A stretch of 64,000 bases of DNA from the IMG/VR virus record IMGVR_UViG_3300009285_003056; one strand, given 5' to 3'. Shown here one piece after another: positions 1-64,000 of this stretch. Within the stretch, counting starts at the first letter, position 1. The number at the start of each line of letters is the position of its first letter. The stretch comes from a virus. The translations under genes and the position numbers were made by a program. The notes beneath the pieces were generated by a model. That model saw only the letters and a program-made list of their open reading frames with translations, was not told where the DNA came from and did no database searches.

Positions 1-3000
1 GATCAGTGGACCGAGAGAATGCTGCGTCGAAGGCCCGCACATATTCATGGTCCCCAAGACAAACCGAATAGTCGGGTTGGTCAACCGTAATGTCTGCATC
101 TCCCGTTGACGGCCGATATGCTGCCCCAGCATCGGTGTAATTGTATTTGGGGAACATCAACCTACCAGCAGCCGGGAAAGGAGTCATTGCACCGTCAGTG
201 AGGGGTGGGTTGCGCAAGGGAAGACCAGCCACTTGGGCTTCTACCCCAAGAATGGGTACCCCGCTCTGATGTGATGACAATTGGACCCATGAGCAGTTAT
301 CCCAAAAGTTCACCCCAATAGTTGGGGCTCTGCCCGCACGGACTGGAACCTCTATGTACGCTGCGGCCCCTGCAAGCCCCGGCCCTGTCAGATGTACAGG
401 GGTACTGTAACCATTCCATGTAGACGAATACCTGTATATCTCGTCCAAAAAGACTTCTGTGACATCTTTATCCCATGTCTCCGTAGAAGCCAGGGCTAAC
501 CCACCTGACAACCAATTGCCGTACTTGGGGTTGACTGACATATCTGTAGTTGAGTGGTAAAGTATCTTTTTCACAGCCGGGGGATTCGGTGTAAGCAGTT
601 GTCCCCCATCGGGTGCATTGAGCAGATGGACTGTTTCTTGCCTCAACGGCCGTCTAAAGAAGGCCCTAAGTGTTGCATCATGCGTAAAGGAAGCTTCAAG
701 TCTATCTCCCTGGACTACAATAGCACCTGTGGTCAGGACAAAGGTGTCTGCTAAAGCCGGAGGTGCTGTAGGAGCAGGGATCAGAACTTTCTGATCATCC
801 TCAGTGTAAAGAGGATTCGTAACCGTATACTGATCCGTGAAGCAAAGTGGTGCAGTAGACAAGAATGCCAAGATAGACGATTCGTGCCTGCTCTGGTAAC
901 TGTTCCTGTTCCCCCCAGCCCCAAAGAGATTGTCCGCTGTAACAGTGGCATCTGAGATCAGGATTGCCGGATCACCTGGAGCGACAAGATTTCGTCTTGG
1001 CACGAAGTACTGGACACCCGAGACGAACATTGTATCGTCAACAACCCCGGCTGCATGTGTGAACGTAAAACCAGGGGCTGTAAACACAGGAACATCATCC
1101 GCTGTGGCCGGATCCATCCAGCAATTGGCCCGGAGTACATGATAGCTAGAGGACTCCTGCTCGGCCCAAGTTGGGGTGGGAGTAGCGTCCCCGTAAATGT
1201 TGAAGAGCGACTCGATATCACTCCAAGTGTCAATGTTCCGAGAGTATAGCCTATCATCCGTGGGGGCTACCCCATCTCGAATGAATTCCTCAAAGTACTG
1301 TTCCCGCTTGAAATGCAGCAGGAACCATGACCCAATCTCTTCGCTTGTTGTGAAAGTGAATCTGTGCCGATACCGAGCTACCTGATGGGGCCAATAGTCG
1401 GCCGGAAGGTTGGTATAGTCTCCAGCCTGTGTCAGATCAACAGTTGGATTCAGAGAAACTGCTGGCTTAAGGAAGTATCTATTCCGATAGTACTCTGGGG
1501 TGTACTTCAATCCGGTAGCAGTGGAATAGTCATTCAGATAGGGGAGCCGATAGTCAAAGAAGTTACCATCTGTTCCCCCGCCCAAGGCACCATTGTATAC
1601 CCCAAAGATCGGGATCCCGCCTGTAATGACCGTAACGCCAGCATCAGGATCAGTTCCTAGTCGTACCTGTCCCGGGAATGGCTGTTCTGTCCCTGTGTAG
1701 TTGTCAGTGTAGCAACCTACCTCTCTGATAACAGTCCCATCATTAACGGCTACTGTCACATTGACGGGTACTGTGAAATTGTCCACATCAACCCAAGTGA
1801 TAACGTGATCTCCATTGATCGCTGCGGAACCTACCCCCACCGTAGATGTGTTACCCGCAATCGTAATGATATCGCCGCTGGCATACCCATGCCCGGTGAC
1901 CTCTATATTCGTTGGGGACGCAACAGAGACAGAAACAATGCCCACAGGAACCAGAGGTTTTTTCTTTCCGTCCCAGTTACGATAGGGGGATCCTGCTGGG
2001 AAGGTATTCGGGGGGGACGCCCCATCCTTAACCACTCCCGTGAGCAATTCTTCTAAACCCGCCTGTCCTGTAGCCTGTCCATCCACTGCACCACCAATCA
2101 CCAACTCATTCGTTCCGTCTGCCTGGACAAAGGGGTGGAGAGCAAGAAGACCCGTGTCGGACTCGAAATCAGCAATAGATGTATGTGCCAATCCGGCGAA
2201 GTACCATTCCTCAGTCAAACCATTACCAGCAGGATCGTAAACTGTTACCCCGTCATTGATCGGAATCTGATCAAGAGGAGCCGTGTAGGGGAATGCATCC
2301 TGTGTATTCCCCATACCTCGCTGCCCCGTCCACAGGTTTCCATCCATAAGGAGTGGCTCTACTGTCAACTCCGTGGGAAGCGTCCCTGTAGAGACTGCAT
2401 TAGAAATCTCCCCTGCCTTGGTTCCCGCTGTTTGGGGGGCGTTGCTCCTGAAGTAGCACGATATCTGATAGCCTGTAGCCCCGTAGTTCGGAATGGGGTC
2501 TTGCGAGTAGTAGGTTACAGTACACGCCGTCTGTTCGGCCGAAATGGGGATAGCCCCAGTCACCACTATCTTGCGAGAACTAGAGCCAAACTCTGAGGCT
2601 GCTGCATCGATCACAGGGTTGGTTCCGGCTGGACCATCAGCCACTGCATACAGAGCCGTGTAGTCTCTGCCCCCGTAGACACGTCGAGGATAGATTAGCG
2701 TATCAGTGTTCCTACTGACAAAAGTATCGATGATGATCCCACCTGCAGCATTGTTTGCCACATACTCCAGGGCCGTCTCTCGATACCCCTCTCGAAGCAT
2801 CTGCCCTAGGGGTTCTGCCATGTCCCCGGGTCTTTGAGTCTGGTCGCTCTCAAAGATAGCCTGATTCCGTCCAGCGGCCCTTCCATACGGGAACACAGTA
2901 GGCGCCGGAGAGAGCTGAACATCCGGAGTATCTGTCAAGCCGCTGCCTAAAGGATACTGGACTTCAAATTCGATAAAGATCCGTCGTTCAGACCCTTGAT

Positions 3001-4417
3001 CCGCTGCATCGCCCAGGGACAGGACCACCTGATGCTCCGGTGAACCTGCAACCGCCAATCCTTCTGTAGTCAAACTGGGGTTGGCATCCAAAGTGATAGT
3101 TACATGATCCGTTCCTAGCCCCACTATCACGGTAGGCTGGACATGCTGATCCATAGGACCAGCCGGACCATCATAGTTGCCTTCATCATGATAGATGGAA
3201 ACCACATCCGTGATGATAGTGCCTGGAGGCATACATTGGGTCACTGAAAGAGTCGGGGGGGCACCCGAGATAGGCGTTCCACCATCATATGTAGCCCCTG
3301 AAGTTACAGCAGAGAAGTTGGCTAGATTCCAGTGTAGGGCGTCCCCCTCTTCCCACCGATACTGAGAGAAGAACCCTGTAGTGTTCTTGACCACATATTT
3401 CCCGTTGTTGATAACTCCAGGCCCGCCATTCCCAACCACAGTGCCCCCGATTCCAGCAGGAGCATCTAGGGTGGCATCATAGGGGATCGTGAAAATGGTG
3501 GGTGAAATGATGCCATTGACGACCCAGGCACCAATAAGGTTGACGTTCAAGGCTCCTGCAATTGTAATGGGGTCCCCAATCGCAAGACCATGAGCGGTTG
3601 CCGTAGTAATCTGTACGGGGTTGGAATTGTCAGAGGCATTGATGTTTCGAGAGTACGTCGTTCCAACCTGGCGATCCCTTGGGTAGAAGGCAACAACCAC
3701 CCGCTCAGAGACGGGCTGATCCCCGAACCGTCTAGAGACGTGATCAAAGTTTCGTATCAGCACACCCCTATTAGTGGTGCCTGAGACGGGAGCAACACCG
3801 CCAAGGGGACCAGATCGCCCCACCTCATTGCAAACTAGATGCTGTGTGGAGATATCTCCCGAACCATTACCCAAAGTTTGCTTATCTGCCCCATCTATGG
3901 CCCAAGTCTTGTAATTCCCATCCAAAAGGGATTGCATCTGATGCTGCAATTCCATTTTCAAGTCGAAACTAGACGGGGAGACTGAACGTCTCAGGTCCAG
4001 GATGTCCTGGATGTTGATCGCATCGTTGAATGCACCATCGGGTCTATCCGATGTATTGGCTGGAATAGGAACCCCAAGGTGGGGATGAACCGGAACCAAA
4101 GCATGGTTGTAGTGAAGCCCACCATTGGTATTATTCAGGGGATCAAAGTAGTCATCATTCCGTCTGAACACCATGCAAATCGGAATAGCGTACACGAATC
4201 CATCCAACGTACCCAAAGCCACCGCAGATACCGATGAACCATCTCCTGCAATCCAAAGTCCATTATCTACCACACCATAATCCGTCGAATCCGTATTCAA
4301 CCAAGTGGTTGAGTTATCGGCCGGAACAAAGGGATAGAGTGCTACGGGAGCTGCCTGAGATCCCTGAGCTAGAATAGCAGTTGCACCTGCTGCTGAGAAC
4401 CCATCTCTGAAGATCAT
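1..4417 (-). CDS. Large virion structural protein (baseplate/fibre-associated), >1472 aa, 3' end outside the window
   Basis: ATG at 4415-4417 with GAGG upstream and an in-frame TGA six codons further upstream. It begins MIFRDGFSAAGATAILAQGSQAAPVALYPFVPAD...WIAGDGS...GTLDGFVYAIPICMVFRRND and still reads openly at the left edge (...LGDHEYVRAFDAAFSRSTD). I translated only parts; the track lists no terminated ORF in this frame, which is consistent with no stop before base 1. Confidence 0.8.
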   Translation of the reverse strand, partial: MIFRDGFSAAGATAILAQGSQAAPVALYPFVPADNSTTWLNTDSTDYGVVDNGLWIAGDGSSVSAVALGTLDGFVYAIPICMVFRRNDDYFDPLNNTNGGLHYNHALVPVHPHLGVPIPANTSDRPDGAFNDAINIQDILDLRRSVSPSSFDLKMELQHQMQSLLDGNYKTWAIDGADKQTLGNGSGDISTQHLVCNEVGRSGPLGGVAPVSGTTNRGVLIRNFDHVSRRFGDQPVSERVVVAFYPRDRQVGTTYSRNINASDNSNPVQITTATAHGLAIGDPITIAGALNVNLIGAWVVNGIISPTIFTIPYDATLDAPAGIGGTVVGNGGPGVINNGKYVVKNTTGFFSQYRWEEGDALHWNLANFSAVTSGATYDGGTPISGAPPTLSVTQCMPPGTIITDVVSIYHDEGNYDGPAGPMDQHVQPTVIVGLGTDHVTITLDANPSLTTEGLAVAGSPEHQVVLSLGDAADQGSERRIFIEFEVQYPLGSGLTDTPDVQLSPAPTVFPYGRAAGRNQAIFESDQTQRPGDMAEPLGQMLREGYRETALEYVANNAAGGIIIDTFVSRNTDTLIYPRRVYGGRDYTALYAVADGPAGTNPVIDAAASEFGSSSRKIVVTGAIPISAEQTACTVTYYSQDPIPNYGATGYQISCYFRSNAPQTAGTKAGEISNAVSTGTLPTELTVEPLLMDGNLWTGQRGMGNTQDAFPYTAPLDQIPINDGVTVYDPAGNGLTEEWYFAGLAHTSIADFESDTGLLALHPFVQADGTNELVIGGAVDGQATGQAGLEELLTGVVKDGASPPNTFPAGSPYRNWDGKKKPLVPVGIVSVSVASPTNIEVTGHGYASGDIITIAGNTSTVGVGSAAINGDHVITWVDVDNFTVPVNVTVAVNDGTVIREVGCYTDNYTGTEQPFPGQVRLGTDPDAGVTVITGGIPIFGVYNGALGGGTDGNFFDYRLPYLNDYSTATGLKYTPEYYRNRYFLKPAVSLNPTVDLTQAGDYTNLPADYWPHQVARYRHRFTFTTSEEIGSWFLLHFKREQYFEEFIRDGVAPTDDRLYSRNIDTWSDIESLFNIYGDATPTPTWAEQESSSYHVLRANCWMDPATADDVPVFTAPGFTFTHAAGVVDDTMFVSGVQYFVPRRNLVAPGDPAILISDATVTADNLFGAGGNRNSYQSRHESSILAFLSTAPLCFTDQYTVTNPLYTEDDQKVLIPAPTAPPALADTFVLTTGAIVVQGDRLEASFTHDATLRAFFRRPLRQETVHLLNAPDGGQLLTPNPPAVKKILYHSTTDMSVNPKYGNWLSGGLALASTETWDKDVTEVFLDEIYRYSSTWNGYSTPVHLTGPGLAGAAAYIEVPVRAGRAPTIGVNFWDNCSWVQLSSHQSGVPILGVEAQVAGLPLRNPPLTDGAMTPFPAAGRLMFPKYNYTDAGAAYRPSTGDADITVDQPDYSVCLGDHEYVRAFDAAFSRSTD

Positions 4418-4446
4418 TGTGTGAACCTCATTCTTTCAAATGTCGA

Positions 4447-4557
4447 GGTGGGATTTCCGGGAATTCCAAGGGTCTTACATCCTAACCAATCCCCTCTCGA
4501 AAACAGGGACGGAGATCACAAAGCGCAAGAAACCTAAATCAATCCGTCAATCCCACC
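4447..4557 (-). repeat. Intergenic long hairpin element, copy 1 (contains the 56-bp core at 4485-4540)
   Basis: Perfect 9-bp inverted repeat GGTGGGATT (4447-4455) / AATCCCACC (4549-4557). The core ACCAATCCCCTCTCGAAAACAGGGACGGAGATCACAAAGCGCAAGAAACCTAAATC matches 52798-52853 at 53/56 nt. Confidence 0.8.
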
Positions 4558-4599
4558 AAACCTCTACCACTCTACCGTCTATAACGTTTCTAACGACTC

Positions 4600-7500
4600 C
4601 TAGTTAGCAGAGCCCAAGTTCCAACTGTACCGCCCAGCAGCGGGTAGAGCAGAACCCCCCACGAATGTACGGCCGCTACCAGATACAGGAACACCCGTTG
4701 GTTGAGCCGTAGATGCCCCATAAAAGCACGAACCATGAGTGAAGGGCAATCCCACAGGGACACCCCCAATCTCAGGCCCTATGATCTCTTGGGGGCCTGG
4801 AATGAGCGAATTCATCCCGCCCCACGGTCCAAATCTCGAATAGTCCCCACCTACTTCAAAGGTGGCATAGACGTTACCATGTCCATGGGCTGGGGGGACT
4901 ACTGGCACTCCACCGATAGTTGGTGTACCGTTAGGGCTCGGTAATGGGTCACCTACATGTTTCGTCGGCGGGAACTCATCGGCGTAGACATTCAAGATGT
5001 CCACTTCGGTAAGATCCTGTGACACGAGTCCTATTGCATCGGTCAGGACAGATGTCATAGACATCTTCCACTGCAACTCCAGGTTCAAACCCCCCTCACC
5101 GAGGACTTGTGCCTTATCTGCCCCTAATGTGGGATAGAAGATCGATGTCCCTGGCCCAAAGGTGCCCCCTATGAAACCACCCCCAGAAAACAGACGGAAC
5201 GATGCCTGAGAGAACCCCTTCTTGGGCGAATTGAGTTTTTCGTTGAACAAGGCGCCACTCAAATCTATCTCAGCCCATTCATCAAATGGTGTCTTGATGA
5301 GTCCCGTCTGGCCCCCATTGGTGACTTGAGTGAAAGTCAAGTCTGTGTACAGGGCATCTGGGTCCGCCGAGAAATCCCGATATCTATAGGGATTGTTGAA
5401 GATCGTATCTGGAGCACCCAATGGAGTCAGTGGGTTGTTTACCTGAGTGCCAAACTGCACGGAAGCAACATCTGGGCCTGCCTGATGCATCTGGTAAGGT
5501 GGTGTCCCTTCATTGAGCAAGATGCTAGAGTCCAGAAGGGGCTGCCCCTCCAGGTAAGTCATGGTGATAGGATTACCTGGAGCAAAGACGACTGTGATCG
5601 GAACATGATCCCCCGAGAAGGAAACCTCATTGCCTTCTGAATCAGGGACCAAAGAGATCAACTGTAGAGTGGGATCAAATGTCCAGAAAGTGGATGAAAT
5701 GAGTTGCCCATTGTCTATGACAGAGAATACCCTTGACGCATTGATTCTTGTGGGAGTCAGAGTGACGTGCTTATTGTCCAGAGATGTGATCACCACATTC
5801 TCTGGGGTAACATCCCTTGTCTGTTCCGCCGAAGTAATGACACTGTACTGGTTGAAAACCATGTGTTCGGCTGAACGATAGTCCGTATCTTTCCAGTTGT
5901 AGATACGATAACGGACTTCCTTCCACCGCTGCTGACTCAAGGATTTGGGGTCCAGAGACCCAAAGCTTACTGACCCGAAAGTCTGTGCTGTAGTTACTCT
6001 AGGTATCCATTGGGTCTCGACACGAATCCAAGCGGCGGATGGCTCTGTAATGTCAGTAGCAAAGTCCCCAGTAAAGAAAGGCGGTAGCGGCAAATCCGGC
6101 CGGAAGACAGATACTCCCCACCCTGCATCCCAATGGATACGCACATCCATCTGACTTCGCCAGTCCATCTCTTCGATGATAGCGGATGGAGACGAGTTCA
6201 ACTCATCTGTCACATCGGTACGTGGTATCTGCCAGGAATCTATGTCAGAAAGAGACCCACCCAGCCAGACCCCAATCGTTCTTTTGGCGTCCAGAGGTGG
6301 GGCCATGTGGTAGTGAACGTAGTCCCATAGAGTGGTAACGGAATCCGACTCGCACCCAAAGGCCACATCGTTGTGGACCGAGTAGGCATCGAAAAGGGCC
6401 AATCCTGTTGGGGGGTAGAGCACATCGTCAATGTAAAGCAGAACGTTTGACGCTTCCCAGTCAATCAGGACTCGATACGTATGGAACCCACCATCTGCCC
6501 AATTGAAAGTGTAGTCTTGAAGAGTTGGGCCGCTGGAGATGACGTTGGTGAAAGATACTACAGCAGTGGCCCCCACTTTCCGTAAGGTCAGGTTAACCAA
6601 CTTGTTGTCGAACCCATCTCCAGCCGAACCACTCAAATAGATGCCCGTGTAGGCATTGGCAGAGAACGTGGTATCTGTCTTAAACCGTGCTTCAAGGACA
6701 CGACTCTTGGGAATCGGGGGTGTCACCCCTGTCAAATCAATTGTACCCCGATAACCCCCCACGGAGCTTAAGGTGAGAGTCTTTATATCCACCCGTGCAG
6801 TAGGTACAGCAGTTGTGGCCAACCATAGGGTCGGATTCAACTCCCATGCCCGAGTTGGGTCATCCGTAGGCACATACAAACACGACGCCGAAACGGATGG
6901 GGCATCAACCAATCTACGGGGCAGCACCCCAAAAGCTTCTCGATAGAGCAAAGTGCCTAAAAGAACTTGCCGATTGGTGTTCTGTACTATTACCTGTAGG
7001 TCTCCCGACCCAAGGGTTCCCGAATCCACTTGGAAAGTGGTGTCTACATCGACATTGATTCCCGGTTGGATGAAGGGTTCGATACGAGCATACCCATAAG
7101 AGAAATCTTGCTGAGTGGATTCAGCTGTATGTTTCAATAGGAGTCGATTGGTCGGCCCCTCAATCTCATCGTACCCGAAGCCTTGCGTCCTGAACCATTC
7201 AGAGTTTGGGTCTTCCCTTGGGATGTCACTCATCTCAGAGGCTACAACCAGGCCCCTCCCATGGATAGCCCTTTGATCCGGCTGCACCCCATATCGGAAG
7301 AAAGACCACGTAGAGTTGTTAGTAGCCCAAGTGGAAAGGGACCCCCAAAACGCCTGTCCGTCTCCATCCGCTAAGAGCATCAAGTCAGTCTGTGCTGGAT
7401 CAGGATAGGGGGTAGCCTTTGTCAATGACAGGAATGTCCCCGAAATATCCCCACTGACATAGAGGGTGCAAGTCCCCAATTTGGGATTGGCTGTGATCCG

Positions 7501-10104
7501 GTAAGTTAGGGGCTCTGAGAACACCACCTCGAAGTAGGTATCAAAGTATCTGTTCCCCCACCAATTGGGGTCAGCCGGGAAAGCACCTGAAATCGTGACA
7601 GTCGAATACCCATCGGATTGGACAGTAACAGAAGCCAATGTGTAGACACCTGTTTGGCTTCCCACGATGATCTGGAAACGATCCCCTGCAGACAGTCCCG
7701 TAGGGAGATTGGCAGTAAGAGCCTTGAAGGATGTGGTTGACAGTATTTCTATGGCAACCTTGGGGCCAACTTCCCAGGATGCAAACTCTTGGGGCTTTGT
7801 GGCGTCCTTCAACAAACCAACATGTTGGACACCATTCAGAACCAGACAACCCATGAGGAAAATTCTGCGGTTGTCATGGATACCAAATCCCACACCCGTG
7901 AAGACTCCATGAGGAACGTAAGAGTTGACCTTGAACCTACCTGCTACCACCGTGGCAGAAGGGAAAGTCAGATCAACTTCTCTGTACCAGACAGCAGCCG
8001 TTCCGACCCCATAGGAACCCGATTCGGTATCAATGACCGTATATGTCCCTGCCCCAACGTCAACATGCCCCAGATCCTCACCTAAAAGCGTCCATGGGGA
8101 ATTGGCATCTGTAGGGAGAGTCAACCCATCGAAAGATACAGAAGTCGGATTGGGGATAGTCTCAAATCCAGGGACTGCTACAGAATGGGGGTTCTGGTTG
8201 AATAAGAGCAGTGTGGGATTGTTCATAGCGGCAGTATATGCCCTGTCCAACGCCATGAACCGATGCCCAATCAACAGAGGTTCTGGTCTGTCTACTGGCC
8301 CCATGACGAGTCGCATGGGGAAGGGCATCTGATCCGGACACCCCTTGGGGTGGGTCAAATCCTGTATCTGCTCACCATGTGCCGGAGGGTAGGTATGCCC
8401 CCCTGGGAAACTCCACTGATTGAACACAGACCCAATGGTGTTGTAACCGCCCATTGCGAAAATGGGGTTCAGCATCCATTTGTAGTCCACAGTGACCGTC
8501 ATGGCCCCAGGGACCATCAGCGGAATTGGGATTACGGTCTCGATCTTCCCAATATACGGATTGACGGCTCGTACCTCTACTGCAACCCCATTGACTCGTA
8601 CAGTAACGTCATTCTTGGTCGCTGGGGTTGGGTCACCCCAATCCTTGGTGAGAGGACCATGTTCTGTCAACAAGGCGTCCCTAGCTAAGAGCCCTGATCC
8701 TGCTAGAGTGCTGAGACTTCCGTGAAGGAAGTTCCATGCTGAAGACCACACGGTATCACTGGCAGTCACTGTTGCAAACAGGAGCTTGAAGCCCGCCAAC
8801 TCATAACCAGCCAAGAGAGTCAGAGAGATGCCGGAGAAGGAACCGCCCCCGATGAAAGATGCTATTGCTGTAGTGACGAAAGGAACCCCATTCATAAGGA
8901 ATGTGTAGGTGGATGCTTGTTGGTTCCTGACGATCGAAAGGGTCTTTGCCCCCCCCGTGCTCCAAGTCACAGCATACGTGCCCAACCCTGTGATACTGAT
9001 TGCATCAGCCCCTGCTACTCGTGTGAGACGAATAGCCCCTACAGCATCGGTTCCGTCATCTGCTAATATCTCAGCAAAGGGCAGCCCATTCTGGAGCAAT
9101 GGGAAAATCTGCATCCCAGCTGGATTGAACTCTATGTCCATCCGATAAGTAGATGTGTTTGTGACTTTCCCTGTACTGTCCCCAAATTGCCACCCGTAGG
9201 CATTGGCCAGCAATTTGGAGAGAGTGATGTATCCGCCCCCTACAGAAGTTGAACCAGTTCCTATAGTTGTACCTATAAAGGTGGTCGCTGCACTTGGAAG
9301 GTAAGTACCGTCATAATCGAAAGCTTCTGCCTGAGTGACCTCACAGGCATAATTGAGTGCCGTCATACCCTTAACAGACAGGAGCACTCTTGAAGCGTCC
9401 CCCAAATAGGGGTGGGTCACAGTTACTGCCTCTAGGTCCACAGGATAGGCAGGGGTCGAAGTAAAAGTGAAGTTGGTTAGAGTTGTGATCCCTGCATGGA
9501 GCATATCCTGAGCAAAATCCAGAAGAACTGTGTTCCCTGAAAGTGCCGTGGCTATATAAGACGGGGGTTCCCCTAACGCCAAGAGAACCACTTTGTTCGA
9601 CTGGTGGTAAATGACATTGAAAGGATCAGCAGGGTTCTCTACCACCAGAGGGGGGATCACCATTGGATTCCCACTGATGTCTTTGATTCCCTGGACCACT
9701 CGGATTCGATAGACACCTCCGAGAGTGGTTCCCGAGTGGTCTACATAGACGGAAAGGGCACCTGATGATGTGATCCCGGCATAGACATCAACTGCACTTA
9801 CTGTTGCCACTGAGACAGATTGAACAGTTACAGTAGCTCCACCAAAGATAGGCTCGATTGCATAAGAAGTCGTAGCCAATAGATTGGCATCTGCCAGACT
9901 CATAGGCTCAGAGAAGAATAACTCGACCCTAAATCCTGTCTGACAGACTGCCGTGGTAGCAATGGGTGCTATGGTATCTACGGAGCCATAAGAATCTACT
10001 CCATAGGAATCCCCACCATAACCGGAATCCACAGTGAAGGGATCGCCTGGACCGAGACCACTACCAAATCCACTGATACCGAACGGTGATAGCCCAAAAG
10101 CCAT
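4600..10104 (-). CDS. Very large virion structural protein (~1834 aa) with N-terminal Ig-like domains and probable beta-sandwich/lectin-like domains; baseplate wedge or fibre
   Basis: Long ORF. The start is reassigned to MAFGLSPFG at 10104 because GAGGAG lies just upstream, after the stop of the previous gene. APIATTAVCQTGFRVELFFSEPM... resembles an Ig-like (Big) fold, the protein is rich in beta-forming residues, and it lies downstream of the baseplate genes. Confidence 0.65.
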   Translation of the reverse strand: MAFGLSPFGISGFGSGLGPGDPFTVDSGYGGDSYGVDSYGSVDTIAPIATTAVCQTGFRVELFFSEPMSLADANLLATTSYAIEPIFGGATVTVQSVSVATVSAVDVYAGITSSGALSVYVDHSGTTLGGVYRIRVVQGIKDISGNPMVIPPLVVENPADPFNVIYHQSNKVVLLALGEPPSYIATALSGNTVLLDFAQDMLHAGITTLTNFTFTSTPAYPVDLEAVTVTHPYLGDASRVLLSVKGMTALNYACEVTQAEAFDYDGTYLPSAATTFIGTTIGTGSTSVGGGYITLSKLLANAYGWQFGDSTGKVTNTSTYRMDIEFNPAGMQIFPLLQNGLPFAEILADDGTDAVGAIRLTRVAGADAISITGLGTYAVTWSTGGAKTLSIVRNQQASTYTFLMNGVPFVTTAIASFIGGGSFSGISLTLLAGYELAGFKLLFATVTASDTVWSSAWNFLHGSLSTLAGSGLLARDALLTEHGPLTKDWGDPTPATKNDVTVRVNGVAVEVRAVNPYIGKIETVIPIPLMVPGAMTVTVDYKWMLNPIFAMGGYNTIGSVFNQWSFPGGHTYPPAHGEQIQDLTHPKGCPDQMPFPMRLVMGPVDRPEPLLIGHRFMALDRAYTAAMNNPTLLLFNQNPHSVAVPGFETIPNPTSVSFDGLTLPTDANSPWTLLGEDLGHVDVGAGTYTVIDTESGSYGVGTAAVWYREVDLTFPSATVVAGRFKVNSYVPHGVFTGVGFGIHDNRRIFLMGCLVLNGVQHVGLLKDATKPQEFASWEVGPKVAIEILSTTSFKALTANLPTGLSAGDRFQIIVGSQTGVYTLASVTVQSDGYSTVTISGAFPADPNWWGNRYFDTYFEVVFSEPLTYRITANPKLGTCTLYVSGDISGTFLSLTKATPYPDPAQTDLMLLADGDGQAFWGSLSTWATNNSTWSFFRYGVQPDQRAIHGRGLVVASEMSDIPREDPNSEWFRTQGFGYDEIEGPTNRLLLKHTAESTQQDFSYGYARIEPFIQPGINVDVDTTFQVDSGTLGSGDLQVIVQNTNRQVLLGTLLYREAFGVLPRRLVDAPSVSASCLYVPTDDPTRAWELNPTLWLATTAVPTARVDIKTLTLSSVGGYRGTIDLTGVTPPIPKSRVLEARFKTDTTFSANAYTGIYLSGSAGDGFDNKLVNLTLRKVGATAVVSFTNVISSGPTLQDYTFNWADGGFHTYRVLIDWEASNVLLYIDDVLYPPTGLALFDAYSVHNDVAFGCESDSVTTLWDYVHYHMAPPLDAKRTIGVWLGGSLSDIDSWQIPRTDVTDELNSSPSAIIEEMDWRSQMDVRIHWDAGWGVSVFRPDLPLPPFFTGDFATDITEPSAAWIRVETQWIPRVTTAQTFGSVSFGSLDPKSLSQQRWKEVRYRIYNWKDTDYRSAEHMVFNQYSVITSAEQTRDVTPENVVITSLDNKHVTLTPTRINASRVFSVIDNGQLISSTFWTFDPTLQLISLVPDSEGNEVSFSGDHVPITVVFAPGNPITMTYLEGQPLLDSSILLNEGTPPYQMHQAGPDVASVQFGTQVNNPLTPLGAPDTIFNNPYRYRDFSADPDALYTDLTFTQVTNGGQTGLIKTPFDEWAEIDLSGALFNEKLNSPKKGFSQASFRLFSGGGFIGGTFGPGTSIFYPTLGADKAQVLGEGGLNLELQWKMSMTSVLTDAIGLVSQDLTEVDILNVYADEFPPTKHVGDPLPSPNGTPTIGGVPVVPPAHGHGNVYATFEVGGDYSRFGPWGGMNSLIPGPQEIIGPEIGGVPVGLPFTHGSCFYGASTAQPTGVPVSGSGRTFVGGSALPAAGRYSWNLGSAN

Positions 10105-10120
10105 TGACTTGGATCTCCTC

Positions 10121-13100
10121 TTATACTGTCTGGACCAGGAAAGCAGGATTGAAGTACACTCTGAGGGTTGACTCAGCAATAGCTACGGCTTGAATCTTCT
10201 CCCCTACTCCAATTGGTCTGGTGTGTGTCATCGTACCTGCTGCAGCGGGAGACAAGAAAAGCACCCCGCCAACAGTCCAACCCCATGTATCCAGACGGAA
10301 GTATCCCTGTCTCAATAGGGTGATTGAAGCATCCGCAATAGCGGCGACAGTTGCTAAGGCTGCTACTGGAGCCTTCACGGATGGGAAGGCATCACCAAAC
10401 GCCTTCCACCATTTCCCATCTGAATTCAAGTACAGGACATCGCCAGCGACTACAATCTCTCCCACTGTTCCAACTGTGGTTGTCCCCTGATATCCAAGAG
10501 TGGCACCCGGAGGGGACAACATGGTGTTGAGACCATTGGAGAGATCATAGACGATGCCATCTTCATCTACACACTTAGGCTTTTTGTCAGTTCCATAGTA
10601 GAAGGTGCCCTTAGCCAGGGTAAGCCCTGGGGCTGCCTGGGGTTCCAGTACCAATGTAGTGGGGTCGATGACACCCGGAACCGTCAACTTCCCTGTCACG
10701 GCGTTGTAGACCAACTGAAGTTGTGCCGGATTACCAAAGGTGACTTCCCCAGTTCCCGAACAATACACGTCGATAAAGGTGGGGAAAGTTCCTGCCTGAA
10801 AAGTAGCACCACCAGCTAGAGTAAAGTCTCCAAGGTCAGTATTGATAACAGGGTTGCTCGCTGTGATGTAGTAGATATCGGCAGCTGGCCCTCTATCATA
10901 TGTCTGGATAGTAATCACACCGGCAGGAGCCGATGCCCAAACCAATCCTCGACCCAAAGCATTAATTGTAATGACAACATCAGCAGCGGCGTCTCCAAGG
11001 GCGACGGGCACTGTCAATAGTCCCATAGGGGTACCAAAGTACAAAGTACCCGCTGCTGTACTGGCAATAGCAGCTACGGTCGCAGCAAGGGAAGCAGGGG
11101 TGGCATTCTGCCCCATTACTAAACGTACTGTGCCCTGTATCTGGCCAGCTTTGAGTGTGGCCGGTGTGGTGATAGCCACACTAGTATCCTCGTCGATTCC
11201 AGGGGCAAGCCAGATTCTACCTGTAGCGTCAGACCCCGCATGCACAGTATCACTGAGATAGCTACCCCCCTGAACGATTACAGGAGCAGCCAGTGGACCC
11301 GCACCGGCCCGGAAAGATGAGTCCCCACCTCGAATGATGGGCCACCCCACATGTCCATAGGACACCTGATTGGTACTCTGTGTCTGGATGCGCAGTCCAT
11401 AGTTATGGAAGAGGCCCCCATCTAGAATTGAAGCCCCCTGGACGATACCAGCCGGAAGAGAACGGGGATTTCCTGCCCCAGGTGTCAATTCAGCCGACCA
11501 AACCAACCAACCCATATTTGCTACTGGCCCTGCAGCCATCAAGTTGGGGTCAAGGTCGATCTCAGGAGTGTCAAAAACCCCCACTTTGATGTTACGCTCG
11601 ATATGCAAATTAGCATTCGTGTCGGCATAAGTTCCACCAGGAGTGGTGGAAACGGGGTGGGTCGACCCAGAGATACGCACCGCACTCTGATCTGCCACAA
11701 TCTCCCTACCAAGCCCTGCGCCTCTCGTAGGGGGTGTCAAGGATGAGAGACCATCATATGCTGCATCTAATCCTGAGTACCCACCTCCAAGTGCATTGGG
11801 GAGAGTGGAAATCATTACCAGATCGTCTATGGCATCCTGGGAGTTGGTTGATGCCAATCGCTGTGCTACAGGCACAGCAGGAAGACCAGCATGCACATCC
11901 CAGGGATCAGTTAGGTCTGGCACGTACCGAATAGACTTGCCTTGTGACTCGTAAGTAGACGTAGTTGGGTTTGCTGTGGGGAGAGTTACAGCTGTATAGA
12001 TGGTGTCCGAAAGCCTGAAAGTGGTGGCACCTGCACAGGCAGCCGTATCGAATGTTATGTTGCCTTCAACTGTGCAATTCCGCAGTGTGGCAGAAAGGGT
12101 CCCCGCTTTTGGCCCCCCATTGAACAACAGTGCGTTAGCTGCTGTCACCACAGATATCTTGGACTTTTCAAACAGGTTTATGGAAGCCAGAGAATGCAAC
12201 CCCACACAAGCAGCGGTCGTAGTGGAGATAGCAGCATCGACCAGATTGAAGGTGTAGTTAGTCGCCAAGGCGAGGTTATTCACTCGCATGGCGCTGGATG
12301 TAGCCCGGACAAAGGATCTGTCCAGTTCTGTGGTCCCTGTCACTCCATTGATCTCTACAGCATAGTGGGCGGCACCCGCTGTAGATGCATCTGAAATCAG
12401 GGTGCCATAGGTTTTGACCGTAATGGCAGCCGTGCCGTCCCCCATGACCAGGACAGAACCGCCCCCTACTGCCTGCTGTGCCAATACAGACTCAAAGAGG
12501 TAGAGAGATCCCGTGAGGGACGGAGCCAGGGCATCAATGGACAGTGTGTCAATGCCAGCAAGATTGGAAGTGAGAGTCACCCCCCGAAGAATGTAGACAT
12601 CCCCGGCTGCTGCACTGAAGAGCGTATGCCCGAGTGCCTGTGCTTGCACAATGACATCGGGAACATCGGTAGGGGTCTGTCCCTGAGTCTTATGCCCCAA
12701 TCCGATCAAGTGCACATGGGGGTGAAGGATCAAATCTTCCGAGTAGACACCTGGCTGGATGTAGATCAGATACGGTTCTGTAGCACTTACAGCGGGCTCC
12801 CCCCGGGCAGCAGCCGCAAGGGCATACGTGATCGCAAGATTGATACTACTGAAGTCCCCAAATCCTTGTGCTTTGACCGTTGCCCCTGTTGCTACCAGAT
12901 CCACAGGATCGGTGCCAGGAACCTCAAAGGTATTGGTCCGATCATCAGGGGTCTGTGTATTGTCCCAAGTAGAGCGGCCCCTATTGGCGTCGACCACTAA
13001 GATACGCCCGCTCGTGCTGACACGTCGAACAAAGAGCCCCAGCTTTTGGAGACTCAGGTTTTCGTCATTCGCCCAACCGGCCGTATCAATATCAGCTGGA

Positions 13101-13462
13101 ATCTGTTCGCTACCGTCATTCTTCTCTCCACCGGCTACAAGCCCAATGGAGCCAAACTTAGTCTCATACTGGACTCGCAGATATCTTGTATCCTCAGTGG
13201 GAAGTCCTGAATCCGTTACAAGGCGCACCATGTAAGCGCCTTCATAGTCCACCGTAAAAGCCGTTGCAATGGCATTAGGGGCCGTCATGGCGGCAGTAGA
13301 CGGGGTACCATCCATCGCTTCAGGGGCGAATGTCAGGGACCAATTGTACGTGGTATTGGGGCCTCCCGTACAGGTACAGGTAACCACGGAACCCTTATAC
13401 GCATCTGAACGGCTGGTAACTTGTACCACACCAAGAATGACTGTCTGGAACGCAGCTGACAT
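10121..13462 (-). CDS. Tailspike/fibre-like protein (1113 aa): N-terminal PKD/Ig-like domain, right-handed beta-helix region, C-terminal small beta domain
   Basis: GGAGG RBS. TTYNWSLTFAP...FTVDYEGAYMVRLV is PKD-like. EPYLIYIQPGVYSEDLILHPHVHLIGLG is a typical pectin-lyase-like beta-helix entry motif. The C-terminus GEIVVAGDVLYLNSDGKWWKA...GWTVGGVLFLS is of a type seen in phage fibre and decoration proteins. Confidence 0.6.
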   Translation of the reverse strand: MSAAFQTVILGVVQVTSRSDAYKGSVVTCTCTGGPNTTYNWSLTFAPEAMDGTPSTAAMTAPNAIATAFTVDYEGAYMVRLVTDSGLPTEDTRYLRVQYETKFGSIGLVAGGEKNDGSEQIPADIDTAGWANDENLSLQKLGLFVRRVSTSGRILVVDANRGRSTWDNTQTPDDRTNTFEVPGTDPVDLVATGATVKAQGFGDFSSINLAITYALAAAARGEPAVSATEPYLIYIQPGVYSEDLILHPHVHLIGLGHKTQGQTPTDVPDVIVQAQALGHTLFSAAAGDVYILRGVTLTSNLAGIDTLSIDALAPSLTGSLYLFESVLAQQAVGGGSVLVMGDGTAAITVKTYGTLISDASTAGAAHYAVEINGVTGTTELDRSFVRATSSAMRVNNLALATNYTFNLVDAAISTTTAACVGLHSLASINLFEKSKISVVTAANALLFNGGPKAGTLSATLRNCTVEGNITFDTAACAGATTFRLSDTIYTAVTLPTANPTTSTYESQGKSIRYVPDLTDPWDVHAGLPAVPVAQRLASTNSQDAIDDLVMISTLPNALGGGYSGLDAAYDGLSSLTPPTRGAGLGREIVADQSAVRISGSTHPVSTTPGGTYADTNANLHIERNIKVGVFDTPEIDLDPNLMAAGPVANMGWLVWSAELTPGAGNPRSLPAGIVQGASILDGGLFHNYGLRIQTQSTNQVSYGHVGWPIIRGGDSSFRAGAGPLAAPVIVQGGSYLSDTVHAGSDATGRIWLAPGIDEDTSVAITTPATLKAGQIQGTVRLVMGQNATPASLAATVAAIASTAAGTLYFGTPMGLLTVPVALGDAAADVVITINALGRGLVWASAPAGVITIQTYDRGPAADIYYITASNPVINTDLGDFTLAGGATFQAGTFPTFIDVYCSGTGEVTFGNPAQLQLVYNAVTGKLTVPGVIDPTTLVLEPQAAPGLTLAKGTFYYGTDKKPKCVDEDGIVYDLSNGLNTMLSPPGATLGYQGTTTVGTVGEIVVAGDVLYLNSDGKWWKAFGDAFPSVKAPVAALATVAAIADASITLLRQGYFRLDTWGWTVGGVLFLSPAAAGTMTHTRPIGVGEKIQAVAIAESTLRVYFNPAFLVQTV

Positions 13463-13496
13463 GGAAAACCTCCTCTACTTGCTACCTACTCAAGCC

Positions 13497-15002
13497 TTAG
13501 ATAAAGAAAAACGATGATGCGTCCTCTGTACCCACTAAATGAGCTTCCTGCATCCCCAACCGATCTACAGTCACAGTATAGGACTGTCCTGTTAGTACAT
13601 TTGCCATCCTCTTCTGTAACCTCAAGATGCTCTTAGCGAGTCGTACTTTGTATGTGGGGTAGATAACTTGCCCCTTAACTCCCCCTATGCCAGGGGCACC
13701 CACCGTAAAGGTAGTGGAGGACGGAACAGTGGCCACATTGTGGAAACCATTCAAAGTCACGTCGGAATGGCCCACGATTCGAATTGCACTGTACCCGGAC
13801 AACACTTGAAGATCATGTGGCTGAGTGGTCGTAAAGAGGGCGTCCGGAGCAGCGGAAGACCCGACGATATCTAACCCTATGGGATCCCCCACAGGACCAT
13901 GTGTTTTCTCTCCTAACAATGTCTGAAGCCGATACGTCTCAGAACCCGTCGTGAATGCAAAGGTAATAGTTGTACCCTCCGGTAATCCGGACATATCTAC
14001 GTTTGTAGTGATTACATCTCCGGTGATGGAGGCAGTACCAGTTACGGTAGCAGACGTGGTAAATGCTACAGTAGATGTCCGATCTCGACTGATGGGAAAG
14101 GCCACTGCTTCCACCACCCGGAATACCCCCACATTCGCCCCACTGGTGATAGTGAGATTCGACCCAGGCAGGATATTGGAGAAATCCCGGGTCAGATCCT
14201 GGAATAGACTCCTATCCGAAAGGGTCACACCAACCGTCCCTGACAGATGTTTGGCCCCCAACCAATACCGCCTGAAATCATCGTAGTAATGTGCATTCAA
14301 GTCCATGGAAAGGCTATCAGTGAACACGGGAACCAGGGAATCCTGGAAGACATGCCGGTATTCGTAGATCGTTTCAGCCGGGGCCAAAACATCCAAGACC
14401 AACTTCAGGTTCTCCTGTAGGGTTACCGGATCTACCGGAAATTGGGTGCCATTTGCTACAGAGATGTTGACTTCATAGAGGAATTCATCAGATAGGGCAT
14501 AGCCCGATTTGGGATCGGATCGTCGTTCAATGCTCGCCTCAACGACAGACATGAGATCATCTGTCAAGAGTCCCACGGCCTGCTCAATAGTGAGTTTGGT
14601 CCCACCCGCTAAGAGCAATGCCACCATGCCCTTTAGGAACTCTCGATAAGAGATATCCCCAGAGATGGTTGGATTGTTGCCGTCCTGTCGTCTGAAGATC
14701 AGACTCCGCAATATCTGGTGGATGAATTCAGGCCGGGTAAAGTCATAGTCGGAGTCAGAGAATACCTCGGATGCGGACACTTGAATACGGGCCATTTCCT
14801 CAGCAGCCGCTTGAAACTGCATGGTATAGAAAGGCCCTTTCACTTGACTCACATAGTTCGATGGGAGCAAACCCATGAAGGTCTTGAGCGTCTTCTCAGC
14901 CAATGCCTTGACCTTAGACTCATACTCTTGTCCAGAGAGGCTGACAGAAGCTACTCCAGACGGTAATGAATCAGGAAGGGTCTTGTCAGGACGGTCAGCC
15001 AT
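13497..15002 (-). CDS. Baseplate wedge protein, P2 gpI / tail protein I-like (~501 aa)
   Basis: Probable start MADRPDK at 15002; the track's upstream extension overlaps isrB. LPSNYVSQ...YDFTRPEFIHQILRSLIF...YREFLKGMVALLLAGG...LDVLAPAET is a gpI-like pattern, and the gene sits in the expected position after baseplate J. Confidence 0.6.
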   Translation of the reverse strand: MADRPDKTLPDSLPSGVASVSLSGQEYESKVKALAEKTLKTFMGLLPSNYVSQVKGPFYTMQFQAAAEEMARIQVSASEVFSDSDYDFTRPEFIHQILRSLIFRRQDGNNPTISGDISYREFLKGMVALLLAGGTKLTIEQAVGLLTDDLMSVVEASIERRSDPKSGYALSDEFLYEVNISVANGTQFPVDPVTLQENLKLVLDVLAPAETIYEYRHVFQDSLVPVFTDSLSMDLNAHYYDDFRRYWLGAKHLSGTVGVTLSDRSLFQDLTRDFSNILPGSNLTITSGANVGVFRVVEAVAFPISRDRTSTVAFTTSATVTGTASITGDVITTNVDMSGLPEGTTITFAFTTGSETYRLQTLLGEKTHGPVGDPIGLDIVGSSAAPDALFTTTQPHDLQVLSGYSAIRIVGHSDVTLNGFHNVATVPSSTTFTVGAPGIGGVKGQVIYPTYKVRLAKSILRLQKRMANVLTGQSYTVTVDRLGMQEAHLVGTEDASSFFFI

Positions 15003-15036
15003 GGCGCACCGGACTCGAAAATTTGTCAAGCATGCT

Positions 15037-16077
15037 TTATCTCCAATGCCATCTAAGGGCATTATACGACACAAATTTGCACTCGGATGGACGCACCACT
15101 TTGGTGAGTCGCTTCCCAGTGCCTATTGAATGCAAGCTGATTCTCTCGTTTGACGTGCCGCCTACATACGCAAGTCCGTACCGGGGGTGTTGCACGAGTG
15201 TTCCTCTCCTGAAACCCATCGATCTGGTACCACCATGTGATCTTCTCAAACCACCTTTAGCTGGTACCTCCAAATGCAATGCCCGTCTCCGGTAATCCAG
15301 AGGGGCTATGCACAATAAGCGCCCCGATGTAGGCTGTCGTTTTATTCCCAGCCCATAAAGGGCTAGGACAAAACTGTCCACACAATGGGCATCAAAGACT
15401 TCGTCCATCTTCCTTGACGTCTTTTTCAGCCCAAGGTCATCCCTCAAAGCCTTAGTCTCATATCCCGCAATCAAAACCAAGGGGAGATTCAGGACACCAA
15501 TTTGATTAGCAAAATAGGTCTTTCCTGCCTCCAAAGGCGAGAATGACCGATTCCACTTATGTTGGCCTTTCTTGGTGGTTGCCTTGATGTCCTCAATTAC
15601 CACCTTGGCGATTGGGTAGACTCTCATCAACGCTTTGACTATGGTGAGTTTCCAATCCCATCGGGCCTTCGTTGACGGCGGGATACGATCCTGTGGCATT
15701 GACCGATTGCTACGATTAACCCGGCAAGGCGTATTCCTGCCCCGCCGTGCCCGGCGCAGTATCGCCCTGCTCTCTAACTTTTCCTTGATCTTGGTTTTGG
15801 CATCCAACTGAATGTGAATTAGGTCTGTGAGTTCTGTAAGAACGGACACGCCTTCTTTCTTTGAACCTGGATCAACCCCAATGACCACAGGTTGGATCAC
15901 ATAACCAGATGGCTCTACATTGAGTCGGGCACAGAAGATACCGAGTTCGTTCACGAACGGGGTTGCCTTCCGTGTCGAGACCCACAACTCCACCCGCCTT
16001 CTTCGTGCTGGCATAAGAGGTTTGCCTTGAGATGAGACCACAGGGATTCTCTTGGCGAGTGATGGAAAAGACTTCAT
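15037..16077 (-). CDS. isrB: IsrB-family RNA-guided nickase (RRXRR/PLMP domain, split RuvC, no HNH), ~346 aa
   Basis: PLMP motif (IPVVSSQGKPLMPARRRR), RuvC-I IGVDPGSK, Arg-rich bridge helix LESRAILRRARRGRNTPCR, RuvC-II VVIEDIK and RuvC-III FDAHCVDS. No HNH/CxxC insert lies between RuvC-II and III, and the size fits IsrB rather than IscB. The 49 extra N-terminal codons in the track correspond to the RNA region. Confidence 0.85.
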   Translation of the reverse strand: MKSFPSLAKRIPVVSSQGKPLMPARRRRVELWVSTRKATPFVNELGIFCARLNVEPSGYVIQPVVIGVDPGSKKEGVSVLTELTDLIHIQLDAKTKIKEKLESRAILRRARRGRNTPCRVNRSNRSMPQDRIPPSTKARWDWKLTIVKALMRVYPIAKVVIEDIKATTKKGQHKWNRSFSPLEAGKTYFANQIGVLNLPLVLIAGYETKALRDDLGLKKTSRKMDEVFDAHCVDSFVLALYGLGIKRQPTSGRLLCIAPLDYRRRALHLEVPAKGGLRRSHGGTRSMGFRRGTLVQHPRYGLAYVGGTSNERISLHSIGTGKRLTKVVRPSECKFVSYNALRWHWR

Positions 16078-16079
16078 GC

Positions 16080-16286
16080 CTGTAAGAGCAGCAAGTTTTT
16101 CCATCTTCGCCACTGACCCTGACAGAAGTACAGAGCTTGACGAGCACTCCGTACATGCTTGCCCTGCTGTTGCCGTACCGGCAATAGCTTCGCAGGATTC
16201 AGTTGAGGTTCTAACGGTTTCCATCCCTCCCTCTTAGGCTAATCCCAGTACTCTGAAACCCAATCTTTCAAGTTTCATCCGGAATT
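16080..16286 (-). ncRNA. omegaRNA scaffold of IsrB (5' guide predicted immediately upstream, about 16287-16306)
   Basis: Read on the minus strand: 5' stem AATTCCGG (16279-16286) / CTGGGATT (16241-16248) followed by AGCCTAAG; a 9-bp stem GTACGGAGT/GCTCTGTAC (16128-16154) whose loop TCGTCA can pair with downstream TGGCGA (16107-16112) as a pseudoknot. This arrangement matches IscB/IsrB omegaRNAs as I recall them. Confidence 0.75.
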
Positions 16287-19200
16287 CTCTGTATCCTCGT
16301 CATAAGTCAGAGAGATATCCCCGGCTGTAAGATACTCCACCGCTGTGGTTCGGATATCCTGCACCCCCGTAGACTCCTCAACCTTATAGGTAACTGCATA
16401 CGTATAGTCCGTGGGGTCCCCACCTGTGGGTAACGAAATCAGGACTCGATTCTTGGTCAACAGGACGCCTTGGGCATAGCGTTCGTTCACATCCGTCATG
16501 TCCGGGAAGTCAATCTGGAGTGTGGCATCATCTGAATACCCCGGGATGACTAGCCCGTCATTTCCAACGATGTAGGCATTTCCACTCTGCGCTTTGAGGG
16601 GCATACCCAGAGAGTTCAACGTGCCCGTGAGTAGATTCAAGGCTGTCTCATCCTGTGTGACCCCCCGGAATTCTGTGATTGCCCCGCCCCCATTACTGGT
16701 AGGAGACGACAGTACGTCTTTGATCAGGTACACATCTACCAACGATGTGCCCCAGGCAGTGATCTTCTCCAGATCTCCGCTCTCGCTGGTATCCAATGTC
16801 TCTGCCAGCACCGTAGTCCCAACTGCCCGAGCTACAGTCGTAAGGGGGACCACTACGTAGGAGACTCCCGTAGTCTTCTTGATGGTTTCGATTACATCCG
16901 AAACTCGGAGGGGCGATCCTAAGCCTTTCTTGGCGAACATGGATGTGATGTTGGTTCTGATAGCCCGATCCACTACAGACGGATCAGAACCCTTCAAGAG
17001 AACCACCGTTGCCCCCACATCTACTAGAGTCTTGATCGCCTGCTTGACCACCACATCGGCAGTCAATCTCCGCTGTGGCTCCAGGTCAGCCTGGACGATA
17101 GACACTAGGGCATTGGATCGGTAAGCAACAGTGAAGTTCTCGTCATGCTCATAGTCGATCAGAAGAGACTGTCCAGAAGTGATTGTGCTCGTCTCCGTCC
17201 GTTGAATGCCGATTGCTGCCACACTGGGGTCACTGGGAACGATGATCCGATAATCAGGGGTGAGTACTCCAGTGGCAACAGGCTGATACTGGACTGTTCG
17301 CCCCACATTCCAAACTTCGATGGTGAGGATATTAGACCCAAAGAAATTCAGGTACTCTACGTAGTCCCCTAGGATGACATGAGTTTCCCCGGTCACAGTG
17401 ATAATCTGCCCGATTCGCCCAGAGGCAGTGGGGGAGTCGACCTGAATGTAATCGTCTGCCATTGAGGAGAGGCCCAAGAGAAGAGGGTTATCTTGTCTGT
17501 AAAGGGCATAGGTATCCGGGTCCACCGTACCCGTAGCTCCTGTTTCCCCAATCAGAGAGACCAGAGCAGTCACGGGCTGCCTGGACATAATGTGTTTGTT
17601 GCTGGTCCGATACCTGTAATCCCCCTGGAGTACATCTGTGAGCGTGACATTAGCAGGATCATTGTAGGCACTAGATAACTGAATGGTATCAAAAGAAGGG
17701 TAAGTGACTCCTGTAAGGCTGAACCACATACCAGACGTGACACTACGGAAACCCAACGGCGGCGTATTGGCTGGGAAATCCAACATCTCGACTAGAGGGT
17801 TCGACGGTGTCAATGTCGGATAGGTGCCCACAACAGGTACGGCTCTGAAGGTCAAATCTTGGGGGTCCCCCACGATCTCAAAATTGACCCCATAGGCGAT
17901 CTCGTAGGTGAATGCAAAGGTGTCTGAAACCGTGGCTGAATTTTCCCCACGTACCCAAATGTCGACCTTGCCCCCGATGTGCCGCCCCAATGTGGAGTCA
18001 TAATCCCTCTTCATCAGGGCATCCCCACTGGGGATTACATTGACACCTGAAACCCCCGCCATATTGACACAGGCTTCCGTGTAACCTTGTCGAGTCCCAC
18101 CATCCAGCCCCGTGAGAGCCCCCTGGCACCGTACAGCCAGCTCCCGATTGGACTCCCTGTTGTACCCGCCATACGTCTTTGCTTCGTTGGTAACGAAAAC
18201 ACCTGTGATACCACGAACACCCGTAATTTGCCCAGCGGGCACATTTCCGCCAGTCCCCACTTCTTCCGCCTGGATGAAAGCCCTGACGGAATATCTACCC
18301 GTGGCAGCATTGTAGAAAGACGCAATGTTGGAGATACTGATCTCGGCGGCAGAAGATGTCCGAAATAGAACAGAGCCACTATAGGCAATGGTACCAATCG
18401 GAATGGGTATACTCCGACTGGGCCGTTTGGTCGTGTAAAATGTGGCCTCACCCTTAGCCAATTTTCCTAGTAGCCTGGACTTCCCGTAATTGGACGCCAA
18501 CTTCTCGAAGATAGAGTCGATGACTGTCTGTACATCGTTCAGGTTGGACATCCTGAATGCCTGTGCTAAGGCAATCTTATAGTTGGACCGATCCGGGGCA
18601 ATCGAGAATCCCGTGAAGTTGGGGTCATCTATAGCCAAGAGCGTGGAGAATGACTGTGCCTTATGGATGAAATCCAGTATGAACCTAACTCGTTCTGCCT
18701 CTGTGGAGAACGGATCCAGGAAAGTATCCCGCAACACCGATCCCGGCTGTGTGGACACCCCAGGGTTCGACCTATAAATGGACACAACCCCATCCTTCAC
18801 GATTTGGGGTCGAGTTACCATGGGGAAGGAACCCACCGAAGTCGTAATCCTAAGAGGATATCCGGGGATCTCCATGGACATCGGGGACTCAACCTCTACT
18901 GCAATCGTAGAGTCATAGTAGACAGCCGTTACAGTGTAGTAGATGGGCTCTGTCTGAGGCGTAGACGCCAACTCTCCTACAGGGATAGCTGGATAAGTAG
19001 ACGTGGTGTCTGCATTCCGATCATGAAAGAAGTAGTAGGTAGACGTATCCTTCACAGAGGAGACAGTTGTATGGATACGTATCTTCGTGACGGTCTCGGG
19101 AATGTTCACCCGCTCGTTGAAATCCATCTCCAAGGTGGTTCCGTTCCGATCCTCTTGCGACCCTTGGATACGAAAGAGCTGTGGGTCTGCAAGTGGAATT

Positions 19201-19790
19201 CCGTTGGTATCTACTGCGACCGTGGCATCAACGTCTAACTCCCCCAACTCGCTCTCATCTTCTCCTTGTACGCTCTCCAGGGTTGTAATTGTATTGACAT
19301 TGATCCGATGGTATCCTGTAGAACCGCCTCCGGTCGCTGTAGCAGCGTAGAAATTGTATCCTGTGACTAGTGTACTGTCGATGCCACTTACACCCACCTT
19401 CACGAGCCCATCCATCTTCTCTACCGTAATCCCTGTGGGGGCCTGGACCACTAGGTTCACATCGTTTGCTTGAACCAATCTTACTGTGACAGTGGCTTCT
19501 CCAGATGTATCCCCTGTCGTGTTGATGGAACGAACTTTGATGGTGTTGTCCCCAGGCAACAATTGCAACCCATCTGGATACTTGGATGGGTTGGGGACTG
19601 TGAAGGAGGCCCCCTCGAAAGTAATCAGATCAGGATCGTCCTCGAAGGCACTCCCAAATGCTGATATTTGCATGTAGATGGTGTCAGCATCTATAGACCC
19701 CGTGAAGAATCGAGTGGAGACGGTGGTGTGGAAAATGAACGTCTCCCGATAGACTCCATCAGGACCAAGGAATTTGGGTGTCGTCGCCAT
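16275..19790 (-). CDS. Baseplate J-like wedge protein (T4 gp6 / P2 gpJ family) with N-terminal Ig/FN3-like extension, 1171 aa
   Basis: AKGEATFYTT...IPIGTIAY...VRAFIQAEEVGTGGNVPAGQIT...VTNEAKTYGGYNRESNRELAVRCQGALTGLDGGTRQGY is the Baseplate_J signature. The gene follows the gp25-like gene. Confidence 0.85.
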   Translation of the reverse strand: MATTPKFLGPDGVYRETFIFHTTVSTRFFTGSIDADTIYMQISAFGSAFEDDPDLITFEGASFTVPNPSKYPDGLQLLPGDNTIKVRSINTTGDTSGEATVTVRLVQANDVNLVVQAPTGITVEKMDGLVKVGVSGIDSTLVTGYNFYAATATGGGSTGYHRINVNTITTLESVQGEDESELGELDVDATVAVDTNGIPLADPQLFRIQGSQEDRNGTTLEMDFNERVNIPETVTKIRIHTTVSSVKDTSTYYFFHDRNADTTSTYPAIPVGELASTPQTEPIYYTVTAVYYDSTIAVEVESPMSMEIPGYPLRITTSVGSFPMVTRPQIVKDGVVSIYRSNPGVSTQPGSVLRDTFLDPFSTEAERVRFILDFIHKAQSFSTLLAIDDPNFTGFSIAPDRSNYKIALAQAFRMSNLNDVQTVIDSIFEKLASNYGKSRLLGKLAKGEATFYTTKRPSRSIPIPIGTIAYSGSVLFRTSSAAEISISNIASFYNAATGRYSVRAFIQAEEVGTGGNVPAGQITGVRGITGVFVTNEAKTYGGYNRESNRELAVRCQGALTGLDGGTRQGYTEACVNMAGVSGVNVIPSGDALMKRDYDSTLGRHIGGKVDIWVRGENSATVSDTFAFTYEIAYGVNFEIVGDPQDLTFRAVPVVGTYPTLTPSNPLVEMLDFPANTPPLGFRSVTSGMWFSLTGVTYPSFDTIQLSSAYNDPANVTLTDVLQGDYRYRTSNKHIMSRQPVTALVSLIGETGATGTVDPDTYALYRQDNPLLLGLSSMADDYIQVDSPTASGRIGQIITVTGETHVILGDYVEYLNFFGSNILTIEVWNVGRTVQYQPVATGVLTPDYRIIVPSDPSVAAIGIQRTETSTITSGQSLLIDYEHDENFTVAYRSNALVSIVQADLEPQRRLTADVVVKQAIKTLVDVGATVVLLKGSDPSVVDRAIRTNITSMFAKKGLGSPLRVSDVIETIKKTTGVSYVVVPLTTVARAVGTTVLAETLDTSESGDLEKITAWGTSLVDVYLIKDVLSSPTSNGGGAITEFRGVTQDETALNLLTGTLNSLGMPLKAQSGNAYIVGNDGLVIPGYSDDATLQIDFPDMTDVNERYAQGVLLTKNRVLISLPTGGDPTDYTYAVTYKVEESTGVQDIRTTAVEYLTAGDISLTYDEDTENSG

Positions 19791-19793
19791 ACA

Positions 19794-20864
19794 TTACCCC
19801 AGGGAAAGGCCATTGGTGCCAGGGAGTGCTGTCACTCCAGGAACCGTGTAGACGATGGAGATTGAAACAGGATCGGACGATGCGTTCCGAAGAATCACGT
19901 CCACCACATACATAGTGGGGTTGTTCTTATCCGAGGTGGTTCGAACCGTAACGACTTCGTACAGTCGCTCCTTGAACGTCACTTGCTGATACTTGGCCTG
20001 TTCTGCCTGTATCTTCTGGAAGGTCTTCAGTGCTCGACGAACCTCCTCAGAAAGAGATGCCGCCACATTCCCGACCGCCTTGGACCCTATCTTGTTCTGG
20101 ATGGACGTGCCATAGAAAGTGTGATACGGATTTGAACCTTGTGTGGTTAGAAGCAGCTTCTGTGCTGCCTGGACCAACAGGTTCTCATTCGTGATCATTG
20201 CCATATTGCCGTGTTGATCGAATCTATAGTCATTTTCGATCCCGTACCCACGGCACCGCAAACACTTGTACCTGTCCACTGTATAGGAAACCGTCAGAGT
20301 CGGATTCGATTGTAGAGGTTCTACAAATTTGAGACTCTTGGTGAGCGAACCAGTAGGCTTAGCCAATGTCCAGCCCGGATATACCTTGTGCCCTCGTGCC
20401 CCAAGTTGTCCCGTAAACCCAAGAGCCGATGCTGCCAACCCCGAAACCTGAATGACAGAGGTTGACCCAGTGCTATCGGAGTCTGTCAACTTCAAACATC
20501 CGTTAGCATCTTCTACTGCGATTGATGAAGCTTGGGCCTTCAAGGCAACAATCACATCCTGGACACTCAGACGCTCCGTAGTGCTATACGGCAATGTTAT
20601 AGATAGCGTTTCCTTGGATGAAATCACAGAGAATGTCTGCTCGTTACGGATGATCCTGAAGGGGCCAGAAAAAGCCCCGATAAGGGAGGCATTCGTACTA
20701 AGGCCCTGACTAGGGATTGTCACGCTATCGTTTGCTCTGAGCTGGATAAAGCCCCCTGCCACAGGCTGTTTGGTGGGTAGAGACATCCGATCAGAGCCGA
20801 GGGTAATAACCTCCTCAACCGTAAGATGTGGGCAACTGAACGCTAATCGGACATCTTGGGACAC
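19794..20864 (-). CDS. Baseplate wedge / sheath-initiator protein, gp25/GPW-like C-terminal domain with N-terminal extension (356 aa, GTG start)
   Basis: The C-terminus ENDYRFDQHG...NENLLVQAAQKLLLTTQGSNPYHTFYGTSIQNKIG...LSEEVRRAL...VDVILRN is gp25-like, and the gene lies directly upstream of baseplate J. Confidence 0.75.
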   Translation of the reverse strand: MSQDVRLAFSCPHLTVEEVITLGSDRMSLPTKQPVAGGFIQLRANDSVTIPSQGLSTNASLIGAFSGPFRIIRNEQTFSVISSKETLSITLPYSTTERLSVQDVIVALKAQASSIAVEDANGCLKLTDSDSTGSTSVIQVSGLAASALGFTGQLGARGHKVYPGWTLAKPTGSLTKSLKFVEPLQSNPTLTVSYTVDRYKCLRCRGYGIENDYRFDQHGNMAMITNENLLVQAAQKLLLTTQGSNPYHTFYGTSIQNKIGSKAVGNVAASLSEEVRRALKTFQKIQAEQAKYQQVTFKERLYEVVTVRTTSDKNNPTMYVVDVILRNASSDPVSISIVYTVPGVTALPGTNGLSLG

Positions 20865-20902
20865 GATCTTACACCCCCTATCTCCCCCACCCCATAGACT
20901 AG

Positions 20903-21808
20903 TTAGGGCATAAGATCCAAAAGCAACTCGGTTGGATCGTCTGCATACGTCCAGCCCAGAAGCGAAATGTTCTCTTTGTTCGGCACTCCAACCAAAGGAC
21001 CATCCGGGGGGTTTTCGGCAAACAACGCGCTGTCAATATCTGCTACCATCTTCTGAACTCTTCTGTCTTGGGCGAAAATCTCATCATCGAACTGGATCAG
21101 GATTGAGAGTGCACCCCCGAATGCCTGTTGTAGCGTTTCGTCTCGCTCTTTCTCCAATTGTTCCCCTAAGTCAGCCAATTTGATTATCTTGGCTTCTAGA
21201 TTCTGAAGCTTCTCCCGAATCTCTTTGTTGCACCACCCCCTAACATGATGCATGACCCTAGCGATAGCTTCGTGATCATCCCCATAGGCTTTTCTCCCCC
21301 CGGTACGCTTGGGGGCATATTTTGTCAGGTTCAGATAGCCGCCTGGAGACGGTCCAAATCCACTAGTATCGTTCTGGGGCTGGCCCATACCCTGATCCGT
21401 CTCGTCGTAGTCATGAGAAACCGGAGCTGCTACCCCGCCGTAGGGATACTCCTCAGCATACACGGGGGTGTTGTCGGCGTTCAACCCCACAATTGATGAT
21501 CGGGCTGGAATCCAAAACTGCGAGATGTCCAAGGGATTCCCACCCTGGACGATGTATGCCTGGAGCAATTTTTCCAACGATGACCCTGGGGTGACGGATA
21601 TGTACTCTCGATGCTCAGTGCGCTTTACCTCCCCAGATGTGGGGTTGGTAACAGCCCGATACTCTAAAGTAACTTTGCCGATTCGAGCCAACTCAGCATT
21701 TATCGTATTGATCCGCTTCTCCACATCTCTGCGCTCTCTCAGGACCCATCGCCGCACAGCCGTCCAGTAACCGACTCGGAAAGAACCTAATGCCCCGAAA
21801 GATGACAT
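20903..21808 (-). CDS. Hypothetical protein (301 aa) with coiled-coil segments, probably virion-associated
   Basis: Full-length ORF co-oriented and tightly packed with its neighbours. IREKLQNLEAKIIKLADLGEQLEKERDE is coiled-coil-like. Confidence 0.7.
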   Translation of the reverse strand: MSSFGALGSFRVGYWTAVRRWVLRERRDVEKRINTINAELARIGKVTLEYRAVTNPTSGEVKRTEHREYISVTPGSSLEKLLQAYIVQGGNPLDISQFWIPARSSIVGLNADNTPVYAEEYPYGGVAAPVSHDYDETDQGMGQPQNDTSGFGPSPGGYLNLTKYAPKRTGGRKAYGDDHEAIARVMHHVRGWCNKEIREKLQNLEAKIIKLADLGEQLEKERDETLQQAFGGALSILIQFDDEIFAQDRRVQKMVADIDSALFAENPPDGPLVGVPNKENISLLGWTYADDPTELLLDLMP

Positions 21809-21811
21809 TCC

Positions 21812-24577
21812 CTACCCCCCGAAAATTTCAGACAACAATGCCGCCAATCCCCCTCCAGTCATGGAGGGAATCAACGGTATGACTGCCAGTGCTCCGGCCC
21901 CATAGGATGCATTACTGTCAAGTGGCTTTTCCGCCGCCCCCTGGAAATCTGTGAGAACCCCATCTGTCCCATTTGAAGACAAGATGAGAACATATCCCGT
22001 AGGAACGTCCATCAGCATGAGAGCCTGGATGAGGTTGTTGATCTTTTGAATGAACAGCTGCAACTCGATTATACGGGCTTGGATGAAGTTGATGTACTCC
22101 TCGATGGCATTCGCAATAGACTGGATACCAGCCTGGATGGCTTCCAACCAATTCCTGATAGCCTTAAAGAAATCTTCCAGTCCAGGCATGGCTGGGAATA
22201 GGAGCTTAGGTTCCTCCCATTCGCCATGCCCCAACTGATCCATAGCGGCTGTAGCTACATTGAGGACAAGGGCAGCCTCTGTGTACATCTCAGCAGAGAA
22301 GAATGAACGGGCATAATATATGAATTGACTACCTTTGTGGTAGACCACAGGGGAGTTTTGCGCTGAGAAGATCGGCCCCAGGGGGCGATCCACAACACTC
22401 TCGCAAAAAAGCTGGATGTACTGCTCACCATTCTCGGGGTTCGTGAATTGCCGCCACTCTACAAACTTTCCGGTTTGTTTCGCCTGCTCGTCTAGAAGCT
22501 TTGCCTTGGCATCTTCTGTTGTAGTGATAGGGAAATTGAGGCCCGGCATGGGGCGCATTTCAGTTGGGGATCCAGAGTAATGCACCGTCTGGCTGGAGCT
22601 CCCCATCTCCCCCAAATCTACGTACTGCCCCAAATTGGACATCTGCCCACCCATCAAACTGATCGCTTGGGCTATGTTTGGGGCTAGACCAAAAGCAGGA
22701 CTTCTAGACGCCAACAGCCCGGAGAGGGGCCCCACTTCGTCCAACATCTTAGCTGTCCTCAGGGTGACTGTGGACTCAACCACCTTCTTCTGCACCGATC
22801 CGGGGACTTTAGCTGCATTGAATATCTGCCGGGCCATCACTCTAGATCGACTCTGGATGAGATCCCGAAAGCCAATGTAGTTCAACTTGTCAGCACTGGC
22901 CCCATAGATTTGCTTGAAATCATCTACCCCAAGATACGCTGACAGATTCTTAGCAAAGGGTTCGAGACCCAAAGGGCCTCGACCAAGATCATAGTTTACT
23001 ACAGGATTACGCAGCTCTCCCGTTAATATCTTGTCAGGATCCCCATTCTCTTGGGAAATTCCGTCCAACCCAGTGTAGGGGTAGGTCACCAGATCGGGTC
23101 GGGTCAACAACAACATGGCAATAGCCAACTCCAGACTCTGCAGATAAAGAGCAGAAACTTCCCCAGGGAAAACGATTGGAAGCGTGACAGAACGTTCCCC
23201 AACCGAACCGTAACTCACCTGCTGATGAATGGTGTCTCCATCGTCAGTTTCCACCTGGACTGAATCCATTGTTGCTAGAACAGGACCACTGTCAGGGATC
23301 GACGAGCGTTGGAATCGGAAGCGATACCCAAAGGAATCGTCCTGTGGGGTATCTGCACTATTCTCGATCAAGTCATCGCACGCCACAATACGAACATAAT
23401 AGGTTGCTGCCTTCCCCAAGTCTTTCCGGACTATCCAGGATCCATTGTCCGTGAACGTTGCATCATTAGGCAACTCATCCTGTGAGATGGCAAGACTGAA
23501 TCGCCCACCCGGAGAGAAAACAGAAGTCAGTTGCCCGACCAGGAAGGTTTTCTGCAAGTAGTGTGTATCCCCGTCTCTCAATAGTTCCAGGGGGATACGC
23601 TGCTTTTCTGGATTCGAGTCCGATCCTACACCATAGATTCGTTTCGTTGCAGAAGTTACGGAACTGTTGTAGTAGATAGCCTTGTCTAGTCGAAGTTGAT
23701 CCGCCCCACCCCAAAGGACTAGAGGGGACTTTCCATCAGGGGTTAGGACCAAGCCCTGTTCTCGTTGTTTTACTTGACCGCCCGCATCAGTAGGTTCCAA
23801 TCCCGGGGCATACATGATGGGCCGATCGTATTCAATTCTGATGCCACCCGGAAGTGTTGACACTTCGACTAGGAACCCATCCACAGGGGGCGTTATTGCC
23901 TCCAAGGGGGATGGGTATGTCCTACTGGTACTGATCTGCCAGGAAAGGTTCGCCACGTTCGGTGGGTTCGGGGAGAATACGTTGGAGCCTAAAGTGCTAA
24001 ACAGTGGGGCTATACTAAAAAGGTTGGCCTTGTCAGTCCCGTACCCCACATCCAGATTCACAGGCTGTGGGAGCCCCGCCCCTGTCCCCCCGAATTGAAA
24101 CAGGTTTAGGAACATCTGGACTAGCTTCAATAGCCGCTGAACACCCGTGGGGTCTACCGACAAGTAGAAGAAAACCGCTAATGTTTTCATGTTGACTGAA
24201 ACATCGGGCCGATTGGGGTCTCTCCAATCGGTCAGACGTGCCACCATCCGTTTCTCATATGCTTGATACCCGCCCTTGAGTTGAGTGAAGGGGAACTCAT
24301 TGTAGGGCTCCTGATTGTCATGGGTCATGTACAAGCCAATCTTCTGGAGATCATTGATGTAAGAGTTGATCTCCTGAATCAGAGCATCAATCAGTGCACT
24401 GATCGAATCTATGTATGGGATGGTGAAAGCTTTGATCAGGTCCAGAGCCTGAAGTGCTATGTTAAGAAGTGAGATCAACAGTTGCGCTACGCTGTTGACA
24501 TCGGTCTTCCACTTGTCCCAATCGTCTGGGGGCCAATCGAAAAGCTGGTCTTTCTTCCATTCTTGCAGATTAGCCAT
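21812..24577 (-). CDS. Hypothetical virion protein (921 aa) with amphipathic helical N- and C-termini
   Basis: Long ORF in the operon. The N-terminal (LLISLLNIALQALDLIKAF...LIQEINSYINDL) and C-terminal (AIRNWLEAIQAGIQSIANAIEEYINFIQARIIELQLFIQKINNLIQAL) helices flank a beta-rich core. Confidence 0.7.
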   Translation of the reverse strand: MANLQEWKKDQLFDWPPDDWDKWKTDVNSVAQLLISLLNIALQALDLIKAFTIPYIDSISALIDALIQEINSYINDLQKIGLYMTHDNQEPYNEFPFTQLKGGYQAYEKRMVARLTDWRDPNRPDVSVNMKTLAVFFYLSVDPTGVQRLLKLVQMFLNLFQFGGTGAGLPQPVNLDVGYGTDKANLFSIAPLFSTLGSNVFSPNPPNVANLSWQISTSRTYPSPLEAITPPVDGFLVEVSTLPGGIRIEYDRPIMYAPGLEPTDAGGQVKQREQGLVLTPDGKSPLVLWGGADQLRLDKAIYYNSSVTSATKRIYGVGSDSNPEKQRIPLELLRDGDTHYLQKTFLVGQLTSVFSPGGRFSLAISQDELPNDATFTDNGSWIVRKDLGKAATYYVRIVACDDLIENSADTPQDDSFGYRFRFQRSSIPDSGPVLATMDSVQVETDDGDTIHQQVSYGSVGERSVTLPIVFPGEVSALYLQSLELAIAMLLLTRPDLVTYPYTGLDGISQENGDPDKILTGELRNPVVNYDLGRGPLGLEPFAKNLSAYLGVDDFKQIYGASADKLNYIGFRDLIQSRSRVMARQIFNAAKVPGSVQKKVVESTVTLRTAKMLDEVGPLSGLLASRSPAFGLAPNIAQAISLMGGQMSNLGQYVDLGEMGSSSQTVHYSGSPTEMRPMPGLNFPITTTEDAKAKLLDEQAKQTGKFVEWRQFTNPENGEQYIQLFCESVVDRPLGPIFSAQNSPVVYHKGSQFIYYARSFFSAEMYTEAALVLNVATAAMDQLGHGEWEEPKLLFPAMPGLEDFFKAIRNWLEAIQAGIQSIANAIEEYINFIQARIIELQLFIQKINNLIQALMLMDVPTGYVLILSSNGTDGVLTDFQGAAEKPLDSNASYGAGALAVIPLIPSMTGGGLAALLSEIFGG

Positions 24578-24580
24578 GGC

Positions 24581-24805
24581 CTATTTTCCGCCCCCAAATT
24601 TGATCCGATTGAGCATCTCTTTGCTCTCTAGCAGAGACTTCACGTCCTGATTCAATTGGTCCTGGAACATATCCCGGAGTTTGGTCAGCATTCCACGTTG
24701 CTTATCCAAGCTGGCTCGCTGGCGTTGGCCCCCTTTCAATGGTGCCCACCCCCCAGGCGATATACCCAACTGTTTGAACATCTCTGCCAGTTCCTGATCC
24801 GTCAT
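24581..24805 (-). CDS. Small coiled-coil hypothetical protein (74 aa)
   Basis: ATGA overlap with the stop of the 3955-aa gene and a 3-nt gap to the next gene. Confidence 0.65.
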   Translation of the reverse strand: MTDQELAEMFKQLGISPGGWAPLKGGQRQRASLDKQRGMLTKLRDMFQDQLNQDVKSLLESKEMLNRIKFGGGK

Positions 24806-27800
24806 TCGATTAGTCCCTTTCTCTGGAGAACAGTCTGCACCATCTCTTCCTTCAGCTCCGGTATTTGACTATCAAGCCGTTCGATGGCTGCCAGTGTTCC
24901 TGTCTTCCTGTCCGTTCGATATCCGATCCAAGCATTCCGCAACTGCCGGAATCGATCATCTATATCTAGTGCAATATCAACCCAATCGGGAAGTACAGGC
25001 CGAACAAGAGACGGGGCGGGTACAGCCGTCACATCATTATACGCCGTGTAGGGAACATCTCCTGGGCCCGTCACCATCCTTACGCCCACTCCTGTCCCGT
25101 CACTCGTAAGGTAGTCAAGACGGGTGTCTAAAGCCCAGAACCTCCGGTCCAGTATAGAGAGACAGTCATAGTCGTTACCAAACGGAAGGGTGTTGGTCTG
25201 CCCCCCGGCGTCGATGATCAAAGAGTTGTTGAACACCCCCAGCCCTGAATCCGCAATGGTGACAAGACCAATGTTGTCCCCATGGTTGTCTTGCTGGAAG
25301 ATGTAGTAGTCTCCAGACTTACCACCTGACATAGGACCCCGGAACTGTTCGATCAGGGATAGCGTCCTCTCTCGTGTAGACAAGATGATGTCTATCGCTT
25401 CCTCTGAGAACAATCCAGACGGACGAATCACCTTGTAGGAGAAGGGTCGTATGGAATGGAAACTGTAACTGAAAGAGTTAGCTATCGGGGCTGGGGTGCC
25501 ATCATCCAGTAACCCAGCCAGTCTAGTGGGGCGAAGATCCACCTGACCTTCTATGCCTGTAGGTGGCAATGGCGAACCATTAACCGTGGGGTAGACCGCA
25601 TAACCCAAAGTAGTCTGTGCTACCACATCCGGAGGGAAGATCACATCCGTACCAAGGATTCCCCCAAACCTAGACGTACCGTCCACTTCTAACCAATGGT
25701 TGGTGTCATCAATTGCTGTGACCCGATAGAAACCCCGATTGTCGTCCAAGGCAGATGGGTGCCCAGAAGCGAAGAATGCTGGGTCCTGCGCTTGCCTTGG
25801 CAACACACCTTTATCCCCATACGGTCTAGACCCGGATTCAGGGGGAGTGGTCTCCCCAGTTGGCCCCCGAACTCTTCCGGCAGGGTCGACCAAGACAATA
25901 TCCCCTACTAGCACACCCCTCTTGCTGAATGAATCCGCTGTGGAATCATCTTGCAGCTTATTCACCACACCAGAGTAAGGCAATGCAAGAGTGATGTTGG
26001 GGACGTACCCGCCTTCTTGAGTTGTATAATCGGCTGCAGTCGATGTAACCACCCGTTCCGTAGCCAAAGTTAGAAGCTGCTCGCAAGACTGCTCATGTGG
26101 TACAGGGGCATTCTTCAAGTAGATTTCGAAGTACCACCGTTCGTACTGTCCCAACGTCACGTCATTCAAAAATTCGGGGTTGGTTAATCCGGGGGGCATG
26201 AGACGAACCACATCATCCGCAGCGACCTTCATGATGGGCACTTCTTCAACTACTTCCCAAGGTCGAGGATAGGCTCCTGCAGTAAGGTTGCTCTTGATCA
26301 GCCGGAAGATGTCCCCCTCTCTGATAGCCACATCAGGTGACGTGAATAACCCGAGCTGTGTCCCCATGTAGATAGCCCCGCCCAAATAGTAGGGGGAATC
26401 AGGCGGAAATGCGTAGCCGGTGGCTGTTACCAATCCTGCCTGCTTCAAGGCCACATCTGATGCATAGTTCGTGATCCGGCCTCTACGCACCTCATAGGCG
26501 AATCGCAATGGGTTGAGATTTTCCGCCAACGAATCCTGTACCTCATGGAATCGCCGGATTCTACGAACTTCTAAGTCAATTGTTTCATTCACACCATCAA
26601 AACGGAATCCGATCTCCGTAACTGCGACAGCCGGAGTGTTATCTTGCACCAACCTCTGGTCTCCTACTGCATCCGCCGCTAAATTCTGGGCTGGACGGGC
26701 GAAAGATGGCTCCAGGAAGATACCGGACTTTGCCCAGAAACCGTTAGTCAGAACGTCATCGTAGACATTCGTACCAGCGATTGCACTAAAGGGAGCCTCT
26801 GTAGTCAGGACATCCTGTGGCAGAATACAAGTTGCAGCGGTATTAACACCAGGGGGGATTGGATTTCGGATGTTGTCCCAGGCCGTTCCTGGACCGACTC
26901 GATATGTAGTCGTGAAGTTGGAGATGTCCAGATAACCTGGGACGCCTGCATAGACAGTCGTGAACTTGTCTGCCTGGAATACAGTGCTGATACCTGCAAC
27001 CAATGTTCTGGGATGGACCCTAATGTCGTCTGCAGCTACTCCTGCTACGATATTCCTCATGTTGGCTGGAACAGGGTTACAGTATGTCTGGTCTTCCACG
27101 AACTCTTGTGGCCCCACGGTAGCCCCTGGAGATGTGATTGTAATCCCAGCCAACCCATAGATAGCTCGTGTCAATCCCGCTGTGTCTGTAGTGAACCCCA
27201 CAGTGTTGTTTGCTGGAAGCCCTTGCTCATCGAAAGGTTGGATAGCAAAGTAGGCCATACCTGAAATCAACTGGCCTTGTTCCAATAGGGCCCAGAACTC
27301 GGCGCCTTCATTTCCCATTGCGATGTTGGATCCGTCGGCGGCTCTGTATTCTGTTCCCGTGTTGACTCGCAGGGTAAACTTGCGGTAGTCGGCATTCAGG
27401 GGGTTGTCTTCAACGGATACGTACTCAGCCGCTAATACCTGTGAATCCGCCCCATCGTTGACTAGAACAATATAGAGAATACCTGCTGCAGGAAAACCAT
27501 GCCCTGAGGGAGAATCAGCCATGGTGGCAGAGTCAAAGATGTCAGTGATCCTGATAGTCCTATCAATAGAATCGATACTAGGCCCCACATGAGCAACCCC
27601 CCCTGTACCACCTGTCCCAAGTGCCGTGGCGATCCTGAAAGCTCTAGCAGTCACAGGAGCCGCTACCGCAAAGGTTCTATTCAGAGCTACCACGCTATGT
27701 CCAGCAACATGGACATGATCCCCTACGATAAGCCCATGTGCCGTGGCTGTGGTGATAGTCGAGAAACCACCTGTTGAAATGGATGATGTCAGGATCGATG

Positions 27801-30800
27801 GATTACTGGACGACTCCGCAATCTTGGGGAATCTGATATCTACCCAACCACTTCCACCCCCTGCTTGACTCGAAAGGGTGAGCGCCCGAACTTCATCCCC
27901 CGCCAGAGATAAGATACCACCGACCCCTAATGGAGTATTCTGCTCTACAGCGTGCCGAACCAGATACGTGCCTGTCTTGATGCTTCCTTGAACAGTATGC
28001 CCCCCAGAGATCACTACAGTGTCGCCTGGAACCACTTTCGATACTGCTCCACCGTCAGGAGCTCCTGCTGTGACATCTATGTTCGTAATGATGTTGTCCA
28101 CAGGATCCTGAACCAACCCAAACCCACGACAGATGATTCCCCCATCTCCGGGCAAAGTGACGGTCTCATCCAAACCCATAGATGGAAGCATAGAGAATGT
28201 GATGTCCTGAGAAGTGATGGCCACGTTGCCCGCATTGTGTGTAAGGGTTACCGGAATGACAAGTGGACCCGCCCCATATCCATGCCCAGGGTTGGTGACA
28301 GTCACAGTCAAGACTGCCCCGGTTACAGGGTCCACAGTGGCGTATCCTGCTGCCCCAGTACCCACACCACCAAAGGCCACTTCTACAAAGCCACCCTGAT
28401 ACCCTGCTCCAGGGGCTGCAACTACAACAGACGTAACCACCCCGCCCAAAACGTTCCCTGTTGCTATAGCACCTGCCCCTAACGGTAGTTCTCTGTACCC
28501 CTCAAACCCCATGGCTCGTAGGGAACCTACTTCATCACCCGCTCCAATAGCAGATGCTACCTCAAATGTCCCCACACCACGGGAAATTCCATCTGTAGCC
28601 TTCAAGTCAGATGAATCCCGCTCCAAGAAAGTGAGGGGGAAGAAAATGCCCCCACCATTATCTCCATTGATCCCACGGTTGATTGTACTGGTTGCAGAAG
28701 TTTCAGTCTCTACTTGGGGTACAAGAAGTTGGCAATCGATGCGTTGCTTTCCGATCGGATGTACCCAACCCCGTTCTCTGGCCAAACGGAAATCGATCTG
28801 CTCAAGGAATGTAAGCCTATCTGTAAAGATGGCTCCTGTTGTAGACTTCCCAGCCACTGTGCTAAGAGAGAAAGTGAAATCCACGCAATAATCCGTCTGT
28901 ACTACATTTAAGGCGATGACAGATGAGGGCAACTCAGGATGCAAAGCCAAATTCAGAACTGTTGATGCCCCCACACCCGTTACTACGATGGATGTCTGAT
29001 TGAACACTACCGCCAGACCAGCGACAGCCAGATCAGCGGTGACTTGCCCAGCGCCATCAAATGTAATGGGGACCGTGTATTCCCCAGGATAAAACACCCC
29101 TAATGGTTCCCGAACGAACATCCTGAGGGTCAGTAAATTCAGGACGTGAGCGAACAGAACGGTATTCAACCCCCCCGTTGCCCCAGCCGTCCCGTCATTC
29201 AACGCTATCTGTGGCAAGACTGTAGAGAAATCCAGAGTCAGACTCTCCACGCCTGGATTGGAGTCCACTGTGATCTGGACACCCGTGGGATTCACTGGAA
29301 GCGGGGGCATACCAAGAGTCCAGTCCCAAGATGTCTCGTCATGGCAGAAAGACATGAAATGATCCACAGTGTAGCGGATATCATCCCCCATCGCTGTTGG
29401 AGTAATGAACCTGGGGGGTTCAATCATACTGTACGTGTTCAGACCATTCCGATTGACCCTACCAATTGACAACCAACCTTGCGACCCCTCTGGTAATTCC
29501 GCTGTTCCTGTTCCGTACTGAGTAAGGAGCAAATCATATGCTTGAGCATTCTCTGTCCCAAGTAGCAAAGGATCGCCACTTACTGGATTGTGCCAGACCG
29601 TTGTGAGAAGAGCAGCTGGTGAGATATCCCCCGCCAGAGTTGTTCGTATCGTCCCGTCATTGGCTTTGATCTCATCCGGATATACAAAATTCCAGTTGGG
29701 GTTTCCAGGTCCGGGCCAAGGCACAGTCACCGGATCAGAACCGGCTGAAACTGTAGCCAGTATCTCTGCCAGATAGTCTTGTGCATAGCCCAATCTCTCC
29801 AGTTCTGTATTGGTAGCCCCAATGTATGGGGTTGAAACATCTCCCGTATCGTCTTTGGCCTGTCCAAGCAAGGCGGGGATCATTAGGGGAGAAGTTGAAC
29901 TGTTAGTTATCTCTACTTCTGCTTCGTAGGCTACCATAGGCTTGGGAGGCGTCTGATTCATCAGATTCTGAAAGTCCAAGAACCATGGTATAGGGTCACT
30001 ACCTCCCGGAAGAGAAATGTCTACCAGCTTCCCTGACTTCCTAACCAATACGTCCGATCCCACACGGAATGCCGGGAGGGCATCCCTGAACCTTGCCTGA
30101 TCCTCTGGAGTGGGCGGGGTTGTAGGCTCCTGAGCATCAAACCCTGGTGGAGTAATCAACAACGTATCCCCCGGGTCTAGAGTCAGAGGGGCACCACTGG
30201 TTTGATCCTGCATCTGGAGAATGTGAGTGGGGTTGACAATGGGTAGGTCAGCACCCAAAGCATCAACAGTCTTGAAGGTCACTACACACCCGTACAGCAC
30301 TTCGTCTACAAACACTCCAGATGGGCTGATGCCATCCAACAAGACTAAGGGGCACCCCACGGAAGAGATCGTACTATCAGGATGCCCAAAAGCCACCTGC
30401 ATCTTAGACGCAAACATCCCCATAATGGGGTGATAGAAGGGGGGCGAACTTACTTCTATCTCCCCAGTAGTGAGGTCAGCCAAACCCTCTGTGGGGGCTG
30501 TCTGTTGCTGCAGTTTGGAGACATCTGGATATCCGGTAGTAGGGTCTATTGGAAAATCTCGTAGAGGTAGAGGAGTTGCCACCACACAGGGCCTGTCTAG
30601 GGGCACATTGGGAAGGGTACCATCGAAAGCACCTTGTGGGATTCCTGTAGGATAGTACTTCCATACCCTAGCCCGTGGGAATCTCTTACGGAGAGTGACT
30701 TCGCTAACACCACTCAACTCCCCCATGACGGGATTAGCCAACCGACCTATGGTAGTCCCCCAGGTTGACTCGAAATCACCATCTATTAACCTAAGATACG

Positions 30801-33800
30801 AATACACCCCCTTGTCTCCAGAGGATACGTCATTGTCTAACCCGGGATAAGTTGTCAGGTAGCCCTTGGTTTTCTCCGGGAAGATACGAGATAAAGTTGA
30901 CGGGTCGTGCAAAGCCAGGAAATCGCCTTTGGCCCGCACCTGATAGATGGGGAAGGGATTGAATCTGACTTCCGTGTTCTTCAACCCCACGAGGACCTGA
31001 TCATCTATGTCGTTGGTTATCGCCCCACGTTGTTGTGCGATCATCCGTCCAACCAGATAACCACTGGGGAAGCTACCTGAGACAACTCCACCCGTGAGAC
31101 TTGCTCCATCTGGATTGACTACCCAGTCATCCTCCAGAATGGGCACAGTCCAGTCGGGAGACACCGTAGCCAGTGCAGCAAACACTTCTGAGTAGATGTT
31201 CCGAGGATTCAGATTCCCTGTGAACGGATCTTCAAACCCCGGTGATGTGTACTCTTGACCCCGTCCGATGAAGAACCGAAACTTCCCGTCCCGATCCCCA
31301 ACTACATCCCCTGTGATAGCTTCTTTGATCTGCTCGAAAGCCCCCGTCACTTGGGCATAGAAATCCAAAAGACTACGAGCCGCCCTATCTGTGTCGGTCA
31401 GATTGGTCCGGAGAGTGTCAATGCCGGACACCCCATGAGTGTAGTTCTCAGCTGTAGGCATAGCAGGTGTGATAGGACCACCCGGAGCTTTGAATTCGGC
31501 TGCCTTCCCTCGCAAGATATCCTGTGACGCCTCTCCCATGTACGTGAGCAAGGGTGTCACTCGGCTGTAGAAGGAATCTGGACTGTACACTGTGTAGGAT
31601 GCCTTCAACTGCCCCCCAAGGAACCCATTGTCCTCAGAAGGTTGATCATTGTACCTGTATGAATACTTCACTCTAGGAAGATGCAAAACTCCCTGATCCA
31701 TGTAGGGGGACAGGGTCTTCACTTTGGTGAAACGAATGGACAACTTCTGTGTAGCCCCTAGTGGCTCTTGAATGGGGGCGATCAGAGTAACAGCACCGCT
31801 AGCTTTCTCTAAGTCATATTCCATCCCTGCAGCCAATGTCCTACCAGGCAACAGGCTGCCGTTCTCATCTGTCTCCCCCCATAGGATGACTTCTACGGGC
31901 TCCGTCTCCAATACTGGACCAACACCCAAGAGGCTACGTGAACTCGGGGGGTAGATGGGCCGGACACTTAACTTCAGAACTTCCCCCAATTCTGCATCAA
32001 AATGCTTGGGGAAAGGTGAAGTAGTGACGACAATCGTATTCAACCCATCATCAGTCAATCGGGCAGAAGCTACGATGAAAGGATACTTACCCAACTCCAT
32101 GAGGTGTCCAGGAACTGCAAATTGAAGTACGTTTCCATGAACTGTGATCTCCATCTGATCCCGATCTACTGGATCCCACGTCTGGACCACAGGGAGCAGG
32201 AACCCGGCTGGAGCTGTAGGAACAGTCACCGTATCAACTGTAGTAGTTACGGGGATGCCCGTTAATGTAATCAGGACATCATTGCCCGGTGAGCGAGACC
32301 CCACCTCAGTTGTGGGACTGGGATAAATACCCACAGTAGTAGTATCTGTAGTAGCAGCATAGGCAACTGACTTGATATAAGTGGGGAACGGTCCGACTCT
32401 GAGCAGTTTTCCGATTGTGACATCTCCTGTCCTATCCCCAAAAAGAGTGAAATTGGCTGTCAAAGCAGGCAGATAGAACGGTGGCCGATAAATGGGCTTA
32501 TGAGACGCACTGAATACCTTCTCCCCCCCGAATGTTTCTAGCACGGCGTAACTGATTGTAACTGGACGGGACGTATCTATCGGGACTAGGAACCGTATCT
32601 GGTTGGTCCCTATATCAATGATTGTGTCTTCTTGCCCGAAGTTCATCATCGTAGCACCCACATACACTGTGGGAACCACATCCGTGAAAATGGTTTTCCC
32701 TGCGGAATTGAAAGCATACAGATTTGCTGAAACAAGTGTGCACGTCTCAGACCGGATGTAAAGGGGCAGAAACTCCACAATGTGGGTCGACTGCCCTGCC
32801 CTGTCCACAGATAGGGTTCCGTCTGTCGCTGCCACAAGGTAGTCGATCTCTACTAATCGATTGATCTCTAATGGTTTATTGAACCCTATCGTACCAGTCA
32901 AGGGGTTCAAGGCAACATCCAGCCGTCCTTCCGTAACCATCTGCTCTACAAAGTACGCTTCCGTCCCGGCATGCTGGGTCATATCCGCAGTCGAAAAGTT
33001 GGTGCTCCCTGTATTGGGGTCAACTTCCACGATACCCGCGGACAAAACATCTGGATCCATGTAAGTGGGGACCCAACTCACATATGAGCCCTCGAACTCT
33101 GAGAGGACCACTGAGCCAAACTTCAGTTCTCCAGTCAGGAGCAAGTATTCAATATTCGCACCGGGATCTGCACTAAACGTACTAACTCCAATCAGATCGA
33201 CCCCATTGACATATAGGGTAGTCCCAACCCGAATAGAGAAGTAGCCTCCAGCGAAGCGAGTATGCTCTGAGTCAGTCAGTGCCGACCCCGGAACTACTAA
33301 GGTTCCATTCTGCATGACTCCAAGGGAAGTCTCAGAAAGGATGTACACCTGAGCTGTAAGGGACTGAATCAGAGCCAATGAATCCGCCCAAGTAGCCCCA
33401 TGGGCCAACCCAAACCGAACCCCCATGATTCGACTGCTCTTGATTGCATCTGCTATCGGTGCAACCAATCGTGAGGCAGCCTGTGCTGTCTTGTCAATCG
33501 GAACATCCCCCATAGGTGAAAGAACTCTCACCTTGAAGGGTTCTGTCTGGAGATGATTGAACTCATCAGCAATGACATCCGCTATCAGCCCGGGGTCATA
33601 CACGGTTTCAGTCAAGCCATGATATAACTCCCAAGAACCTGGAGTCGTGCCATTACCAGACGGGAAGTTTGGAGCAACTTGAAGGACAGACGCACTAGGG
33701 GCACTGGTGACTGTGTAGGAACCTTTGCTGTCCCCTGAAGGTATCTTGATCTTATAGCCCGCCATGGCCCCCAGATCAGTGAACGTAGCCTCCCCGGTTG

Positions 33801-36669
33801 CGAATGCATTAGTTAGAGTATCCCCCCCAGCCGTCCAACTCCCTTGGAATCCCGACCCAATGAAACGCCCAACGGACTCGGTGAACAGGACTGTTCCGGG
33901 TAGTCCGTTCTGGGGCAGCAGGTAGTCAACCCCCTGCTCGAATGTAACGAAGGGGCCCCCAGTCTCAGATACCCATAAATTCCGCCCCGCATTGGGAGCA
34001 ACCCCAATCATTGTCTCGGGGGTGATCCCCGTATGCCCCAACTGCAATGTCTGTGCCGCTCTTGGGAGTATCTCGGATCCTGAGTGTACATTCAACCATT
34101 GAAAATGGTTTTCCTCGAATCTGTATGCCACATCCACTAGGTTCTTCAGGTATCGAGTGAAAGTGGCCTCTTGCGTCCCCTTCTTGATAGTCGTTGTCAA
34201 CTGGAAAAAAGTGGACTCGTCATAGCCCGGGACATCCTGTAGGGGCGGCTGACGGAAGACCACCACGGGCTGACTAGGCACATATTCTGATAACACTTCA
34301 TTGGATACCTGATAACGAGTCTTGAAGTCCGCTTCGGGCTTTGTTCTATCCGTATTGAGTGGGTTCCGGAATAGCCCCAATGAGATACCTGAATCCGGAT
34401 GCCACCAGGCCTCCCCATCCAAACCTCGCCATCCAGGGAGTATCCCGAATAGCGTGCACCCCGAAAGATCCTTAGCAGCATTGATCCCGAAACCAATCTC
34501 TATGTCTCCACCGACCAAAGTGCTCTCGATTACAAGGTAGCCATTGGAATCATATGCAATGGCATCCCCACCAGCCATAAGTGTATTGAAGCTGTCTGCT
34601 ATCTCAGCCGTGCTCTTTGATCCCCCACCTGGGAAGAGAGCAAAGGCAGACCAGACATAGAAGATTCCATTGACAGCGAAGTACAGATTTTCAGTTCCTC
34701 CAACTGGGAACGAATCCCGTACCCTAGATATCACTCTGGCTTTCGAGGTCACTGTGGAAGGGGTGAGCAAAGCCTGCTGAAAATACATCCGCTGCCCTAA
34801 GAATTCTGCACGGTCTTTACGACTGATGGCAGCCTTAGAGCGGTCTGCCACACCTGCCTCTCTCGCCACATAAGCCCTCCCACCCAACACAAGGAAGGGA
34901 AGTGCAGGCAAGGCATCTTCCCGATCCGCTACATAGATGGTATCATCCGCCCTTGTAGACCCAAAGACAATGAGATCCCCGAAGTTCTCTCCACTATCCC
35001 TGGTGGGTCCGACCTTACGAACCAAACCTGTAGTCTGATCCGTAAGAACTTCTCCTCCGGGTCGGACTCCAGGCACACTGGAATTGTTGGGAATTGCACC
35101 CGTCCCATCTGGTTCATGCAGAATACCAGAAATGGCTATTCCATTGTAGCCCCTAGAGTCTCTGACAGGCACATAGAGATCATTAGTAGCCGTCACATCG
35201 ATGGGGGCACCAGCCGCACTTACCAAAGAAACTGGATACCACAAAGGTTGGGGCGATGCATTGCATGCCAACCCATCGTAAACTACTCGTGCCCCTAAGT
35301 ACTCAGGGTCAAAGTACGGGCTATTCTTGTCCGCACGTCCCACCACCTCTGCATTGAATCTTAGCTTTCCAGTAGCTAATGAGACTCCTACTTCAGTTAT
35401 CCCCACAGCAGCAATCGCTGCCAATGCAGCATCCGTAGACACTACAATCGCAGTCAAATGTCGCCTCGACCCGATCCTGATGAAGGGGTATTGCTCAAGT
35501 TGGGGGATTGGGGCAATGAACAGGGGATCATCGTCTGCCCCATCCAAGTAGCCTACTATCCCCGTGTCCGTAGCCCTGAATGTCCTGGGAGCGTACCAAA
35601 CGAATTGCCCGGCATATGCAACCACAAGAGCAGGGTTGCAGATTAAAGTACCAGTGGAAATCCCAATGACCCCAGCGATATCTGATCCTGTGAAGTCATA
35701 GGAAGATGTGGCATCAGAGTCTTCAACTACAAGGATCCCCGTGAAATCCCCTGGAGGTATAACCTGGACGGCTAGGGGTTTGCTCTGACTATCCGGTTGC
35801 AAACCTACCCGCACCATACAGTAGGCATCCCCAGCTGCTGATCCGGGCAGATAGTCCCCTACAGACACACCAGATGGCCTGGGGTCAAGCTTATACGAAC
35901 CCCCAACTTCTAACCTACCCGCATTAGTGACAGATGTACCCTTGTAGGGTTCCCACCTCTGTGTCCGATCACTCCAACCAAAGCGATTCTCATAGGGGTC
36001 ATTCCGTGTCCACCAGAACTCCACCGGAGCAATGAAATAGCGGACTGCGGAGACTCCATCCCCACGTTCAATCGATAAGCCACCCCCAAAGGTGGCAGCC
36101 AAGACAGAGGATTCAATGACTATCAGCCCAGAATCAGAGTCGACGCTATCAAAGGCGTTCCCAATTGGATTGGGATCATCTGGCCCTGCCAACCCTACAG
36201 CTCCGGACAAAAGAGTGTATTCAACCCCTGTGTCCCCACGTAGCACTTGGATGGAAAAGACAGACCCAATAGTACGCTCTCCATTGTCTTTCAGGACAAC
36301 TCTGCTTGTACCATCGGTGTAGGTTCCAACTGTAGTTGTTCCAACGGGGATAGAACAAGTGCCGTCTGTCACGATCCAAGGGTCATTGTATGCATCCGGG
36401 TTATTCGGGCTCAGGACTGCGATCTGCCCCGAATGTGCAGCCCAGACAAGATACTCTGTGTCCCCCGCTACAGCTGAGTCCAGAATTGCGGCTCTATACT
36501 GATCAGCATACATATCCACAAGGACGGGATTCTGCCCCTCAATGAAGGGATCCCCTATCAAATGCTTCAAATCCCGAACTACACCACTTACAGGGAGTGC
36601 CGTATCGGGAGAGTTCGATGGGGCTGCTTTTGCCCCTCGAATCACATAGCCGTCAAAGACGAAACTCAT
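24802..36669 (-). CDS. Giant virion structural protein (3955 aa), baseplate/tail-associated, multi-domain
   Basis: An 11.9-kb uninterrupted ORF within the baseplate cluster. It is beta-rich and contains recognisable small inserted domains (see findings). I recognised no enzymatic or intein motifs. Confidence 0.75.
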   Translation of the reverse strand: MSFVFDGYVIRGAKAAPSNSPDTALPVSGVVRDLKHLIGDPFIEGQNPVLVDMYADQYRAAILDSAVAGDTEYLVWAAHSGQIAVLSPNNPDAYNDPWIVTDGTCSIPVGTTTVGTYTDGTSRVVLKDNGERTIGSVFSIQVLRGDTGVEYTLLSGAVGLAGPDDPNPIGNAFDSVDSDSGLIVIESSVLAATFGGGLSIERGDGVSAVRYFIAPVEFWWTRNDPYENRFGWSDRTQRWEPYKGTSVTNAGRLEVGGSYKLDPRPSGVSVGDYLPGSAAGDAYCMVRVGLQPDSQSKPLAVQVIPPGDFTGILVVEDSDATSSYDFTGSDIAGVIGISTGTLICNPALVVAYAGQFVWYAPRTFRATDTGIVGYLDGADDDPLFIAPIPQLEQYPFIRIGSRRHLTAIVVSTDAALAAIAAVGITEVGVSLATGKLRFNAEVVGRADKNSPYFDPEYLGARVVYDGLACNASPQPLWYPVSLVSAAGAPIDVTATNDLYVPVRDSRGYNGIAISGILHEPDGTGAIPNNSSVPGVRPGGEVLTDQTTGLVRKVGPTRDSGENFGDLIVFGSTRADDTIYVADREDALPALPFLVLGGRAYVAREAGVADRSKAAISRKDRAEFLGQRMYFQQALLTPSTVTSKARVISRVRDSFPVGGTENLYFAVNGIFYVWSAFALFPGGGSKSTAEIADSFNTLMAGGDAIAYDSNGYLVIESTLVGGDIEIGFGINAAKDLSGCTLFGILPGWRGLDGEAWWHPDSGISLGLFRNPLNTDRTKPEADFKTRYQVSNEVLSEYVPSQPVVVFRQPPLQDVPGYDESTFFQLTTTIKKGTQEATFTRYLKNLVDVAYRFEENHFQWLNVHSGSEILPRAAQTLQLGHTGITPETMIGVAPNAGRNLWVSETGGPFVTFEQGVDYLLPQNGLPGTVLFTESVGRFIGSGFQGSWTAGGDTLTNAFATGEATFTDLGAMAGYKIKIPSGDSKGSYTVTSAPSASVLQVAPNFPSGNGTTPGSWELYHGLTETVYDPGLIADVIADEFNHLQTEPFKVRVLSPMGDVPIDKTAQAASRLVAPIADAIKSSRIMGVRFGLAHGATWADSLALIQSLTAQVYILSETSLGVMQNGTLVVPGSALTDSEHTRFAGGYFSIRVGTTLYVNGVDLIGVSTFSADPGANIEYLLLTGELKFGSVVLSEFEGSYVSWVPTYMDPDVLSAGIVEVDPNTGSTNFSTADMTQHAGTEAYFVEQMVTEGRLDVALNPLTGTIGFNKPLEINRLVEIDYLVAATDGTLSVDRAGQSTHIVEFLPLYIRSETCTLVSANLYAFNSAGKTIFTDVVPTVYVGATMMNFGQEDTIIDIGTNQIRFLVPIDTSRPVTISYAVLETFGGEKVFSASHKPIYRPPFYLPALTANFTLFGDRTGDVTIGKLLRVGPFPTYIKSVAYAATTDTTTVGIYPSPTTEVGSRSPGNDVLITLTGIPVTTTVDTVTVPTAPAGFLLPVVQTWDPVDRDQMEITVHGNVLQFAVPGHLMELGKYPFIVASARLTDDGLNTIVVTTSPFPKHFDAELGEVLKLSVRPIYPPSSRSLLGVGPVLETEPVEVILWGETDENGSLLPGRTLAAGMEYDLEKASGAVTLIAPIQEPLGATQKLSIRFTKVKTLSPYMDQGVLHLPRVKYSYRYNDQPSEDNGFLGGQLKASYTVYSPDSFYSRVTPLLTYMGEASQDILRGKAAEFKAPGGPITPAMPTAENYTHGVSGIDTLRTNLTDTDRAARSLLDFYAQVTGAFEQIKEAITGDVVGDRDGKFRFFIGRGQEYTSPGFEDPFTGNLNPRNIYSEVFAALATVSPDWTVPILEDDWVVNPDGASLTGGVVSGSFPSGYLVGRMIAQQRGAITNDIDDQVLVGLKNTEVRFNPFPIYQVRAKGDFLALHDPSTLSRIFPEKTKGYLTTYPGLDNDVSSGDKGVYSYLRLIDGDFESTWGTTIGRLANPVMGELSGVSEVTLRKRFPRARVWKYYPTGIPQGAFDGTLPNVPLDRPCVVATPLPLRDFPIDPTTGYPDVSKLQQQTAPTEGLADLTTGEIEVSSPPFYHPIMGMFASKMQVAFGHPDSTISSVGCPLVLLDGISPSGVFVDEVLYGCVVTFKTVDALGADLPIVNPTHILQMQDQTSGAPLTLDPGDTLLITPPGFDAQEPTTPPTPEDQARFRDALPAFRVGSDVLVRKSGKLVDISLPGGSDPIPWFLDFQNLMNQTPPKPMVAYEAEVEITNSSTSPLMIPALLGQAKDDTGDVSTPYIGATNTELERLGYAQDYLAEILATVSAGSDPVTVPWPGPGNPNWNFVYPDEIKANDGTIRTTLAGDISPAALLTTVWHNPVSGDPLLLGTENAQAYDLLLTQYGTGTAELPEGSQGWLSIGRVNRNGLNTYSMIEPPRFITPTAMGDDIRYTVDHFMSFCHDETSWDWTLGMPPLPVNPTGVQITVDSNPGVESLTLDFSTVLPQIALNDGTAGATGGLNTVLFAHVLNLLTLRMFVREPLGVFYPGEYTVPITFDGAGQVTADLAVAGLAVVFNQTSIVVTGVGASTVLNLALHPELPSSVIALNVVQTDYCVDFTFSLSTVAGKSTTGAIFTDRLTFLEQIDFRLARERGWVHPIGKQRIDCQLLVPQVETETSATSTINRGINGDNGGGIFFPLTFLERDSSDLKATDGISRGVGTFEVASAIGAGDEVGSLRAMGFEGYRELPLGAGAIATGNVLGGVVTSVVVAAPGAGYQGGFVEVAFGGVGTGAAGYATVDPVTGAVLTVTVTNPGHGYGAGPLVIPVTLTHNAGNVAITSQDITFSMLPSMGLDETVTLPGDGGIICRGFGLVQDPVDNIITNIDVTAGAPDGGAVSKVVPGDTVVISGGHTVQGSIKTGTYLVRHAVEQNTPLGVGGILSLAGDEVRALTLSSQAGGGSGWVDIRFPKIAESSSNPSILTSSISTGGFSTITTATAHGLIVGDHVHVAGHSVVALNRTFAVAAPVTARAFRIATALGTGGTGGVAHVGPSIDSIDRTIRITDIFDSATMADSPSGHGFPAAGILYIVLVNDGADSQVLAAEYVSVEDNPLNADYRKFTLRVNTGTEYRAADGSNIAMGNEGAEFWALLEQGQLISGMAYFAIQPFDEQGLPANNTVGFTTDTAGLTRAIYGLAGITITSPGATVGPQEFVEDQTYCNPVPANMRNIVAGVAADDIRVHPRTLVAGISTVFQADKFTTVYAGVPGYLDISNFTTTYRVGPGTAWDNIRNPIPPGVNTAATCILPQDVLTTEAPFSAIAGTNVYDDVLTNGFWAKSGIFLEPSFARPAQNLAADAVGDQRLVQDNTPAVAVTEIGFRFDGVNETIDLEVRRIRRFHEVQDSLAENLNPLRFAYEVRRGRITNYASDVALKQAGLVTATGYAFPPDSPYYLGGAIYMGTQLGLFTSPDVAIREGDIFRLIKSNLTAGAYPRPWEVVEEVPIMKVAADDVVRLMPPGLTNPEFLNDVTLGQYERWYFEIYLKNAPVPHEQSCEQLLTLATERVVTSTAADYTTQEGGYVPNITLALPYSGVVNKLQDDSTADSFSKRGVLVGDIVLVDPAGRVRGPTGETTPPESGSRPYGDKGVLPRQAQDPAFFASGHPSALDDNRGFYRVTAIDDTNHWLEVDGTSRFGGILGTDVIFPPDVVAQTTLGYAVYPTVNGSPLPPTGIEGQVDLRPTRLAGLLDDGTPAPIANSFSYSFHSIRPFSYKVIRPSGLFSEEAIDIILSTRERTLSLIEQFRGPMSGGKSGDYYIFQQDNHGDNIGLVTIADSGLGVFNNSLIIDAGGQTNTLPFGNDYDCLSILDRRFWALDTRLDYLTSDGTGVGVRMVTGPGDVPYTAYNDVTAVPAPSLVRPVLPDWVDIALDIDDRFRQLRNAWIGYRTDRKTGTLAAIERLDSQIPELKEEMVQTVLQRKGLIE

Positions 36670-36688
36670 TGCCGAACACCTCGCCGTA

Positions 36689-37264
36689 CTACAATACCGA
36701 ACTAGTTGTCACTCCAGGGGGCCCAGGGGGTCCAGGCGGGCCAACAACCACTCCTACACCCACAGACCCTAAGAGCTGCCCTGTGATCCCATTTGCCAGC
36801 CCCGTAGCCAAAGGTAGGGCTGTTACCCCCGCACTCACCATTGATGCCAGAATTGAAGCCGCTAGTGTCACTGGGTTGGCAGTTGTGATTGTAGACGCAT
36901 CCACCCCGGACCCCACACCAATTGACACGCCTTGATACTGTGCCTGTGTCGTAAAAACAGTAGCAATCCCTAATGCAATGGCTGTAGCGAGTGCTGGAGA
37001 CACAATACCATTGATCCCAGCCCCATTCATTGAAGCTAATACAAGGGGTACATTAGGAATTACTGTGAGAGTACCACTCACTGCCCCATTCCCCACTGTC
37101 CCTGTCGAAACTCCATTCAAAGCAAGATTGGCAGGAACCACAGCCCATGCATAAGTTCCCTGCCCAATCGCAGCCGCCAATGCTGGCATGGAAATTCCAT
37201 TGAACCCTTGCCCTTGGGCACTAAGAAGAACCGCTTGTGCGATTGCTGCTGCTGACAGTGCCAT
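36689..37264 (-). CDS. Small Gly/Ala-rich protein (191 aa) following the spike gene; possible spike-associated/tip protein
   Basis: ORF immediately downstream of the gp5/gpV-like gene, ending GVGVVVGPPGPPGPPGVTTSSVL. Confidence 0.55.
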   Translation of the reverse strand: MALSAAAIAQAVLLSAQGQGFNGISMPALAAAIGQGTYAWAVVPANLALNGVSTGTVGNGAVSGTLTVIPNVPLVLASMNGAGINGIVSPALATAIALGIATVFTTQAQYQGVSIGVGSGVDASTITTANPVTLAASILASMVSAGVTALPLATGLANGITGQLLGSVGVGVVVGPPGPPGPPGVTTSSVL

Positions 37265-37268
37265 CTCC

Positions 37269-39719
37269 CTACACCGGCAATCCTATCGTATGCCCGGGAC
37301 TCCCCATCATCCCAAGTGTGGGGGACCCGAAAGGCAAACCCGTAAGAGGGTCCAAATCAGCCGTAGATAGGATCATCCCTATCTTACCTGGACCCCCAAG
37401 GAAGGCACCCGCCACACCGCTCAGAGTAGCTAGCCCCTTCGAAGTCACAGCAACCGAAACCTGCCCATTGAGAATGGAAGCACCAGCCTTTGCATCTATC
37501 ACAACATTTCCAATGATTACAGAGGTATTCAGCCCAGAAGTGTAGCTGAGTTCTGAGGTGTTGAGCCCTGCACTCTGTGAGATAGTTCCAATGCCCGTCT
37601 CATAAGTCATATTCCCCACCAGCATCGATGTGGTGTGGTTCCCAAGTAGAAAGAGTTCCTCCCGATCTCCCACCTGATATGTACTCTTGTCTACTACCAA
37701 CCCTGGGATACCGGCCGCAAAGGAAGTCTCTCGGAATGGCCCGGCAGTAGGTAAGAAATCCTTGGGACCACTGAAATTCTGGTAGGACTTTCCAGTAACA
37801 TTGAGTTGGTGTTCCTTAGTGGAGACTTTGATCTTGTCTCCAGCGGACAACTCCATATCGCCGCTAGCCCGAACCTGGACACTAGCGCCTTCTATGAGGG
37901 ATGTACCCTCTGAGGATAGCCTGGAAAGTTGAGATGATTTGATATGTGCAACCCTCTTACCCTCGATAAGAACGGACGGACGGGCATCCCCAGCCCCCTT
38001 AATGCCAGAGCTGGTCTGTGTAGCCGCCCCGGTGTTTATCTCGCCCCCACCGTACAGATAGACCGCCCCAGTGTCACTTCGGAGACCCAACCCTACATTA
38101 CCCACACCAGCCTTTCCCGTTCTGATGTTGAGTGCATCGAATCCAAGGTCCAGGACACCACATGCGAGGCGCATGGAACCATTCATAGCCAACTCAAAGG
38201 AATTCTCTCCTTTGGGACCACCTATGTATGCCTTGACTTGACCCTTTTTATTCGTTGCCCAAAAGGTAGATGGGTTTCCATCCAAAGGGTTGAGTTTGAA
38301 TAGGGTTGCTGCATGTTCGAGGATAGACCTGCCAAGCCCTGATTCCAACCCGGGCTTTACCTGATCGCCCTGGAAAATGACAGGTGTAAGAGGAACACCA
38401 TAGAACTTTCGGCCTTCATCGGTAGTAGGATCATTACCCACTACACTACCACCCCACACATGTTCAATGAATCTCTTGTTGATCTGTGCTAAACCATCTG
38501 CGTTGAACCCATCTGTCTGTTCTGTGACTGGTAGAGTCCCATCGGCAGTGTGAGCGATGTCTAGCCTGTACTCTGTAAGCGTCTCAGACGCCGGGCTTCC
38601 CATGGAGTTGATAGCTTTAGGGTCATTAGCATCCCGAACTGCTGCCACACGATAGATGGGCTTCCCACCATACACAGTGTCCGTGGCATACCCTGGAGTG
38701 TAGTCAGGAGTAGAGACAACATAGCCGTTACTATCAATGAAAAGCCCTCGCTTCAGGATTGAGAACGGGTCCAACTCTGGGGCAATCGAGAACAATGGGG
38801 ACAGAAGCACGCCCTTATCGTCCACCTGCCGACTCAGGATACGTGTAGGTGTCAACAGTCCAGCGGGTAAACCAGCGGATACGGGAAGCCCTGTCAGGCC
38901 CTCTGGAGTCTCAGATTGACTACCACCAAAGACAGGGTCACCTCCAGTCATTTGTTGAGCAGCATCCCACCACAATCCGTCACTTACCATCTGAGTTTGT
39001 AGTAAAGTGGCGTCTCTTTGGACCATACCAGCGGAGATTTTAACTCCAGCCATGGCATGAAATTGCTGTAGTGAACGAAGGACCAACGCCTGATCTGAAT
39101 CTCGTAGCTTTACTTCATTGGCCCGTCGATTCATCAGGGTGACAGATTCGTCGAGAATGAAGTCTGCTCCTTGGGCAGACGATGCCAGAACGGTACCGGG
39201 CTGTATATGCCGACCCTTGAATCGAATCTGATTCCAATTCCCCTCCAACATGGCTTTCTGTCGGGGGGTCATATCCAGTTCGTCGGCCGTGAAGGGTTGC
39301 GTAGGTAGCCAATCATACCCAAATTGATGCCCATGGGGAATCCACGTTAGGATCACGGGCATGGTAGTACCCACTGTATCCCCCATGCCACCGCTTTCCT
39401 GCATCATATGGCCACAAACGCAGTAATCCCCCTCCATAGGCATCACACCAAAAAAGTGCCTTGCCCCAACCCCCGGAAATGTGAGGGGGACTGGTACCCT
39501 GTCATAAACTCGGTTTTCCCCCGTGACTGCCCGTAACTTCACCATCATATCTTCGTACATGACTTGAATGACTTCGTATGTACCTAGTGCGAAAGCTCCC
39601 CTGCCCTCAGAGGGCGATGAATTCCGCACCGCTATCTTGTTTTTGATGTCGATGGCAATCTTGCTCTTGGGGACGCCACCCAACATATTAGGTACCACTC
39701 CGGGTCTTACAGTGGCCAT
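37269..39719 (-). CDS. Baseplate central spike (gp5/gpV/VgrG-like), 816 aa
   Basis: N-terminal OB-fold pattern YEVIQVMYEDMMVKLRAV...VPVPLTFPG...FFGVMPMEGDYCVCG. The C-terminal region has short Gly/Ser/Thr beta repeats (ASVQVRASGDMELSAGDKIKVSTKEHQLNVTG). It lies directly after the hub gene. Confidence 0.65.
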   Translation of the reverse strand: MATVRPGVVPNMLGGVPKSKIAIDIKNKIAVRNSSPSEGRGAFALGTYEVIQVMYEDMMVKLRAVTGENRVYDRVPVPLTFPGVGARHFFGVMPMEGDYCVCGHMMQESGGMGDTVGTTMPVILTWIPHGHQFGYDWLPTQPFTADELDMTPRQKAMLEGNWNQIRFKGRHIQPGTVLASSAQGADFILDESVTLMNRRANEVKLRDSDQALVLRSLQQFHAMAGVKISAGMVQRDATLLQTQMVSDGLWWDAAQQMTGGDPVFGGSQSETPEGLTGLPVSAGLPAGLLTPTRILSRQVDDKGVLLSPLFSIAPELDPFSILKRGLFIDSNGYVVSTPDYTPGYATDTVYGGKPIYRVAAVRDANDPKAINSMGSPASETLTEYRLDIAHTADGTLPVTEQTDGFNADGLAQINKRFIEHVWGGSVVGNDPTTDEGRKFYGVPLTPVIFQGDQVKPGLESGLGRSILEHAATLFKLNPLDGNPSTFWATNKKGQVKAYIGGPKGENSFELAMNGSMRLACGVLDLGFDALNIRTGKAGVGNVGLGLRSDTGAVYLYGGGEINTGAATQTSSGIKGAGDARPSVLIEGKRVAHIKSSQLSRLSSEGTSLIEGASVQVRASGDMELSAGDKIKVSTKEHQLNVTGKSYQNFSGPKDFLPTAGPFRETSFAAGIPGLVVDKSTYQVGDREELFLLGNHTTSMLVGNMTYETGIGTISQSAGLNTSELSYTSGLNTSVIIGNVVIDAKAGASILNGQVSVAVTSKGLATLSGVAGAFLGGPGKIGMILSTADLDPLTGLPFGSPTLGMMGSPGHTIGLPV

Positions 39720-39722
39720 GAA

Positions 39723-42700
39723 CTATTCCTCCAACAACCTTTTGGCATCGCTACTAAGCTGATCCGTCTGTTGCTTCAACGCCTGTTTCTGAGACTCTTG
39801 TATACCCTCTATCTGGTCCAACTGCTGAGAGACACTACCTAAGGACTTCAACTTCTCAAAAGCGGTAGTGCCCCCGCCTGTAACCGCCTTGCCCCGTAGG
39901 ATTTCCTGATAGAGTTCCCAAGACCGACGCTTATCTGCTATGGACTTGAGTGCTATCCGAGAGGGCTCATCCAAATCAAAAGAGCCGTCTGGCTTGGTGG
40001 GTATCTCGGCAAATGTCTGGATGAGCCCCATGTCTTGGGACTTGGCAATCTCTACAAAATCTGTGGACATGGCATCCATGAGCACATCTGCCTCAGCCAT
40101 CCTGAGATCGGATACGTCATTCAATTCCAGATGGAAATTCAAATCCGCCAGGGACAGTGCCGCATTGACTATTGGTAGCTTCTGGGGCGATGCCCCTGTA
40201 TCTGCCAGGAAGTTCTCGACACGATAGGTGATCTTCCCGGTGGAGTCCTTAGAGACTATACTAGCATCCAATAGATCCTGAGTCGAGTACGTCTCCTGAA
40301 GGGACTTTATCAGGGCAGCCTCAGCATCAGTGAACTCCTTGGCAATTGCCCCCGTGTCGTCTTTCTTACCCCTCAAGGGGAGCATCCTGATGTACCTGTC
40401 GAGAACGGCCTTATCCACAATACCCAAGGGATCGGTATTCAACATCTGATTGAACACCCCATCGGCTGAGATATTGACTCCCCGCCCCCAAGGCATCGAA
40501 CCAATCACTGTGTAGCCCGCCGCATCCGACACTGGGAACACAGGGCTCTGCTTCGTCTGGCTTTTACCACCTTGCATTCCCACTGTGCCACCATCGGTGA
40601 GAACCGCCAAGCTATTAATGTTAAAGAGAGCAGCATTCATCGCCTTCATCTGCTCTGCCACATAGGCATCGACCTTTTCAGTATCACCTGGGAATTTCGT
40701 TTTCCCCTCGGTTTGGGCTTCCGCGTGTTTAGTCGCATACTGTTTGGCAATCGGGGAAGCCATACTGCTAGCGACCTGATCACTCGCAGATTTGCAGTAA
40801 TTCTGGGCTGCTTCGTTTGTAGATGCCCCGATCTTTGGGTCATTTAGAGCAGTAGTCGTAGACATAGTCACAAGAACCGACATGTTGTTGACTTTGATCT
40901 TGATTCGCACGGACGATGGGAACGCCCCCACCGTGAAGCCACCTTTGGTCAGGATCTGTGCTTTGGCATCCCACATGGGTTTGAGAACGTTCTGGATTGT
41001 TGACAATGTCTTAGCTTGGGCCGATGAACTAAGAAATGCCCCATACAACCCCCTATAGACCAGAGATCTGGTGTTGGATGCCAACTCCTTCTTATCCTTG
41101 GCCCTCGTGGCTGAAATACCCGTGCCGTCCATTTTGACGTTGCTGAACGTCAAGCTTGTGATCTCTGAGGTGGGGACCGCTTTCTTTCCGGTAAGGGTCT
41201 GGACAAAGAGACCCTTATGCACATGATTGTCTCGTAGGCCAAACTGTGCGTTAACTTTCGCCCCTATCTCCTGATGTTTGATCTCATTCGTTGGGAAGAA
41301 CCCATAACCCCTTTGTGGCGTCAAATCCGCTTTCCCCGAATCTATTGTACCAGCAAGAGTGATAGCCGGATGACTTCCTTGATGGGCTAGCGATGGGTGA
41401 GCACACGAATAGTACCGGAATGAACCTGGTACCTCCACAGTGAAAAGCGCCTTCTTGTCACTCAGGAGACCCAACAGATTGTTTGTTGAACGTAGATCAA
41501 CGTAACCGGGCCTATCAGAGACAGTATCGGCTCCAGCAAGCTTAAGGAGAAGGCGGATTAGGTTGATACTCTCCAGAGATGGACCAACCTCTTCCCCACC
41601 CACCATGCTACCTAGATCTAATTGTGCCTGATTCCGCTTTGTGGTCAAGTCGGAAACCGTTTGGAGTAGTTGTGCCTGTTTGGACGCTTTCACAGTCTCA
41701 GAGATGTCTGTCGCCGTAGACAATATCTGATACTCATTTTCGGCATCTGCTATCTGTAGGTTCAAGGCTGTGATAGTGGCCCCCAAATCGCCTACAGCAC
41801 CCACGATCTTGGGGCTTACACTGGTATAGGCGTTCGCAGCCGCTACCAGATCCACAGCCCCTACTGGGGCATCGGCCGGTGCATCCCCCACATAGAGGTA
41901 CTTCTTCTGCCCGCCTACGTCTGCATATGAATAGTACCCCAGAGATTTCTTACCCCCATCCGCTGTGGGCTCAGTTACTTCAGTTACTGCCCCACTAGTC
42001 ACAGAAGCAAGTTTCAAGATTGCTTTCAGGGCATCTTTACTTGTCAGATTCCAAACATCAGCGTCTTTCGGCGCGATAGAATACAAGGGGCTGATACTCT
42101 CGGGGTCCAGCGCCATTACGACATTAGGAAATCCTTTGATCTTAGGCTGCCCCTTTTCATCTTGCACGATCAGAGGCTTTGGGGGGAGCGACATGTTACC
42201 TAAGTCAATGTCCTCGATGCCCCCACTGCTGAACTTACCCGGGGCAAAGAATTTGGAACGTTTACCTACCAGCTGTAGCGTAGTAGTACATTGGCTCCCA
42301 AACTGGAAGCTATGGTTGAAGCTGTTGCAATAGTAGTAGCAGTCCAGGTAAGGGATATAGAAGGGGTAGCCGGGTCTAATCTCAGGACGATAGGGGATGG
42401 TAGCAGATGCATAATGCCGTCCCACATTCATGACGTCCATCCGGGTAGCTGCCGCATAGAGCATAGCCCCCGGTGAGTTGAGATAGTAGGATTCGAACGA
42501 CTGCTCCCGCCAGCCATATTGGGCCACCAGCCGATAGTCAATGAAAGTGCCCCCCACCCCCCACTCATTTTCCAGCCCCAACCCTATCTGATTCTTGAAG
42601 CTTGAGCCCTTCACCACCATATAGGTACACTCAGGCTCTCTTTCGGACATGGAGAAGCTGATGATGTCTATGTCCTCTAACCTGTAGATTCGAGACTCAC

Positions 42701-44534
42701 TCGTATCCAGATTGAACATAGGGGGCTTGAAGACAAGGTCGCCGTCCACATCCTGGAAAAACTCGAACCCAGTTACCTCACACACCCTCTGGGCCAAATT
42801 CATCTTGGTCTCGTAGGTGGTCTCCCAGAGGTTCACACTACCTTGTTGCCCGATATCCTTTACGAAAGCCACCATCTCGAAGATATTGGTTTCAAAACCA
42901 GCCTGTAACTGCCCGTATTGCCTAATCTTTGCGGCTTCAATGCCACTCTTCTTACTCGGGTCAATAATGCCTAGAAGAGCAGCTGTCTGCATCATTTGGG
43001 CTTCCTTGGCCAGTCCTCTGTTTGAGAAGAGTGCCCGGAGTGTATCTCGCTTCGTGTTGGCTAAGAAAGAAGCCTGCGCAGAATTGAACACATATCCTGT
43101 AGTACCGTGCATCCGAAAATTCATGAAAGTCGTCTTGAACCGCTCAGTCCAGTAATCGAGCGTCAAAGAATAGAGCCCCTGTCCAATTGCTGATGAGGCG
43201 TCTACATTAGTCTTCTTAGCTGACTGGTAAGAGACCGACTGCTGCGACCCAAGAGTATCCCGATACAACTTATACATGATCTCGTAGGGGTGCCAGTCGG
43301 TGAAGTTATGCCCCTCTAACGTCGTCTTGACATTGGCATTCCGGCCCCGTTGCCCAAAGAACGATCCACTGGTAGCCAAATACAAATAGCTCCAGAAATG
43401 AAGCATAGAAGCACAATTCAAAGTTGCGGTCTGAAAACCAGAACTGTAGGCTAGATCCACTTGGGTCACTACCCCATGAAATACCGGGTAGTAGGGGTAA
43501 GAAAGAAGATCATCGGACGGTCGCTTCTGTCGGACTGCCTTGGATAGTGGTTTACCTTTAGCTACTGTGACTTTCTGGGTGCTCTTCTGGAGATCAGAGA
43601 TGTACTTGGGGGTGGCAGCCCCAAAGCGCACGGCCCCACCTGTTCTCTCAGTCCAGGTTGCCAACCATTGATCTAGGGGGCAGACTGTGGTCCCTTTATC
43701 GTCTCTGGATGTAGACTCAGCGACTACCAGACCCCCATTGTAGTCCTGGAGCACGACTACAATGTGATCCGCACTCTTCCCAAAATTGGTTGGATCCGCC
43801 GATGGTCGATTGGGATCCGCATCCATGGCGATGATATCCCCCGGCTGTACTGTATTGTAAATGTCCCCAGCCGGTCTGGGCGTACTCTCTTGGTAAATGA
43901 CAGCGGCAGAAGCTGTGGGAACCCGTTTGCGATCCACTTGTGACATCAGACCCGAGTTTTCCAGGCCAGCCAGTTCAATCTCACTCACAAAATCACTACA
44001 GTCAACACTCGTAAGAGTCTTGGCATGAGTGCTCCCCGGCATCCAACTATCGTCATATGGCCTATGCTGAGCTATGGCATAGTCATAAGCAGCACTGTTC
44101 CAAGCTTCCCATGCCGAAAGTTCTATTTCTTCCGTCTCCAGAACATCCCCTTCTGTGGCTATGCCCGAATCCTGTTCCACGAAATCAGTGACATACCGAA
44201 ACAGCCCCCGAACTGGAAAGTACCCTCGCATGTAGATATGGACTTCAAGACCAGTTCGGAGAATCAAGTTGGCATCCTGTACAAAAGGATCCGTGCTGTG
44301 AACTGGAATGGACAGGCTGATATTAGCTGAGAGGCTTCCTGGCTCAACTCCGGCATCCGTACTAACCGATGTGATGTATCTCTGAAAATTGATACGTCTG
44401 GCACCATCACTCGTGAAATTTCCCGGAATGGTGAGATCCCCATTGAGGTAGACCAGACAATCAGGAGTACATTGGACTAACTCCTTGTTGTTCAGTTGCC
44501 AAGTCCCAATGTAGGGGCGTGAGGTTATGCCCAC
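39723..44534 (-). CDS. Baseplate hub protein (gp27/gpD-like) with an inserted NlpC/P60- or CHAP-like Cys-His peptidase domain, 1603 aa, GTG start
   Basis: Hub motifs YITSVSTDAG...SANISL, VFHGVVTQVDLAYSSGFQTATLNC, FEFFQDVDGDLVFKPP, LVAQYGWREQ, ASATIPYRPEIRPGYPFYI...YYCNSFNHSFQFG..CTTTLQL. The insert reads SVDCSDFV...VQPGDII...DHIVVV...VAES. Confidence 0.75.
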   Translation of the reverse strand: MGITSRPYIGTWQLNNKELVQCTPDCLVYLNGDLTIPGNFTSDGARRINFQRYITSVSTDAGVEPGSLSANISLSIPVHSTDPFVQDANLILRTGLEVHIYMRGYFPVRGLFRYVTDFVEQDSGIATEGDVLETEEIELSAWEAWNSAAYDYAIAQHRPYDDSWMPGSTHAKTLTSVDCSDFVSEIELAGLENSGLMSQVDRKRVPTASAAVIYQESTPRPAGDIYNTVQPGDIIAMDADPNRPSADPTNFGKSADHIVVVLQDYNGGLVVAESTSRDDKGTTVCPLDQWLATWTERTGGAVRFGAATPKYISDLQKSTQKVTVAKGKPLSKAVRQKRPSDDLLSYPYYPVFHGVVTQVDLAYSSGFQTATLNCASMLHFWSYLYLATSGSFFGQRGRNANVKTTLEGHNFTDWHPYEIMYKLYRDTLGSQQSVSYQSAKKTNVDASSAIGQGLYSLTLDYWTERFKTTFMNFRMHGTTGYVFNSAQASFLANTKRDTLRALFSNRGLAKEAQMMQTAALLGIIDPSKKSGIEAAKIRQYGQLQAGFETNIFEMVAFVKDIGQQGSVNLWETTYETKMNLAQRVCEVTGFEFFQDVDGDLVFKPPMFNLDTSESRIYRLEDIDIISFSMSEREPECTYMVVKGSSFKNQIGLGLENEWGVGGTFIDYRLVAQYGWREQSFESYYLNSPGAMLYAAATRMDVMNVGRHYASATIPYRPEIRPGYPFYIPYLDCYYYCNSFNHSFQFGSQCTTTLQLVGKRSKFFAPGKFSSGGIEDIDLGNMSLPPKPLIVQDEKGQPKIKGFPNVVMALDPESISPLYSIAPKDADVWNLTSKDALKAILKLASVTSGAVTEVTEPTADGGKKSLGYYSYADVGGQKKYLYVGDAPADAPVGAVDLVAAANAYTSVSPKIVGAVGDLGATITALNLQIADAENEYQILSTATDISETVKASKQAQLLQTVSDLTTKRNQAQLDLGSMVGGEEVGPSLESINLIRLLLKLAGADTVSDRPGYVDLRSTNNLLGLLSDKKALFTVEVPGSFRYYSCAHPSLAHQGSHPAITLAGTIDSGKADLTPQRGYGFFPTNEIKHQEIGAKVNAQFGLRDNHVHKGLFVQTLTGKKAVPTSEITSLTFSNVKMDGTGISATRAKDKKELASNTRSLVYRGLYGAFLSSSAQAKTLSTIQNVLKPMWDAKAQILTKGGFTVGAFPSSVRIKIKVNNMSVLVTMSTTTALNDPKIGASTNEAAQNYCKSASDQVASSMASPIAKQYATKHAEAQTEGKTKFPGDTEKVDAYVAEQMKAMNAALFNINSLAVLTDGGTVGMQGGKSQTKQSPVFPVSDAAGYTVIGSMPWGRGVNISADGVFNQMLNTDPLGIVDKAVLDRYIRMLPLRGKKDDTGAIAKEFTDAEAALIKSLQETYSTQDLLDASIVSKDSTGKITYRVENFLADTGASPQKLPIVNAALSLADLNFHLELNDVSDLRMAEADVLMDAMSTDFVEIAKSQDMGLIQTFAEIPTKPDGSFDLDEPSRIALKSIADKRRSWELYQEILRGKAVTGGGTTAFEKLKSLGSVSQQLDQIEGIQESQKQALKQQTDQLSSDAKRLLEE

Positions 44535-44603
44535 TCTACACCCCCATAGGTTTCATCAGCAATTATTCTATGGGAACAATGCCTTAGAAGAACATCTACC
44601 ATT

Positions 44604-45926
44604 TCACTTCACCTTTTTCTGTGGGGTAGCCAAGAAGGATAGCCTGGTTATCGCACCAGTTAGTGTCTTGAACCCCACCTCAGATGGGGGCAGAGTTGGT
44701 GCAGATGATGTGGGGGGGGCCACTGAAGGAGGCGTCCCTGATGGCAATGCCGTTGCTACCGACCCCAATTCCACCGCAGAACCCGCTGTTGGCTGAAAGA
44801 AAGCCGGACTGGCATAGAGCACATCATCGAATCGAGTACTCATCGGATTCCGCATGGGCTTCAAGGATTCAACTTTGGCATCATGGTAGTCGTATATCTG
44901 TGCTACGGTGAAGTCGATTTCAAACTGTACATTCCCATGGGGTTGAGCCTCTTCATAACCCCACCCAAAGGAATTCATGTTCCCTAGGTACATCATCTGA
45001 TCGTATTCGATAGAGATCACCCCAACCATATGGTGGGCATTCGTTTTCCCGATAGTATCATAGATGTATCCATTGCTCTTGTAGAACATCATGAGGGCCA
45101 TGAGCTGTTGGAAGGATGCCGAATCCCTTTTGGCTGCAAATTGTACTCCAGTAGCCACACTAGTACCCGCAGCGGTGGGGCTGAAAACCGTGCCATTAGC
45201 ACCTGCACAAAAAGCCCCTATGGCCCCCGAGACAGTCATCTTGGGCTGTTCTTCCCCCCATGCCTGAAAGATGAGCCCCGTTCGACTTCGTTCCTGATAC
45301 TGAAGTATCTTCTGGAATTGCATCATAAGGGAAGTAGGGTTCACAAGCAAAGTCAGGGGTGGGGTATTGACGATCTTGGTTAGCTGCAAGCCAATATCTT
45401 GTGCCATCAGGGCATCTGTGATAACTGGCGTGCTCCCATTGTCACCAGACACCCCATACCCTGCAGACGGGGACTTGGTTCCCACATTGGAGCGACCCCC
45501 ACTCACATAGACTGGAGAGATGGATGGGCCTGCATTGTTTCGGGCATTCACCTGTCCAAAGAGAGTATCTACATCCCTCAGAGTGTTCTGGAGATTGCCA
45601 CGGATAGAGATGTCCTCAATAAGCCCCAACTCTACCGGATGATCCTTAGAACCCGTTTCAGAGTTTTTCAGCAGAGACGGATTGGAAAGGTACAGGAGTG
45701 GGGGCAGTATCCGTAGCGTGAATGGTGAAAGGGCAGTAGAGACTTTCTCTGCCCCTGAGATGGGTGTTGTAAGTTGCTGCTCCCATTCGATGGCTAATTC
45801 CGGCCCGACTGTGGGGCTATAGGCCATCGCTGGAGGTAAAGTAGCCACAGTGTCCACCGTAGCCGCATCCTCAGCAAAAAAATCACCCACCTTTTGGGTC
45901 AATGACCGCCCATCATCAGTCGTCAT
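44604..45926 (-). CDS. Tail tube initiator-like protein (T4 gp48/gp54 positional equivalent), 440 aa
   Basis: The tube-fold-like motif PLTLLVNPTSLMMQFQKI...ERSRTGLIFQAWGEEQPKMTVSG...YLGNMNSFGW...VQFEIDFTV; located between the tape measure and hub genes. Confidence 0.55.
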   Translation of the reverse strand: MTTDDGRSLTQKVGDFFAEDAATVDTVATLPPAMAYSPTVGPELAIEWEQQLTTPISGAEKVSTALSPFTLRILPPLLYLSNPSLLKNSETGSKDHPVELGLIEDISIRGNLQNTLRDVDTLFGQVNARNNAGPSISPVYVSGGRSNVGTKSPSAGYGVSGDNGSTPVITDALMAQDIGLQLTKIVNTPPLTLLVNPTSLMMQFQKILQYQERSRTGLIFQAWGEEQPKMTVSGAIGAFCAGANGTVFSPTAAGTSVATGVQFAAKRDSASFQQLMALMMFYKSNGYIYDTIGKTNAHHMVGVISIEYDQMMYLGNMNSFGWGYEEAQPHGNVQFEIDFTVAQIYDYHDAKVESLKPMRNPMSTRFDDVLYASPAFFQPTAGSAVELGSVATALPSGTPPSVAPPTSSAPTLPPSEVGFKTLTGAITRLSFLATPQKKVK

Positions 45927-46828
45927 GGTATCTCTTCCTTAGGAACGCTCGGGACTGGAGCAGGTGGCACAAAGGCCCCTGCATTTCGTGCCTTCTCCAC
46001 ACTCTGGGCCATTGCCTTCCTTGTTTTAACCCCCTGTGATGTCCCTTGTTGTTTTTTTCGTTCTGCCTCTACCTCATCTGCCAGAATTTTATCTACCAAA
46101 CCATCTGAAGCTGTGGTATCGGATGTGTCCGGGAGTTTAGGTGCCATCATCCCCATCTCCCCTGCCTGCTGTGCATTAGTGGGCATAGATGGGTTGGCAA
46201 ATCTATTTGCCACGTCTGCGAATATCTGTGACGTGCGCAGGTTCCACTTATCCTGTTGGATGTAAAACTCACCTGATAGTTCGAACTGGTAGGGCTTCTC
46301 GGCAGTTTCCTGCACGCTAAAAGAAGCCCATTTCCCAAAATGGGTGCCCCCGTCGAAAGTTACCTTGATCTGCCCATCAAACACTAGGTTCCCGTTCTGA
46401 TCATAGACGTCCCCATTGTTGTGATAGAGAGCGAGGATGTCCAAATACTTGTCATATGCGATTGTCTCTCGACGTGTCCCCCCAACATCCATAGCAGCAT
46501 TCTTGCCCCCAGTGATATTGGAGAGGCCGCTATAGAGGCGCATAAACCCACCTGTAGCCATCTCAAATGTGATCGTGCCTAGACCCTCGCCCCAGTGGAA
46601 TTCGACAAAGCCACCCTTTGTCTGGACTCGCTCGATGACTTTCGTGTACGAAAACTTCATGGTCCGGGGATTGACGTGTAGAACCATCTTCAAACTGCCC
46701 GGGAGCAATGAAGTTTCCCCATCTGGGGCGATGATGTCAAAGACTACAGGGCGTTTCCCCTGTCCGTTGAACTCATCGTCCGAAGATCGGAAAGCGCCCT
46801 TGAAGACAGGTGGGGAGTCTTTACTCAT
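45923..46828 (-). CDS. Second tail tube initiator-like protein, 301 aa
   Basis: MVLHVNPRTMKFSYTKVIERVQTKGGFVEFHWGEGLGTITFEMATGGF...FGKWASFSVQETAEKPYQFELSGEF parallels the neighbouring gene. ATGA overlaps on both sides. Confidence 0.55.
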   Translation of the reverse strand: MSKDSPPVFKGAFRSSDDEFNGQGKRPVVFDIIAPDGETSLLPGSLKMVLHVNPRTMKFSYTKVIERVQTKGGFVEFHWGEGLGTITFEMATGGFMRLYSGLSNITGGKNAAMDVGGTRRETIAYDKYLDILALYHNNGDVYDQNGNLVFDGQIKVTFDGGTHFGKWASFSVQETAEKPYQFELSGEFYIQQDKWNLRTSQIFADVANRFANPSMPTNAQQAGEMGMMAPKLPDTSDTTASDGLVDKILADEVEAERKKQQGTSQGVKTRKAMAQSVEKARNAGAFVPPAPVPSVPKEEIP

Positions 46829-49800
46829 GCTGGAATCACCCCAGCGACTTCAAGGGCACGTTTGACAGTACGATAGACTTCATCCTGATTGCCCCCATTG
46901 ATGTGGATTACCACGGAGCCACGGCTACCACCACCAGCCCCTCTGGTAGCGGCCTTAGCAGACATATCCAGGGCACCCCCACTTCTGGAGCCTAATACGC
47001 TGAGTTCATCGGATGGCGAGAATTTCGAGACTAATTCCGTACCATGGGAACCCATACGGACAAGAAAGTCCTGAGCAGTAGTACCTGTGCCAGCACCAGC
47101 ACCAGCACCAGCCCCCCAAGCCGTTATTCTTTGCTTGATTGGTAGATCTTCAGAGACATACCGAAGATTGGTGCCCGCTGCTTCAATCGCTGCTGTTAAG
47201 CCAATGTCTTCTTTACCCGCAAGTATATCCTGTATCTCCTCAGGAGTTCGTTCCAGCCCCAACTGTGCTAATAGGTCTTTAACTGCCCGTTCCTCTACCA
47301 ACTTCTGTTCTGCTTTGGCGATATCTTCGGGCAAGTTTTCTGTAACGCCTAATGTGTCCTTATCAATTTTCTGTGTGTCTTTCTCCAATTTCAATCCCAT
47401 TGCCTTTTCGATACGTTCTTTAACCCGTTTCTCTCTCTCTCCCTTTATCCAGTCGCTCAGTAGACTCAAATCATAGGGCATATCTGCTGGAAAACCCATA
47501 CCTTCCAACTTTTGAACTATCTCTGCGTAACGGGCTTCCCGGGCTGTTTCTTCTTCAGTTGTCCCTCCTTCGTTCCACCTCAGGCCTTCCAATGTGGCTA
47601 AGAGGTCTCCAGCTGGGGCAGTCAAATCCCTCAATTCTCTGTCTACATTGTCTGTAATGGCCATCAGCACTTCATCAGGAAGCACAATTTTGGATAGGGC
47701 GGTTTCTTTCTGTTGCTTCAGCACATCCATACCAGCAGCAGTACCCCGTACCCCAAATCCTGCTGCCGTCTCCTGTGGGGGTGTCACTTTCCCGAAACCC
47801 CAAGCTTCAGCGACTCTAGCAATTAAATCTGGTATCTGGGCACCTAATGCCGTGTACTGCCCTTTATCCTGGATGTTTCCTAAAGCCTCTGCCCCCAGCT
47901 TTTTCGCATCAGCAAACCTGATTTGCTCTCTCTCAAGGACTCTCTGGTCAGCAATTTCTTTAGCTATGGCTGTTCGTCTTTCAGGAGTCGTCCCGGGTCT
48001 GTCATACTCTGCCTTCAATTTAATGATGGCTTCACGAGATTTAGCAGCCTCCTTCCGAAAGGTCATAGCCTCGGTCAATAGAGACGCAGTGGCCTCAGAT
48101 TTAGCGGCCAATTCCTGTGGAGTGAATTCCGTCCCTTTTATCCAGGTGAGTATCTGGCTCACAGTACCCCAAATACCCTCAAGGATTTGGTTCATACCAT
48201 GTTCGATTCTGTCTGACAGAGTCAGTGTCGCATTCGAGATCTCTCTGGTCAAGAGAAGCATCTCGTCCTGGGTCTCTTCACCACCCGTCATTGCCGCTAA
48301 CTGCTCATCCCCTATTGTACCCAGGTACTTCGTGAACCCCTCCAGAGAATTCTCTATGGGCTCTCCAATGGCCTTGTATCCTTCATCCTTATCCAGTACA
48401 GCCTTGAAAACCTGCCCCCCCTTCTTTACCATGCCAAACTGTTTTGTAAGAGCAATACCCTCATCGGTGGACATCACATCTGCACCCTTTTGGATATTCT
48501 CGAAAGCCCCATGCAAGTCCTTCATGACTATATCCAAAGACTTGAACTCGGCTCCCCCAATGCCAGAGACCTCCTGGAAGGACACCAACTGATTGAAGTC
48601 CGTGATTTTCTCGACAGACGACCCTATTATGCCCTTCATGGCCTCCGCTTTGGCCCGCAACACGGACACTCCTGAAAGGACATCCATGTGCCTAGCCTTG
48701 GCGGTAAGATCATCAGACGAAACCGCACCTTGACTAGCACCCAGAGCAGGTGTGATAGCCATGGCCTCTTGTTCAGACCCGCTCCTTCGTCTAATCTGTG
48801 CCCGTAGTGCCCCTTCGCCACCTTCACCAACCTTCCCTAGTTCCTTAACCAGTATCTTTGCTACCCGCTGTAATTCCTCAGGCTTCGAGAGATCCCCCAC
48901 AGCCACATCTGCACCCAAGTCCTTGAAAATATTGCCCCCATATGTTGCCAAATAGGTTTCTGCTCGTTTCTGTGCTTCTTGTGCAAAGATGCTTTGTGCT
49001 GCAGCCCCCCCCATCTTTTTGACCCGTATGTAACTGTCTTTGATTGACTCATCCTTGAAGCCCGTACCAATTCCCTGTACAAACTCAGCTGCCATCTTAG
49101 GATTCAGGGACTTGCTGACCTGTAAGAGCAATGCTCCCGCTTCCTCCATCTGCATGTTATAGAGACCCATGCCAGATACCGCCTGCAACACCATGGAATA
49201 GAACCGCTTAGCGCCAAACCCAGCTTGCATAGCCATTTTAGAAACCGCTCCGAACTTCTCCTCGATCTTCCCCAACCCCATATTGTACTGCTCCATCATC
49301 TCTGCCATGTTTGCTGCTATCGTGGCGGGGGCCTCACCTAAAGCACGAGCATACTTTGTCGCTCCCGTCAGAGCCTTCTCATAGGCTTGCACGGCCTCAG
49401 TTGCATTCTGTGCATTCTGTCGTATCTCCTTGAATGTAAACCCAGCTTCCGAAAAGGCGCCTAATACCTGTAGGGCTTCATCCTTCTTCAAGCCAAGCAC
49501 CTTAAAGGTTTGATCCGATATTGCTGCCTTCCTGATGGCCCCCAGGTTTTCTTCCAACTTCAAAGCTGCGACCCCTGTAACATCCAAAGCCCCTGCCCCC
49601 TGTAGGATCGTCCTATTCATTTCCTTGGCTTGCGACTCTACATCCATGAATATCTTAGCTAGTGCCGCCAACCCAGCTGCAGCCCCAGCTAAAAGGGCCA
49701 GAGTTCCACCTAACCTCAGGAGACCTTCTCCAATCCCACCCTTGGCCCCACCTTGTGCGGCCATTCCCGCACCCTTGGTCTCCATCCCTTTAGAGATACT

Positions 49801-50325
49801 CTTACCGATACTGGCCCACCCCTGGGGAGATCGAAGGTTCTCAAACGCTCCTGCTATGGCATCCCCAAAGTCCTCGGCTCTTTCAGCCATCCTCTTATCA
49901 GCAATCCTCTCGGATTCACCCATCAATTGCTTACGCCGCCCCCAGTATCTGTCATTGGCCCGTTGCTCCAATTTGATGCTCTTCATTGTCGATGCTTCAA
50001 GGGTCTTAGCCTGTTTCTCGGCTGCCTTTGTCTCCTTGGCAACTAATGCAGCCCGTACCTTCAGATCCGCTTTCTGTGCCTTCTCTATCCGTGCCTGGGC
50101 TTGGGCATCTGCTCTCCGAATGGTGTCTTGCATCCTCTCGAACTTCTTAGCCGTCTTCTCAAGAGCCCTGACCCCACCTCCACCTGAGGCCACCGTAGCC
50201 ATAGCCTTCCCAAAGGCTTTCCCGATCTCAGTTGAGATCTTGCCCATGGACTTCAGCATCTTTGAATCTATGTCCCCCATGTTCAATGAGGGCACAAACT
50301 CGACTACTGCCGTGTTCTTAGCCAT
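46825..50325 (-). CDS. Tape measure protein (~1166 aa)
   Basis: Ala/Gly/Lys/Glu-rich helical protein with a hydrophobic stretch (LGGTLALLAGAAAGLAALAKIF) and a C-terminal GSVVIHINGG..EVYRTVKRAL. It lies downstream of tube and chaperone genes. Start moved to MAKNTAVVEF (GAGG upstream). Confidence 0.8.
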   Translation of the reverse strand: MAKNTAVVEFVPSLNMGDIDSKMLKSMGKISTEIGKAFGKAMATVASGGGGVRALEKTAKKFERMQDTIRRADAQAQARIEKAQKADLKVRAALVAKETKAAEKQAKTLEASTMKSIKLEQRANDRYWGRRKQLMGESERIADKRMAERAEDFGDAIAGAFENLRSPQGWASIGKSISKGMETKGAGMAAQGGAKGGIGEGLLRLGGTLALLAGAAAGLAALAKIFMDVESQAKEMNRTILQGAGALDVTGVAALKLEENLGAIRKAAISDQTFKVLGLKKDEALQVLGAFSEAGFTFKEIRQNAQNATEAVQAYEKALTGATKYARALGEAPATIAANMAEMMEQYNMGLGKIEEKFGAVSKMAMQAGFGAKRFYSMVLQAVSGMGLYNMQMEEAGALLLQVSKSLNPKMAAEFVQGIGTGFKDESIKDSYIRVKKMGGAAAQSIFAQEAQKRAETYLATYGGNIFKDLGADVAVGDLSKPEELQRVAKILVKELGKVGEGGEGALRAQIRRRSGSEQEAMAITPALGASQGAVSSDDLTAKARHMDVLSGVSVLRAKAEAMKGIIGSSVEKITDFNQLVSFQEVSGIGGAEFKSLDIVMKDLHGAFENIQKGADVMSTDEGIALTKQFGMVKKGGQVFKAVLDKDEGYKAIGEPIENSLEGFTKYLGTIGDEQLAAMTGGEETQDEMLLLTREISNATLTLSDRIEHGMNQILEGIWGTVSQILTWIKGTEFTPQELAAKSEATASLLTEAMTFRKEAAKSREAIIKLKAEYDRPGTTPERRTAIAKEIADQRVLEREQIRFADAKKLGAEALGNIQDKGQYTALGAQIPDLIARVAEAWGFGKVTPPQETAAGFGVRGTAAGMDVLKQQKETALSKIVLPDEVLMAITDNVDRELRDLTAPAGDLLATLEGLRWNEGGTTEEETAREARYAEIVQKLEGMGFPADMPYDLSLLSDWIKGEREKRVKERIEKAMGLKLEKDTQKIDKDTLGVTENLPEDIAKAEQKLVEERAVKDLLAQLGLERTPEEIQDILAGKEDIGLTAAIEAAGTNLRYVSEDLPIKQRITAWGAGAGAGAGTGTTAQDFLVRMGSHGTELVSKFSPSDELSVLGSRSGGALDMSAKAATRGAGGGSRGSVVIHINGGNQDEVYRTVKRALEVAGVIPA

Positions 50326-51586
50326 CTGTCGTATCCTCACCAAGATGCAAAGTCGCTTTGCGATCCTGTAGTTTCTCTGTCATATCCTGACCCGCCAAAC
50401 GCTCGATTCTCCCATCTGCTCCAACCTTCAATCGGCCCTCGAACATCCACTTATCAGAAGTCTTACCTATGTATTTCTCATAGGCATAGTTGCGAGGCGC
50501 ATCCACCACCAACGTAGTTCTTCTCTGCTCGCCCAGAATTTCCTGCATCTGATCCAATGTGAATGCCATAATCCGCATAGGCTCAGTACTCTCGCCAATC
50601 GATTCGGATACCTTCCGAGCTTCTTCTATCCTAAGACGCTGCGCTTCCTTCTCCCTTTCATGGTAGGCTACAAGACGAGCCTTGTAGTTAGTGACAACCC
50701 TATCGTGCTCATCCTGTTCGCCAACGATCCACCGCCTCATCTCTGTCTCCAACTCCTCAGCGGAGGTAGCCTGCCGGATAATTTCCCGATCCTTCTCGTC
50801 TGACTCTGGTGAAATGACCCCCATCATGATGTAATAGAATCGATCCAGAATCTTTTGCCGTTCCTCTACCTCAGACAGCCGGGCACCATGATCCCTGGCA
50901 TCAAGTGACTTCATTCCCTTAGGGGCATGAGGAGAAACTGAAAACTTGACGTTAGCCCATTCCACAGCATCCCGGATCTTTTGATCCTCATACTGATGGA
51001 ACCAAGTCCACATGGTCTGGACCTTGTTGGCCCCCATAGAAGCACTGCCTGGAACTCCTGTGAACTCATCGCACGGGAGGATACGGCCTTGTCCCAACTG
51101 CTTCCACATCGTCCGGGAAACAGGTTCAAAACAGAACGCTTCGGCTGCTAACGTTGCTGCCCGATTAGCCCGATTGGTCAGTCCTTGGACCACATTGAAT
51201 AGTGATGACACCATCGAAGGATGCAGTTGCCGAAAGACATCGTGCAAGTGGGGCACCACATTGGTCTGTCCCAGGAGGTTGTACCCGTTCAACATCCACA
51301 CGGAAGTGGCCAGGACCCAACGCTGGATGTCTACTTCCGTTCCGATCGTATCTGTCGCTATAGAAGGAAATAGGGTGTACGCCCTGAAATCCCGCCACGT
51401 CCTACGCTTTCCCTGCCCGCACCGATTGCGCAAAAGGAAATAGTCGCCCACATTCAGCGACCGGAAAGAAACCGATATGCTGTCAAACAGAACAGAGTGT
51501 GTCAGGAACCCAGGATTGACCAGTTGTATGGTATCAGTATAGAACCGTTCACGTTGTTTCCATGTGGTTTTCGGAAGATTCCTCAC
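50318..51586 (-). CDS. Probable tail assembly chaperone / pre-tape-measure protein (422 aa)
   Basis: Inferred from position directly upstream of the tape measure gene; helical, charged C-terminal half. Confidence 0.45.
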   Translation of the reverse strand: MRNLPKTTWKQRERFYTDTIQLVNPGFLTHSVLFDSISVSFRSLNVGDYFLLRNRCGQGKRRTWRDFRAYTLFPSIATDTIGTEVDIQRWVLATSVWMLNGYNLLGQTNVVPHLHDVFRQLHPSMVSSLFNVVQGLTNRANRAATLAAEAFCFEPVSRTMWKQLGQGRILPCDEFTGVPGSASMGANKVQTMWTWFHQYEDQKIRDAVEWANVKFSVSPHAPKGMKSLDARDHGARLSEVEERQKILDRFYYIMMGVISPESDEKDREIIRQATSAEELETEMRRWIVGEQDEHDRVVTNYKARLVAYHEREKEAQRLRIEEARKVSESIGESTEPMRIMAFTLDQMQEILGEQRRTTLVVDAPRNYAYEKYIGKTSDKWMFEGRLKVGADGRIERLAGQDMTEKLQDRKATLHLGEDTTDG

Positions 51587-51595
51587 TAACTAACC

Positions 51596-52714
51596 TCATG
51601 GACGCTGCGGCCCCCGAAACTTAGGGTTGGTTCCCCCAGGGACAGGAGTGTTGACAATTACTGGTGCCCTGGGATCTTTTCTGGACCCCTTGGAGTTCAA
51701 CTCCTGTGCATTCCCCATAGTAAACACCGGAACTCCCGCCAAGGTTCCTGTCATGGCCGGTGCAGCTTTAGGGACAATCTCAGCAGCGGGTTTCAATGAA
51801 GCTGTCGGTACAGCATCTGCTCTATTAGCAGCATTCCTAACTTCCATCATTCTTATGGCCCGCGCTCTAGCAAGACGTTCGCCTTCTGCAGCCGCTGCCT
51901 TAACCATCCCCTCCGTATCATCAGAATCAACGAAAGATGAGATGACTTCCGACTGTGGGGGTATGACAGGAGCTTGCACAGGGGGGGCAACATGCTCCGT
52001 TGGTAACGGTCGGGGCATAGAGGGAGGCGCTACAGTCTGTGGGATGACGGGGGGTGCTACTGCAACCGTTGGCACTACAGGAGGTGCTACAGCATCAGTC
52101 TCGACTTCCGGCTCGGGTTCTGTCCCTCTCAATGCCTTCTCTTCAGATGCCTTCTCGTCTTCCAACTCTTTGACCCTAGCCCGGGCTTCCTCCAATTCGG
52201 TTTCCAGATCGGATGGTTCAAATACTACAGCAGCCGCTGCTTCTTTTTCCACACGAGCTAGCAACTCAGTGTACTTCTTGTTCAATGCCGAAACGGCGGT
52301 ATCTGTCCACTTCTTCAGGATCATGTCCCGCAAAGCCTGATGCTTAGGTATCTTGATACTGTTACCATTCTCCAGCTTCTTCCCAATGGCAATGAACTCA
52401 GCATCCCTGAAATCCGTAGAGTCAATCTGGACTAGAGCATAGCTCAGGAGCGCCACACGGAACCGATAGTAGTAGTTGGTCATAATGAGAAGATTGTTCT
52501 CTGGTTCTTCTGGGGCGTCCTTTCCTTTGACAGAAACCACCACTTTAGGTTTCCTACGTGCCTCGTCAGCAAAGAGTTGGACATCCCTATTCTCATGGGG
52601 CAAGAGCACCCGCAAGGTAATCATTGACCCATTGAACTCGAAGGTCAATTCCCCCTTCCCCACATTTGCTACAGCCTGGAATGCTTGGTCAAGACAATTC
52701 AGATCGAGATCCAT
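51596..52714 (-). CDS. Probable tail assembly chaperone (372 aa) with a Pro/Ala/Val-rich low-complexity C-terminal half
   Basis: First gene after the tube gene. GELTFEFNGSMITLRVLLPHENRDV...FRVALLSYALVQID...VSALNKKYTEL resembles tail chaperones. Confidence 0.5.
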   Translation of the reverse strand: MDLDLNCLDQAFQAVANVGKGELTFEFNGSMITLRVLLPHENRDVQLFADEARRKPKVVVSVKGKDAPEEPENNLLIMTNYYYRFRVALLSYALVQIDSTDFRDAEFIAIGKKLENGNSIKIPKHQALRDMILKKWTDTAVSALNKKYTELLARVEKEAAAAVVFEPSDLETELEEARARVKELEDEKASEEKALRGTEPEPEVETDAVAPPVVPTVAVAPPVIPQTVAPPSMPRPLPTEHVAPPVQAPVIPPQSEVISSFVDSDDTEGMVKAAAAEGERLARARAIRMMEVRNAANRADAVPTASLKPAAEIVPKAAPAMTGTLAGVPVFTMGNAQELNSKGSRKDPRAPVIVNTPVPGGTNPKFRGPQRP

Positions 52715-52747
52715 GATGCGAACCCCCTTTGCAGCCCTTAGAATCTA

Positions 52748-52875
52748 GTTTGGATTTTTGTCTCTGAGGAAGGGATCTAAGTGCCCACACATTCTGTACC
52801 AATCCCCTCTCGAAAACAGGGATGGAGAGCACGAAGCGCAAGAAACCTAAATCGAGTCAGGGACAAAACCCAAAC
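52748..52875 (-). repeat. Intergenic long hairpin element, copy 2 (56-bp core at 52798-52853)
   Basis: Outer arms GTTTGGATTTTTGTC (52748-52762) and GACAAAACCCAAAC (52862-52875) are complementary, and the core is 53/56 identical to 4485-4540. Confidence 0.8.
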
Positions 52876-52916
52876 CAGACTCCCCAAGACATCTTGGGCG
52901 AGCCGGATTATCAACA

Positions 52917-53744
52917 CTAGCCGTTCACAACCAACGACGTAGCACCTGCACCTACTGTACCACCACCAGCCGTGGGATAACCATTGGACATAGCGGATGC
53001 GAACCGGATCGACCCAAGCTGCCCTATAGTTGGATCATTACCCGTAGCCAAGAATTCGCCATACATGGAGGCAAAGTCATGAACATCAGTGATCGTCATG
53101 TCCCCGCTTTCCGTGATCAGTCCTGCATCCTTTGTGAATCCCGATGTGCTCCAGCTGTTCCACCAGCAAGCTTCGTACATCGTCACAATAGCTGAATGCC
53201 CCTGTGCGGCATCATTGCCAAAGTTCAGCCCATCCGGAGTCACAACCCCATACTTCAACTGCTGTATGCCACCATCAAAGGATCCAGGAGATCCAGGGAC
53301 TCCCACATTTGGTGCACCAAGATCCGCATCAACTAGAGTCGAGAAGACAACCTGCTGTTCAACATCAAAGGGCCACTTGTGGTGGGCCAACGACCGAACC
53401 GGGCCATCCACACCAGATGCGTAACCCGTCGACTGCCACAGATTGCAGAGATACAGCAACCCACGTTCTACAGACGCTGTGGGAGCCGAAGTGATAGATG
53501 GTACTAGCTCTGCGATCTTGTCACCCTGACCAATTCCACGCAATTCGTCAATCGTGCGGTTCATGGTTGGGTTAAAGTTGCTGAGGACACCCATCTGCCA
53601 GAGTGCCTGGTTATTCCCATACACAGGTGCAAGCACCCGAACCTTCTGGGACACCGCCGCACGAGTGTTAGGCGATGTACCAAAGTTATAGATGTAGGAT
53701 GATCCCTGAACGCCATTCTGTGGGTTCTTGTCCTGATTTCCCAT
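52917..53744 (-). CDS. Tail tube protein (T4 gp19-like fold), ~275 aa
   Basis: GGAGG RBS before MGNQDKN. MGVLSNFNPTMNRTIDELRGIG..DKIAELVP...ASVERGLLY...FDVEQQ...TMYEACWWNSWS...ITESGDMTITDV is tube-like. It lies downstream of the sheath gene. Confidence 0.8.
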   Translation of the reverse strand: MGNQDKNPQNGVQGSSYIYNFGTSPNTRAAVSQKVRVLAPVYGNNQALWQMGVLSNFNPTMNRTIDELRGIGQGDKIAELVPSITSAPTASVERGLLYLCNLWQSTGYASGVDGPVRSLAHHKWPFDVEQQVVFSTLVDADLGAPNVGVPGSPGSFDGGIQQLKYGVVTPDGLNFGNDAAQGHSAIVTMYEACWWNSWSTSGFTKDAGLITESGDMTITDVHDFASMYGEFLATGNDPTIGQLGSIRFASAMSNGYPTAGGGTVGAGATSLVVNG

Positions 53745-53857
53745 TGTGTCTTCCTCCAAGAGGGGTGGTAATCTCGACTTCCCGGCTGAACCGGGAAACA
53801 GACCACCATCTACTAGCTAGGCAGGCTATAGAGATGAAAACGAGATGGCTGGGAATG

Positions 53858-54163
53858 TTAGCAGAAGTGCAGATCGACGATCAGACGAGACCTTCCGTCT
53901 TTAGGCTCTACCAGCCACCACTCATCAAAAATCCTGAGGCATTTCAGGGCATCCTGGATGGACAAATGGGGGTATCCCACTTGTAAGGCCAATTCCGAAA
54001 TCGGGACGGTGTCCTCAGGATCGGTAAAGGTTGTCACATGAAAAGTCGCCTTCTCTCCAAACACCTCTGAACACTTCTGGATCGCTCTCTCGACATCTCG
54101 CTGCAAACCAGTGTCAGAACTCAAAAGCACTTGGCTGTTATCATCGTGAGTGATCTGTGGCAT
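53858..54163 (-). CDS. Small hypothetical protein (~101 aa) between sheath and tube
   Basis: ORF fills the sheath-tube interval; probable ATG start (MPQITHDD) with GGTG upstream. Confidence 0.5.
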   Translation of the reverse strand: MPQITHDDNSQVLLSSDTGLQRDVERAIQKCSEVFGEKATFHVTTFTDPEDTVPISELALQVGYPHLSIQDALKCLRIFDEWWLVEPKDGRSRLIVDLHFC

Positions 54164-54178
54164 TTTCACCAACCCCAA

Positions 54179-54244
54179 GATTCACCTAATCACCATACCC
54201 CATTCGAACTAAAATCGAGCATGGGGATGGGTAGTCACCGGATC
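54179..54244 (-). repeat. Intergenic hairpin element, copy 3 (related apical stem)
   Basis: Minus strand CCATCCCCATGCTCGA-TTTTAGT-TCGAATGGGGTATGG, extendable with mismatches. It lies just downstream of the sheath stop. Confidence 0.6.
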
Positions 54245-54285
54245 AGGTATTCTGAGCGAATCGCAACTACTTGAAATCAAAGGAA

Positions 54286-57200
54286 TTACAGCGAAGAGCG
54301 AACTGAGAAATTCGCAAGGATGTATAAGAGGGGGAAGATAGGGGCGTATGCAGCAACCAGGTCTGCCTCAGTCGGGTTGTCCGCAGCGGTCGTAGCTTTG
54401 ATACCCGTATAGGCTGCTACGATCTGTGCTGTCACGAAATCCCTGAACATCTGTGCAACCCTGCCCTCAATCTGTCCCAGTACCACCGGGAGATATTTGA
54501 TCCCGATGAACTGTTCCAGTACCGACCGAGACTGCATCTGGACCTCATCTGCAATCTGAATGATCGTCGGGAGTTTGGTCAGGATGTTGGTTGGATCAGT
54601 AGTCAGACCGTGCCGTGTCCGCAGGAACGGGGGCCGATCTTCCATAACCGTCACGCCCTGAACTGCTACCTGATTGGCCTCTACAGCATCCAGGATACGA
54701 CCCAGGGATCCGAATCCTACCAACAGTGACCCTGTCCATGGAGTAGCCACGTCAATGTTGGGACTGCACCGATTGCCCGCCAGAGCCGCAGCAATATAGG
54801 TTCCATCCACTAGATACTCTTTGGTCGTCCCAAGAGCATCCATAAGCGGGATGGTAACAATATCCGGGTACACGATGCGCATACGGGTGCTGGAAAGCGT
54901 CTGTGCCAGATTCCCCACATCCGTAGGAGTCTTGCCAGCCGACACACCGATAAGTCCAGTACGTTCGTGCTTGTACCGCACACTGGACTGGATGTCCACA
55001 TGCCGATCCAGGTACTGATACAGTTCAGTGGAGTCACCCCGGAGCAGAGTCATAATATTCGGGGCGATGAACCCCTGAAGTGGTGTTTCTAGATCGTCCA
55101 ATGCATCCCTATATGATGTGAGGGATCCATAGTTAGAGTCCGTGGCCTTGGGAACCTGCTTGATTGCCACTAGGACCGCTCCATTCAGAATAGACATATA
55201 GGCGGCTAGGGAAACAGGATTGTCCGGCCCTACAGTCCCGTAGGCTGCCTCAATGGCGGCTAACTTCGTATACAGTGCCATCGAGAAAGCCTGCTTGGTG
55301 TAGACATAGGAGACGTAGTAGAGATCCCCAATGGTGGGTTCGCTTCCACCCCGCTCAAAGGTCTCTACCAGTGCCGTATCGCTGACACCCACATTGTAAG
55401 TGTTGGCAACATAGGCTTCCACACCGGAAATAGCCCGGATTGGAGCATTGGCGTTCGTAGTGAACGTGGAGTTCACGTTGATGCGGAATGTGGCATTCAC
55501 ACCCGTGGGGTAAGCAATGTTACCCGGACGGGCAAGGATCGTGAAAGTAAGTCCCGTAACTTCATCTACATAGGTCTGACCGATCACCCCATCCTGAGCC
55601 AGCCAAGATAGGGTGGTCTTCAAAACAGATGTATCTGTAGATCCGGAACCATTGGGGTTGCTGGACCGGACAAAGAAACCGTTGATGCCTGATTCCCCGT
55701 AGGCTGAGTCAAGGGCATCGATCCCCAGACCCGTGCCATGCCGTAAAGCATCGCCCGTGGTAGCGGTATTGAAGATCAAGGAGGATGAACTTCCCGCTGT
55801 ATCGCTCTGGATGAACAGATACGTGTTGTTCAACGCATCCAGGGCAACACCCGCAACACCTTCTGCTACGAAATGATCCGCCGCAGCACCATAGTTGGTA
55901 CCACTGCTGTAATTGAACAACGTGTTAGCCATACTTGCTGTATCCACATTGGACATAAGAGCAGCAGCAATCTCAGATGCCTGTACAGGCGTTCTGATCG
56001 CTGTAGTTCCCGCCGTAAATCCCAATACTGAGTTAGCCGCTCCCGAGCCGATCACTACTCTGCTCAACTCATCGTCCCGAACTGATGTGAGACGGAGGCC
56101 CACACCTTCACGTCGAACGATTTGCGCCGCCTGTACTACTCCAATGGCCCCAAACGGTGCTCCAGGTAGATTAGAAAGAGCCAGTTCGATCTGACCGGTG
56201 ACAGTAGCGGCATCCGCAAAGGCAGTGTTGTTCGCTGCAGAAGATGACCCCAATGCGGTTACAGTACCAGCAGCAGATCCTGTGAAAGTGACTGTCACAG
56301 GAACACCATCCAGAGTGAAATCAAATGCCCTGTTGTCAGGGACAGCCCCTGTACCATCGTAGAATGTGACCTGATACTCGTCACGAGCCGCACCAACGCC
56401 ACCTGTGTACTGACCACCAGACATACCTGGAGTACCAAACACAGAGGCAGGCTTTGCTGTAGCAGCATTTGACGACTTGACAGACGTTCCGGCTGTCAAC
56501 TCCAACAGCTCATTACCTGTAGCAGCGTCCACCTGGATCTTGCTTTGCTCAATGGCATTGAAAGCCGCCATACGAGCCATGGTGGACCAGGCATACTCCC
56601 CACCACCAGCCACGATCCTATTACGAAGCACGATACGATCATGCTCCAAAGGTGACGTGGCAATTGTGAAACGTCTTGCCACACCAGAATCCAGAATCTT
56701 GCACTGATGGGTTCCAGCTGCGTCGGCGTCTATACCAGCAATCAGGCAGAAATCGGTATTTCCGACAGCCTGTTCAATGAAGCTGAAAGCGCCTCCAAGG
56801 AGCCCATCCACTGTTGCAGCACGGAACGTAAATACAAGGTGCCCATCCGAATCCGCCGCACAATAGACCCAAGGTGCTACGTGGGTTGCTACTGTATTGA
56901 ATGTTACACCCAAGTTCAACCGAACCTGGATATGAGCTGCTAAGGCAGCAGCACTAGCATAGGTACCAGCCTGAATAATGAATGATTCTGAGGTAGGCGC
57001 AGTTACAGCCCCCACATAACCAATCGTAATTGTGTCGTACCTATTGTTTGCAGCTGCTTCCACCGTGAACGGACTCAAGAATGCAGTCTTCGTCTTGTAT
57101 TGGGGTCTGGTGTCCAGATTGAACAGGTAATAAGCACTACCTAACGGGGCAAGACCAAAGTTCGGTGTCACTGTGGCGATCTTGGTGACAGAGTCATACG

Positions 57201-59574
57201 TCACGATCTCAACTTCTTCACCAGCAGCCGGACCAGCCGTCATAATCAACTTCCAACCAACATAGTAGTTGGGGATGTTGCTTGCCGCTGCAGCCAACGT
57301 CACGGTACCCACCACTGCACCAAGCTGGAGGGTACCCGTAATACCATGCACCGCTTCATTGATTGCTGCCACAAAGGTTCCCACCGTAGCGGATGCACCA
57401 GTATCCGCCAAGGCCCGAACTTCAACCCCATCGATGTTGAGGTTGACTTCGTTGTTTGTGGTATCCAGCGTCCACGTCAACCCACCCGTATCGGCATCAT
57501 ACGTAACGGGTTCACCCAGAATGCTACCCGTGAATCCTGTGACACCCACAGCGGCCACACCAATAGGATCGACCAGACTCGTTCCAAGAGCCGAACCAAT
57601 CGGGGGGTTGGCGTTGCCATTCATCGAGATACGGAGATGATCCGAGTCGGATGAAATGGTGTAGTAGGGGCCAGCAGACGGGGCAGTAAATTTAGCAGGA
57701 GAGGCAGGACGGGCAGCAAACTGCACCGTCACAATCTCATTGACCTGTGCTCCCGAATTCCACAGGATATCCGGGTTGGCCTCACCAGACGGGAAATTGA
57801 TTGTGATCCCAGTCAAGGATGAACCCTTACTCCCACTGTCAAAGGTCGGGTTGTAAATGATGGCCCCGCCCTGATCTGCTACTGTGTAGGTACCCACACC
57901 GCTCACGCCAGGAATGGCGCAACTGCATGTGTACTCATTGTCCGTCAGGGTATTGTGGTAATAGGTCGCAAATACCTTCCCGCCTGCAGGGATCGGTTCT
58001 GCCAGAGTAATTGATGATGTCGCTGAGTCCACATTCACAATAGTAAGACCCCGACCCGTTACGAGGCCCCCATTGTCGATGAACCTCTGGTAAGCATCGT
58101 CTACATCATAGCCCCAGAAGGCAATGATCGTATCGGGACGATTCGACGGAAGATCAATCCTCCCATTTGTCACTGTCTGGAAGAGTGACGCACTTCCAAT
58201 GGGGGTATCACGACCGTTACCGACCGTGGGCTGGTAAGAGAGTGTCCATATGGTGTTGCTGGTCCGGGTGCATTCCAGCATGAACACTCTGTTATCCACC
58301 AGAGATGTAGTCACCTGAGACGACCCAAAGTAATCCTTGCCTGTGGTGTGCACTCCTGAGGACACCAAAGAAGCCGTGCCCCAGACGATCGTGTCGTTCT
58401 GGAGGATGAAATCCGCCCCATCAACATAATCGTTGCGATCGGGGGTAATGCCGCACCGAGTAACCGAAGTCACTCCAATGTTGGCAAGGTAATCAAACGT
58501 ATCAACCCAGCTGTTGAAGTAGTACTGGATAGTAACCGTTGACGATGCGGCAGGGGCAACTGCCAGAGTCACAGCCCGTGTAGCGCCATCTACAGAGATC
58601 GGGATTACCTGGACCCCATCCACCTTCACGGTGACATCTGCAGTATCCGTAGTAGTGATACCGCCATTGGAACCATCCACAATCGGTCCCTGGAAGGTAT
58701 AGAATGTCTTGTTCCGAGCAGTAGCCTGATTGGTTACAAACCCAAGCAGGGCATTTGCTGACCCTGACCCAATCTTGATGTACTGATCAGCAGTCAGAAG
58801 AACGGCATCCTGCCCGTAGTTATTGATGTAGACCGTAGCAGTCAAAGAGCCAATAGCGGCATTGTTGACTGCGTTAGCAATCTGCTGAGCTGTTTTGGCC
58901 CCCGTGGTGAGTGTAATAGACGAGGCTGTCTGTGAACCCGTGACTGTCAGGTTTACGTCATCCACATAGACGGACAGGGTGCTATTGTTGGCAGTTACCA
59001 CGAATCCAGCAGTGGTTGTAGCTACTCCCACACCGCCCCAAATCTGTGCAGACTCTGCTGTCACCTGATCTGAGACAGTATCCGTAATCTGTGTATCCGT
59101 TCGGTCGAAGTAATACGTGCAGCGAACAATCTGCCCCACTCTTGCAGCCTGAGCACATTCCACAATACCTGTAGAACCCGTGACAGCCAGGACTACAATG
59201 GGTTGACCATCGTAGGTTACCGACACAGCCGACCGATCTGTCGTAGTCGTTCCAGTCCCATCCCCATTCACAACAGGATAGTTACGAACCTGAAATTTCG
59301 TCACTGCCCCATCAAAGGCCCCCAACGTTATTACACCCGTCTGGGAAACGGACAGAACCGCACGTCCGGTTTCGTCTTCTTGGACTACCTGCTGATCTAT
59401 CGTGGAAGATGATCCACGGACAACCGCAAGGTTGGTCTGAAAGAGCGTCTCAGAGCCTTCCCCAAGATACACGGGTATCTTCAGGGCTTCAATGGCCCCA
59501 GCTAGAGGATTCTCGAAACTCGTTTGGGTGTAAACGCCCGGAACGACGTAGGATTTCGTGAAGAAGGAAGACAT
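54286..59574 (-). CDS. Contractile tail sheath protein, greatly enlarged (~1762 aa)
   Basis: GGAGG RBS before MSSFFTKSYVVPGVYTQTSFE, a typical sheath N-terminus. The C-terminal sheath domain reads ERTGLIGV...RMRIVYP...YIAAALAG...ANQVAVQGVTVME...RHGLTT...IADEV...FIGIK...AYAPIFPLLYILANF. Confidence 0.9.
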   Translation of the reverse strand: MSSFFTKSYVVPGVYTQTSFENPLAGAIEALKIPVYLGEGSETLFQTNLAVVRGSSSTIDQQVVQEDETGRAVLSVSQTGVITLGAFDGAVTKFQVRNYPVVNGDGTGTTTTDRSAVSVTYDGQPIVVLAVTGSTGIVECAQAARVGQIVRCTYYFDRTDTQITDTVSDQVTAESAQIWGGVGVATTTAGFVVTANNSTLSVYVDDVNLTVTGSQTASSITLTTGAKTAQQIANAVNNAAIGSLTATVYINNYGQDAVLLTADQYIKIGSGSANALLGFVTNQATARNKTFYTFQGPIVDGSNGGITTTDTADVTVKVDGVQVIPISVDGATRAVTLAVAPAASSTVTIQYYFNSWVDTFDYLANIGVTSVTRCGITPDRNDYVDGADFILQNDTIVWGTASLVSSGVHTTGKDYFGSSQVTTSLVDNRVFMLECTRTSNTIWTLSYQPTVGNGRDTPIGSASLFQTVTNGRIDLPSNRPDTIIAFWGYDVDDAYQRFIDNGGLVTGRGLTIVNVDSATSSITLAEPIPAGGKVFATYYHNTLTDNEYTCSCAIPGVSGVGTYTVADQGGAIIYNPTFDSGSKGSSLTGITINFPSGEANPDILWNSGAQVNEIVTVQFAARPASPAKFTAPSAGPYYTISSDSDHLRISMNGNANPPIGSALGTSLVDPIGVAAVGVTGFTGSILGEPVTYDADTGGLTWTLDTTNNEVNLNIDGVEVRALADTGASATVGTFVAAINEAVHGITGTLQLGAVVGTVTLAAAASNIPNYYVGWKLIMTAGPAAGEEVEIVTYDSVTKIATVTPNFGLAPLGSAYYLFNLDTRPQYKTKTAFLSPFTVEAAANNRYDTITIGYVGAVTAPTSESFIIQAGTYASAAALAAHIQVRLNLGVTFNTVATHVAPWVYCAADSDGHLVFTFRAATVDGLLGGAFSFIEQAVGNTDFCLIAGIDADAAGTHQCKILDSGVARRFTIATSPLEHDRIVLRNRIVAGGGEYAWSTMARMAAFNAIEQSKIQVDAATGNELLELTAGTSVKSSNAATAKPASVFGTPGMSGGQYTGGVGAARDEYQVTFYDGTGAVPDNRAFDFTLDGVPVTVTFTGSAAGTVTALGSSSAANNTAFADAATVTGQIELALSNLPGAPFGAIGVVQAAQIVRREGVGLRLTSVRDDELSRVVIGSGAANSVLGFTAGTTAIRTPVQASEIAAALMSNVDTASMANTLFNYSSGTNYGAAADHFVAEGVAGVALDALNNTYLFIQSDTAGSSSSLIFNTATTGDALRHGTGLGIDALDSAYGESGINGFFVRSSNPNGSGSTDTSVLKTTLSWLAQDGVIGQTYVDEVTGLTFTILARPGNIAYPTGVNATFRINVNSTFTTNANAPIRAISGVEAYVANTYNVGVSDTALVETFERGGSEPTIGDLYYVSYVYTKQAFSMALYTKLAAIEAAYGTVGPDNPVSLAAYMSILNGAVLVAIKQVPKATDSNYGSLTSYRDALDDLETPLQGFIAPNIMTLLRGDSTELYQYLDRHVDIQSSVRYKHERTGLIGVSAGKTPTDVGNLAQTLSSTRMRIVYPDIVTIPLMDALGTTKEYLVDGTYIAAALAGNRCSPNIDVATPWTGSLLVGFGSLGRILDAVEANQVAVQGVTVMEDRPPFLRTRHGLTTDPTNILTKLPTIIQIADEVQMQSRSVLEQFIGIKYLPVVLGQIEGRVAQMFRDFVTAQIVAAYTGIKATTAADNPTEADLVAAYAPIFPLLYILANFSVRSSL

Positions 59575-59614
59575 GCGAACCTCCAAAGCCCATGAGGATC
59601 AGGACACACACTTT

Positions 59615-59693
59615 TCAAAGCCCAAGAAGAGTTACATCGAATAGGCCAATCCCACGGAGGGGATGGATTCACTACAAACTCACGGGCTATTGA
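59615..59693 (-). repeat. Intergenic hairpin element, copy 4 (related apical stem)
   Basis: Minus-strand nested pairings TCAA/TTGA, AGCCC/GGGCT, GAGTT/AACTC, TGAAT/ATTCG, closed by CCATCCC-CTCCGT-GGGATTGG (59646-59666). It lies just upstream of the sheath gene. Confidence 0.65.
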
Positions 59694-59719
59694 ATCCTTA
59701 TTGACTTCGAGGCGAGGAT

Positions 59720-60169
59720 TTACTTCTTGGCAACCTTAGCTGCTTCAAGTGCCTTCCTGCGGGAATACATGACAAGATTATTGATGGTTCGTCCTGTTAG
59801 AGCCGCTTTTTTCTGCCATGGCTCCATCACTTTATAGTCACCATCAGGCATCTTGGACAAGTCCGTCTTATCCGTACCTGGATTGGATGCTAATATCTCC
59901 CGCTTGTATGCGTCCCTCTGATCAATTGCAGCCCACTTCTCCACAGAGTCCTGTGCAATGACCCTATCCACCTCGGCGTCAATCCCACTGAAACCTGTGT
60001 TCTGCGGAGCGATTCCTTGAGTGGGTGCCTGTAGACTGAAATTCAACCCTTCGGGTAATGCCATCTTGGCTCCTCTGCCACAGGCAATGCACTCTACTGT
60101 CTCAGTCCCCATAGCAGTCAATTCCTCGAACTGCACTCCGCATTCACATTGGTACGTATAGATTGGCAT
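59720..60169 (-). CDS. FmdB-family-like zinc-ribbon protein (149 aa)
   Basis: The N-terminus MPIYTYQCECGVQFEEL...IECIACG is the FmdB/CxxC pattern. TAATG overlap with the upstream gene. Confidence 0.7.
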   Translation of the reverse strand: MPIYTYQCECGVQFEELTAMGTETVECIACGRGAKMALPEGLNFSLQAPTQGIAPQNTGFSGIDAEVDRVIAQDSVEKWAAIDQRDAYKREILASNPGTDKTDLSKMPDGDYKVMEPWQKKAALTGRTINNLVMYSRRKALEAAKVAKK

Positions 60170-61353
60170 TAGCGTATCCTCTCGTAAGTTTTGGAGCGAT
60201 CCCTGAAATATGGGTCCTGAATCGATTGCAAACCCATGTTCTCCAACATGACAATATTGTTAGTCGCTGATACCACCTCATCATCCGTGAGCCCAGCTAT
60301 CCACCGTGCCTGCTCGCCCGTGAGCGCCGCAGTCCTTCTTAATGTATAGGGAAGGGGAATGTGGACGGCCCACTCAGTCTCCAGAGTCAGACTGAAGTTG
60401 GCATTGAAATAGTAGTCCTCCCCATTTTCGTCCCAAATCTCCTCGGATTCCCCACCCATCGAGATATCCCCCATCTCGATGCCCTCCGAGGACAACTTGG
60501 GGCGCAAGCTGCTTTGAAGGTAAATGATGGTCTGATCATATATCTCTGCTTCTGCATGGACATCCCGAGCACAGACCTCACACTCCATATTGATCTGCCA
60601 ACGTCCACCATACTCTAGGGCGGCTGGTTGCCGAATACCTTGGACAACCACTGCCATCCGATCCCCCTTTTCATTCCTATTTCCAAAGGCAAGGACTACT
60701 CCTGGAATCGCCCGATTGTTGGCATAGTTCTCGACGAAGTTGTGCGGCCCAGTTGATGTCCCCGCATACCTGTAGTCGGAGATCAAGTACCGGGAACCTG
60801 TCAATGCGTTCGTAAGAGTGATTACCCCTGTGGCGTTGTCCACTGTGTAGTTGATATCCTCTTGAAGCTCGTAGCCTGCCGGACCCTCGTAAAGCCTCAA
60901 GGAACCCGCCAGAGGTAGGTTCTGGAGTTGGTATTCAGTATCAGTCACCTTTGTGGGTAATTCATCCCGAACATCTAACATGGGGTGTACGTAGAACACA
61001 TTGGTATCCGTTAGTTCGACATAGTAGATACCAGCTGGAGACGGGAAGTTGCCATTGTTGTTCTGGATGGCTACAGCGTCTTCCCGCACCCACTCAATTG
61101 CTGTACCTGGAAAGTTCTGTACCCCCATGAGGTAGACATACGAGACAACCACACCCTTGAAGTTGTCAGCGGACATGTCTACCCGGGTTCCACCACTGAC
61201 TTTGACTATGATCCCGTAAGAGGGTCTCTCTCGGAAAGAGTACTTGCCCTGAATATGGTCGACGATATCCCTGTACTTAGGATGAGAAACCCAATACCTA
61301 CGCAATTCCGACACGACGCGATTCTTCATTGCGCCCGTTAAAGCGAAGTACAT
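60169..61353 (-). CDS. Probable tail terminator / neck protein with an inserted beta domain (394 aa)
   Basis: Located upstream of the sheath gene. The C-terminal ...GGRWQINMECEVCARD...IYDQTIIYL...ISMGGESEEIWDE...YYFNANFSLTLETEW resembles tail-terminator folds. Confidence 0.45.
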   Translation of the reverse strand: MYFALTGAMKNRVVSELRRYWVSHPKYRDIVDHIQGKYSFRERPSYGIIVKVSGGTRVDMSADNFKGVVVSYVYLMGVQNFPGTAIEWVREDAVAIQNNNGNFPSPAGIYYVELTDTNVFYVHPMLDVRDELPTKVTDTEYQLQNLPLAGSLRLYEGPAGYELQEDINYTVDNATGVITLTNALTGSRYLISDYRYAGTSTGPHNFVENYANNRAIPGVVLAFGNRNEKGDRMAVVVQGIRQPAALEYGGRWQINMECEVCARDVHAEAEIYDQTIIYLQSSLRPKLSSEGIEMGDISMGGESEEIWDENGEDYYFNANFSLTLETEWAVHIPLPYTLRRTAALTGEQARWIAGLTDDEVVSATNNIVMLENMGLQSIQDPYFRDRSKTYERIR

Positions 61354-61356
61354 TTT

Positions 61357-62376
61357 TTACTCCTCTTGCAGAGCCTGAATCAGCAGTCCATAGGCTACCG
61401 CATTGAGTGGATCCTTAGCCATCCGTATCTCTGAGATAGGGATAGGAAATCGTTTCCGTTTAGCCTCGAATACCTGAGTGAAGAAGTCTAGGAATCCGCC
61501 CGCTAAAGCCGTGCCACCTGAAACCACCATCGGGATAGGACTAGGAAGGGCAAATCTCGACCGTATCTTGTCAAACTCACTGGCAATGTGGTCAAGAGCG
61601 TATTCGACCATCGCCCTATAGTAAAAGACGATAGCTTCCTGCTCCCTGCCTGCAGGCTTGTTGAGATCAACACCAGCCTCTTTGATGGCACAGATACGAG
61701 CTTGGGTAGAGCCCACGGAGTTAGCAGCGCCGGAATCAATCCAATCGCCACTCCTGGCCACACTGAAGCTCAGACCTTCCATAGTATTCACACTGAGGGC
61801 ACAATTTGTCATCCCAGCCCCGAATGAGATACTGAGCCCACTGAAATTCTCCTTAGCCGTCTCACTAAATATGATCGCCATAGCCTCGTTTGCAGGGTGG
61901 GCAGTGTACCCACATTCTTGGATGATTCGTCGGAATACTTCCCGATGGTAAACGATGTCTTTCCCAGGTTGATCAATTGGGGGGGCCGGGACGGAATAGT
62001 AACAGGTTTCCCCCGGAACTAATGGTTCGCCCAAGACATTCTTGACCAACAGACCAAGAACTTCAAGGGAATCAGTTTCAGATGGAGAGATCAAACCCCC
62101 ACTCAGAGGGCGTCTGGCAACCCGACCAAAAACGTTAGCCATCTCCAGAGCTGCATCCCCTAGGACAAGAATTTCATCACCCCTCTCTACGAACTGTGTG
62201 TTCCCCATCTTGAGCATCTTCTTTGCCGTGATAGGGAAGTCAAGGAACACATCTCGTATCCTCTTGGTGACAATCCCGTCTGAACTCTTACGGGCCGATA
62301 AAACATTCATAGTGCCCAGATCCGTACCACAACCCGGCTGCAAAACCAACCCGTTCATCTTGTCCTTGTTAGGCAT
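61357..62376 (-). CDS. Actin-fold ATPase (MreB/FtsA/ParM-like superfamily), 339 aa
   Basis: All five actin motifs are present in order: phosphate-1 GTDLGTMNV, connect-1 ANEAMAIIF, phosphate-2 SISFGAGMTN, adenosine VVSGGTALAGGF, connect-2 DPLNAVAYGL. Confidence 0.85.
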   Translation of the reverse strand: MPNKDKMNGLVLQPGCGTDLGTMNVLSARKSSDGIVTKRIRDVFLDFPITAKKMLKMGNTQFVERGDEILVLGDAALEMANVFGRVARRPLSGGLISPSETDSLEVLGLLVKNVLGEPLVPGETCYYSVPAPPIDQPGKDIVYHREVFRRIIQECGYTAHPANEAMAIIFSETAKENFSGLSISFGAGMTNCALSVNTMEGLSFSVARSGDWIDSGAANSVGSTQARICAIKEAGVDLNKPAGREQEAIVFYYRAMVEYALDHIASEFDKIRSRFALPSPIPMVVSGGTALAGGFLDFFTQVFEAKRKRFPIPISEIRMAKDPLNAVAYGLLIQALQEE

Positions 62377-62989
62377 CTTTCTTCCCCTTCTTTCCTTTCT
62401 TTTTCCCTAACGCCACCAATGCGGCATCCACATCTGTAGTACCAGATGTGCCCTCCAGGATGCTTATCTCAGTCCCTGTCCCCGTCACCATGTTGGTCGG
62501 GATGAACACGGGCTCTGATGCAGGTTGAGTAACACTCAATGGGGCAGATACAGTAGGAAGGCTGTTCACCATTATTTGACGAACATCCACTTTAGCTGCC
62601 ACTGCCGCCGCAATCATATCCACATTGATGGCACCGTCTACCATTCCCCTGAGAGCAGTCACCAATTCTGTCGTAACAGCATCGAGTTTAACCCGTAACT
62701 GACCGTCCACAATCCTTTCTACATCCTCTCGGGATAACATTGGTGTCTCCTGCCTTGGGGACGGTTTCTTTCGGATATAATTGGGGGGCGGATACGGATT
62801 ATCAGCAGTCATGGCTTTGCACCTCTCTTCCCACCGAACATCTACTGTACCATTGTCCTGGAGTTTCCATAGCCACCTAGACAGTCTTGCTTGTACTTCT
62901 GACACGTAAGTCACAGTGCCTGCTGACAATCGCAAGTTCATATCGGGGATGACTGTGGTCCTCAAGCATGTGATCTTAGCCTCTCTCAC
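62369..62989 (-). CDS. Hypothetical protein (206 aa) with a Lys-rich C-terminus
   Basis: ORF overlaps the start of the actin-like gene by 8 nt and begins 2 nt after the upstream stop. Confidence 0.65.
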   Translation of the reverse strand: MREAKITCLRTTVIPDMNLRLSAGTVTYVSEVQARLSRWLWKLQDNGTVDVRWEERCKAMTADNPYPPPNYIRKKPSPRQETPMLSREDVERIVDGQLRVKLDAVTTELVTALRGMVDGAINVDMIAAAVAAKVDVRQIMVNSLPTVSAPLSVTQPASEPVFIPTNMVTGTGTEISILEGTSGTTDVDAALVALGKKKGKKGKKDA

Positions 62990-62991
62990 TT

Positions 62992-63567
62992 TCAGTCACC
63001 CGACTTCCGACTCAGCCTACGAGTGATCTCAGCCGCAATGATCTCAGCCATCCTCTCTCTAGCCTTCCGAACACCTCTCTCAATGAACGTATGCTTGGCT
63101 ATCCCAGGATGTACCCAAAGCTTACCTGTAGATAAAGGAGCCATCCTGAATATGACTTCCCCGTTGCCTTGCAACAAGGGAATCGGCTTCCCGGTCAACT
63201 TAGGGTTGCTTTGAGTATGCTTCCTCATGGAAAAGGCGTCAACACCTTCGGTAATCCCCTTTATCCAAGGCCATGTGGAGACTACTTCAATGGTGGACTC
63301 ACCCCGGATCCTGAAGGAAAACGAATCGAAGAAACCGGGCCTGATAGTGTCACCGTGAGAATCAGGCAACCCTTCAGGCTGGCCCTTGTGATGCGGAGAC
63401 TTACCTTGCTTAGCAAAGTCCTTCTTAGCTTCCGCTACAACAGCTTTGACAGCTGCCAACCCAAGTCGACGCAAGATGTTGGTATCCAAAACAAAGGCAC
63501 CCCTACTGTTCAGTAACTTACTGAAGGGGCCTTTCAGTACTCCACGTACTCTAGTCTTGGTAACCAT
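62992..63567 (-). CDS. Neck / tail-completion protein, possibly HK97 gp10-like (191 aa)
   Basis: A basic protein with LRRLGLAAVKAVVAEAK...FFDSFSFRIRGESTIEVVS...VHPGIAKHTFIERGVRKARERMAEII, a pattern typical of gp10-like virion morphogenesis proteins; located after the head-closure-like gene. Confidence 0.45.
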   Translation of the reverse strand: MVTKTRVRGVLKGPFSKLLNSRGAFVLDTNILRRLGLAAVKAVVAEAKKDFAKQGKSPHHKGQPEGLPDSHGDTIRPGFFDSFSFRIRGESTIEVVSTWPWIKGITEGVDAFSMRKHTQSNPKLTGKPIPLLQGNGEVIFRMAPLSTGKLWVHPGIAKHTFIERGVRKARERMAEIIAAEITRRLSRKSGD

Positions 63568-63573
63568 TCGGCC

Positions 63574-64000
63574 TTACTCGTTCTGATTCTCAAACGTTGG
63601 GGTACGGCCCCTCTGTTCTCGTTCGTCCGGGTATCCAGGTTTGTCCGTACCCTCCGGAGTAGCAATGGGCGAACCAATCTGTCTTGGCTCGTAGGTAGTC
63701 CCAATGACAGGGAATAGCACTGTCGTATCCCGTTCCTGTCGAGTCTGAGGCCACGGCAGGGACGCAGTACCTGTGATAGGCACCTTGTATCGGATGTCCC
63801 CCTCATCCAAGTATGCTATGTTGAAATGCTGTTGAAGGACATTCCCCCTATTGGTGGGTCTCCGAACGGGGCCAATGCTATATCGCTCATTAGTCTGCTT
63901 GACCAAAAAGTCTCGCTGAGTGACTAAAGGACTGGGACCCGTCCAAACTTCGTAGGTATGCTCCATACGCCTGCCCCTTTCACTCTGGGACATACGCCTT
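63574..64000 (-). CDS. C-terminal part of a probable head-closure / neck protein (5' end outside the window)
   Basis: The frame stays open to the right edge. EVWTGPSPLVTQRDFLVKQTNERYSIGPV...LQQHFNIAYL resembles head-closure beta-barrel C-termini. Confidence 0.45.
   Translation of the reverse strand, partial: RRMSQSERGRRMEHTYEVWTGPSPLVTQRDFLVKQTNERYSIGPVRRPTNRGNVLQQHFNIAYLDEGDIRYKVPITGTASLPWPQTRQERDTTVLFPVIGTTYEPRQIGSPIATPEGTDKPGYPDEREQRGRTPTFENQNE

What the first reader, a model, noticed from the sequence alone, without database searches (positions are those of the whole stretch)
4447..4557. Dispersed 56-bp conserved element at 4.5 kb and 52.8 kb, each copy inside a long rod-like hairpin with different outer arms
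4485-4540 and 52798-52853 differ at only 3 of 56 positions, both are intergenic and 48 kb apart. On the transcribed (minus) strand the shared core supplies the 5' arm and apex, while the 3' arms differ in sequence yet still pair in each copy (copy 1: GGTGGGATT/AATCCCACC, TCTTGC/GTAAGA, TGATC/GGTTA; copy 2: GTTTGGGTTTTGTC/GACAAAAATCCAAAC, CTGA/TCAG, GATTTAGG/CTTAGATC). Conserved pairing despite divergent arms points to a selected RNA or DNA structure. Candidates are an RNase III-type processing site, a translational operator, a phage small RNA, or a tiny mobile element.
Basis: partly seen in the sequence, partly recalled or inferred. Interest (0 to 1): 0.75.

Follow-up and report, generated by a model that had tools for sequence, protein, structure and literature searches.

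The report
Paired RNA hairpins between phage tail genes
Two long, related RNA hairpins lie in gaps between tail genes of a very large groundwater phage, and they most likely control how the tail-gene messenger RNA is cut, stabilised or read; this is a new sequence family of a familiar kind of phage signal.

Summary
The stretches 4485-4540 and 52798-52853 match at 53 of 56 bases. They are the only two copies in the window. Each lies inside a long hairpin on the coding (minus) strand (-43.4 and -48.3 kcal/mol, z about -3.3 and -3.5). The plus strand folds less well, because 9 of 41 and 11 of 49 pairs are G.U.

Where the two copies differ, pairing is kept. Of 30 shared pairs, 10 changed on one side, 3 changed on both sides, and none is broken. 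All 3 substitutions inside the core still pair.

The window is the contractile-tail module of a phage of roughly 0.5 Mb, with all genes on one strand and only about six real gaps. Five gaps hold a sense-strand hairpin. A third hairpin, in front of the sheath gene, has the same bulged top stem.

Nothing matches in Rfam, the phage records, IMG/VR, JGI metagenomes or GTDB genomes, apart from the same phage population. There are no transposon features, no sigma-70 promoter and no intrinsic terminator.

Best reading: a cis-acting intercistronic RNA that acts as a processing or stability signal of the RNase III-substrate type, possibly protein-bound. No RNA data exist, so the function is inferred. 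Copy 1 also borders a strain-variable gene cassette. Interest is moderate.

The parts
4447..4557 (-). Hairpin c1, 111 nt and 41 pairs (9 G.U). It starts 43 nt after the stop of the 1859-aa ORF and ends 29 nt before the ATG at 4417.
   Evidence: Fold: -43.4 kcal/mol, z -3.29. Pair table. Model R1 scores 123.8 bits.
4485..4540 (-). Conserved 56-nt core, copy 1. It comprises the 5' strand of the inner stem plus the complete apical stem-loop.
   Evidence: 53 of 56 bases identical to 52798-52853.
52747..52876 (-). Hairpin c2, 130 nt and 49 pairs (11 G.U). It lies between the tube-like 280-aa gene and the 372-aa gene, and ends 32 nt before the ATG at 52714.
   Evidence: Fold: -48.3 kcal/mol, z -3.47. 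Pair table. Model R1 scores 153.6 bits.
52798..52853 (-). Conserved 56-nt core, copy 2.
59615..59692 (-). Hairpin h59 in the leader of the sheath-like 1762-aa gene. Its top stem (59646-59666) is the same 7+8-nt bulged stem as in c1 and c2, with a 6-nt loop instead of a 12-nt loop.
   Evidence: Exact motif search gives 3 hits, all on the minus strand and all intergenic. Fold: -24.6 kcal/mol, z -2.35. Three natural SNPs are compatible with the fold.
54193..54231 (-). Apical stem of hairpin h54, just after the sheath gene. It is a looser relative of the shared stem, with the bulge shifted by one pair.
   Evidence: Found by the relaxed motif scan. Fold of 54184-54282: -28.4 kcal/mol, z -1.78. Membership is weak.
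53766..53812 (-). Hairpin g53 in the leader of the tube-like gene. It is unrelated in sequence but sits in the same kind of position, starts GGUGG and ends CCACC like c1.
   Evidence: Fold: -24.6 kcal/mol, z -5.03, against -16.1 kcal/mol on the plus strand.
4579..4596 (-). Motif TCGTT-N8-TATAG, 20 nt upstream of hairpin c1. The only other exact copy is at 53826-53843, 17 nt upstream of hairpin g53. It is a candidate promoter-like box.
   Evidence: 2 exact matches, both in minus-strand gaps. The motif was chosen post hoc, so this is only a lead.
4403..4417 (-). First five codons (MIFRD) of the gene downstream of c1. Identity with the variant contigs ends exactly at 4403.
   Evidence: L018 is 99.4% identical to window 4403-8806 and unrelated beyond. 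The same junction appears in a second independent assembly.

Best explanation
c1 and c2 are paralogous structured segments of the sense-strand tail-gene transcript. h59 shares only their top stem. Each folds into a rod of 41-49 interrupted base pairs between two cistrons and leaves the next gene's Shine-Dalgarno sequence free.

The most likely mechanism is that the rod is a target for a double-strand-specific endoribonuclease of the host RNase III type, a barrier to exonucleases, or both. Cleavage or stalling there would split the long tail message. The hairpin ends left behind would give neighbouring genes different mRNA lifetimes and outputs: sheath and tube versus chaperone-like gene, and proximal versus distal fibre gene.

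The identical bulged apical stem in three hairpins is probably the specific recognition feature for a protein.

What is shown: the repeat, the folds, the strand asymmetry, the kept pairing, the intercistronic positions and the restriction to one lineage. What is inferred: co-transcription, cleavage, and any protein partner.
For: (1) The folds are significant and strand-specific. G.U pairs make up 9 of 41 and 11 of 49 pairs. On the antisense strand or in a cruciform these would be A.C mismatches.

(2) Pairing is kept through change. There are 3 double and 10 single compensating differences and no broken pair in 30 shared pairs. The 3 substitutions inside the core keep pairing: U.G to C-G, A-U to C-G by a register shift, and G.U to A-U.

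(3) The exact top stem CC[A/G]UCCC...GGGAUUGG occurs 3 times, all on the sense strand and all in gaps. I estimate about 0.005 expected by chance per window. Its loop is 12 nt or 6 nt long. That fits a hairpin and does not fit a fixed-spacing DNA site for a dimer.

(4) All genes are on one strand, and only about six gaps of 50 nt or more exist in 64 kb. Five of them hold a sense-strand hairpin. No sigma-70-type promoter or intrinsic terminator is found at them.

(5) The hairpins bracket the probable high-copy genes. The 1762-aa protein resembles sheath families and the 280-aa protein resembles tube families (lead-level evidence).

(6) An ideal RNase III substrate is about 22 bp. Internal loops direct single-strand cuts that leave stabilising 3' hairpins, and T7 uses five such signals in one polycistronic RNA (PMC3867540).

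(7) Three population SNPs in h59 are a C-to-U opposite G and two changes in loops.
Against: No transcript data exist: no RNA run holds the sequence. The covariation rests on two sequences and does not pass the shuffle control (68 of 500).

A plain dsRNA-substrate role does not explain why the 5' arm and apex are 95% identical while the rest drifted. That pattern suggests an extra sequence-specific role or gene conversion.

Related phages (sheath about 49% identical) lack the element. Some carry ordinary terminator-like hairpins after the sheath gene instead. There is therefore no deep conservation.

The host and its RNases are unknown.
Confidence: 0.5

Rival explanations
1. The element is a protein-binding regulatory hairpin of the nut/put or translational-operator type. 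A phage or host protein recognises the conserved 5' stretch plus the bulged apical stem-loop on the nascent RNA. It then alters read-through, or feeds back on translation of tail genes.
For: The conserved unit is exactly a linear 28-nt stretch plus a complete stem-loop. This recalls boxA plus boxB of lambda nut, from my own knowledge. The same bulged stem recurs in three leaders with different loops and flanks. There are two full copies per genome region, as with nutL/nutR and putL/putR. The sequence constraint exceeds what structure alone needs.
Against: The 5' stretch is paired with a 3' arm in both copies, and the outer stem shows compensated changes, so the long rod appears to be selected. 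There are no Rfam hits. No terminators were found downstream for such a site to override. No candidate binding protein is identified.
Confidence: 0.17
2. The element is a DNA-level regulatory or recombination cassette of the PeSL type. The intergenic block (promoter-like box, hairpin, ribosome site) acts as a homology patch. Gene conversion homogenises it, and recombination at it swaps neighbouring genes. The 56-nt identity is a recent conversion tract rather than functional constraint.
For: In variant contigs from two independent assemblies, identity runs through c1 and stops 15 nt into the next gene. Unrelated 210-aa and 235+-aa genes follow. The sharp edges of the 56-nt identity inside a diverged hairpin look like a conversion tract. 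Gaps share parts in mosaic fashion: the core, the apical stem and the TCGTT-N8-TATAG box. PeSLs are composite promoter plus stem-loop motifs that mediate such swaps (PMC2839356, PMC4122927).
Against: No sigma-70-like promoter is present in the motif. There are only two copies, 48 kb apart in direct orientation, so recombination between them would delete the baseplate genes. The element lies in a conserved structural module, not a hyperplastic region. The breakpoint lies beyond the element, not within it. G.U asymmetry and compensated pairs point to selection on RNA.
Confidence: 0.13
3. The element is a miniature mobile element: a MITE, a REP-like sequence, or an end remnant of an IS200/IS605 element, inserted twice.
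For: It is a dispersed repeat inside a long inverted repeat. A bulged T in a stem recalls the hairpins recognised by IS200/IS605 TnpA and by REP-associated transposases (my own knowledge). An IsrB element sits in the same window.
Against: There are only two copies in the window. In four metagenome runs only two flank types join the core. No direct repeats flank either hairpin. The outer arms differ between copies but are compensated, which is unlike fresh insertions. There is no similarity to the IsrB element. There are no matches in 596 Gb of genomes, IMG/VR or JGI metagenomes outside this phage population.
Confidence: 0.04
4. The core encodes a small leader peptide. A TTG at 4528 or 52841 opens a frame (MRFV(I/L)S(V/I)PVFERGLV...) in which the 3 core substitutions are one synonymous and two conservative changes.
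For: Reading the sequence: the frame is open across the core in both copies, and a TGA lies two or three codons upstream in both. The changes are TTT/TTC (F/F), ATC/CTC (I/L) and GTC/ATC (V/I).
Against: The start is a TTG buried in the stem with only a weak AGG upstream. The frames end after 17 codons in one copy and 50 in the other. Three substitutions are too few to test a coding pattern. The same substitutions are equally explained by kept pairing.
Confidence: 0.03

Closest known systems
RNase III processing signals of phage T7 (five sites in the early polycistronic mRNA) and similar phage dsRNA signals
   Same: Both are interrupted hairpins with at least two helical turns of dsRNA, placed between cistrons of a long one-strand transcript. 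Both recur within one genome with related sequences. Their expected effect is to separate messages and leave stabilising hairpin ends (PMC3867540).
   Different: The stems here are about twice as long (41-49 pairs). Only half of the hairpin is conserved in sequence. There is no sequence similarity to T7 sites. Cleavage is untested and the host is unknown.
PeSL promoter-early stem-loop cassettes of T4-type phages (PMC2839356, PMC4122927)
   Same: Both are repeated intergenic blocks that contain a stem-loop and end at the ribosome site and start codon of the next gene. Both are associated with gene replacement between close strains; here this holds for c1.
   Different: PeSLs carry a strong sigma-70-like promoter and a terminator-type stem, occur in many copies, and sit in hyperplastic early regions. 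Here no such promoter or terminator is found, there are two copies, the module is late and structural, and the signs point to selection on RNA.
T4 gene 18-gene 19 (sheath-tube) intergenic region
   Same: Both have hairpins in the short spacer next to the sheath and tube genes of a contractile-tail phage, upstream of a free Shine-Dalgarno sequence. The T4 spacer of 116 nt holds a hairpin right after gene 18 and a second one in the gene 19 leader.
   Different: T4 has two TATAAATA late-promoter boxes in that spacer (read; the consensus is from my own knowledge). No such box is present here. The T4 hairpins are short and are not copies of one another.
Lambda nut and HK022 put antitermination RNAs (own knowledge, not tested here)
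   Same: All are two similar copies per genome of a cis-acting RNA element in operon leaders, with a conserved linear part next to a conserved stem-loop.
   Different: nut and put are short or two-stem elements, not a 110-130-nt rod. No boxA/boxB consensus is present in both copies, and there is no Rfam match.
REP/BIME intercistronic hairpins of enterobacteria (own knowledge)
   Same: Both are intercistronic palindromes that can stabilise upstream mRNA segments and set differential expression within operons.
   Different: REPs are 20-40 nt, occur in hundreds of copies, and are mobilised by RAYT transposases. Here there are two long copies in a phage.

Membership tests
RNase III substrate / T7-type processing signal | Hairpin with about 20-22 bp or more of mostly regular double helix | tested here: met
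   41 and 49 pairs in c1 and c2. Folds at -43.4 and -48.3 kcal/mol, z about -3.3 and -3.5. Criterion taken from PMC3867540.
RNase III substrate / T7-type processing signal | Lies between cistrons of one polycistronic transcript | tested here: inconclusive
   The intercistronic position on the single coding strand is shown, and no promoter or terminator was detected. Co-transcription itself is not shown.
RNase III substrate / T7-type processing signal | Is cleaved by RNase III at a defined site | not testable with these tools
   No RNA run holds the sequence. An in vitro cleavage assay is needed.
PeSL cassette | Contains a sigma-70-like early promoter (-35, -10, AT-rich upstream part) | tested here: not met
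   No promoter-like sites in 4300-4750 or 59450-59850, and none at c2.
PeSL cassette | Stem-loop acts as a terminator or attenuator; many copies in hyperplastic regions | tested here: not met
   No T-run follows any hairpin. There are two copies only, in a conserved tail module.
PeSL cassette | Sits at insertion, deletion or replacement boundaries between close relatives | tested here: met
   Met for c1 only. Identity with L018 and L056 ends 15 nt into the downstream gene.
nut/put antitermination RNA | Family sequence and structure consensus (boxA plus boxB, or the two put stems) | tested here: not met
   No Rfam family reaches its threshold, and none scores notably even at E up to 10. A 6-nt boxA-like word occurs in copy 2 only (sequence reading).
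MITE / REP / IS200-IS605 end | Terminal repeats with target-site duplication, many copies, or likeness to a resident IS | tested here: not met
   No flanking direct repeats. Two copies only. No similarity to the IsrB element at 15037-16306.
CRISPR repeat-like solitary unit | Match to a CRISPR direct-repeat model | tested here: not met
   The best match is CRISPR-DR57 at 14.4 bits, against a gathering score of 39, with E 1.6.

The most novel reading that the evidence does not exclude
The bulged apical stem shared by c1, c2 and h59 is the operator of a lineage-specific RNA-binding factor encoded by the phage. One candidate, without any test, is the zinc-ribbon protein encoded immediately upstream of h59. 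This factor would couple the output of the sheath, tube and fibre genes to tail assembly. The conserved 5' arm would be a second, single-strand recognition part used before the 3' arm is transcribed. That would be an assembly-feedback RNA regulon in a half-megabase phage.
Probability: 0.1. Interest if true: 0.6.

Novelty: new variant of a known kind. Interest (0 to 1): 0.36.

Why it matters
Almost nothing is known about how phages of about 0.5 Mb control expression of their very large structural operons. This window gives a small, well-defined set of sense-strand RNA hairpins that bracket the probable highest-copy tail genes. Two of them are true paralogues with kept pairing. They can be tested directly by end-mapping and RNase assays. 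One of them also marks the edge of a distal tail-gene cassette that differs between co-occurring strains. That is relevant to how host-range genes are exchanged. It is not a new principle: structured intercistronic signals are common in phages.

Tried and rejected
- **Rfam.** Nothing at gathering thresholds over the whole window. With E up to 10 on L018, c2 and c1, only noise appeared: mir, RsmY, CRISPR-DR57 and sR60, all far below threshold.
- **Phage GenBank records.** No match to the c1 region.
- **Exact-pattern scans, 23-24-nt apex.** IMG/VR gave 0 hits. GTDB genomes gave 0 hits. JGI metagenomes gave 1 hit, which is the same phage population.
- **Exact-pattern scans, 18-nt 5' arm.** 16 genome hits and 8 viral hits, all by chance: 6-15 of 38 bases agree outside the seed.
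- **Covariance model R1 from c1 and c2.** It finds only c1 and c2 in the window with filters off. It finds only the c1 copy of L018 in 179 kb of loci, and nothing in five partial related genomes. It does not detect h59.
- **Apical motif in the four of those related records that are held.** 0 hits.
- **Relatives by protein.** The 372-aa protein has only three distant homologues. It has none in IMG/VR, and neither does the 1472-aa protein. Relatives found by sheath similarity (about 49% identical) have unalignable spacers and no repeated intergenic family.
- **Own genome.** It is not held. The nearest record, G001, covers only about 19.0-34.9 kb of the window.
- **Walking out of the window by exact protein look-up.** Every scaffold ends at the same dNK gene.
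- **RNA evidence.** No RNA holder is listed among the sequencing runs.
- **RNase III genes (PF14622, PF00636).** None in five fragmentary related records, which is uninformative.
- **Flanking genes.** They are not paralogues, so the repeat is not a by-product of gene duplication.
- **Alignment of the apical regions.** MAFFT misaligned h59, so no three-member model was built.
- **Sheath identity.** PHROGs and PDB sequence searches gave nothing. Only language-model likeness supports it.

Full report
**Context.** All long ORFs of the 64-kb window lie on the minus strand. Pfam finds four families:
- Baseplate_J (16275-19790)
- a weak sheath-initiator match (19794-20864)
- an RRXRR/IsrB nuclease (15037-16224)
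- an actin-like Volactin protein (61357-62376)

The C-terminal part of the 1762-aa protein (54286-59574) resembles tail-sheath families. The 280-aa protein (52917-53759) resembles tail-tube families. The 372-aa protein weakly resembles tail-assembly chaperones. These three rest on protein-atlas likeness only and are lead-level evidence.

The nearest held virus record is a 15.9-kb fragment, 99% identical, rated 3% complete. A relative of 257 kb is rated 49% complete. The phage is therefore of the order of 0.5 Mb. Its DNA is found in groundwater and soil metagenomes of several studies. The window is thus the contractile-tail and baseplate module of a very large uncultured phage.

**The observation.**
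- The repeat is real: 53 of 56 bases match, there are two copies, and chance expectation is near zero.
- Each copy is in a true intergenic gap.
- Each lies within a long hairpin on the sense strand. c1 (4447-4557) folds at -43.4 kcal/mol, z -3.29. c2 (52747-52876) folds at about -48 kcal/mol, z -3.47.
- The antisense strands fold 8-13 kcal/mol worse, because 9 of 41 and 11 of 49 pairs are G.U.
- The core holds the 5' strand of the inner stem and the whole apical stem-loop. The inner 3' strands differ in sequence, yet they pair with the same core nucleotides in both copies.

**Is the pairing selected?** RNAalifold on the two hairpins gives 30 shared pairs. Of these, 17 are unchanged, 10 are changed on one side (mostly U-A versus U.G and G-C versus G.U), 3 are changed on both sides (G-C to U-A twice and A-U to G-C once, all in the outer stem), and none is broken. 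Sliding the partners by 1-3 columns drops pairing from 100% to 28-62%. The three substitutions inside the core all keep a pair.

With only two sequences the shuffle control is not significant (68 of 500). The covariation is therefore suggestive, not proven.

The flanking genes are not paralogues, so the repeat is not a side effect of a gene duplication.

**A wider set.** The exact pattern CC[A/G]TCCC, 3-25 nt, GGGATTGG occurs three times in the window. All three are on the minus strand and in gaps: c1, c2 and 59646-59666, in the sheath leader. My estimate of the chance expectation is about 0.005 per window. In all three the 3' strand carries one extra U. The loop is 12 nt in two cases and 6 nt in the third.

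The fourth stem named in that note (54193-54231) is only a loose relative, with the bulge shifted.

On the coding strand there are only about six gaps of 50 nt or more in 64 kb. Five of them hold a hairpin that is more stable on the sense strand: c1, c2, h59 (z -2.35), h54 (z -1.78) and g53 (z -5.03). None is followed by a T-run, and no sigma-70-type promoter is detected at them. In each case the Shine-Dalgarno sequence lies outside the hairpin.

**Population data.**
- Contigs of four metagenome runs laid on 52400-60000 show no differences in the c2 gap.
- They show three differences in h59: a C-to-U opposite G, and two changes in internal loops, one of which lengthens a helix.
- The only foreign contig ends that join the core at 52798 and 52853 carry the c1 flanks. 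Within what those assemblies hold, the core therefore has two contexts.

**A variable boundary.** The single metagenome match to the apex (L018) is 99.4% identical to window 4403-8806, including a 100% identical c1. It then becomes unrelated 15 nt into the downstream gene. ORFs of 210 aa and 235+ aa replace the 1472+-aa ORF. The same junction occurs in a second, independent assembly and in short contigs of other samples, so it is not a chimera. c1, together with the ribosome site and the first five codons, therefore forms the fixed edge of an exchangeable distal gene cassette. I could not tell whether this is an allele or a second locus in the same genome.

**Distribution.**
- No Rfam family matches.
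- There is no match in phage records, IMG/VR or GTDB genomes, except chance hits to an 18-mer.
- A covariance model of the two hairpins finds nothing else in the window, in 179 kb of loci, or in five partial related genomes.
- Relatives with about 49% identical sheath proteins have different spacers. In two of them an ordinary terminator-like perfect hairpin follows the sheath gene.

The element is thus specific to this phage lineage, while having a hairpin next to the sheath gene is common.

**Mechanism.** The evidence favours an RNA-level, sense-strand, cis-acting element. It rests on the strand asymmetry from G.U pairs, the kept pairing, the variable loop length with an identical bulged stem, and the position between cistrons with a free ribosome site.

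The rod shape and position match RNase III-type processing and stability signals. An ideal substrate has about 22 bp, internal loops give single cuts that leave stabilising 3' hairpins, and T7 uses five such signals in one long mRNA (PMC3867540). I commit to this as the most likely mechanism, at about 0.5 for the broad reading of an intercistronic processing or stability hairpin.

It does not explain why the 5' arm and apex are kept at 95% identity. Either a protein reads that part (the operator or nut-like rival), or a short gene-conversion tract homogenised it (the PeSL-like rival).

PeSLs of T4-type phages are the closest described repeated intergenic cassettes tied to gene swapping (PMC2839356, PMC4122927). 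Their defining promoter and terminator are not found here, so I do not file the element as a PeSL. The T4 sheath-tube spacer shows the ordinary layout of hairpins plus TATAAATA boxes. No such box occurs here.

A mobile element is unlikely, and a leader peptide cannot be excluded but has little support.

**Verdict.** This is a real, structured, lineage-specific pair of intercistronic RNA hairpins, with a third partial member. It is a new sequence family of a familiar kind of phage signal. Its function is inferred, not shown. Interest is moderate.

Noticed in passing
window 4403-4417; L018 1-1368; L056: Downstream of c1, co-occurring strains (or a second locus) carry unrelated 210-aa and 235+-aa genes in place of the 1472+-aa ORF. 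Only the first five codons are shared. The junction is seen in two independent assemblies.
   Followed up: partly
window 4579-4596 and 53826-53843 (minus strand): The exact motif TCGTT-N8-TATAG occurs twice only, both times 17-20 nt upstream of an intergenic hairpin (c1 and g53). It may be a phage promoter box. The motif was chosen post hoc.
   Followed up: partly
window 55378-56111 and 56560-57067: Within single metagenome runs, two contig versions of parts of the sheath gene coexist, differing at 107 of 734 and 78 of 508 positions. The flanks are nearly invariant. These look like hypervariable inserted domains of the giant sheath protein.
   Followed up: no
L023 1-636; L027-L030 ends: Scaffolds from several independent assemblies all stop at the same point in a deoxynucleoside-kinase gene, about 3 kb beyond the right end of the window. 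This may be a genome end or a repeat that breaks assembly. The tail operon seems to start at a divergent gap next to a thymidine-kinase gene (L023 1641-1776).
   Followed up: no
window 59720-60169 (minus strand): A 149-aa protein with an N-terminal FmdB-type zinc ribbon (Pfam Zn_ribbon_8, E 1e-7, just under the cut-off) is encoded directly upstream of the sheath leader hairpin. ORFs of 149-153 aa hold the same position in relatives L019 and L021.
   Followed up: no
window 59574-59590 and 52712-52727: The sheath gene and the 372-aa gene share nearly the same translation start context (GG, then GGTTCGCAT, then ATG). The gene after c1 has a similar one (GAGGTTCACACAATG).
   Followed up: no
L020 11814-11891; L021 11848-11925: In two related huge phages a near-perfect GC-rich hairpin followed by U-rich sequence lies just after the sheath gene (z -3.2 and -7.5). 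This is an ordinary terminator-like signal where this phage has h54.
   Followed up: no
window 4478-4528 and 52689-52841 (minus strand): A TTG-initiated frame runs through the core in both copies, for 17 and 50 codons. The three core substitutions are synonymous or conservative in it. This is probably chance.
   Followed up: partly

What the first reader, a model, noticed from the sequence alone, without database searches (positions are those of the whole stretch)
15037..16286. IsrB OMEGA nickase element inserted inside an essential phage baseplate operon
A seemingly intact IsrB (PLMP, all three RuvC motifs, bridge helix, no HNH) with a recognisable omegaRNA sits between baseplate J and baseplate I, co-oriented with late transcription and without tnpA. 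IsrB is known mainly from bacterial IS200/IS605 elements. A copy in the late operon of a jumbo phage would be expressed during infection and could act like an RNA-guided homing endonuclease, or may have been domesticated.
Basis: partly seen in the sequence, partly recalled or inferred. Interest (0 to 1): 0.8.

Follow-up and report, generated by a model that had tools for sequence, protein, structure and literature searches.

The report
IsrB guide-RNA nickase element in phage baseplate operon
An intact IsrB gene with its own guide-RNA scaffold, a small selfish element of the family that gave rise to Cas9, sits exactly at the junction of two baseplate genes of a very large groundwater phage; this is real and tidy, but such elements are already known in phage genomes.

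Summary
Window 15037-16224(-) encodes a full-length IsrB. It has the PLMP motif, an Arg-rich bridge helix, invariant RuvC D/E/H..D residues and no HNH. The best solved relative is DtIsrB (8DMB), by sequence (E 2e-38) and by fold (TM 0.80/0.84).

The roughly 200 nt upstream are an omegaRNA. A covariance model built only from other relatives hits 16295-16100(-) over its full length (31 bits, rough E 3e-6). The first 59 "codons" of the annotated ORF evolve like RNA, so the real start is probably ATG 16077 (346 aa).

The scaffold starts at about 16285, inside the last codons of the Baseplate_J-like gene, and supplies that gene's stop codon. The guide is therefore the 3' end of J.

Related phages have J directly abutting the next gene, which is the empty site. 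A second copy, 83% identical in DNA, lies elsewhere, probably in the same genome. No tnpA was found.

Best reading: a resident, non-autonomous IS200/IS605-type OMEGA element acting as an RNA-guided nickase for its own retention or homing.

It is not new in kind. At least 97 IMG/VR loci, several isolated phages and a PHROG family carry IsrB-like genes, and a published cyanophage carries an IsrB insertion. Interest is moderate.

The parts
16286..16305 (-). Inferred guide segment of the omegaRNA: the last ~20 nt of J coding sequence immediately 5' of the scaffold. It is unique in the window.
   Evidence: In canonical relatives the element and scaffold begin exactly at scaffold nt 1 and the guide is flanking DNA (Meers 2023). 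The 19-mer occurs once in the window at up to 3 mismatches. The guide length is inferred.
16080..16285 (-). omegaRNA scaffold. P1 is AAUUCCGG (16286-16279) paired with CUGGGAUU (16248-16241). It is followed by the CUUGAAA motif (16272-16266), the UAGCC pseudoknot strand, AACUGA, a long hairpin, the GUACGGAG/CUCUGUAC hairpin and CAGUGGCGAAG. It overlaps the last codons and the TGA stop (16277-16275) of J.
   Evidence: CM R1, built from 38 relatives outside this clade, hits 16295-16100(-) at 31 bits, rough E 3e-6, over the full model. The window forms 16 of the 21 pairs of the 3' helices. The family structure covaries. Window versus L001 shows compensatory changes in the hairpin. Codon-position identity is 90/86/90%, i.e. 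non-coding constraint.
15037..16077 (-). IsrB coding sequence, probably 346 aa starting MKSFPSLAKRIPVV. The annotated 395-aa ORF starts at 16224 and its first ~49-59 codons overlap the omegaRNA.
   Evidence: Homologues are typically ~335 aa and cover aa 60-395. The core ORF has codon-position identity 85/92/66% against the second copy, which indicates purifying selection. The AF2 model has pLDDT 81.6 and its best fold match is 8DMB IsrB.
15003..15042 (-). 3' tail of uncertain status. Either it is the outer end of the element (TnpA-sense LE), ending just before the next gene's ATG, or it is phage intergenic DNA. A 6-bp hairpin AATGCC/GGCATT (15063-15045) lies just inside the ORF end.
   Evidence: Homology with the second copy stops at 15043. 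The tail is 49% identical to L001's tail, which is not above shuffles. Canonical relatives carry a ~50-60-nt tail after the stop codon.
14999..15002 (-). Candidate TAM (ATGG on the IsrB strand). It is also the start codon of the downstream gene, if the element ends at 15003.
   Evidence: This is an inference from the empty-site reconstruction and from the five clade members, all of which are followed by ATGR. The family TAM is NTGA. Support is weak.
16275..19790 (-). Upstream Baseplate_J-like gene (1171 aa). Its last 3 codons and its stop codon are encoded by the element.
   Evidence: Pfam Baseplate_J E 2e-17 and phrog_6 baseplate wedge E 2e-26. Comparison of C-termini with L018.
13497..15002 (-). 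Downstream conserved structural gene (501 aa), syntenic partner of J in related phages.
   Evidence: Homologues at 45-51% identity lie directly after J in L018, L020 and L021. It has no family hit and only weak Tail_P2_I/Wedge leads.

Best explanation
This is an intact, non-autonomous IS200/IS605-type OMEGA element of about 1.2-1.28 kb, spanning window 16285 to 15043-15003 on the minus strand. It consists of an omegaRNA scaffold followed by an IsrB nickase gene. It is inserted at the junction between the Baseplate_J-like gene and the next structural gene of a very large groundwater phage. Late transcription running out of J reads into the element. The transcript therefore carries the last ~20 nt of J as the guide, fused to the scaffold. 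IsrB, translated most likely from ATG 16077, binds this RNA. The complex would recognise an uninterrupted J/next-gene junction, either in an element-free genome copy or in a co-infecting relative, and nick it. On replicating phage DNA a nick becomes a break that is repaired from the element-bearing copy. This retains or spreads the element (homing). Movement to new sites would need a TnpA supplied in trans. What is shown: the identity of the protein and the RNA, selection acting on both, insertion relative to related phages, and a second diverged copy. What is inferred: guide length, TAM, nicking, homing, and the exact 3' end.
For: Protein:
- RRXRR/PLMP domain present and no HNH.
- 8DMB IsrB is the best hit by sequence and by fold, TM 0.80/0.84.
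- The catalytic D, E, H and D are invariant.
- Codon-position identity against the second copy is 85/92/66%, showing purifying selection.

RNA:
- The independent CM hits over its full length.
- The family structure covaries: 95.8% of cells paired versus 66.6% in shuffles and 36-46% in slid controls.
- The window forms 16/21 pairs of the 3' helices.
- Compensatory changes separate the two copies.
- Identity by codon position is a flat 90/86/90% over the first 59 'codons'.
- The P1 stem changes from GUCA/UGAC in canonical relatives to AUYCC/GGGAU in all five clade members, and the CUUGAAA motif is kept.
- The 5' modules of the two copies are homologous, with indels (56% identity; 1/200 shuffles as high).

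Insertion:
- L018 has the same gene order with the J stop overlapping the next ATG.
- L021 has the two genes abutting.

Second copy:
- It has 85% aa and 83% nt identity and sits in another context.
- Contig loose ends fall exactly at 16246 and 15043.
- Depth is equal in two runs and coverage is equal in one assembly, 12.37 versus 12.71.

Architecture:
- Copy pairs within single genomes of relatives start exactly at scaffold nt 1 and end at [AC]TGA[TAC]. This matches Meers et al..
- No promoter-like or terminator-like site lies between J and IsrB.
Against: - No expression or activity data exist.
- Rfam HEARO gives no hit in the window. It also reaches only 28 bits (gathering score 83) on a canonical relative.
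- The CM score for the window is the lowest of the clade, and the canonical P2 hairpin is missing.
- The sequence next to either candidate 3' end is ATGG or AGAT, not the family's NTGA.
- No TnpA-type hairpin is evident in the tail, and no tnpA was found, so present-day transposition is doubtful.
- No element-free allele of this phage was seen, so there is no known target for homing.
- A nick is a weaker trigger of recombination than a double-strand break.
Confidence: 0.7

Rival explanations
1. The element is a domesticated phage tool. The phage keeps IsrB and its omegaRNA for its own benefit, for example to nick and exclude competing related phages at their J/next-gene junction, or as an RNA-guided regulator, rather than for the element's own spread.
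For: The window's IsrB falls in a clade (99% SH-like support) whose members with known context sit in phage-like loci, and its nearest neighbours are IMG/VR rows. Two diverged copies are kept under purifying selection. The element is present in every contig of this phage, across 6 studies.
Against: The guide is simply the flanking sequence, as in any mobile IscB/IsrB element. The catalytic residues are intact, unlike domesticated nuclease-dead relatives such as TldR (own knowledge). Exclusion of competitors and homing are the same reaction, so this reading is hard to separate from selfish homing.
Confidence: 0.12
2. The element is a passenger that no longer works. It inserted at a harmless junction, is transcribed passively and is slowly decaying. 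Its omegaRNA 5' module (no P2 hairpin) and its 3' end (no TnpA hairpin, no NTGA) are already degenerate.
For: The window has the lowest CM score of the clade (31 bits). The P2 hairpin is absent. The tail is not alignable with the second copy. No tnpA was found.
Against: The ORF is full length with all catalytic residues and shows a clear purifying-selection signature. The RNA core is 88% identical between the copies, with compensatory changes. The reduced 5' module is shared by the whole clade and P1 is preserved, so it is a lineage trait rather than decay of this copy.
Confidence: 0.1
3. The element is a recent accidental hop of a host IS into the phage, as reported for cyanophage Mic1. It would then be a transient and mildly harmful insertion of bacterial origin.
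For: A host IsrB element inserted into Mic1 gp49 at ATGA, carrying 207 bp upstream and 59 bp downstream (PMC11237433). IsrB is abundant in bacteria (more than 584 loci).
Against: The element is found in all contigs of this phage from runs dated 2014-2017 in 6 studies. The second copy is 17% diverged in DNA and sits at equal depth. The closest relatives are in phage-like contexts, not in the bacterial genomes sampled. GC content is unchanged across the element.
Confidence: 0.08

Closest known systems
DtIsrB-omegaRNA OMEGA nickase (Desulfovirgula thermocuniculi; PDB 8DMB; Altae-Tran 2021, Hirano 2022)
   Same: It shares the domain order PLMP, RuvC-I, bridge helix, RuvC-II, RuvC-III and a C-terminal beta domain, with no HNH. 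The full-length fold matches at TM 0.80/0.84. The structured guide RNA is encoded upstream and runs into the ORF start.
   Different: Only 29% identical. The omegaRNA 5' module is reduced: there is no P2 hairpin and P1 is AUYCC/GGGAU instead of GUCA/UGAC. The sequence next to the insertion is ATGG or AGAT rather than NTGA. The element resides in a phage structural operon. Activity is untested.
IS200/IS605-family IscB elements of Geobacillus stearothermophilus (Meers et al. 2023, PMC10055086)
   Same: The scaffold is derived from the transposon end and the guide lies outside the boundary. The upstream gene is co-oriented and supplies transcription. No tnpA lies in cis, as for about 98% of iscB genes. 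The logic of targeting the element-free joint is the same.
   Different: Those elements are IscB (with HNH, making double-strand breaks) in a bacterial chromosome, with a demonstrated TnpA in trans and a TTCAT TAM. Here the enzyme is IsrB (a nickase) in a phage, with no TnpA identified and no clear TnpA hairpin at the 3' end.
IsrB element inserted in cyanophage Mic1 gp49 (PMC11237433), and RRXRR genes of phages AgentSmith, Ma-LMM01/MaMV and LR745208
   Same: These are IsrB-type genes with about 200 bp of upstream RNA region inside tailed-phage genomes. The AgentSmith copy lies beside virion structural and tail-fibre genes.
   Different: The Mic1 insertion disrupts a gene and is described as coming from the host. 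The window's element sits precisely at a gene junction, leaves both neighbouring ORFs intact, donates a stop codon to J, and belongs to a clade seen so far only in phage-like contexts.
Free-standing and intron-encoded phage homing endonucleases (T4 Seg/Mob; nicking HNH enzymes such as I-HmuI)
   Same: A small nuclease gene is wedged between conserved essential phage genes. The presumed target is the uninterrupted conserved junction in a co-infecting relative. Nicking enzymes are known to drive homing in phages (own knowledge; review PMC13565253).
   Different: Target recognition here would be by an RNA guide copied from the flank, not by protein-DNA contacts. The families are unrelated.

Membership tests
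IsrB (OMEGA RuvC-only nickase) | N-terminal PLMP domain (Pfam RRXRR) | tested here: met
   PF14239 matches at E 6e-34 over aa 60-221. PLMP lies at 16020-16009 and is invariant in the homologues.
IsrB (OMEGA RuvC-only nickase) | Split RuvC domain with catalytic D (I), E (II) and H..D (III), plus an Arg-rich bridge helix | tested here: met
   D118, E211, H280 and D283 are invariant in 22 (A3) and 43 (A9) sequences and align to the DtIsrB motifs. The RRARRGR segment is a predicted helix.
IsrB (OMEGA RuvC-only nickase) | No HNH insertion between RuvC-II and RuvC-III (this distinguishes IsrB from IscB) | tested here: met
   No HNH domain is found in Pfam. Only 69 aa separate E211 and H280. The protein is collinear with IsrB 8DMB, whereas IscB structures align with large gaps.
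IsrB (OMEGA RuvC-only nickase) | Overall fold of a solved IsrB | tested here: met
   AF2 model pLDDT 81.6. 8dmb_P ranks first, E 2e-26, TM 0.80/0.84.
IsrB (OMEGA RuvC-only nickase) | Cognate omegaRNA encoded immediately upstream on the same strand | tested here: met
   Custom CM R1 hits 16295-16100(-). Non-coding constraint and compensatory changes are seen. Family covariation is strong.
IsrB (OMEGA RuvC-only nickase) | RNA-guided, TAM-dependent nicking of the non-target strand | not testable with these tools
   This needs biochemistry.
Rfam HEARO RNA (RF02033) | Score at or above the gathering threshold (83 bits) | tested here: not met
   There is no hit at E<=1 in 13000-19000. A canonical relative reaches only 28 bits, so the model does not cover this IsrB branch.
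IS200/IS605 transposon | Y1 (HUH) TnpA in cis or in the genome | tested here: inconclusive
   No Y1_Tnp was found among the window ORFs scanned. The rest of the genome is not held. Absence in cis is normal for iscB-type elements.
IS200/IS605 transposon | Defined ends, with a subterminal hairpin at each end and insertion next to a short TAM (NTGA on the IsrB strand in this family) | tested here: inconclusive
   The 5' end at 16285 is supported. A hairpin GAAAC/GUUUC lies about 10 nt inside that end. The 3' end is ambiguous between 15043 and 15003. The adjacent sequence is AGAT or ATGG rather than NTGA, and no clear tail hairpin is present.

The most novel reading that the evidence does not exclude
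This would be a phage-resident lineage of IsrB elements (window, its second copy, L188, L189, L195) with a trimmed omegaRNA 5' module. It would no longer depend on TnpA and would spread among co-infecting large phages by RNA-guided, nick-triggered homing. It would settle precisely at gene junctions, just upstream of the next gene's ATG(R) start, where it can donate a stop codon to the upstream gene and so be harmless inside essential operons.
Probability: 0.25. Interest if true: 0.65.

Novelty: new member of a known kind. Interest (0 to 1): 0.4.

Why it matters
RNA-guided homing by OMEGA nucleases has been shown for bacterial transposons. For phages it has only been proposed. Phages are where classical homing endonucleases thrive and where co-infection provides element-free targets.

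This locus is a clean natural test case for three reasons:
- The guide is a conserved coding sequence of an essential baseplate gene.
- Both neighbouring ORFs stay intact.
- A second, diverged copy exists in what is probably the same genome.

It also offers a compact (346-aa) IsrB with a shortened omegaRNA 5' module, which could interest people engineering small nickases.

IsrB genes in phage genomes are already present in databases and in at least one paper. The value therefore lies in the detailed anatomy and in testability, not in a new kind of system.

Tried and rejected
1. Rfam 'evalue' scan of 13000-19000: it found no HEARO or other relevant family, only a chance flavivirus xrRNA match at E 0.09.
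2. Search for a closely related element-free allele: the viral and metagenome scans with the 501-aa protein returned only relatives at 40-51% identity. blastn against GenBank phages found only a 128-nt weak match.
3. Public runs: all 15 holders are kept as contigs and no RNA holder is listed. Laying 4 runs showed no contig joining across the element. The runs holding 0.36-0.49 of the words are simply thin and patchy.
4. Motif scan of IMG/VR for GGGATTAGCCTA..: the 5 hits were all chance matches without an IsrB.
5. TnpA search in the contigs of the second copy: those records are not held and were not searched. The window's own assembly is not held.
6. 'Short element' model (ends at 16246 and 15043, insertion into the loop of a pre-existing phage hairpin). 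I considered it because homology with L001 and the contig loose ends stop there, and because L001's flanks form a 9-bp inverted repeat. I rejected it for the 5' end for four reasons. P1 (AUYCC/GGGAU) and CUUGAAA recur in all clade members from unrelated loci. Both match canonical scaffold features. The 5' modules align above chance. CTTGAAA is not a general motif of this phage. The model remains open for the 3' end.
8. Similarity between the phage's intergenic hairpin family and the element ends: it is not above shuffles, except for one 13-mer.

Full report
**Observation.** The window carries a 395-aa ORF at 15037..16224 on the minus strand. It lies between a 1171-aa gene at 16275..19790(-) and a 501-aa gene at 13497..15002(-). 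The larger gene matches Pfam Baseplate_J (E 2e-17) and PHROG 'baseplate wedge subunit' (E 2e-26). Upstream of J lies a gp25/sheath-initiator-like gene. Every large ORF of the 64-kb window is on the minus strand. GC content does not change across the element.

**The protein is an IsrB.**
- Pfam gives RRXRR (PF14239, E 6e-34) and nothing else. NCBIfam guided_IscB matches only the N-terminal half, below its cut-off, as expected for a protein without HNH.
- The best solved relative by sequence is DtIsrB (8DMB; E 2e-38; aa 56-356). IscB structures match only the N-terminal ~110 residues well.
- In alignments of 22 and 43 homologues, PLMP, the RuvC-I Asp, the RuvC-II Glu and the RuvC-III His..Asp are invariant.
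- An AlphaFold2 model (pLDDT 81.6, pTM 0.75) has 8DMB IsrB as its top fold match over the whole length (TM 0.80/0.84). IscB structures and then RuvC resolvases follow.
- Only 69 residues separate the RuvC-II Glu from the RuvC-III His, which leaves no room for an HNH domain.

**The omegaRNA.** Rfam's HEARO model finds nothing in the window. However, it reaches only 28 bits (gathering score 83) on a canonical relative, so that negative result says little.

I collected 160 loci encoding relatives from IMG/VR and from bacterial genomes. Copy pairs within single genomes show the family's element architecture:
- The repeat begins exactly at GTCA[AC]T.ACCCC, about 213-226 nt before the VPV codons.
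- It runs through the ORF and carries a ~50-60-nt tail with a hairpin.
- It ends at [AC]TGA[TAC].

This agrees with the published picture: the scaffold derives from the transposon end, the guide lies outside the boundary, and the family TAM is NTGA.

A covariance model built from 38 such RNAs, none from the window's own clade, gave these results:
- It hits the window at 16295-16100(-) over the full model (31 bits, rough E 3e-6).
- It hits the second copy and the four clade relatives at 40-63 bits.
- The family structure covaries strongly: 95.8% of cells are paired, against 66.6% in shuffles and 36-46% when partners are slid.
- The window forms 16 of the 21 pairs in the 3' helices. The five missing pairs belong to a hairpin that this clade replaces with a longer one.

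Independent evidence comes from comparing the window with its 83%-identical second copy (L001):
- The core ORF shows codon-position identities of 85/92/66%.
- The first 59 'codons' of the annotated ORF show a flat 90/86/90%.
- The GUACGGAG/CUCUGUAC hairpin carries compensatory changes.

The N-terminal extension is therefore RNA under structural constraint. The true start is probably ATG 16077 (346 aa), which matches the ~335-aa length typical of the family. I cannot exclude translation from 16224.

**Where the scaffold starts.** Homology with L001, and the loose ends of assembled contigs, begin sharply at 16246. That first suggested a shorter element. Four observations move the start to about 16285.

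1. In canonical RNAs the 5' GUCA.. pairs with ..UGAC just before UAG[AC]C. The window clade has GGGAU before UAGCC. A matching AUCCC (AUUCC in the window) lies 35-55 nt upstream in all five members, which come from unrelated loci.
2. The nearly invariant family motif GGCUUG.AA recurs as CUUGAAA between the two strands. It is not a general motif of this phage.
3. The 5' modules of the window and L001 align at 56% identity with indels, matched by only 1 of 200 shuffles.
4. J's C-terminus ...TYDEDTEN aligns with L018's ...TYDEDVDE. The J-derived sequence therefore ends at about GAGAA(T), and the codons TCC GGA TGA come from the element.

The MFE fold also pairs AUUCCGG with CUGGGAU. I reached it independently and tested it against relatives.

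**Insertion relative to related phages.** L018 and L019 (about 50% aa identity) keep the gene order 301/359/1173/497/1131 aa, with the J stop overlapping the next ATG (GAATGACGG). L021 has the two genes abutting. The window has the same order plus IsrB.

The simplest empty-site reconstruction is ...GATACAGAGA|ATGGCTGACC. It gives J ...TENG* overlapping the next ATG by 8 nt, an element of 1283 nt (16285-15003) and ATGG next to it.

An alternative uses the homology end at 15043. It gives J ...TEKIKHA* and a 23-nt spacer. The tail does not align with L001's tail above chance, so the 3' end stays open.

Neither option shows the family's NTGA. All five clade members are followed within 13-34 nt by ATGR of the next gene. 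I treat that only as a lead.

**Second copy and population.**
- P0002 (85% aa identity) lies between a PARP-domain gene and a block containing Apyc1- and SET-domain genes, on a 140-kb contig.
- Both copies occur in the same samples, and at equal coverage in one assembly (12.37 versus 12.71).
- They sit at equal depth in two laid runs (about 50 versus 53, and about 14 versus 16). They are therefore probably in one genome of at least 200 kb.
- Depth over the RNA core is 3-4 times that of the flanks, so further copies may exist. This is a lead only.
- The element is present in every contig carrying this locus, from 6 studies. No element-free allele was seen.

**Relatives and novelty.**
- The window, L001, L189, L188 and L195 form a clade with 99% SH-like support, whose nearest neighbours are IMG/VR rows.
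- L195 lies between primase-like genes and an intein-bearing PolA gene. P0004 lies beside another intein-bearing gene.
- IsrB-like genes are nevertheless common in viral contigs: at least 97 loci, including contigs of 327-485 kb.
- They also occur in isolated phages, namely AgentSmith (next to virion and tail-fibre genes) and Ma-LMM01/MaMV, and they form phrog_32617.
- An IsrB element inserted in cyanophage Mic1 at ATGA is published.
- A 2026 review lists homing between co-infecting phages as a possible OMEGA mode.
- Co-orientation with the upstream gene and absence of tnpA are typical of IscB-family elements.

**Mechanism.** No promoter-like or terminator-like site separates J from IsrB. The guide-scaffold RNA is therefore most likely made from the late operon transcript. 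The guide (16305-16286) is unique in the window.

In L018 the corresponding junction matches the TAM-distal 12 nt but differs in the TAM-proximal 7-8 nt. Only close relatives would therefore be targets.

I rate the selfish retention/homing reading at about 0.7. The rivals are a domesticated competitive tool (0.12), an inert passenger (0.10) and a recent host-derived accident (0.08).

**Verdict.** This is a new member of a known kind, with a neat and testable anatomy.

Noticed in passing
window 61357-62376 (-): A 339-aa ORF matches Pfam Volactin (PF25216) at E 1e-67 over its full length. This is an actin-like protein family described from archaea, encoded here beside the structural genes of a large phage.
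   Followed up: no
This resembles the omegaRNA P1 stem (AUCCC/GGGAU). The 59.6-kb copy shares TGGGATTGGCCTA with the omegaRNA's TGGGATTAGCCTA (12 of 13). Other comparisons with the element ends are not above shuffles. The match could be a remnant of an element end, or chance.
   Followed up: partly
L001 7965-7973 and 9182-9190; window 16272-16266 and 15020-15014: In the second copy, a perfect 9-bp inverted repeat (GTTAACTCA / TGAGTTAAC) links the omegaRNA 5' module to the sequence just after the IsrB ORF. In both copies CUUGAAA can also pair with UUUCRAG in the tail. This is unexplained. It may reflect long-range pairing of the element's ends, or insertion into a hairpin.
   Followed up: partly
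L001 (JGI 3300025073 contig, 140 kb), around the second IsrB copy: The neighbourhood carries a PARP-domain gene, an RNase H-like gene, an Anti-Pycsar Apyc1/metallo-beta-lactamase gene and a SET-domain gene. It looks like an accessory or counter-defence region, probably of the same phage.
   Followed up: no
L195 4223 onward; P0004 locus: Clade relatives of this IsrB sit directly upstream of genes that already carry inteins with LAGLIDADG homing endonucleases, such as PolA. Several kinds of selfish element therefore cluster in the same essential phage genes.
   Followed up: no
window 16156-16279: Summed contig depth over the omegaRNA core is 3-4 times that of the flanks in two runs. A third indel variant appears at 16217-16221. 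This hints at more than two copies of the element in the community or genome.
   Followed up: no
window 16224-16078 (-): In four of the five clade members, an SD-like purine run (AAGAGGGAGG) and an in-frame ATG open an N-terminal extension across the omegaRNA. The extension evolves like RNA, but translation of a longer IsrB isoform is not excluded.
   Followed up: partly

What the first reader, a model, noticed from the sequence alone, without database searches (positions are those of the whole stretch)
16241..16306. omegaRNA scaffold overlaps the baseplate J stop codon, so the guide would be the phage's own baseplate coding sequence
The first scaffold stem predicted by hand (AATTCCGG 16279-16286 pairing with CTGGGATT 16241-16248) begins within the last codons of baseplate J (GAG AAT TCC GGA TGA = ENSG*). 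The element therefore seems to supply the gene's last residues and stop codon. IscB/IsrB guides are the sequence 5' of the scaffold, here about CTTATGACGAGGATACAGAG (16287-16306; codons ..TYDEDTE). The RNP would target the uninterrupted baseplate J allele of related co-infecting phages, giving allele-specific homing or phage-phage competition, while the insertion leaves the essential gene intact.
Basis: partly seen in the sequence, partly recalled or inferred. Interest (0 to 1): 0.85.

Follow-up and report, generated by a model that had tools for sequence, protein, structure and literature searches.

The report
IsrB guide-RNA element ending phage baseplate gene
A small mobile element that encodes an RNA-guided DNA nickase (IsrB) and its guide RNA sits exactly at the junction of two tail genes of a groundwater phage. 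It now supplies the last codons and the stop codon of the baseplate gene, so its built-in guide is the end of that gene. This is a well-preserved case of a known kind of element, not a new system.

Summary
On the minus strand the baseplate J-like ORF (19790..16275) ends GAG AAT TCC GGA TGA.

- **Scaffold start.** In 69 related IsrB loci the first scaffold base pairs with the base just before a conserved TAG, with G-C to A-T covariation. By that rule the scaffold starts at A16285.
- **Insertion.** Two relatives that lack the element (56-57% identical) end baseplate J with ..TYDEDVDE* or ..TYDEDTDS*, and J overlaps or abuts the next gene. The window therefore carries an insertion of about 1.27-1.28 kb that supplies the present ..NSG* end.
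- **Function.** IsrB has its RuvC residues, no HNH domain, and dN/dS of 0.13-0.17. The omegaRNA core changes 3-4 times more slowly than synonymous sites.
- **Generality.** In 31 of the 69 loci the upstream ORF also stops inside the scaffold.

Not shown: expression, the RNA 5' end, the 3' boundary and TAM (ATGG, GTGC or GTCC), any element-free allele, and homing itself. First readers of this scan noted similar cases on other DNA. My verdict is a new member of a known kind, of moderate interest.

The parts
16275..19790 (-). Baseplate J-like gene (1171 aa). Its native part runs at least through ..TYDEDTE (GAG 16289-16287). The last codons AAT TCC GGA TGA (16286-16275) are wholly or mostly element-derived.
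   Evidence: ORF list. Pfam Baseplate_J E 2e-17. C-termini of 79 homologues share ..YDED, often followed by T plus D or N.
16286..16305 (-). Predicted omegaRNA guide, TTATGACGAGGATACAGAGA (20 nt assumed; natural length unknown; 3' end uncertain by about 1-3 nt).
   Evidence: It lies immediately 5' of S1. Flanks are unrelated between independent insertions. It occurs once in the 64-kb window at up to 3 mismatches.
16279..16285 (-). S1 5' strand AUUCCGG; A16285 is scaffold nucleotide 1 and the transposon right-end boundary. A16286 can add one further pair with T16241.
   Evidence: Family covariation rule. Sister-type copies in three contexts all begin at the homologous A(T)CCC.
16254..16277 (-). 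Inner hairpin of the 5' domain (UGAAACUUGA / AAGA loop / UUGGGUUUCA). Its first three bases are the baseplate J stop codon TGA.
   Evidence: Folds.
16242..16248 (-). S1 3' strand CUGGGAU, followed by the family-conserved UAG (16241-16239).
16105..16247 (-). Conserved omegaRNA core (CAACUGAA, GUGCU..C.AG and CAGUGGCGAAG motifs). It runs into the isrB start.
   Evidence: 87-92% identical to copies in other contexts, against 34-49% difference at synonymous sites. Motifs are shared with 69 loci.
15037..16104 (-). isrB, 355 aa from ATG 16104, with stop TAA at 15039-15037. The longer 395-aa ORF from 16224 is a read-through of the RNA gene.
   Evidence: Pfam RRXRR E 5.9e-34. DtIsrB 8DMB E 2e-38. Invariant D/E/H/D. 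ATG 16104 is kept in all copies, while ATG 16080 is ACG in two. dN/dS 0.13-0.17.
15003..15042 (-). 3' tail, which is the left-end region of the transposon on the other strand. It is unrelated in sequence to the sister type except for AUUU(U)C(G/A)AGU. The exact end lies somewhere in 15015-15003.
14999..15014 (-). Candidate TAMs of the empty-site target: GTCC 15014-15011, GTGC 15009-15006, ATGG 15002-14999. The last contains the start codon of the next gene.
   Evidence: Sister-type end ..CAUUUCAA|GUGG and |GUAG. Published IsrB TAMs are NTGA, NTG and NTGG (PMC9581776)..
13497..15002 (-). Next tail gene (501 aa, MADRPDKTLPDSL..), directly adjacent to baseplate J in both element-free relatives.

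Best explanation
A non-autonomous IS200/IS605-type (ISC1) element of about 1.27-1.28 kb is inserted at the stop/start junction between the baseplate J-like gene and the next tail gene of a large groundwater phage. It lies in the same orientation as the operon. Running from about 16285 to 15015-15003, it carries an omegaRNA gene and isrB, an HNH-less RuvC nickase related to the ancestors of Cas9. The element's right end is the first base of omegaRNA stem S1 (A16285). Transcripts that read through from baseplate J therefore carry the last 16-20 nt or so of the J coding sequence (16305-16286) as the guide. The insertion cut J off from its own end, and the scaffold supplies (A)AT TCC GGA TGA, so J now ends ..TENSG*. 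The next gene keeps its ATG. The inferred function is as follows. IsrB with its omegaRNA recognises the uninterrupted junction, which is the guide match followed by the right-flank TAM. That junction exists only in an element-free copy, either after excision or in a co-infecting near-identical phage. IsrB nicks it, and recombinational repair copies the element back or in. The filled site escapes because the guide match is followed by ATTC, which lacks the G required at TAM position 3. The anatomy, the insertion, the selection on protein and RNA, and the family-wide habit are shown here. Expression, guide length, the TAM, nicking and homing are inferred.
For: - **Insertion.** Relatives L009 and L075 have J and the next gene overlapping or abutting, with J ending ..VDE* or ..TDS*.
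- **IsrB identity and integrity.**
- **S1 and scaffold start.** Shown by covariation in 69 loci and by three independent insertions of the sister type, which all start at the homologous A.
- **Guide position.** Follows from the IsrB architecture (PMC9581776) and from the omegaRNA being bounded by the right end (10.1101/2023.03.14.532601).
- **Purifying selection.** isrB has dN/dS 0.13-0.17. The omegaRNA core differs by 8-13%, against 34-49% at synonymous sites.
- **Transcription.** No promoter-like or terminator-like site lies in 14700-16700, and the element is co-oriented with J. This fits read-through transcription and the published orientation bias of IscB elements.
- **Family habit.** In 31 of 69 phage-borne loci the upstream ORF stops inside the scaffold. 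In reconstructed junctions the stop falls within 5 nt of the join in 20 of 31 open upstream frames read (29 loci).
Against: - No element-free allele of this phage was found, so the junction is reconstructed only from relatives that are 56-57% identical.
- No RNA run holds the region.
- The right boundary and the TAM are unresolved. The position homologous to the sister type's end gives GTCC, which does not fit NTG.
- The 5' domain has a single hairpin. The majority clade's GCCAA and GTGGCAG motifs, probably the adaptor-pseudoknot partners that DtIsrB needs, are absent, so activity is not assured.
- A covariance model built from the majority clade scores the window weakly (13 bits, E 0.05) and misaligns its 5' part. 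Rfam HEARO does not hit.
- Both ends of this copy differ from those of its nearest relatives, and the history of that change is unexplained.
- IsrB only nicks, and homing driven by a nick has not been shown for any phage.
Confidence: 0.72

Rival explanations
1. The element is a fixed passenger that no longer homes. IsrB and the omegaRNA may be intact or recently inactivated, but no target allele is left in the population. The scaffold/stop-codon overlap is then only the scar of a tolerated insertion.
For: Every contig that carries this baseplate J also carries the element. No empty-site joint appears in four runs. The omegaRNA 5' domain is atypical and both ends are remodelled. No tnpA lies in the 64-kb window.
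Against: dN/dS of 0.13-0.17 and an omegaRNA core that evolves 3-4 times more slowly than synonymous sites argue for continued function across copies. However, those values average over a long history. S1 pairing was preserved even though the 5' strand was replaced.
Confidence: 0.15
2. The 40 nt between the J stop region and 16248, and the 40 nt before the next gene's ATG, are native phage intergenic DNA. Only the conserved core (16247-15043) was inserted. Baseplate J would then natively end ENSG*, and the guide would be about 16267-16248, not J coding sequence.
For: Homology to the nearest copies in other contexts starts abruptly at 16247 and stops at 15043. No close element-free relative exists to exclude this.
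Against: Both element-free relatives have no spacer at all between the two genes. A core that starts at GGGAU would lack the 5' strand of S1, which every family member has. The window supplies exactly that strand (AUUCC) at the right distance, enclosing a hairpin of the same size and shape as in the sister type (43 nt against 50 nt). Sister-type copies in three contexts show that the 5' domain belongs to the element.
Confidence: 0.08
3. The IsrB-omegaRNA has been taken over by the phage for a purpose other than self-propagation, for example guided binding or nicking that regulates late genes or attacks another genome.
For: It lies in an essential late operon, is under strong purifying selection, and has no transposase nearby. 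Domesticated TnpB relatives that act as RNA-guided repressors are known (10.1101/2023.11.30.569447, seen only in the search list).
Against: The catalytic residues are intact. The guide matches nothing else in the 64-kb window at up to 3 mismatches. Related copies sit in unrelated contexts, as mobile elements do.
Confidence: 0.05

Closest known systems
DtIsrB-omegaRNA of Desulfovirgula thermocuniculi (PDB 8DMB; Hirano et al. 2022, PMC9581776), and K2IsrB from a viral metagenome contig in the same paper
   Same: PLMP/RRXRR N-terminus, split RuvC with catalytic residues, no HNH domain, about 350 aa. The guide RNA is encoded just upstream with the guide at its 5' end, followed by stem S1. Candidate TAMs of NTG type are present.
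   Different: The alignment (E 2e-38) reaches only to residue 308, so the TAM-reading residues (R323, Q326) cannot be mapped. The 5' domain holds one hairpin instead of SL1 plus SL2. The probable adaptor-pseudoknot motifs of the majority clade are missing. The scaffold is shorter, about 180-200 nt against 262 nt.
[quoted passage not shown]
   Same: [quoted passage not shown] The guide is flanking DNA. The element is co-oriented with the upstream gene. It is mostly non-autonomous, with no tnpA.
   Different: It sits in a phage structural operon rather than a bacterial chromosome, uses a nickase rather than a double-strand nuclease, and has no tnpA in the 64-kb window. One of five related phage genomes checked carries two Y1 tnpA genes elsewhere.
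Free-standing homing endonuclease genes of T-even phages (Seg, Mob) and 'transposon non-restorative homing' as proposed in PMC13565253
   Same: A nuclease gene sits between two conserved phage genes and is predicted to cut the allele that lacks it in a co-infecting phage. Self is distinguished from non-self by the presence of the insert.
   Different: Recognition is by an RNA guide plus a TAM rather than by protein. No experimental evidence exists for any phage-borne OMEGA element. The review calls the phage case theoretical.
Sister copies in the same groundwater communities (L058/L165, L166/L168, truncated L163)
   Same: The isrB and omegaRNA core are 83-88% identical (85% aa for L058), and the S1 3' strand GGGAU|UAG is the same.
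   Different: The genomic contexts are unrelated. The 5' domain and the 3' tail differ in sequence, and so do the guides.

Membership tests
IsrB (HNH-less IscB-family OMEGA nickase) | N-terminal PLMP/RRXRR domain | tested here: met
   Pfam PF14239 E 5.9e-34, 117.9 bits against a cut-off of 25. The GKPLMPA motif is aligned with 20 homologues.
IsrB (HNH-less IscB-family OMEGA nickase) | Split RuvC domain with catalytic Asp, Glu and His/Asp | tested here: met
   D in GVDPGSK, E in VIEDIK, and H and D in AHCVDS are invariant in 21 sequences. These stretches align with DtIsrB 8DMB (E 2e-38).
IsrB (HNH-less IscB-family OMEGA nickase) | No HNH nuclease insertion | tested here: met
   The protein is 347-355 aa and RRXRR is the only Pfam hit. 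It aligns with IsrB over residues 9-308, but with IscB structures only over the first 110-150 residues or so.
IsrB (HNH-less IscB-family OMEGA nickase) | TAM-interacting domain that reads an NTG-type TAM; nicking of the non-target strand | not testable with these tools
   The alignment to 8DMB ends before R323 and Q326.
IsrB omegaRNA | Structured RNA gene directly upstream of the ORF, overlapping its start, on the same strand | tested here: met
   z = -5.5 for 16310-16050. The core is conserved with 69 loci and evolves more slowly than synonymous sites.
IsrB omegaRNA | Stem S1 that closes the 5' domain, with scaffold base 1 paired to the base before a conserved UAG | tested here: met
   Pair 1 is G-C in 52, A-U in 10 and G-U in 3 of 69 sequences. 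Pairs 6 and 7 covary. In the window, A16285-U16242 is followed by six more pairs.
IsrB omegaRNA | Embedded SL1 and SL2, and an adaptor pseudoknot | tested here: inconclusive
   Only one hairpin lies inside S1. The majority-clade motifs GCCAA and GTGGCAG are absent, and the latter is replaced by a 10-bp hairpin with a GUA loop. No pseudoknot prediction was made.
IsrB omegaRNA | Match to a family covariance model | tested here: inconclusive
   Rfam (including HEARO RF02033) gives no hit at E up to 10. My model from 38 majority-clade leaders gives 13 bits and E 0.05 for the window, and 21.9 bits and E 3e-4 for L076. The model did not encode S1.
IS200/IS605-type (ISC1) transposon | Discrete ends defined by independent insertions or an empty site; no target duplication | tested here: inconclusive
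   The left (guide-side) end is defined for the sister type by three contexts and for the window by homology and by two element-free relatives. The other end of the window copy is uncertain within 15015-15003.
IS200/IS605-type (ISC1) transposon | Y1 (HUH) TnpA transposase in the element or the genome | tested here: not met
   tblastn with two phage TnpA sequences finds nothing in the 64-kb window (best E 3). The rest of the genome is not held. One of five related phage genomes has tnpA elsewhere. Most IscB/IsrB elements lack tnpA (10.1101/2023.03.14.532601), so this does not exclude membership.
Homing element (non-restorative homing between phages) | Existence of an element-free target allele that is cut, with biased inheritance of the element | tested here: not met
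   No element-free allele was found. The next-best baseplate J is 56% identical, and contigs of four runs show no joint across the element. Contigs drop rare variants, so absence is not shown. Inheritance is not testable here.

The most novel reading that the evidence does not exclude
A lineage of IsrB-omegaRNA elements has specialised on phage genomes. The elements land on stop/start junctions of co-transcribed genes and use read-through transcripts for their guide. They carry stop codons in the first 20 nt or so of the scaffold that re-terminate the upstream gene. They spread between co-infecting phages as a transposase-independent, nick-driven gene drive, or act as a weapon against element-free competitors. 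The window copy would be one such drive, fixed in a baseplate operon, whose ends were re-tailored to the site.
Probability: 0.3. Interest if true: 0.7.

Novelty: new member of a known kind. Interest (0 to 1): 0.45.

Why it matters
OMEGA nucleases are the ancestors of Cas9 and Cas12. Their natural role is known only from bacterial insertion sequences and one plasmid gene-drive experiment. This locus is a clean natural case in a phage. The guide, the predicted target (a gene junction in an essential tail operon) and the self/non-self distinction can all be read from the sequence. At least 100 related loci in viral contigs show the same habit of sitting on gene junctions. That makes the idea of RNA-guided homing or competition between phages directly testable with a defined guide and a small set of candidate TAMs. 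It also offers a compact IsrB with a reduced omegaRNA 5' domain. The mechanism itself is the expected one, so the value is as a good test case and not as a new principle.

Tried and rejected
- **Rfam scan of 14500-17000 at E up to 10.** It returned only two chance hits and no HEARO.
- **blastn of the locus against 50,697 phage records.** No match.
- **The window's own assembly.** It is not held. The nearest virus record, G001 (15.9 kb), does not contain the region.
- **Search for an empty site.** The protein search with the C-terminal half of baseplate J found nothing between 100% and 56% identity. Laying contigs of four runs found no joint that skips the element, only the sister copy's flanks at 16246 and 15043. 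Raw reads were not available.
- **A shared CAGAG just 5' of the stem in the window and in L058.** I first took it as a sign that the scaffold starts further upstream. I rejected this for three reasons. In L058-type copies CAGAG lies inside the scaffold, after the S1 strand AUCCC, and three contexts start at that A. In the window CAGAG encodes the T-E that is homologous to the T-D/T-N of many baseplate J proteins. The match was also found post hoc among many offsets.
- **The start codon of the downstream gene as the general TAM.** 43 of 62 loci read ATGA. This is only partly upheld. Sister-type copies and six closely related majority-clade loci lose homology about 10 nt before the ATG, at GTGG, GTAG or GTGA. 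The TAM is therefore NTGA/NTAG/NTGG-like and often overlaps the upstream stop codon instead.
- **An apparent recurrent downstream ORF of about 216 aa.** It was an artefact of loci cut at 700 nt of flank.
- **Covariance model of the full leader.** The shortened model lacked S1 and aligned the window poorly.
- **Pattern scans for more copies of the subclade.** They found two further sister-type contexts (L163; L166 with L168) besides the known one in metagenomes, none in viral contigs, and only chance matches in genomes.
- **Upstream ORF test on L166.** It was uninformative because no long ORF is present.
- **PARP-gene relative L079.** It was too divergent to give an empty site for the sister copy.
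Full report
**What is at the coordinates**

All coordinates refer to the minus strand. A 1171-aa ORF (19790..16275) hits Pfam Baseplate_J and ends GAG AAT TCC GGA TGA, which is ENSG*. Fifty bases downstream starts a 395-aa ORF (16224..15037). From its residue 60 onwards it matches Pfam RRXRR (PF14239, E 5.9e-34), the N-terminal domain of IscB/IsrB. The next tail gene (501 aa) starts at ATG 15002.

It is part of the minimum-free-energy fold of 16310-16050, which is much more stable than shuffled sequence (z = -5.5). It also appears in the fold of the 5' part alone. The stop codon TGA (16277-16275) forms the first three bases of a 10-bp hairpin enclosed by that stem.

**The protein is an intact IsrB**

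- It aligns with DtIsrB (PDB 8DMB) at E 2e-38. It matches IscB structures only over the first 110-150 residues or so.
- It has no HNH domain.
- It keeps the PLMP motif and the RuvC residues D (GVDPGSK), E (VIEDIK), and H and D (AHCVDS). These are invariant among 21 homologues.
- The real start is most likely ATG 16104, giving 355 aa. That codon is kept in all related copies, while ATG 16080 is ACG in two of them.
- The 395-aa reading used by gene callers is a read-through of the RNA gene. Its apparently conserved N-terminal extension (..VRTSTE..SVAK..) is the translation of conserved omegaRNA sequence.

**It is an insertion**

Two related phages lack the element. Their baseplate J C-terminal part is 56-57% identical to the window's.

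- L009 ends ..TTC ACG TAT GAC GAG GAT GTG GAC GAA TGA, which is ..FTYDEDVDE*. The ATG of the next gene lies in a GAATGA overlap.
- L075 ends ..TAT GAT GAG GAT ACC GAT AGC TGA TGG CTG AC, which is ..TYDEDTDS*. The next gene starts MADDPTKYLPDSL. The window's next gene starts MADRPDKTLPDSL.

Neither relative has any spacer between the genes, and neither ends ENSG*. Among 79 baseplate J homologues, the motif ..YDED followed by T and then D or N recurs. The window's T-E (ACA GAG, 16292-16287) is therefore native, and the divergence begins right after it. No closer element-free relative exists among 5.8 billion proteins; the next hit after the window's own cluster is 56% identical.

**Where the scaffold starts**

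I collected 69 non-redundant IsrB loci. Most come from IMG/VR viral contigs, where at least 100 relatives exist, many on contigs of 100-480 kb.

- In most loci, conservation begins at GTCAAC.
- The first scaffold base pairs with the base immediately before a conserved TAG. The pattern is GTC...GAC|TAG in 52 sequences. It is A at base 1 with T before the TAG in 10, counting the window, L058 and L076, and seven majority-clade loci read ATC...GAT|TAG. Three have G-T.
- Pairs 6 and 7 also covary.
- Sliding the 3' partner by 1-2 bases drops the paired cells from 254 of 345 to between 11 and 119.

The window, its sister type (L058) and L076 all have GGGAT|TAG, and their 5' strands are ATTCC, ATCCC and ATCCC. 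A metagenome pattern scan then found the sister type in three unrelated contexts (L165, L163, L166/L168). Homology among these starts exactly at that A. By this rule the window's scaffold base 1 is A16285, which pairs with T16242. A16286 is the last flank base.

This agrees with two published facts. The guide sits directly 5' of S1 in IsrB omegaRNA (PMC9581776). [quoted passage not shown]

**Is it maintained?**

An IsrB that is 85% identical (L058) sits in a quite different place, between a PARP-domain gene and small ORFs, in the same groundwater samples. A further copy lies in a third context (L166).

| Comparison between copies | Value |
|---|---|
| isrB dN/dS | 0.13-0.17 |
| Difference at synonymous sites | 34-49% |
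| Difference in the omegaRNA core (16247-16105) | 8-13% |

Both the protein and the RNA are under purifying selection.

One oddity remains. By its ORF, the window copy is closer to L166 than L166 is to L165. Yet L165, L166 and the truncated L163 share one 5' domain (about 94% identical) and, where present, one 3' tail. The window's 5' domain (16285-16248) and 3' tail (15042-15003) are unrelated to these in sequence. Both ends of the window copy were therefore replaced and did not slowly diverge. S1 pairing, and the overall shape of an outer stem around a roughly 10-bp hairpin, were kept.

**The far boundary and the TAM are not settled**

In the sister type, homology between contexts stops after ..GCATTTCAAGT, 10 nt before the downstream ATG. 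The flank then begins (GT)GGGG.. or (GT)AGGA... Six closely related majority-clade loci likewise lose homology at ..CCGCCGC|GTGA or |GTAG, 10-12 nt before the ATG. Other loci have no NTG motif before an ATGA start.

The clade's TAM thus looks like NTGA, NTAG or NTGG. This is compatible with the published IsrB TAMs NTGA, NTG and NTGG (PMC9581776). It often contains the upstream gene's stop codon or an ATGA stop/start overlap.

| Candidate TAM | Coordinates | Left boundary needed | Reconstructed J end | Note |
|---|---|---|---|---|
| GTCC | 15014-15011 | 16286/16285 | ..TESPVRHG* | Position-homologous to the sister type's end, but not NTG |
| GTGC | 15009-15006 | one base further 5' | ..TEVRHG* | Fits NTG |
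| ATGG | 15002-14999 | 16286/16285 | ..TENG* | Closest to the relatives |

In every case the stop is TGA 14997-14995, in an ATGGCTGA overlap with the next gene. In every case the present ..NSG* end and its stop come from the element. In the filled site the guide match is followed by ATTC, which lacks the G at TAM position 3, so self-targeting should be avoided.

**A family habit**

- In 47 of the 69 loci a long upstream ORF (at least 70 open codons) ends within 60 nt of the scaffold start.
- In 31 of these, including the window, the stop lies inside the scaffold. Recurrent positions are +1, +5 and +16; the last is the loop of the first stem-loop.
- When the flanks are joined, 31 open upstream frames in 29 loci can be read. 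In 20 of them the upstream ORF stops within 5 nt of the join, mostly at the TGA of ATGA.

The frame enrichment alone is modest. It rests on ORFs that may in part be spurious, and it does not distinguish the two boundary models. First readers of this scan noted the same pattern on other DNA. I treat those notes as leads only.

**Other context**

- No sigma-70-like promoter or intrinsic terminator lies in 14700-16700. This fits read-through transcription from the late operon, and the published bias of IscB elements to share the orientation of the upstream gene.
- No Y1 transposase is encoded in the 64-kb window.
- One of five related phage genomes checked has two tnpA genes elsewhere.
- The guide matches nothing else in the window at up to 3 mismatches.
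- The known element-free relatives would not be targets. L075 has 4 mismatches, two of them TAM-proximal, and no TAM in register. L009 is out of register.
- No RNA run holds the region.

**Verdict**

That the element supplies the gene's end is well supported. Homing or phage-phage competition is the expected behaviour of such an element (PMC13565253 lists it as theoretical for phages), but nothing here shows it.

Three caveats apply: the 5' domain is atypical, the TAM is unresolved, and no target allele was found. This is a well-preserved new member of a known kind and a good experimental test case.

Noticed in passing
L163:2760-3255 (oriented copy; metagenome contig Ga0208958_1013587): A truncated copy holds the omegaRNA plus only about the first 120 codons of isrB, then unrelated sequence. 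It combines the sister-type 5' domain with a core nearer the window type (89% identical over 383 nt). It could act as a stand-alone guide RNA or be a decaying remnant.
   Followed up: partly
window 16285-16248 and 15042-15003: Both ends of the window's element are unrelated in sequence to those of its closest relatives, although the core is 83-88% identical and the window is closer to L166 than L166 is to L165. The ends seem to have been replaced as units. Their source is unknown.
   Followed up: partly
69 IsrB loci, mostly L080-L159 (IMG/VR viral contigs): At least 100 IsrB relatives lie on viral contigs, many of 100-480 kb. In 31 of 69 non-redundant loci the upstream ORF ends inside the omegaRNA scaffold, at recurrent positions +1, +5 and +16. 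The downstream gene's ATG lies 13-18 nt after the end hairpin in most, and 43 of 62 read ATGA.
   Followed up: partly
G004 (IMGVR_UViG_3300037255_000025, 169,748 bp): 19597-19959 and 35626-35988: A complete phage genome that carries an IsrB element (L081, at about 103 kb) also encodes two Y1 (HUH) TnpA transposases far from it (E 2e-39 and 3e-37). Some of these phages could therefore mobilise the elements in trans.
   Followed up: no
window 16224-16105: Gene callers extend isrB to 395 aa through the omegaRNA. The same extension, with an apparently conserved peptide (..VRTSTE..SVAK..), is called in many homologues. It reflects conserved RNA sequence that happens to stay open and is not evidence of coding.
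   Followed up: yes
L077:3575-3650 and L078 (same sequence): A tRNA-like sequence (GCTCCGGTAGCTCAGACGGTAGAGCAC..) starts about 45 nt downstream of the isrB stop in this phage contig. It was not scanned with a tRNA finder.
   Followed up: no
L058:4895-4935 (same place as L165): In the sister copy the predicted guide lies within a hairpin, GGATGTG..CACATCC, whose 3' arm runs into the scaffold's first bases. An earlier first-reader note on that DNA saw the same hairpin and suggested it could gate the guide.
   Followed up: no

What the first reader, a model, noticed from the sequence alone, without database searches (positions are those of the whole stretch)
61357..62376. Actin-like ATPase embedded among neck and tail-terminator genes
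An intact actin-fold protein is co-transcribed with, and overlaps, virion assembly genes rather than replication or partition genes. Tubulin (PhuZ) spindles are described in jumbo phages, but to my knowledge no function is established for an actin homologue in a tail morphogenesis operon. It could be a cytomotive filament that moves or positions heads and tails, or an ATP-dependent assembly chaperone. Its flanking genes (206 aa with a Lys-rich tail; the zinc ribbon) are candidate adaptors.
Basis: partly seen in the sequence, partly recalled or inferred. Interest (0 to 1): 0.75.

Follow-up and report, generated by a model that had tools for sequence, protein, structure and literature searches.

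The report
Huge-phage volactin actin with adaptor
A very large uncultured phage encodes its own well-conserved actin of the "volactin" family, with a small partner protein, between its neck and tail-terminator genes; this suggests these phages build an optional actin filament system late in infection, which I found described in no paper.

Summary
The ORF is real. Window 61357-62376 (-) encodes a 339-aa actin-fold ATPase that is a full-length member of Pfam Volactin (229 bits; cut-off 35). Its model superposes on Haloferax volcanii volactin (TM 0.88, 35% identity) and lies far from MreB, MamK and FtsA (TM about 0.65, 18-20%).

It sits in a tightly coupled run: gp10-like neck protein (g191), g206, actin, tail terminator (g394, fold Z 14.4), Zn-ribbon. 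Eighty IMG/VR loci keep this order (g206 in 68 of 70, terminator in 69 of 80), down to 44% actin identity. The actin is the best-conserved protein in 26 of 26 loci (median 66%). g206 is the least conserved (28%), apart from a family-specific C-terminal helix with a basic tail.

When loci are fetched by the terminator instead, 47 of 55 carry g206 and actin. Eight lack the actin, through at least 4 independent losses, and one complete 536-kb genome has none. In those eight, g206 is absent or reduced to its N-terminal domain without the motif.

Reading: an accessory phage actin in the virion-gene run, with a two-part adaptor, probably a filament that organises neck-end virion parts. Polymerisation, cargo and timing are unproven. 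Earlier follow-ups of this scan reached the same reading on other genomes.

The parts
61357..62376 (-). Volactin-family actin-like ATPase, 339 aa. Phosphate-1 is G17-x-D19-x-G21-T22. The catalytic Glu is E164 in NEAMA. Phosphate-2 is S184-F-G-A-G-M-T-N191. The adenosine motif is S286-G-G-T, and connect-2 is D-P-L-N-A-V-A-x-G.
   Evidence: Pfam PF25216 at 229 bits. Model pLDDT 85. Nearest structure is volactin D4GU28, TM 0.88. Motif conservation across the family.
62369..62989 (-). g206, candidate adaptor, 206 aa, GTG start. It has a conserved N-terminal domain of about 60-90 aa, a variable charged linker, a central helix, an invariant F-I-P motif, and a C-terminal helix with a basic tail.
   Evidence: Found just upstream of the actin in 68 of 70 loci and in relatives at 44-47% identity. 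Alignment A2. Predicted complex gives weak support. The C-terminal half is lost wherever the actin is lost.
62372..62431 (-). C-terminal motif of g206 (last 20 residues): an amphipathic helix of the type D-A-x-x-A-L-K/R-x-L-R-K, then a Lys-rich tail.
   Evidence: The motif occurs in the last 30 aa of 59 of 77 g206 proteins, against 7 of 5497 other ORFs. It occurs in 65 of 85 non-redundant g206 proteins with the actin downstream and in 0 of 6 without it.
62992..63567 (-). g191, probably an HK97-gp10-like / Phage_tail_S-like head-tail joining (neck or tail-completion) protein, 191 aa.
   Evidence: Atlas feature score 0.95 to HK97-gp10_like and Phage_tail_S clusters (a lead, not a fold test). No Pfam or PHROG hit. 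Present in 62 of 70 loci.
63574..64000 (-). g139, the C-terminal part of a larger protein (453-464 aa in relatives) that starts beyond the window end. Function unknown.
   Evidence: The frame is open to the window end. Relatives: L014 462 aa and L006 453 aa, L029 464 aa. Present in 59 of 70 loci.
60169..61353 (-). g394, tail terminator (tube/sheath terminator) with an inserted beta domain at about residues 126-197.
   Evidence: Model pLDDT 80. VIA-align: Z 14.4 (rmsd 2.9, 152 aligned) to phage 812 neck chain M, 13.6 to T5 p142, 11.9 to lambda gpU, 11.5 to the Mu terminator, 9.5 to T4 gp15. Present in 69 of 80 loci.
59720..60169 (-). Zn-ribbon protein, 149 aa, with an N-terminal CxxC...CxxC ribbon and a basic C-terminus.
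   Evidence: Pfam Zn_ribbon_8 at E 1.1e-7, just under the cut-off. Present in 68 of 80 loci. It lacks the g206-type motif.
54286..59586 (-). 1766-aa protein, a putative giant tail sheath.
   Evidence: The family is conserved downstream in 68 of 80 loci. No Pfam or PDB sequence match.

Best explanation
The gene encodes a phage actin of the volactin family, and g206 encodes its cognate adaptor. The two are made together with the neck and tail-terminator proteins. Most likely the actin binds ATP and forms filaments in the infected cell. g206 probably binds the filament through its C-terminal half (central helix, F-I-P motif, amphipathic helix with basic tail) and binds a part of the neck end of the virion through its N-terminal domain. 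The filament would thereby gather, position or order very large heads and tails that can hardly diffuse. The system is an accessory that improves efficiency, much as the PhuZ tubulin does in other jumbo phages; it is not an essential building block. Shown here: family membership, fold, intact nucleotide-site residues, tight gene coupling, deep synteny, unusually strong conservation, repeated loss, and co-loss of the g206 C-terminal half. Inferred: polymerisation, g206 binding, the cargo and late timing.
For: Identity: Pfam Volactin 229 bits; TM 0.88 and 35% identity to H. volcanii volactin, which forms dynamic polymers in vivo (PMC10869688, abstract). A profile of the phage clade reaches only filament-forming actins in the PDB: MamK 1e-8, BeeR 1.4e-7, FtsA, MreB. 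D19, E164 and G287-G288 are near-invariant. The phosphate-2 Ser is a family-wide trait (130 of 141), not decay. Constraint: the actin is the best-conserved protein in 26 of 26 loci (median 66% against 28-56%). Two scanned homologues carry inteins at or near phosphate-2. Coupling: junctions of 8-nt overlap to 3-nt gap; the modal g206/actin overlap across loci is 4 nt. Synteny: g206 in 68 of 70 loci, g191 in 62 of 70, terminator in 69 of 80, extending to relatives at 44-47% identity. Neighbours: the terminator fold has Z 14.4; g191 looks gp10-like. Adaptor: the C-terminal motif is specific to g206 (59 of 77 against 7 of 5497). In phages that lost the actin, g206 is gone or keeps only its N-terminal domain (motif 0 of 6 against 65 of 85, Fisher p 3.5e-4). 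Predicted complex of actin with g206: weak support, score 0.47 with best control 0.00. The mark was reached by 58 of 80 solved complexes and 2 of 110 mismatched pairs, but at 0.60 or under by only 7 of those 80 and by both mismatches that passed. The runs share at least 43% of contacts and the partner pLDDT is at least 58. My own alignments were used, so these counts hold only roughly. Accessory status: 8 of 55 terminator-selected loci lack the actin, needing at least 4 losses on the terminator tree. A 536-kb record rated 100% complete has no volactin. PhuZ is likewise non-essential (PMC13282480).
Against: No experiment or RNA data exist for any member, and no cultured phage carries it (only two uncultured records in the phage collection). 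Polymerisation is inferred from relatives only. The complex prediction is weak and gave no interface. The Fisher test treats related sequences as independent. Repeated loss shows that the tail can be built without the actin, so a link to morphogenesis rests on gene position alone. In a divergent 595-kb phage (32% identity) the volactin is not among recognisable tail genes, and in one 38%-identity relative it lies among small non-structural genes. In cells the family serves other contexts: gas-vesicle clusters and ParB-HTH fusions. The basic tail of g206 could bind DNA or membrane rather than a virion part.
Confidence: 0.5

Rival explanations
1. The pair is a DNA-positioning or partition system like AlpAC of prophage CGP3 or ParMRC. 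g206 would bind phage DNA through its basic tail or N-terminal domain, and the filament would move or anchor replicating or packaging genomes. On this view its place in the virion operon is incidental.
For: AlpC also has a co-transcribed upstream adaptor that binds both DNA and the actin (PMC4446434, abstract). g206 ends in a strongly basic tail (median net charge +4 over the last 12 residues). Some cellular volactins are fused to a ParB HTH domain (P0160, P0182). The actin is dispensable, as partition-type accessories often are.
Against: There are no iterated centromere-like repeats in 59.5-64 kb, and no intergenic space upstream of g206 for a parC-like site. The pair is fixed between neck and terminator genes in more than 80 loci rather than near replication genes. 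g206 shows no recognisable DNA-binding domain. The actin-less phages keep the basic tail but lose the helix motif, so the tail is not what is tied to the actin.
Confidence: 0.2
2. The protein is a non-polymerising ASKHA ATPase that acts as an ATP-dependent assembly chaperone for neck or tail completion, with g206 as co-chaperone or substrate adaptor.
For: It lies directly between a gp10-like protein and the tail terminator and is translationally coupled to them. The phosphate-2 Asp is replaced by Ser, which could alter ATP turnover.
Against: It is nearest in fold and sequence to filament formers (volactin, MamK, MreB, BeeR). No Hsp70 appears in the top 50 PDB fold matches or in the profile search, and there is no substrate-binding domain. 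The Ser is family-wide and includes H. volcanii-type cellular members, and volactin polymerises (PMC10869688). Four or more losses, and a complete genome without the gene, argue against a needed chaperone.
Confidence: 0.12
3. The protein takes over host cell shape or the cell envelope. Like MreB or volactin in cells, the filament would act on the host envelope or cell geometry, for example to enlarge or stiffen the cell for very large virions. g206's amphipathic C-terminal helix with its basic tail would be a membrane anchor.
For: Volactin affects the rod-to-disk transition in H. volcanii (PMC10869688). An amphipathic helix followed by basic residues is the usual form of bacterial membrane-targeting sequences (general knowledge of MinD and FtsA). 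The gene is dispensable.
Against: Strict linkage to neck and terminator genes, and not to lysis or host-takeover genes. The helix motif is lost together with the actin while the basic tail stays. That pattern fits an actin-binding motif at least as well as a membrane anchor.
Confidence: 0.1
4. The actin is a structural component of the virion, for example part of the neck, a collar or an internal body.
For: It is encoded among virion genes and is very well conserved.
Against: Close relatives with the same terminator, Zn-ribbon and gp10-like genes lack it. No solved phage neck or tail contains an actin-fold protein among the matches to its neighbours. The viral structure library holds nothing close (best TM 0.58-0.61).
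Confidence: 0.05

Closest known systems
Volactin (VolA, UniProt D4GU28) of Haloferax volcanii; Pfam PF25216
   Same: Same family by profile (229 bits) and by fold (TM 0.88, rmsd 2.0 A, 35% identity over 330 residues). The family phosphate-2 signature S-[FC]-G-x-G-M-x-N is present. Similar size, with no extra domains.
   Different: It is encoded by a huge phage, not a cell. It lies in a virion-gene run, coupled to a phage-only partner (g206). The cellular role in the rod-to-disk shape change does not transfer. The phage clade is a separate, well-supported group of the family tree (46 rows, SH-aLRT 99).
AlpC/AlpA of Corynebacterium glutamicum prophage CGP3 (PMC4446434)
   Same: A phage-encoded actin-like protein with a co-transcribed adaptor gene just upstream that binds the actin. 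Accessory to the phage cycle.
   Different: AlpAC are early genes. AlpA binds a DNA site in its own promoter and the system serves replication. Here the pair lies between neck and terminator genes with no repeats or free intergenic DNA. None of my sequence or fold searches retrieved an AlpC-type protein, so any relationship is only at superfamily level.
ParM/ParR/parC of plasmid R1
   Same: An actin with a small adaptor. ParR is known (from the literature, recalled, not tested here) to dock a C-terminal helix on the actin, which is the mode I propose for g206.
   Different: No centromere was found. The adaptor has no recognisable DNA-binding fold. The context is virion genes. The actin is closer to volactin and MamK than to ParM, and ParM is absent from the top fold and profile matches.
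PhuZ tubulin spindle of Chimalliviridae jumbo phages (PMC13282480)
   Same: A phage-encoded cytomotive filament of very large phages that is non-essential and is lost in some relatives. PhuZ carries capsids to their docking site.
   Different: A different fold (tubulin). PhuZ works with a phage nucleus. No Pfam Tubulin match exists in the two complete relatives of this phage.
MamK, and by an untested lead Mad28, the magnetosome-positioning actins
   Same: MamK is the nearest solved structure by profile (E 1e-8) and among the best fold matches. These are actins that position large intracellular objects through adaptor proteins.
   Different: Only 18-20% identity and TM 0.57-0.68. They are cellular and tied to an organelle.

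Membership tests
Volactin family (Pfam PF25216) | Full-length profile match above the curated cut-off | tested here: met
   229.2 bits against a cut-off of 35, profile positions 4-321 of 321.
Volactin family (Pfam PF25216) | Actin fold closest to the founding member | tested here: met
   TM 0.88, rmsd 2.0 A and 35% identity to D4GU28. The next best matches (MamK, MreB) have TM about 0.65.
Volactin family (Pfam PF25216) | Nucleotide-site motifs, including the family-type phosphate-2 (Ser in place of Asp) | tested here: met
   D19, G21, T22, E164, S184, G186, G188, N191, G287 and G288 are present. Ser is found at this site in 130 of 141 family members.
Volactin family (Pfam PF25216) | ATP-dependent dynamic polymerisation | not testable with these tools
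   Shown for H. volcanii volactin only (PMC10869688). Inferred here.
Actin plus adaptor segregation systems (ParMRC, AlpAC) | Adaptor gene adjacent, co-transcribed, and binding the actin | tested here: inconclusive
   Adjacency and coupling are met. Binding has only weak support: score 0.47 against control 0.00, plus co-loss of the C-terminal half.
Actin plus adaptor segregation systems (ParMRC, AlpAC) | Centromere-like DNA repeats next to the operon, bound by the adaptor | tested here: not met
   Only short two-copy chance repeats in 59.5-64 kb. There are no intergenic gaps. A site elsewhere in the genome is not excluded.
MreB/Mbl (Pfam PF06723) | Profile match and close fold | tested here: not met
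   Only Volactin is reported for this protein at E up to 0.1. MreB structures show 17-22% identity and TM 0.59-0.66.
Hsp70/DnaK-type chaperones | Hsp70-type nucleotide-binding domain with a substrate-binding domain | tested here: not met
   339 aa with no extra domain. No Hsp70 among the top 50 PDB fold matches or the profile matches.
Tail terminator proteins (for neighbour g394) | Terminator fold shared with lambda gpU, T5 p142 and T4 gp15 | tested here: met
   Z 14.4, 13.6, 11.9 and 9.5, with many further neck and terminator chains at the top of the list.
HK97 gp10-like / Phage_tail_S (for neighbour g191) | Profile or fold match | tested here: inconclusive
   No Pfam or PHROG hit. Language-model feature score 0.95 to such clusters.

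The most novel reading that the evidence does not exclude
These huge phages build their own actin cytoskeleton for virion morphogenesis. Volactin filaments, coupled through the two-part adaptor g206 to the neck end of heads or tails, would actively bring together or align particles too large to diffuse. That would be the first actin-driven step in the assembly of any virus of prokaryotes, and an actin counterpart of the PhuZ tubulin system.
Probability: 0.3. Interest if true: 0.85.

Novelty: new variant of a known kind. Interest (0 to 1): 0.72.

Why it matters
Phage-built cytoskeletons are known from tubulin (PhuZ) and from a few actin-like proteins that serve DNA replication or partition. This is a large actin family: more than 1,100 protein clusters and at least 457 IMG/VR contigs, many of 200-600 kb. 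It is fixed inside the virion-gene block of huge phages and is more conserved than any neighbouring structural protein. It comes with a partner that has a clear two-part build.

Nature has also provided knock-outs: relatives that lost the actin, and with it the partner's C-terminal half. That makes the proposal directly testable with two small soluble proteins. It would show whether very large viruses of prokaryotes need active transport to assemble.

The result also widens the known biology of volactin, so far an archaeal cell-shape protein. The family also occurs in a gas-vesicle cluster and fused to ParB-type domains, which suggests a general role in placing large intracellular objects.

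Tried and rejected
- PHROGs gave no hit for the actin or any of six neighbours.
- A single-sequence PDB search for the actin gave nothing.
- The word-indexed homologue search for g206 found only itself. The Atlas gave no usable hit for g206, and a g206 profile found nothing in the PDB.
- I could not verify the 1766-aa protein as a sheath, or the 280-aa protein as a tube. Pfam on the whole protein and on its ends, a single-sequence PDB search and a profile PDB search were all empty.
- The window's own assembly is not held, and the nearest record is a 15.9-kb fragment.
The Mad28 paper does not mention volactin or the motif.
- Rejected: recent capture of host MreB or FtsA, on identity, fold and a deep phage clade. 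Also rejected: the Zn-ribbon protein as an adaptor of the g206 kind, because it has no motif.
- Literature: the 2021 comparative overview (PMC7824862) and the 2026 review of jumbo phages (PMC13282480) mention no phage actin. The volactin paper mentions no phage.

Full report
**Observation.** The minus-strand ORF at 61357-62376 is intact and encodes 339 aa. It is one of an unbroken series of minus-strand genes that fill the whole window. These include Baseplate_J (16275-19790), a gp25-like sheath initiator (19794-20864) and several giant proteins, so the window is the structural block of a contractile-tailed virus. Relatives lie on contigs of up to 618 kb and in two curated uncultured huge-phage genomes, LR745208 (485 kb) and LR756511 (595 kb). 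The junctions around the ORF, read from the sequence, are:

- g191, 2-nt gap, g206
- g206 and actin overlap by 8 nt (ATGCCTAA)
- actin, 3-nt gap, g394
- g394 and the Zn-ribbon gene overlap by 1 nt (TAATG)

Purine-rich Shine-Dalgarno-like stretches lie inside the preceding genes. Promoter-like and terminator-like sites are no more frequent than in shuffled sequence.

**What the protein is.** It matches Pfam Volactin (PF25216) over the whole profile (E 1.2e-67, 229 bits).

- The AlphaFold model from 27 homologues (pLDDT 85, pTM 0.82) superposes on Haloferax volcanii volactin with TM 0.88, rmsd 2.0 A and 35% identity. MamK, MreB, Mbl and salactin follow at TM 0.60-0.69 and 16-21% identity.
- The best solved structures are MamK, MreB and BeeR.
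- A profile of the phage clade finds MamK (1e-8), BeeR (1.4e-7), FtsA and MreB in the PDB, and no Hsp70 or sugar kinase.
- All five ASKHA motifs are present.
- The Ser in place of the usual phosphate-2 Asp, which several first readers noted, is a trait of the whole family (130 of 141 sequences, cellular members included). D19, E164 and G287-G288 are nearly invariant.
- H. volcanii volactin forms dynamic polymers in vivo (PMC10869688), so the Ser is compatible with filament dynamics.
- The viral structure library holds nothing close.

**The family.** There are 1,136 clusters at 90% identity with E <= 0.001. The top 120 are 64-74% identical to the query. At 50% clustering there are 1,053 representatives. 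A tree of 141 representatives puts the window in a 46-row group (SH-aLRT 99) of plain and insert-bearing forms.

- Eighteen rows of the tree are split by an insert at profile positions about 182-207. The two I scanned carry an intein splicing domain with an HNH or LAGLIDADG endonuclease.
- A separate 42-row group is rich in N-terminal extensions, including ParB-HTH fusions. Its members sit as tandem paralogues beside an HflX-type GTPase in cellular genomes.
- One member of the sister part of the tree (P0161, 40% identity) lies inside a cellular gas-vesicle cluster.

So this is not a recent capture of host MreB or FtsA. The phage group is large, deep and distinct.

**Neighbours.**

- g394, directly downstream, has a tail-terminator fold: Z 14.4 to phage 812 neck chain M, 13.6 to T5 p142, 11.9 to lambda gpU, 11.5 to the Mu terminator and 9.5 to T4 gp15. 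It carries an inserted beta domain.
- g191 scores 0.95 by language-model features against HK97-gp10-like and Phage_tail_S clusters. This is a lead, not a fold test.
- g139 is the C-terminal end of a roughly 460-aa protein cut off by the window end.
- I could not confirm the 1766-aa protein as a sheath.

**Synteny.** Iterative profiles of the window's proteins were run against all ORFs of about 90 loci.

| Neighbour | Loci with enough flank | Found in |
|---|---|---|
| g206 (upstream) | 70 | 68 |
| g191 (upstream) | 70 | 62 |
| g139 (upstream) | 70 | 59 |
| terminator (downstream) | 80 | 69 |
| Zn-ribbon (downstream) | 80 | 68 |
| putative sheath (downstream) | 80 | 68 |

The commonest g206/actin junction is a 4-nt overlap. 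The same order, including a g206 family member with its motifs, holds in relatives at 44-47% actin identity (L017, L091, L092). In a subgroup at about 60% identity the terminator is not within 10 kb, but g191-g206-actin stay together, so this triad is the most persistent unit. In the divergent LR756511 (32% identity), and in one relative at 38% identity, the context is not tail-like.

**Constraint.** In the 26 loci that carry all eight families, the actin is the most conserved protein every time.

| Protein | Median identity to the window's copy |
|---|---|
| actin | 66% |
| sheath C-terminal region | 56% |
| g139 | 55% |
| terminator (g394) | 50% |
| Zn-ribbon | 36% |
| g191 | 33% |
| g206 | 28% |

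**The partner.** g206 evolves fast but keeps a fixed build: an N-terminal domain of about 60-90 aa, a charged variable linker, a central helix, an F-I-P motif (72 of 77), and a C-terminal amphipathic helix followed by a basic tail. The C-terminal motif occurs in the last 30 residues of 59 of 77 g206 proteins, against 7 of 5,497 other ORFs and 0 of 70 Zn-ribbon proteins.

A predicted complex of actin and g206 gave weak support. The score was 0.47 with a best control of 0.00. That mark was reached by 58 of 80 solved complexes and 2 of 110 mismatches, but at 0.60 or below by only 7 of those 80 and by both mismatches that passed. The runs share at least 43% of contacts, and the partner pLDDT is at least 58. 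My own alignments were used, so the counts hold only roughly. No interface was reported.

**A test that does not select on the actin.** I fetched loci by the terminator (334 IMG/VR contigs, best 80 kept).

- Of 55 loci with at least 4.5 kb upstream, 47 have the actin, and all 47 also have g206. Eight lack the actin.
- In four of those eight, g191 abuts the terminator. In the other four a 124-167 aa g206 remnant remains. It matches only profile positions 1 to 87-134 of 200 and lacks the C-terminal motif, though it still ends in basic residues.
- Over all non-redundant g206 proteins, the motif is present in 65 of 85 with the actin downstream and in 0 of 6 without it (Fisher p 3.5e-4). Most of the 20 misses carry looser versions of the motif. 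The sequences are related, so the p-value is only indicative.
- On a terminator tree the actin-less loci need 5 changes, at least 4 of them forced by well-supported branches.
- None of the five actin-less records tested carries a volactin anywhere, including a 536-kb record rated 100% complete.
- The two complete relatives with the actin have one copy each and no Pfam Tubulin match.

**Interpretation.** The actin is under strong constraint where present, yet the tail module works without it. That fits an accessory cytoskeletal function better than a structural part or an obligate chaperone. The co-loss of the C-terminal half of g206 ties that half to the actin. The survival of the N-terminal domain ties that domain to something else in the module, most simply the neck-end proteins encoded beside it.

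I therefore read the pair as a phage actin filament with a two-part adaptor that organises neck-end virion parts. By its place in the virion-gene run it probably acts late in infection. The rationale, from general knowledge, is that objects the size of these heads and tails barely diffuse in bacterial cytoplasm. The known analogue is PhuZ, which traffics capsids and is also dispensable (PMC13282480).

The rivals are DNA positioning as in AlpAC (PMC4446434), a non-polymerising chaperone, host-shape takeover with g206 as a membrane anchor, and a virion component. They are weighed in their own sections. The absence of centromere-like repeats and the fixed virion-gene context speak against the first rival. 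Fold relations and repeated loss speak against the second and the last.

**Novelty.** The family (volactin) and the kind (a phage cytoskeletal protein with an adaptor) are both known. What is new is the combination: a volactin-type actin fixed in the neck and tail-terminator operon of huge phages, with a phage-only partner. Two broad treatments of jumbo phages and the volactin paper do not mention it, and targeted searches found only AlpC.

Earlier follow-ups of this same scan reached the same reading on other genomes. These are AI notes, not independent evidence.

- the terminator-first survey and the repeated losses
- the complete genome without the gene
- the motif-level co-loss in g206
- the fold of the terminator
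- the gas-vesicle and intein observations

Noticed in passing
L019:8001-9044 (NCBI assembly GCA_049642725.1): A volactin-family gene (P0161, 40% identical to the window's) lies inside a cellular gas-vesicle cluster, among GvpA, GvpF/L, GvpN-like AAA, GvpG, GvpK, GvpO, GvpH and a CDC48-like ATPase. This suggests an actin dedicated to gas-vesicle placement or assembly. I know of no description of this.
   Followed up: no
P0121, P0126 and 16 further representatives: Eighteen rows of the 141-row family tree are split by an insert of 130-450 aa at profile positions about 182-207, at or just after the phosphate-2 motif, at two or more sites. The two I scanned hold an intein splicing domain with an HNH or LAGLIDADG endonuclease.
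   Followed up: partly
L020:2206-5196 and L095:6994-9038: In cellular genomes, two volactin paralogues sit in tandem beside an HflX-type GTPase. In L020 the second paralogue carries an N-terminal ParB-HTH domain. Another member (P0159) is fused to a Wzz/GNVR/ParA-like tyrosine-kinase module.
   Followed up: no
L005:11069-11782, L006:11056-11451, L007:11041-11466 and 11676-12092, L009:11058-11498, L010:11038-11475: In the phage subgroup at about 60% identity, the genes after the actin are paralogues of 131-237 aa. All begin with the same helix (M-R-R-S-A-S-E-I-I-R-N-L-E-x-R-I-A-R-L-E-K-Q) but differ afterwards. This shared N-terminal tag is unexplained.
   Followed up: no
L007:11478-11597 and L008:11478-11597: A second, partial copy of the actin's last 40 residues (62% identical to window residues 299-338) lies about 500 nt downstream of the intact gene. 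It may be a remnant of a duplication or of an insertion event.
   Followed up: no
window 63574-64000 and relatives (L014:17433-18821, L029:7253-8647): g139 is only the C-terminal end of a 453-464 aa protein that starts beyond the window. The profile built from the first 330 residues of the putative sheath also hits this protein, so the two may share a domain.
   Followed up: partly
window 60169-61353, residues about 126-197 of g394: The tail terminator carries an inserted beta domain. On its own it matches domains of tailspike and tail proteins (Z about 7, 59-72 residues).
   Followed up: no
L004:11460-12986, and other loci with 1-8 kb between actin and terminator: The spacing between actin and terminator varies from -1 to more than 2,000 nt, and up to 8 kb, because extra genes are inserted there. 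The g206/actin junction, by contrast, is almost always an overlap. This spot appears to tolerate insertions.
   Followed up: no
L029:1935-4403 and 5388-6869: Upstream of the neck and tail run, a relative encodes a VWA-domain protein of 822 aa and a radical-SAM protein that matches the PHROG 'DNA repair photolyase' family (E 7e-195).
   Followed up: no
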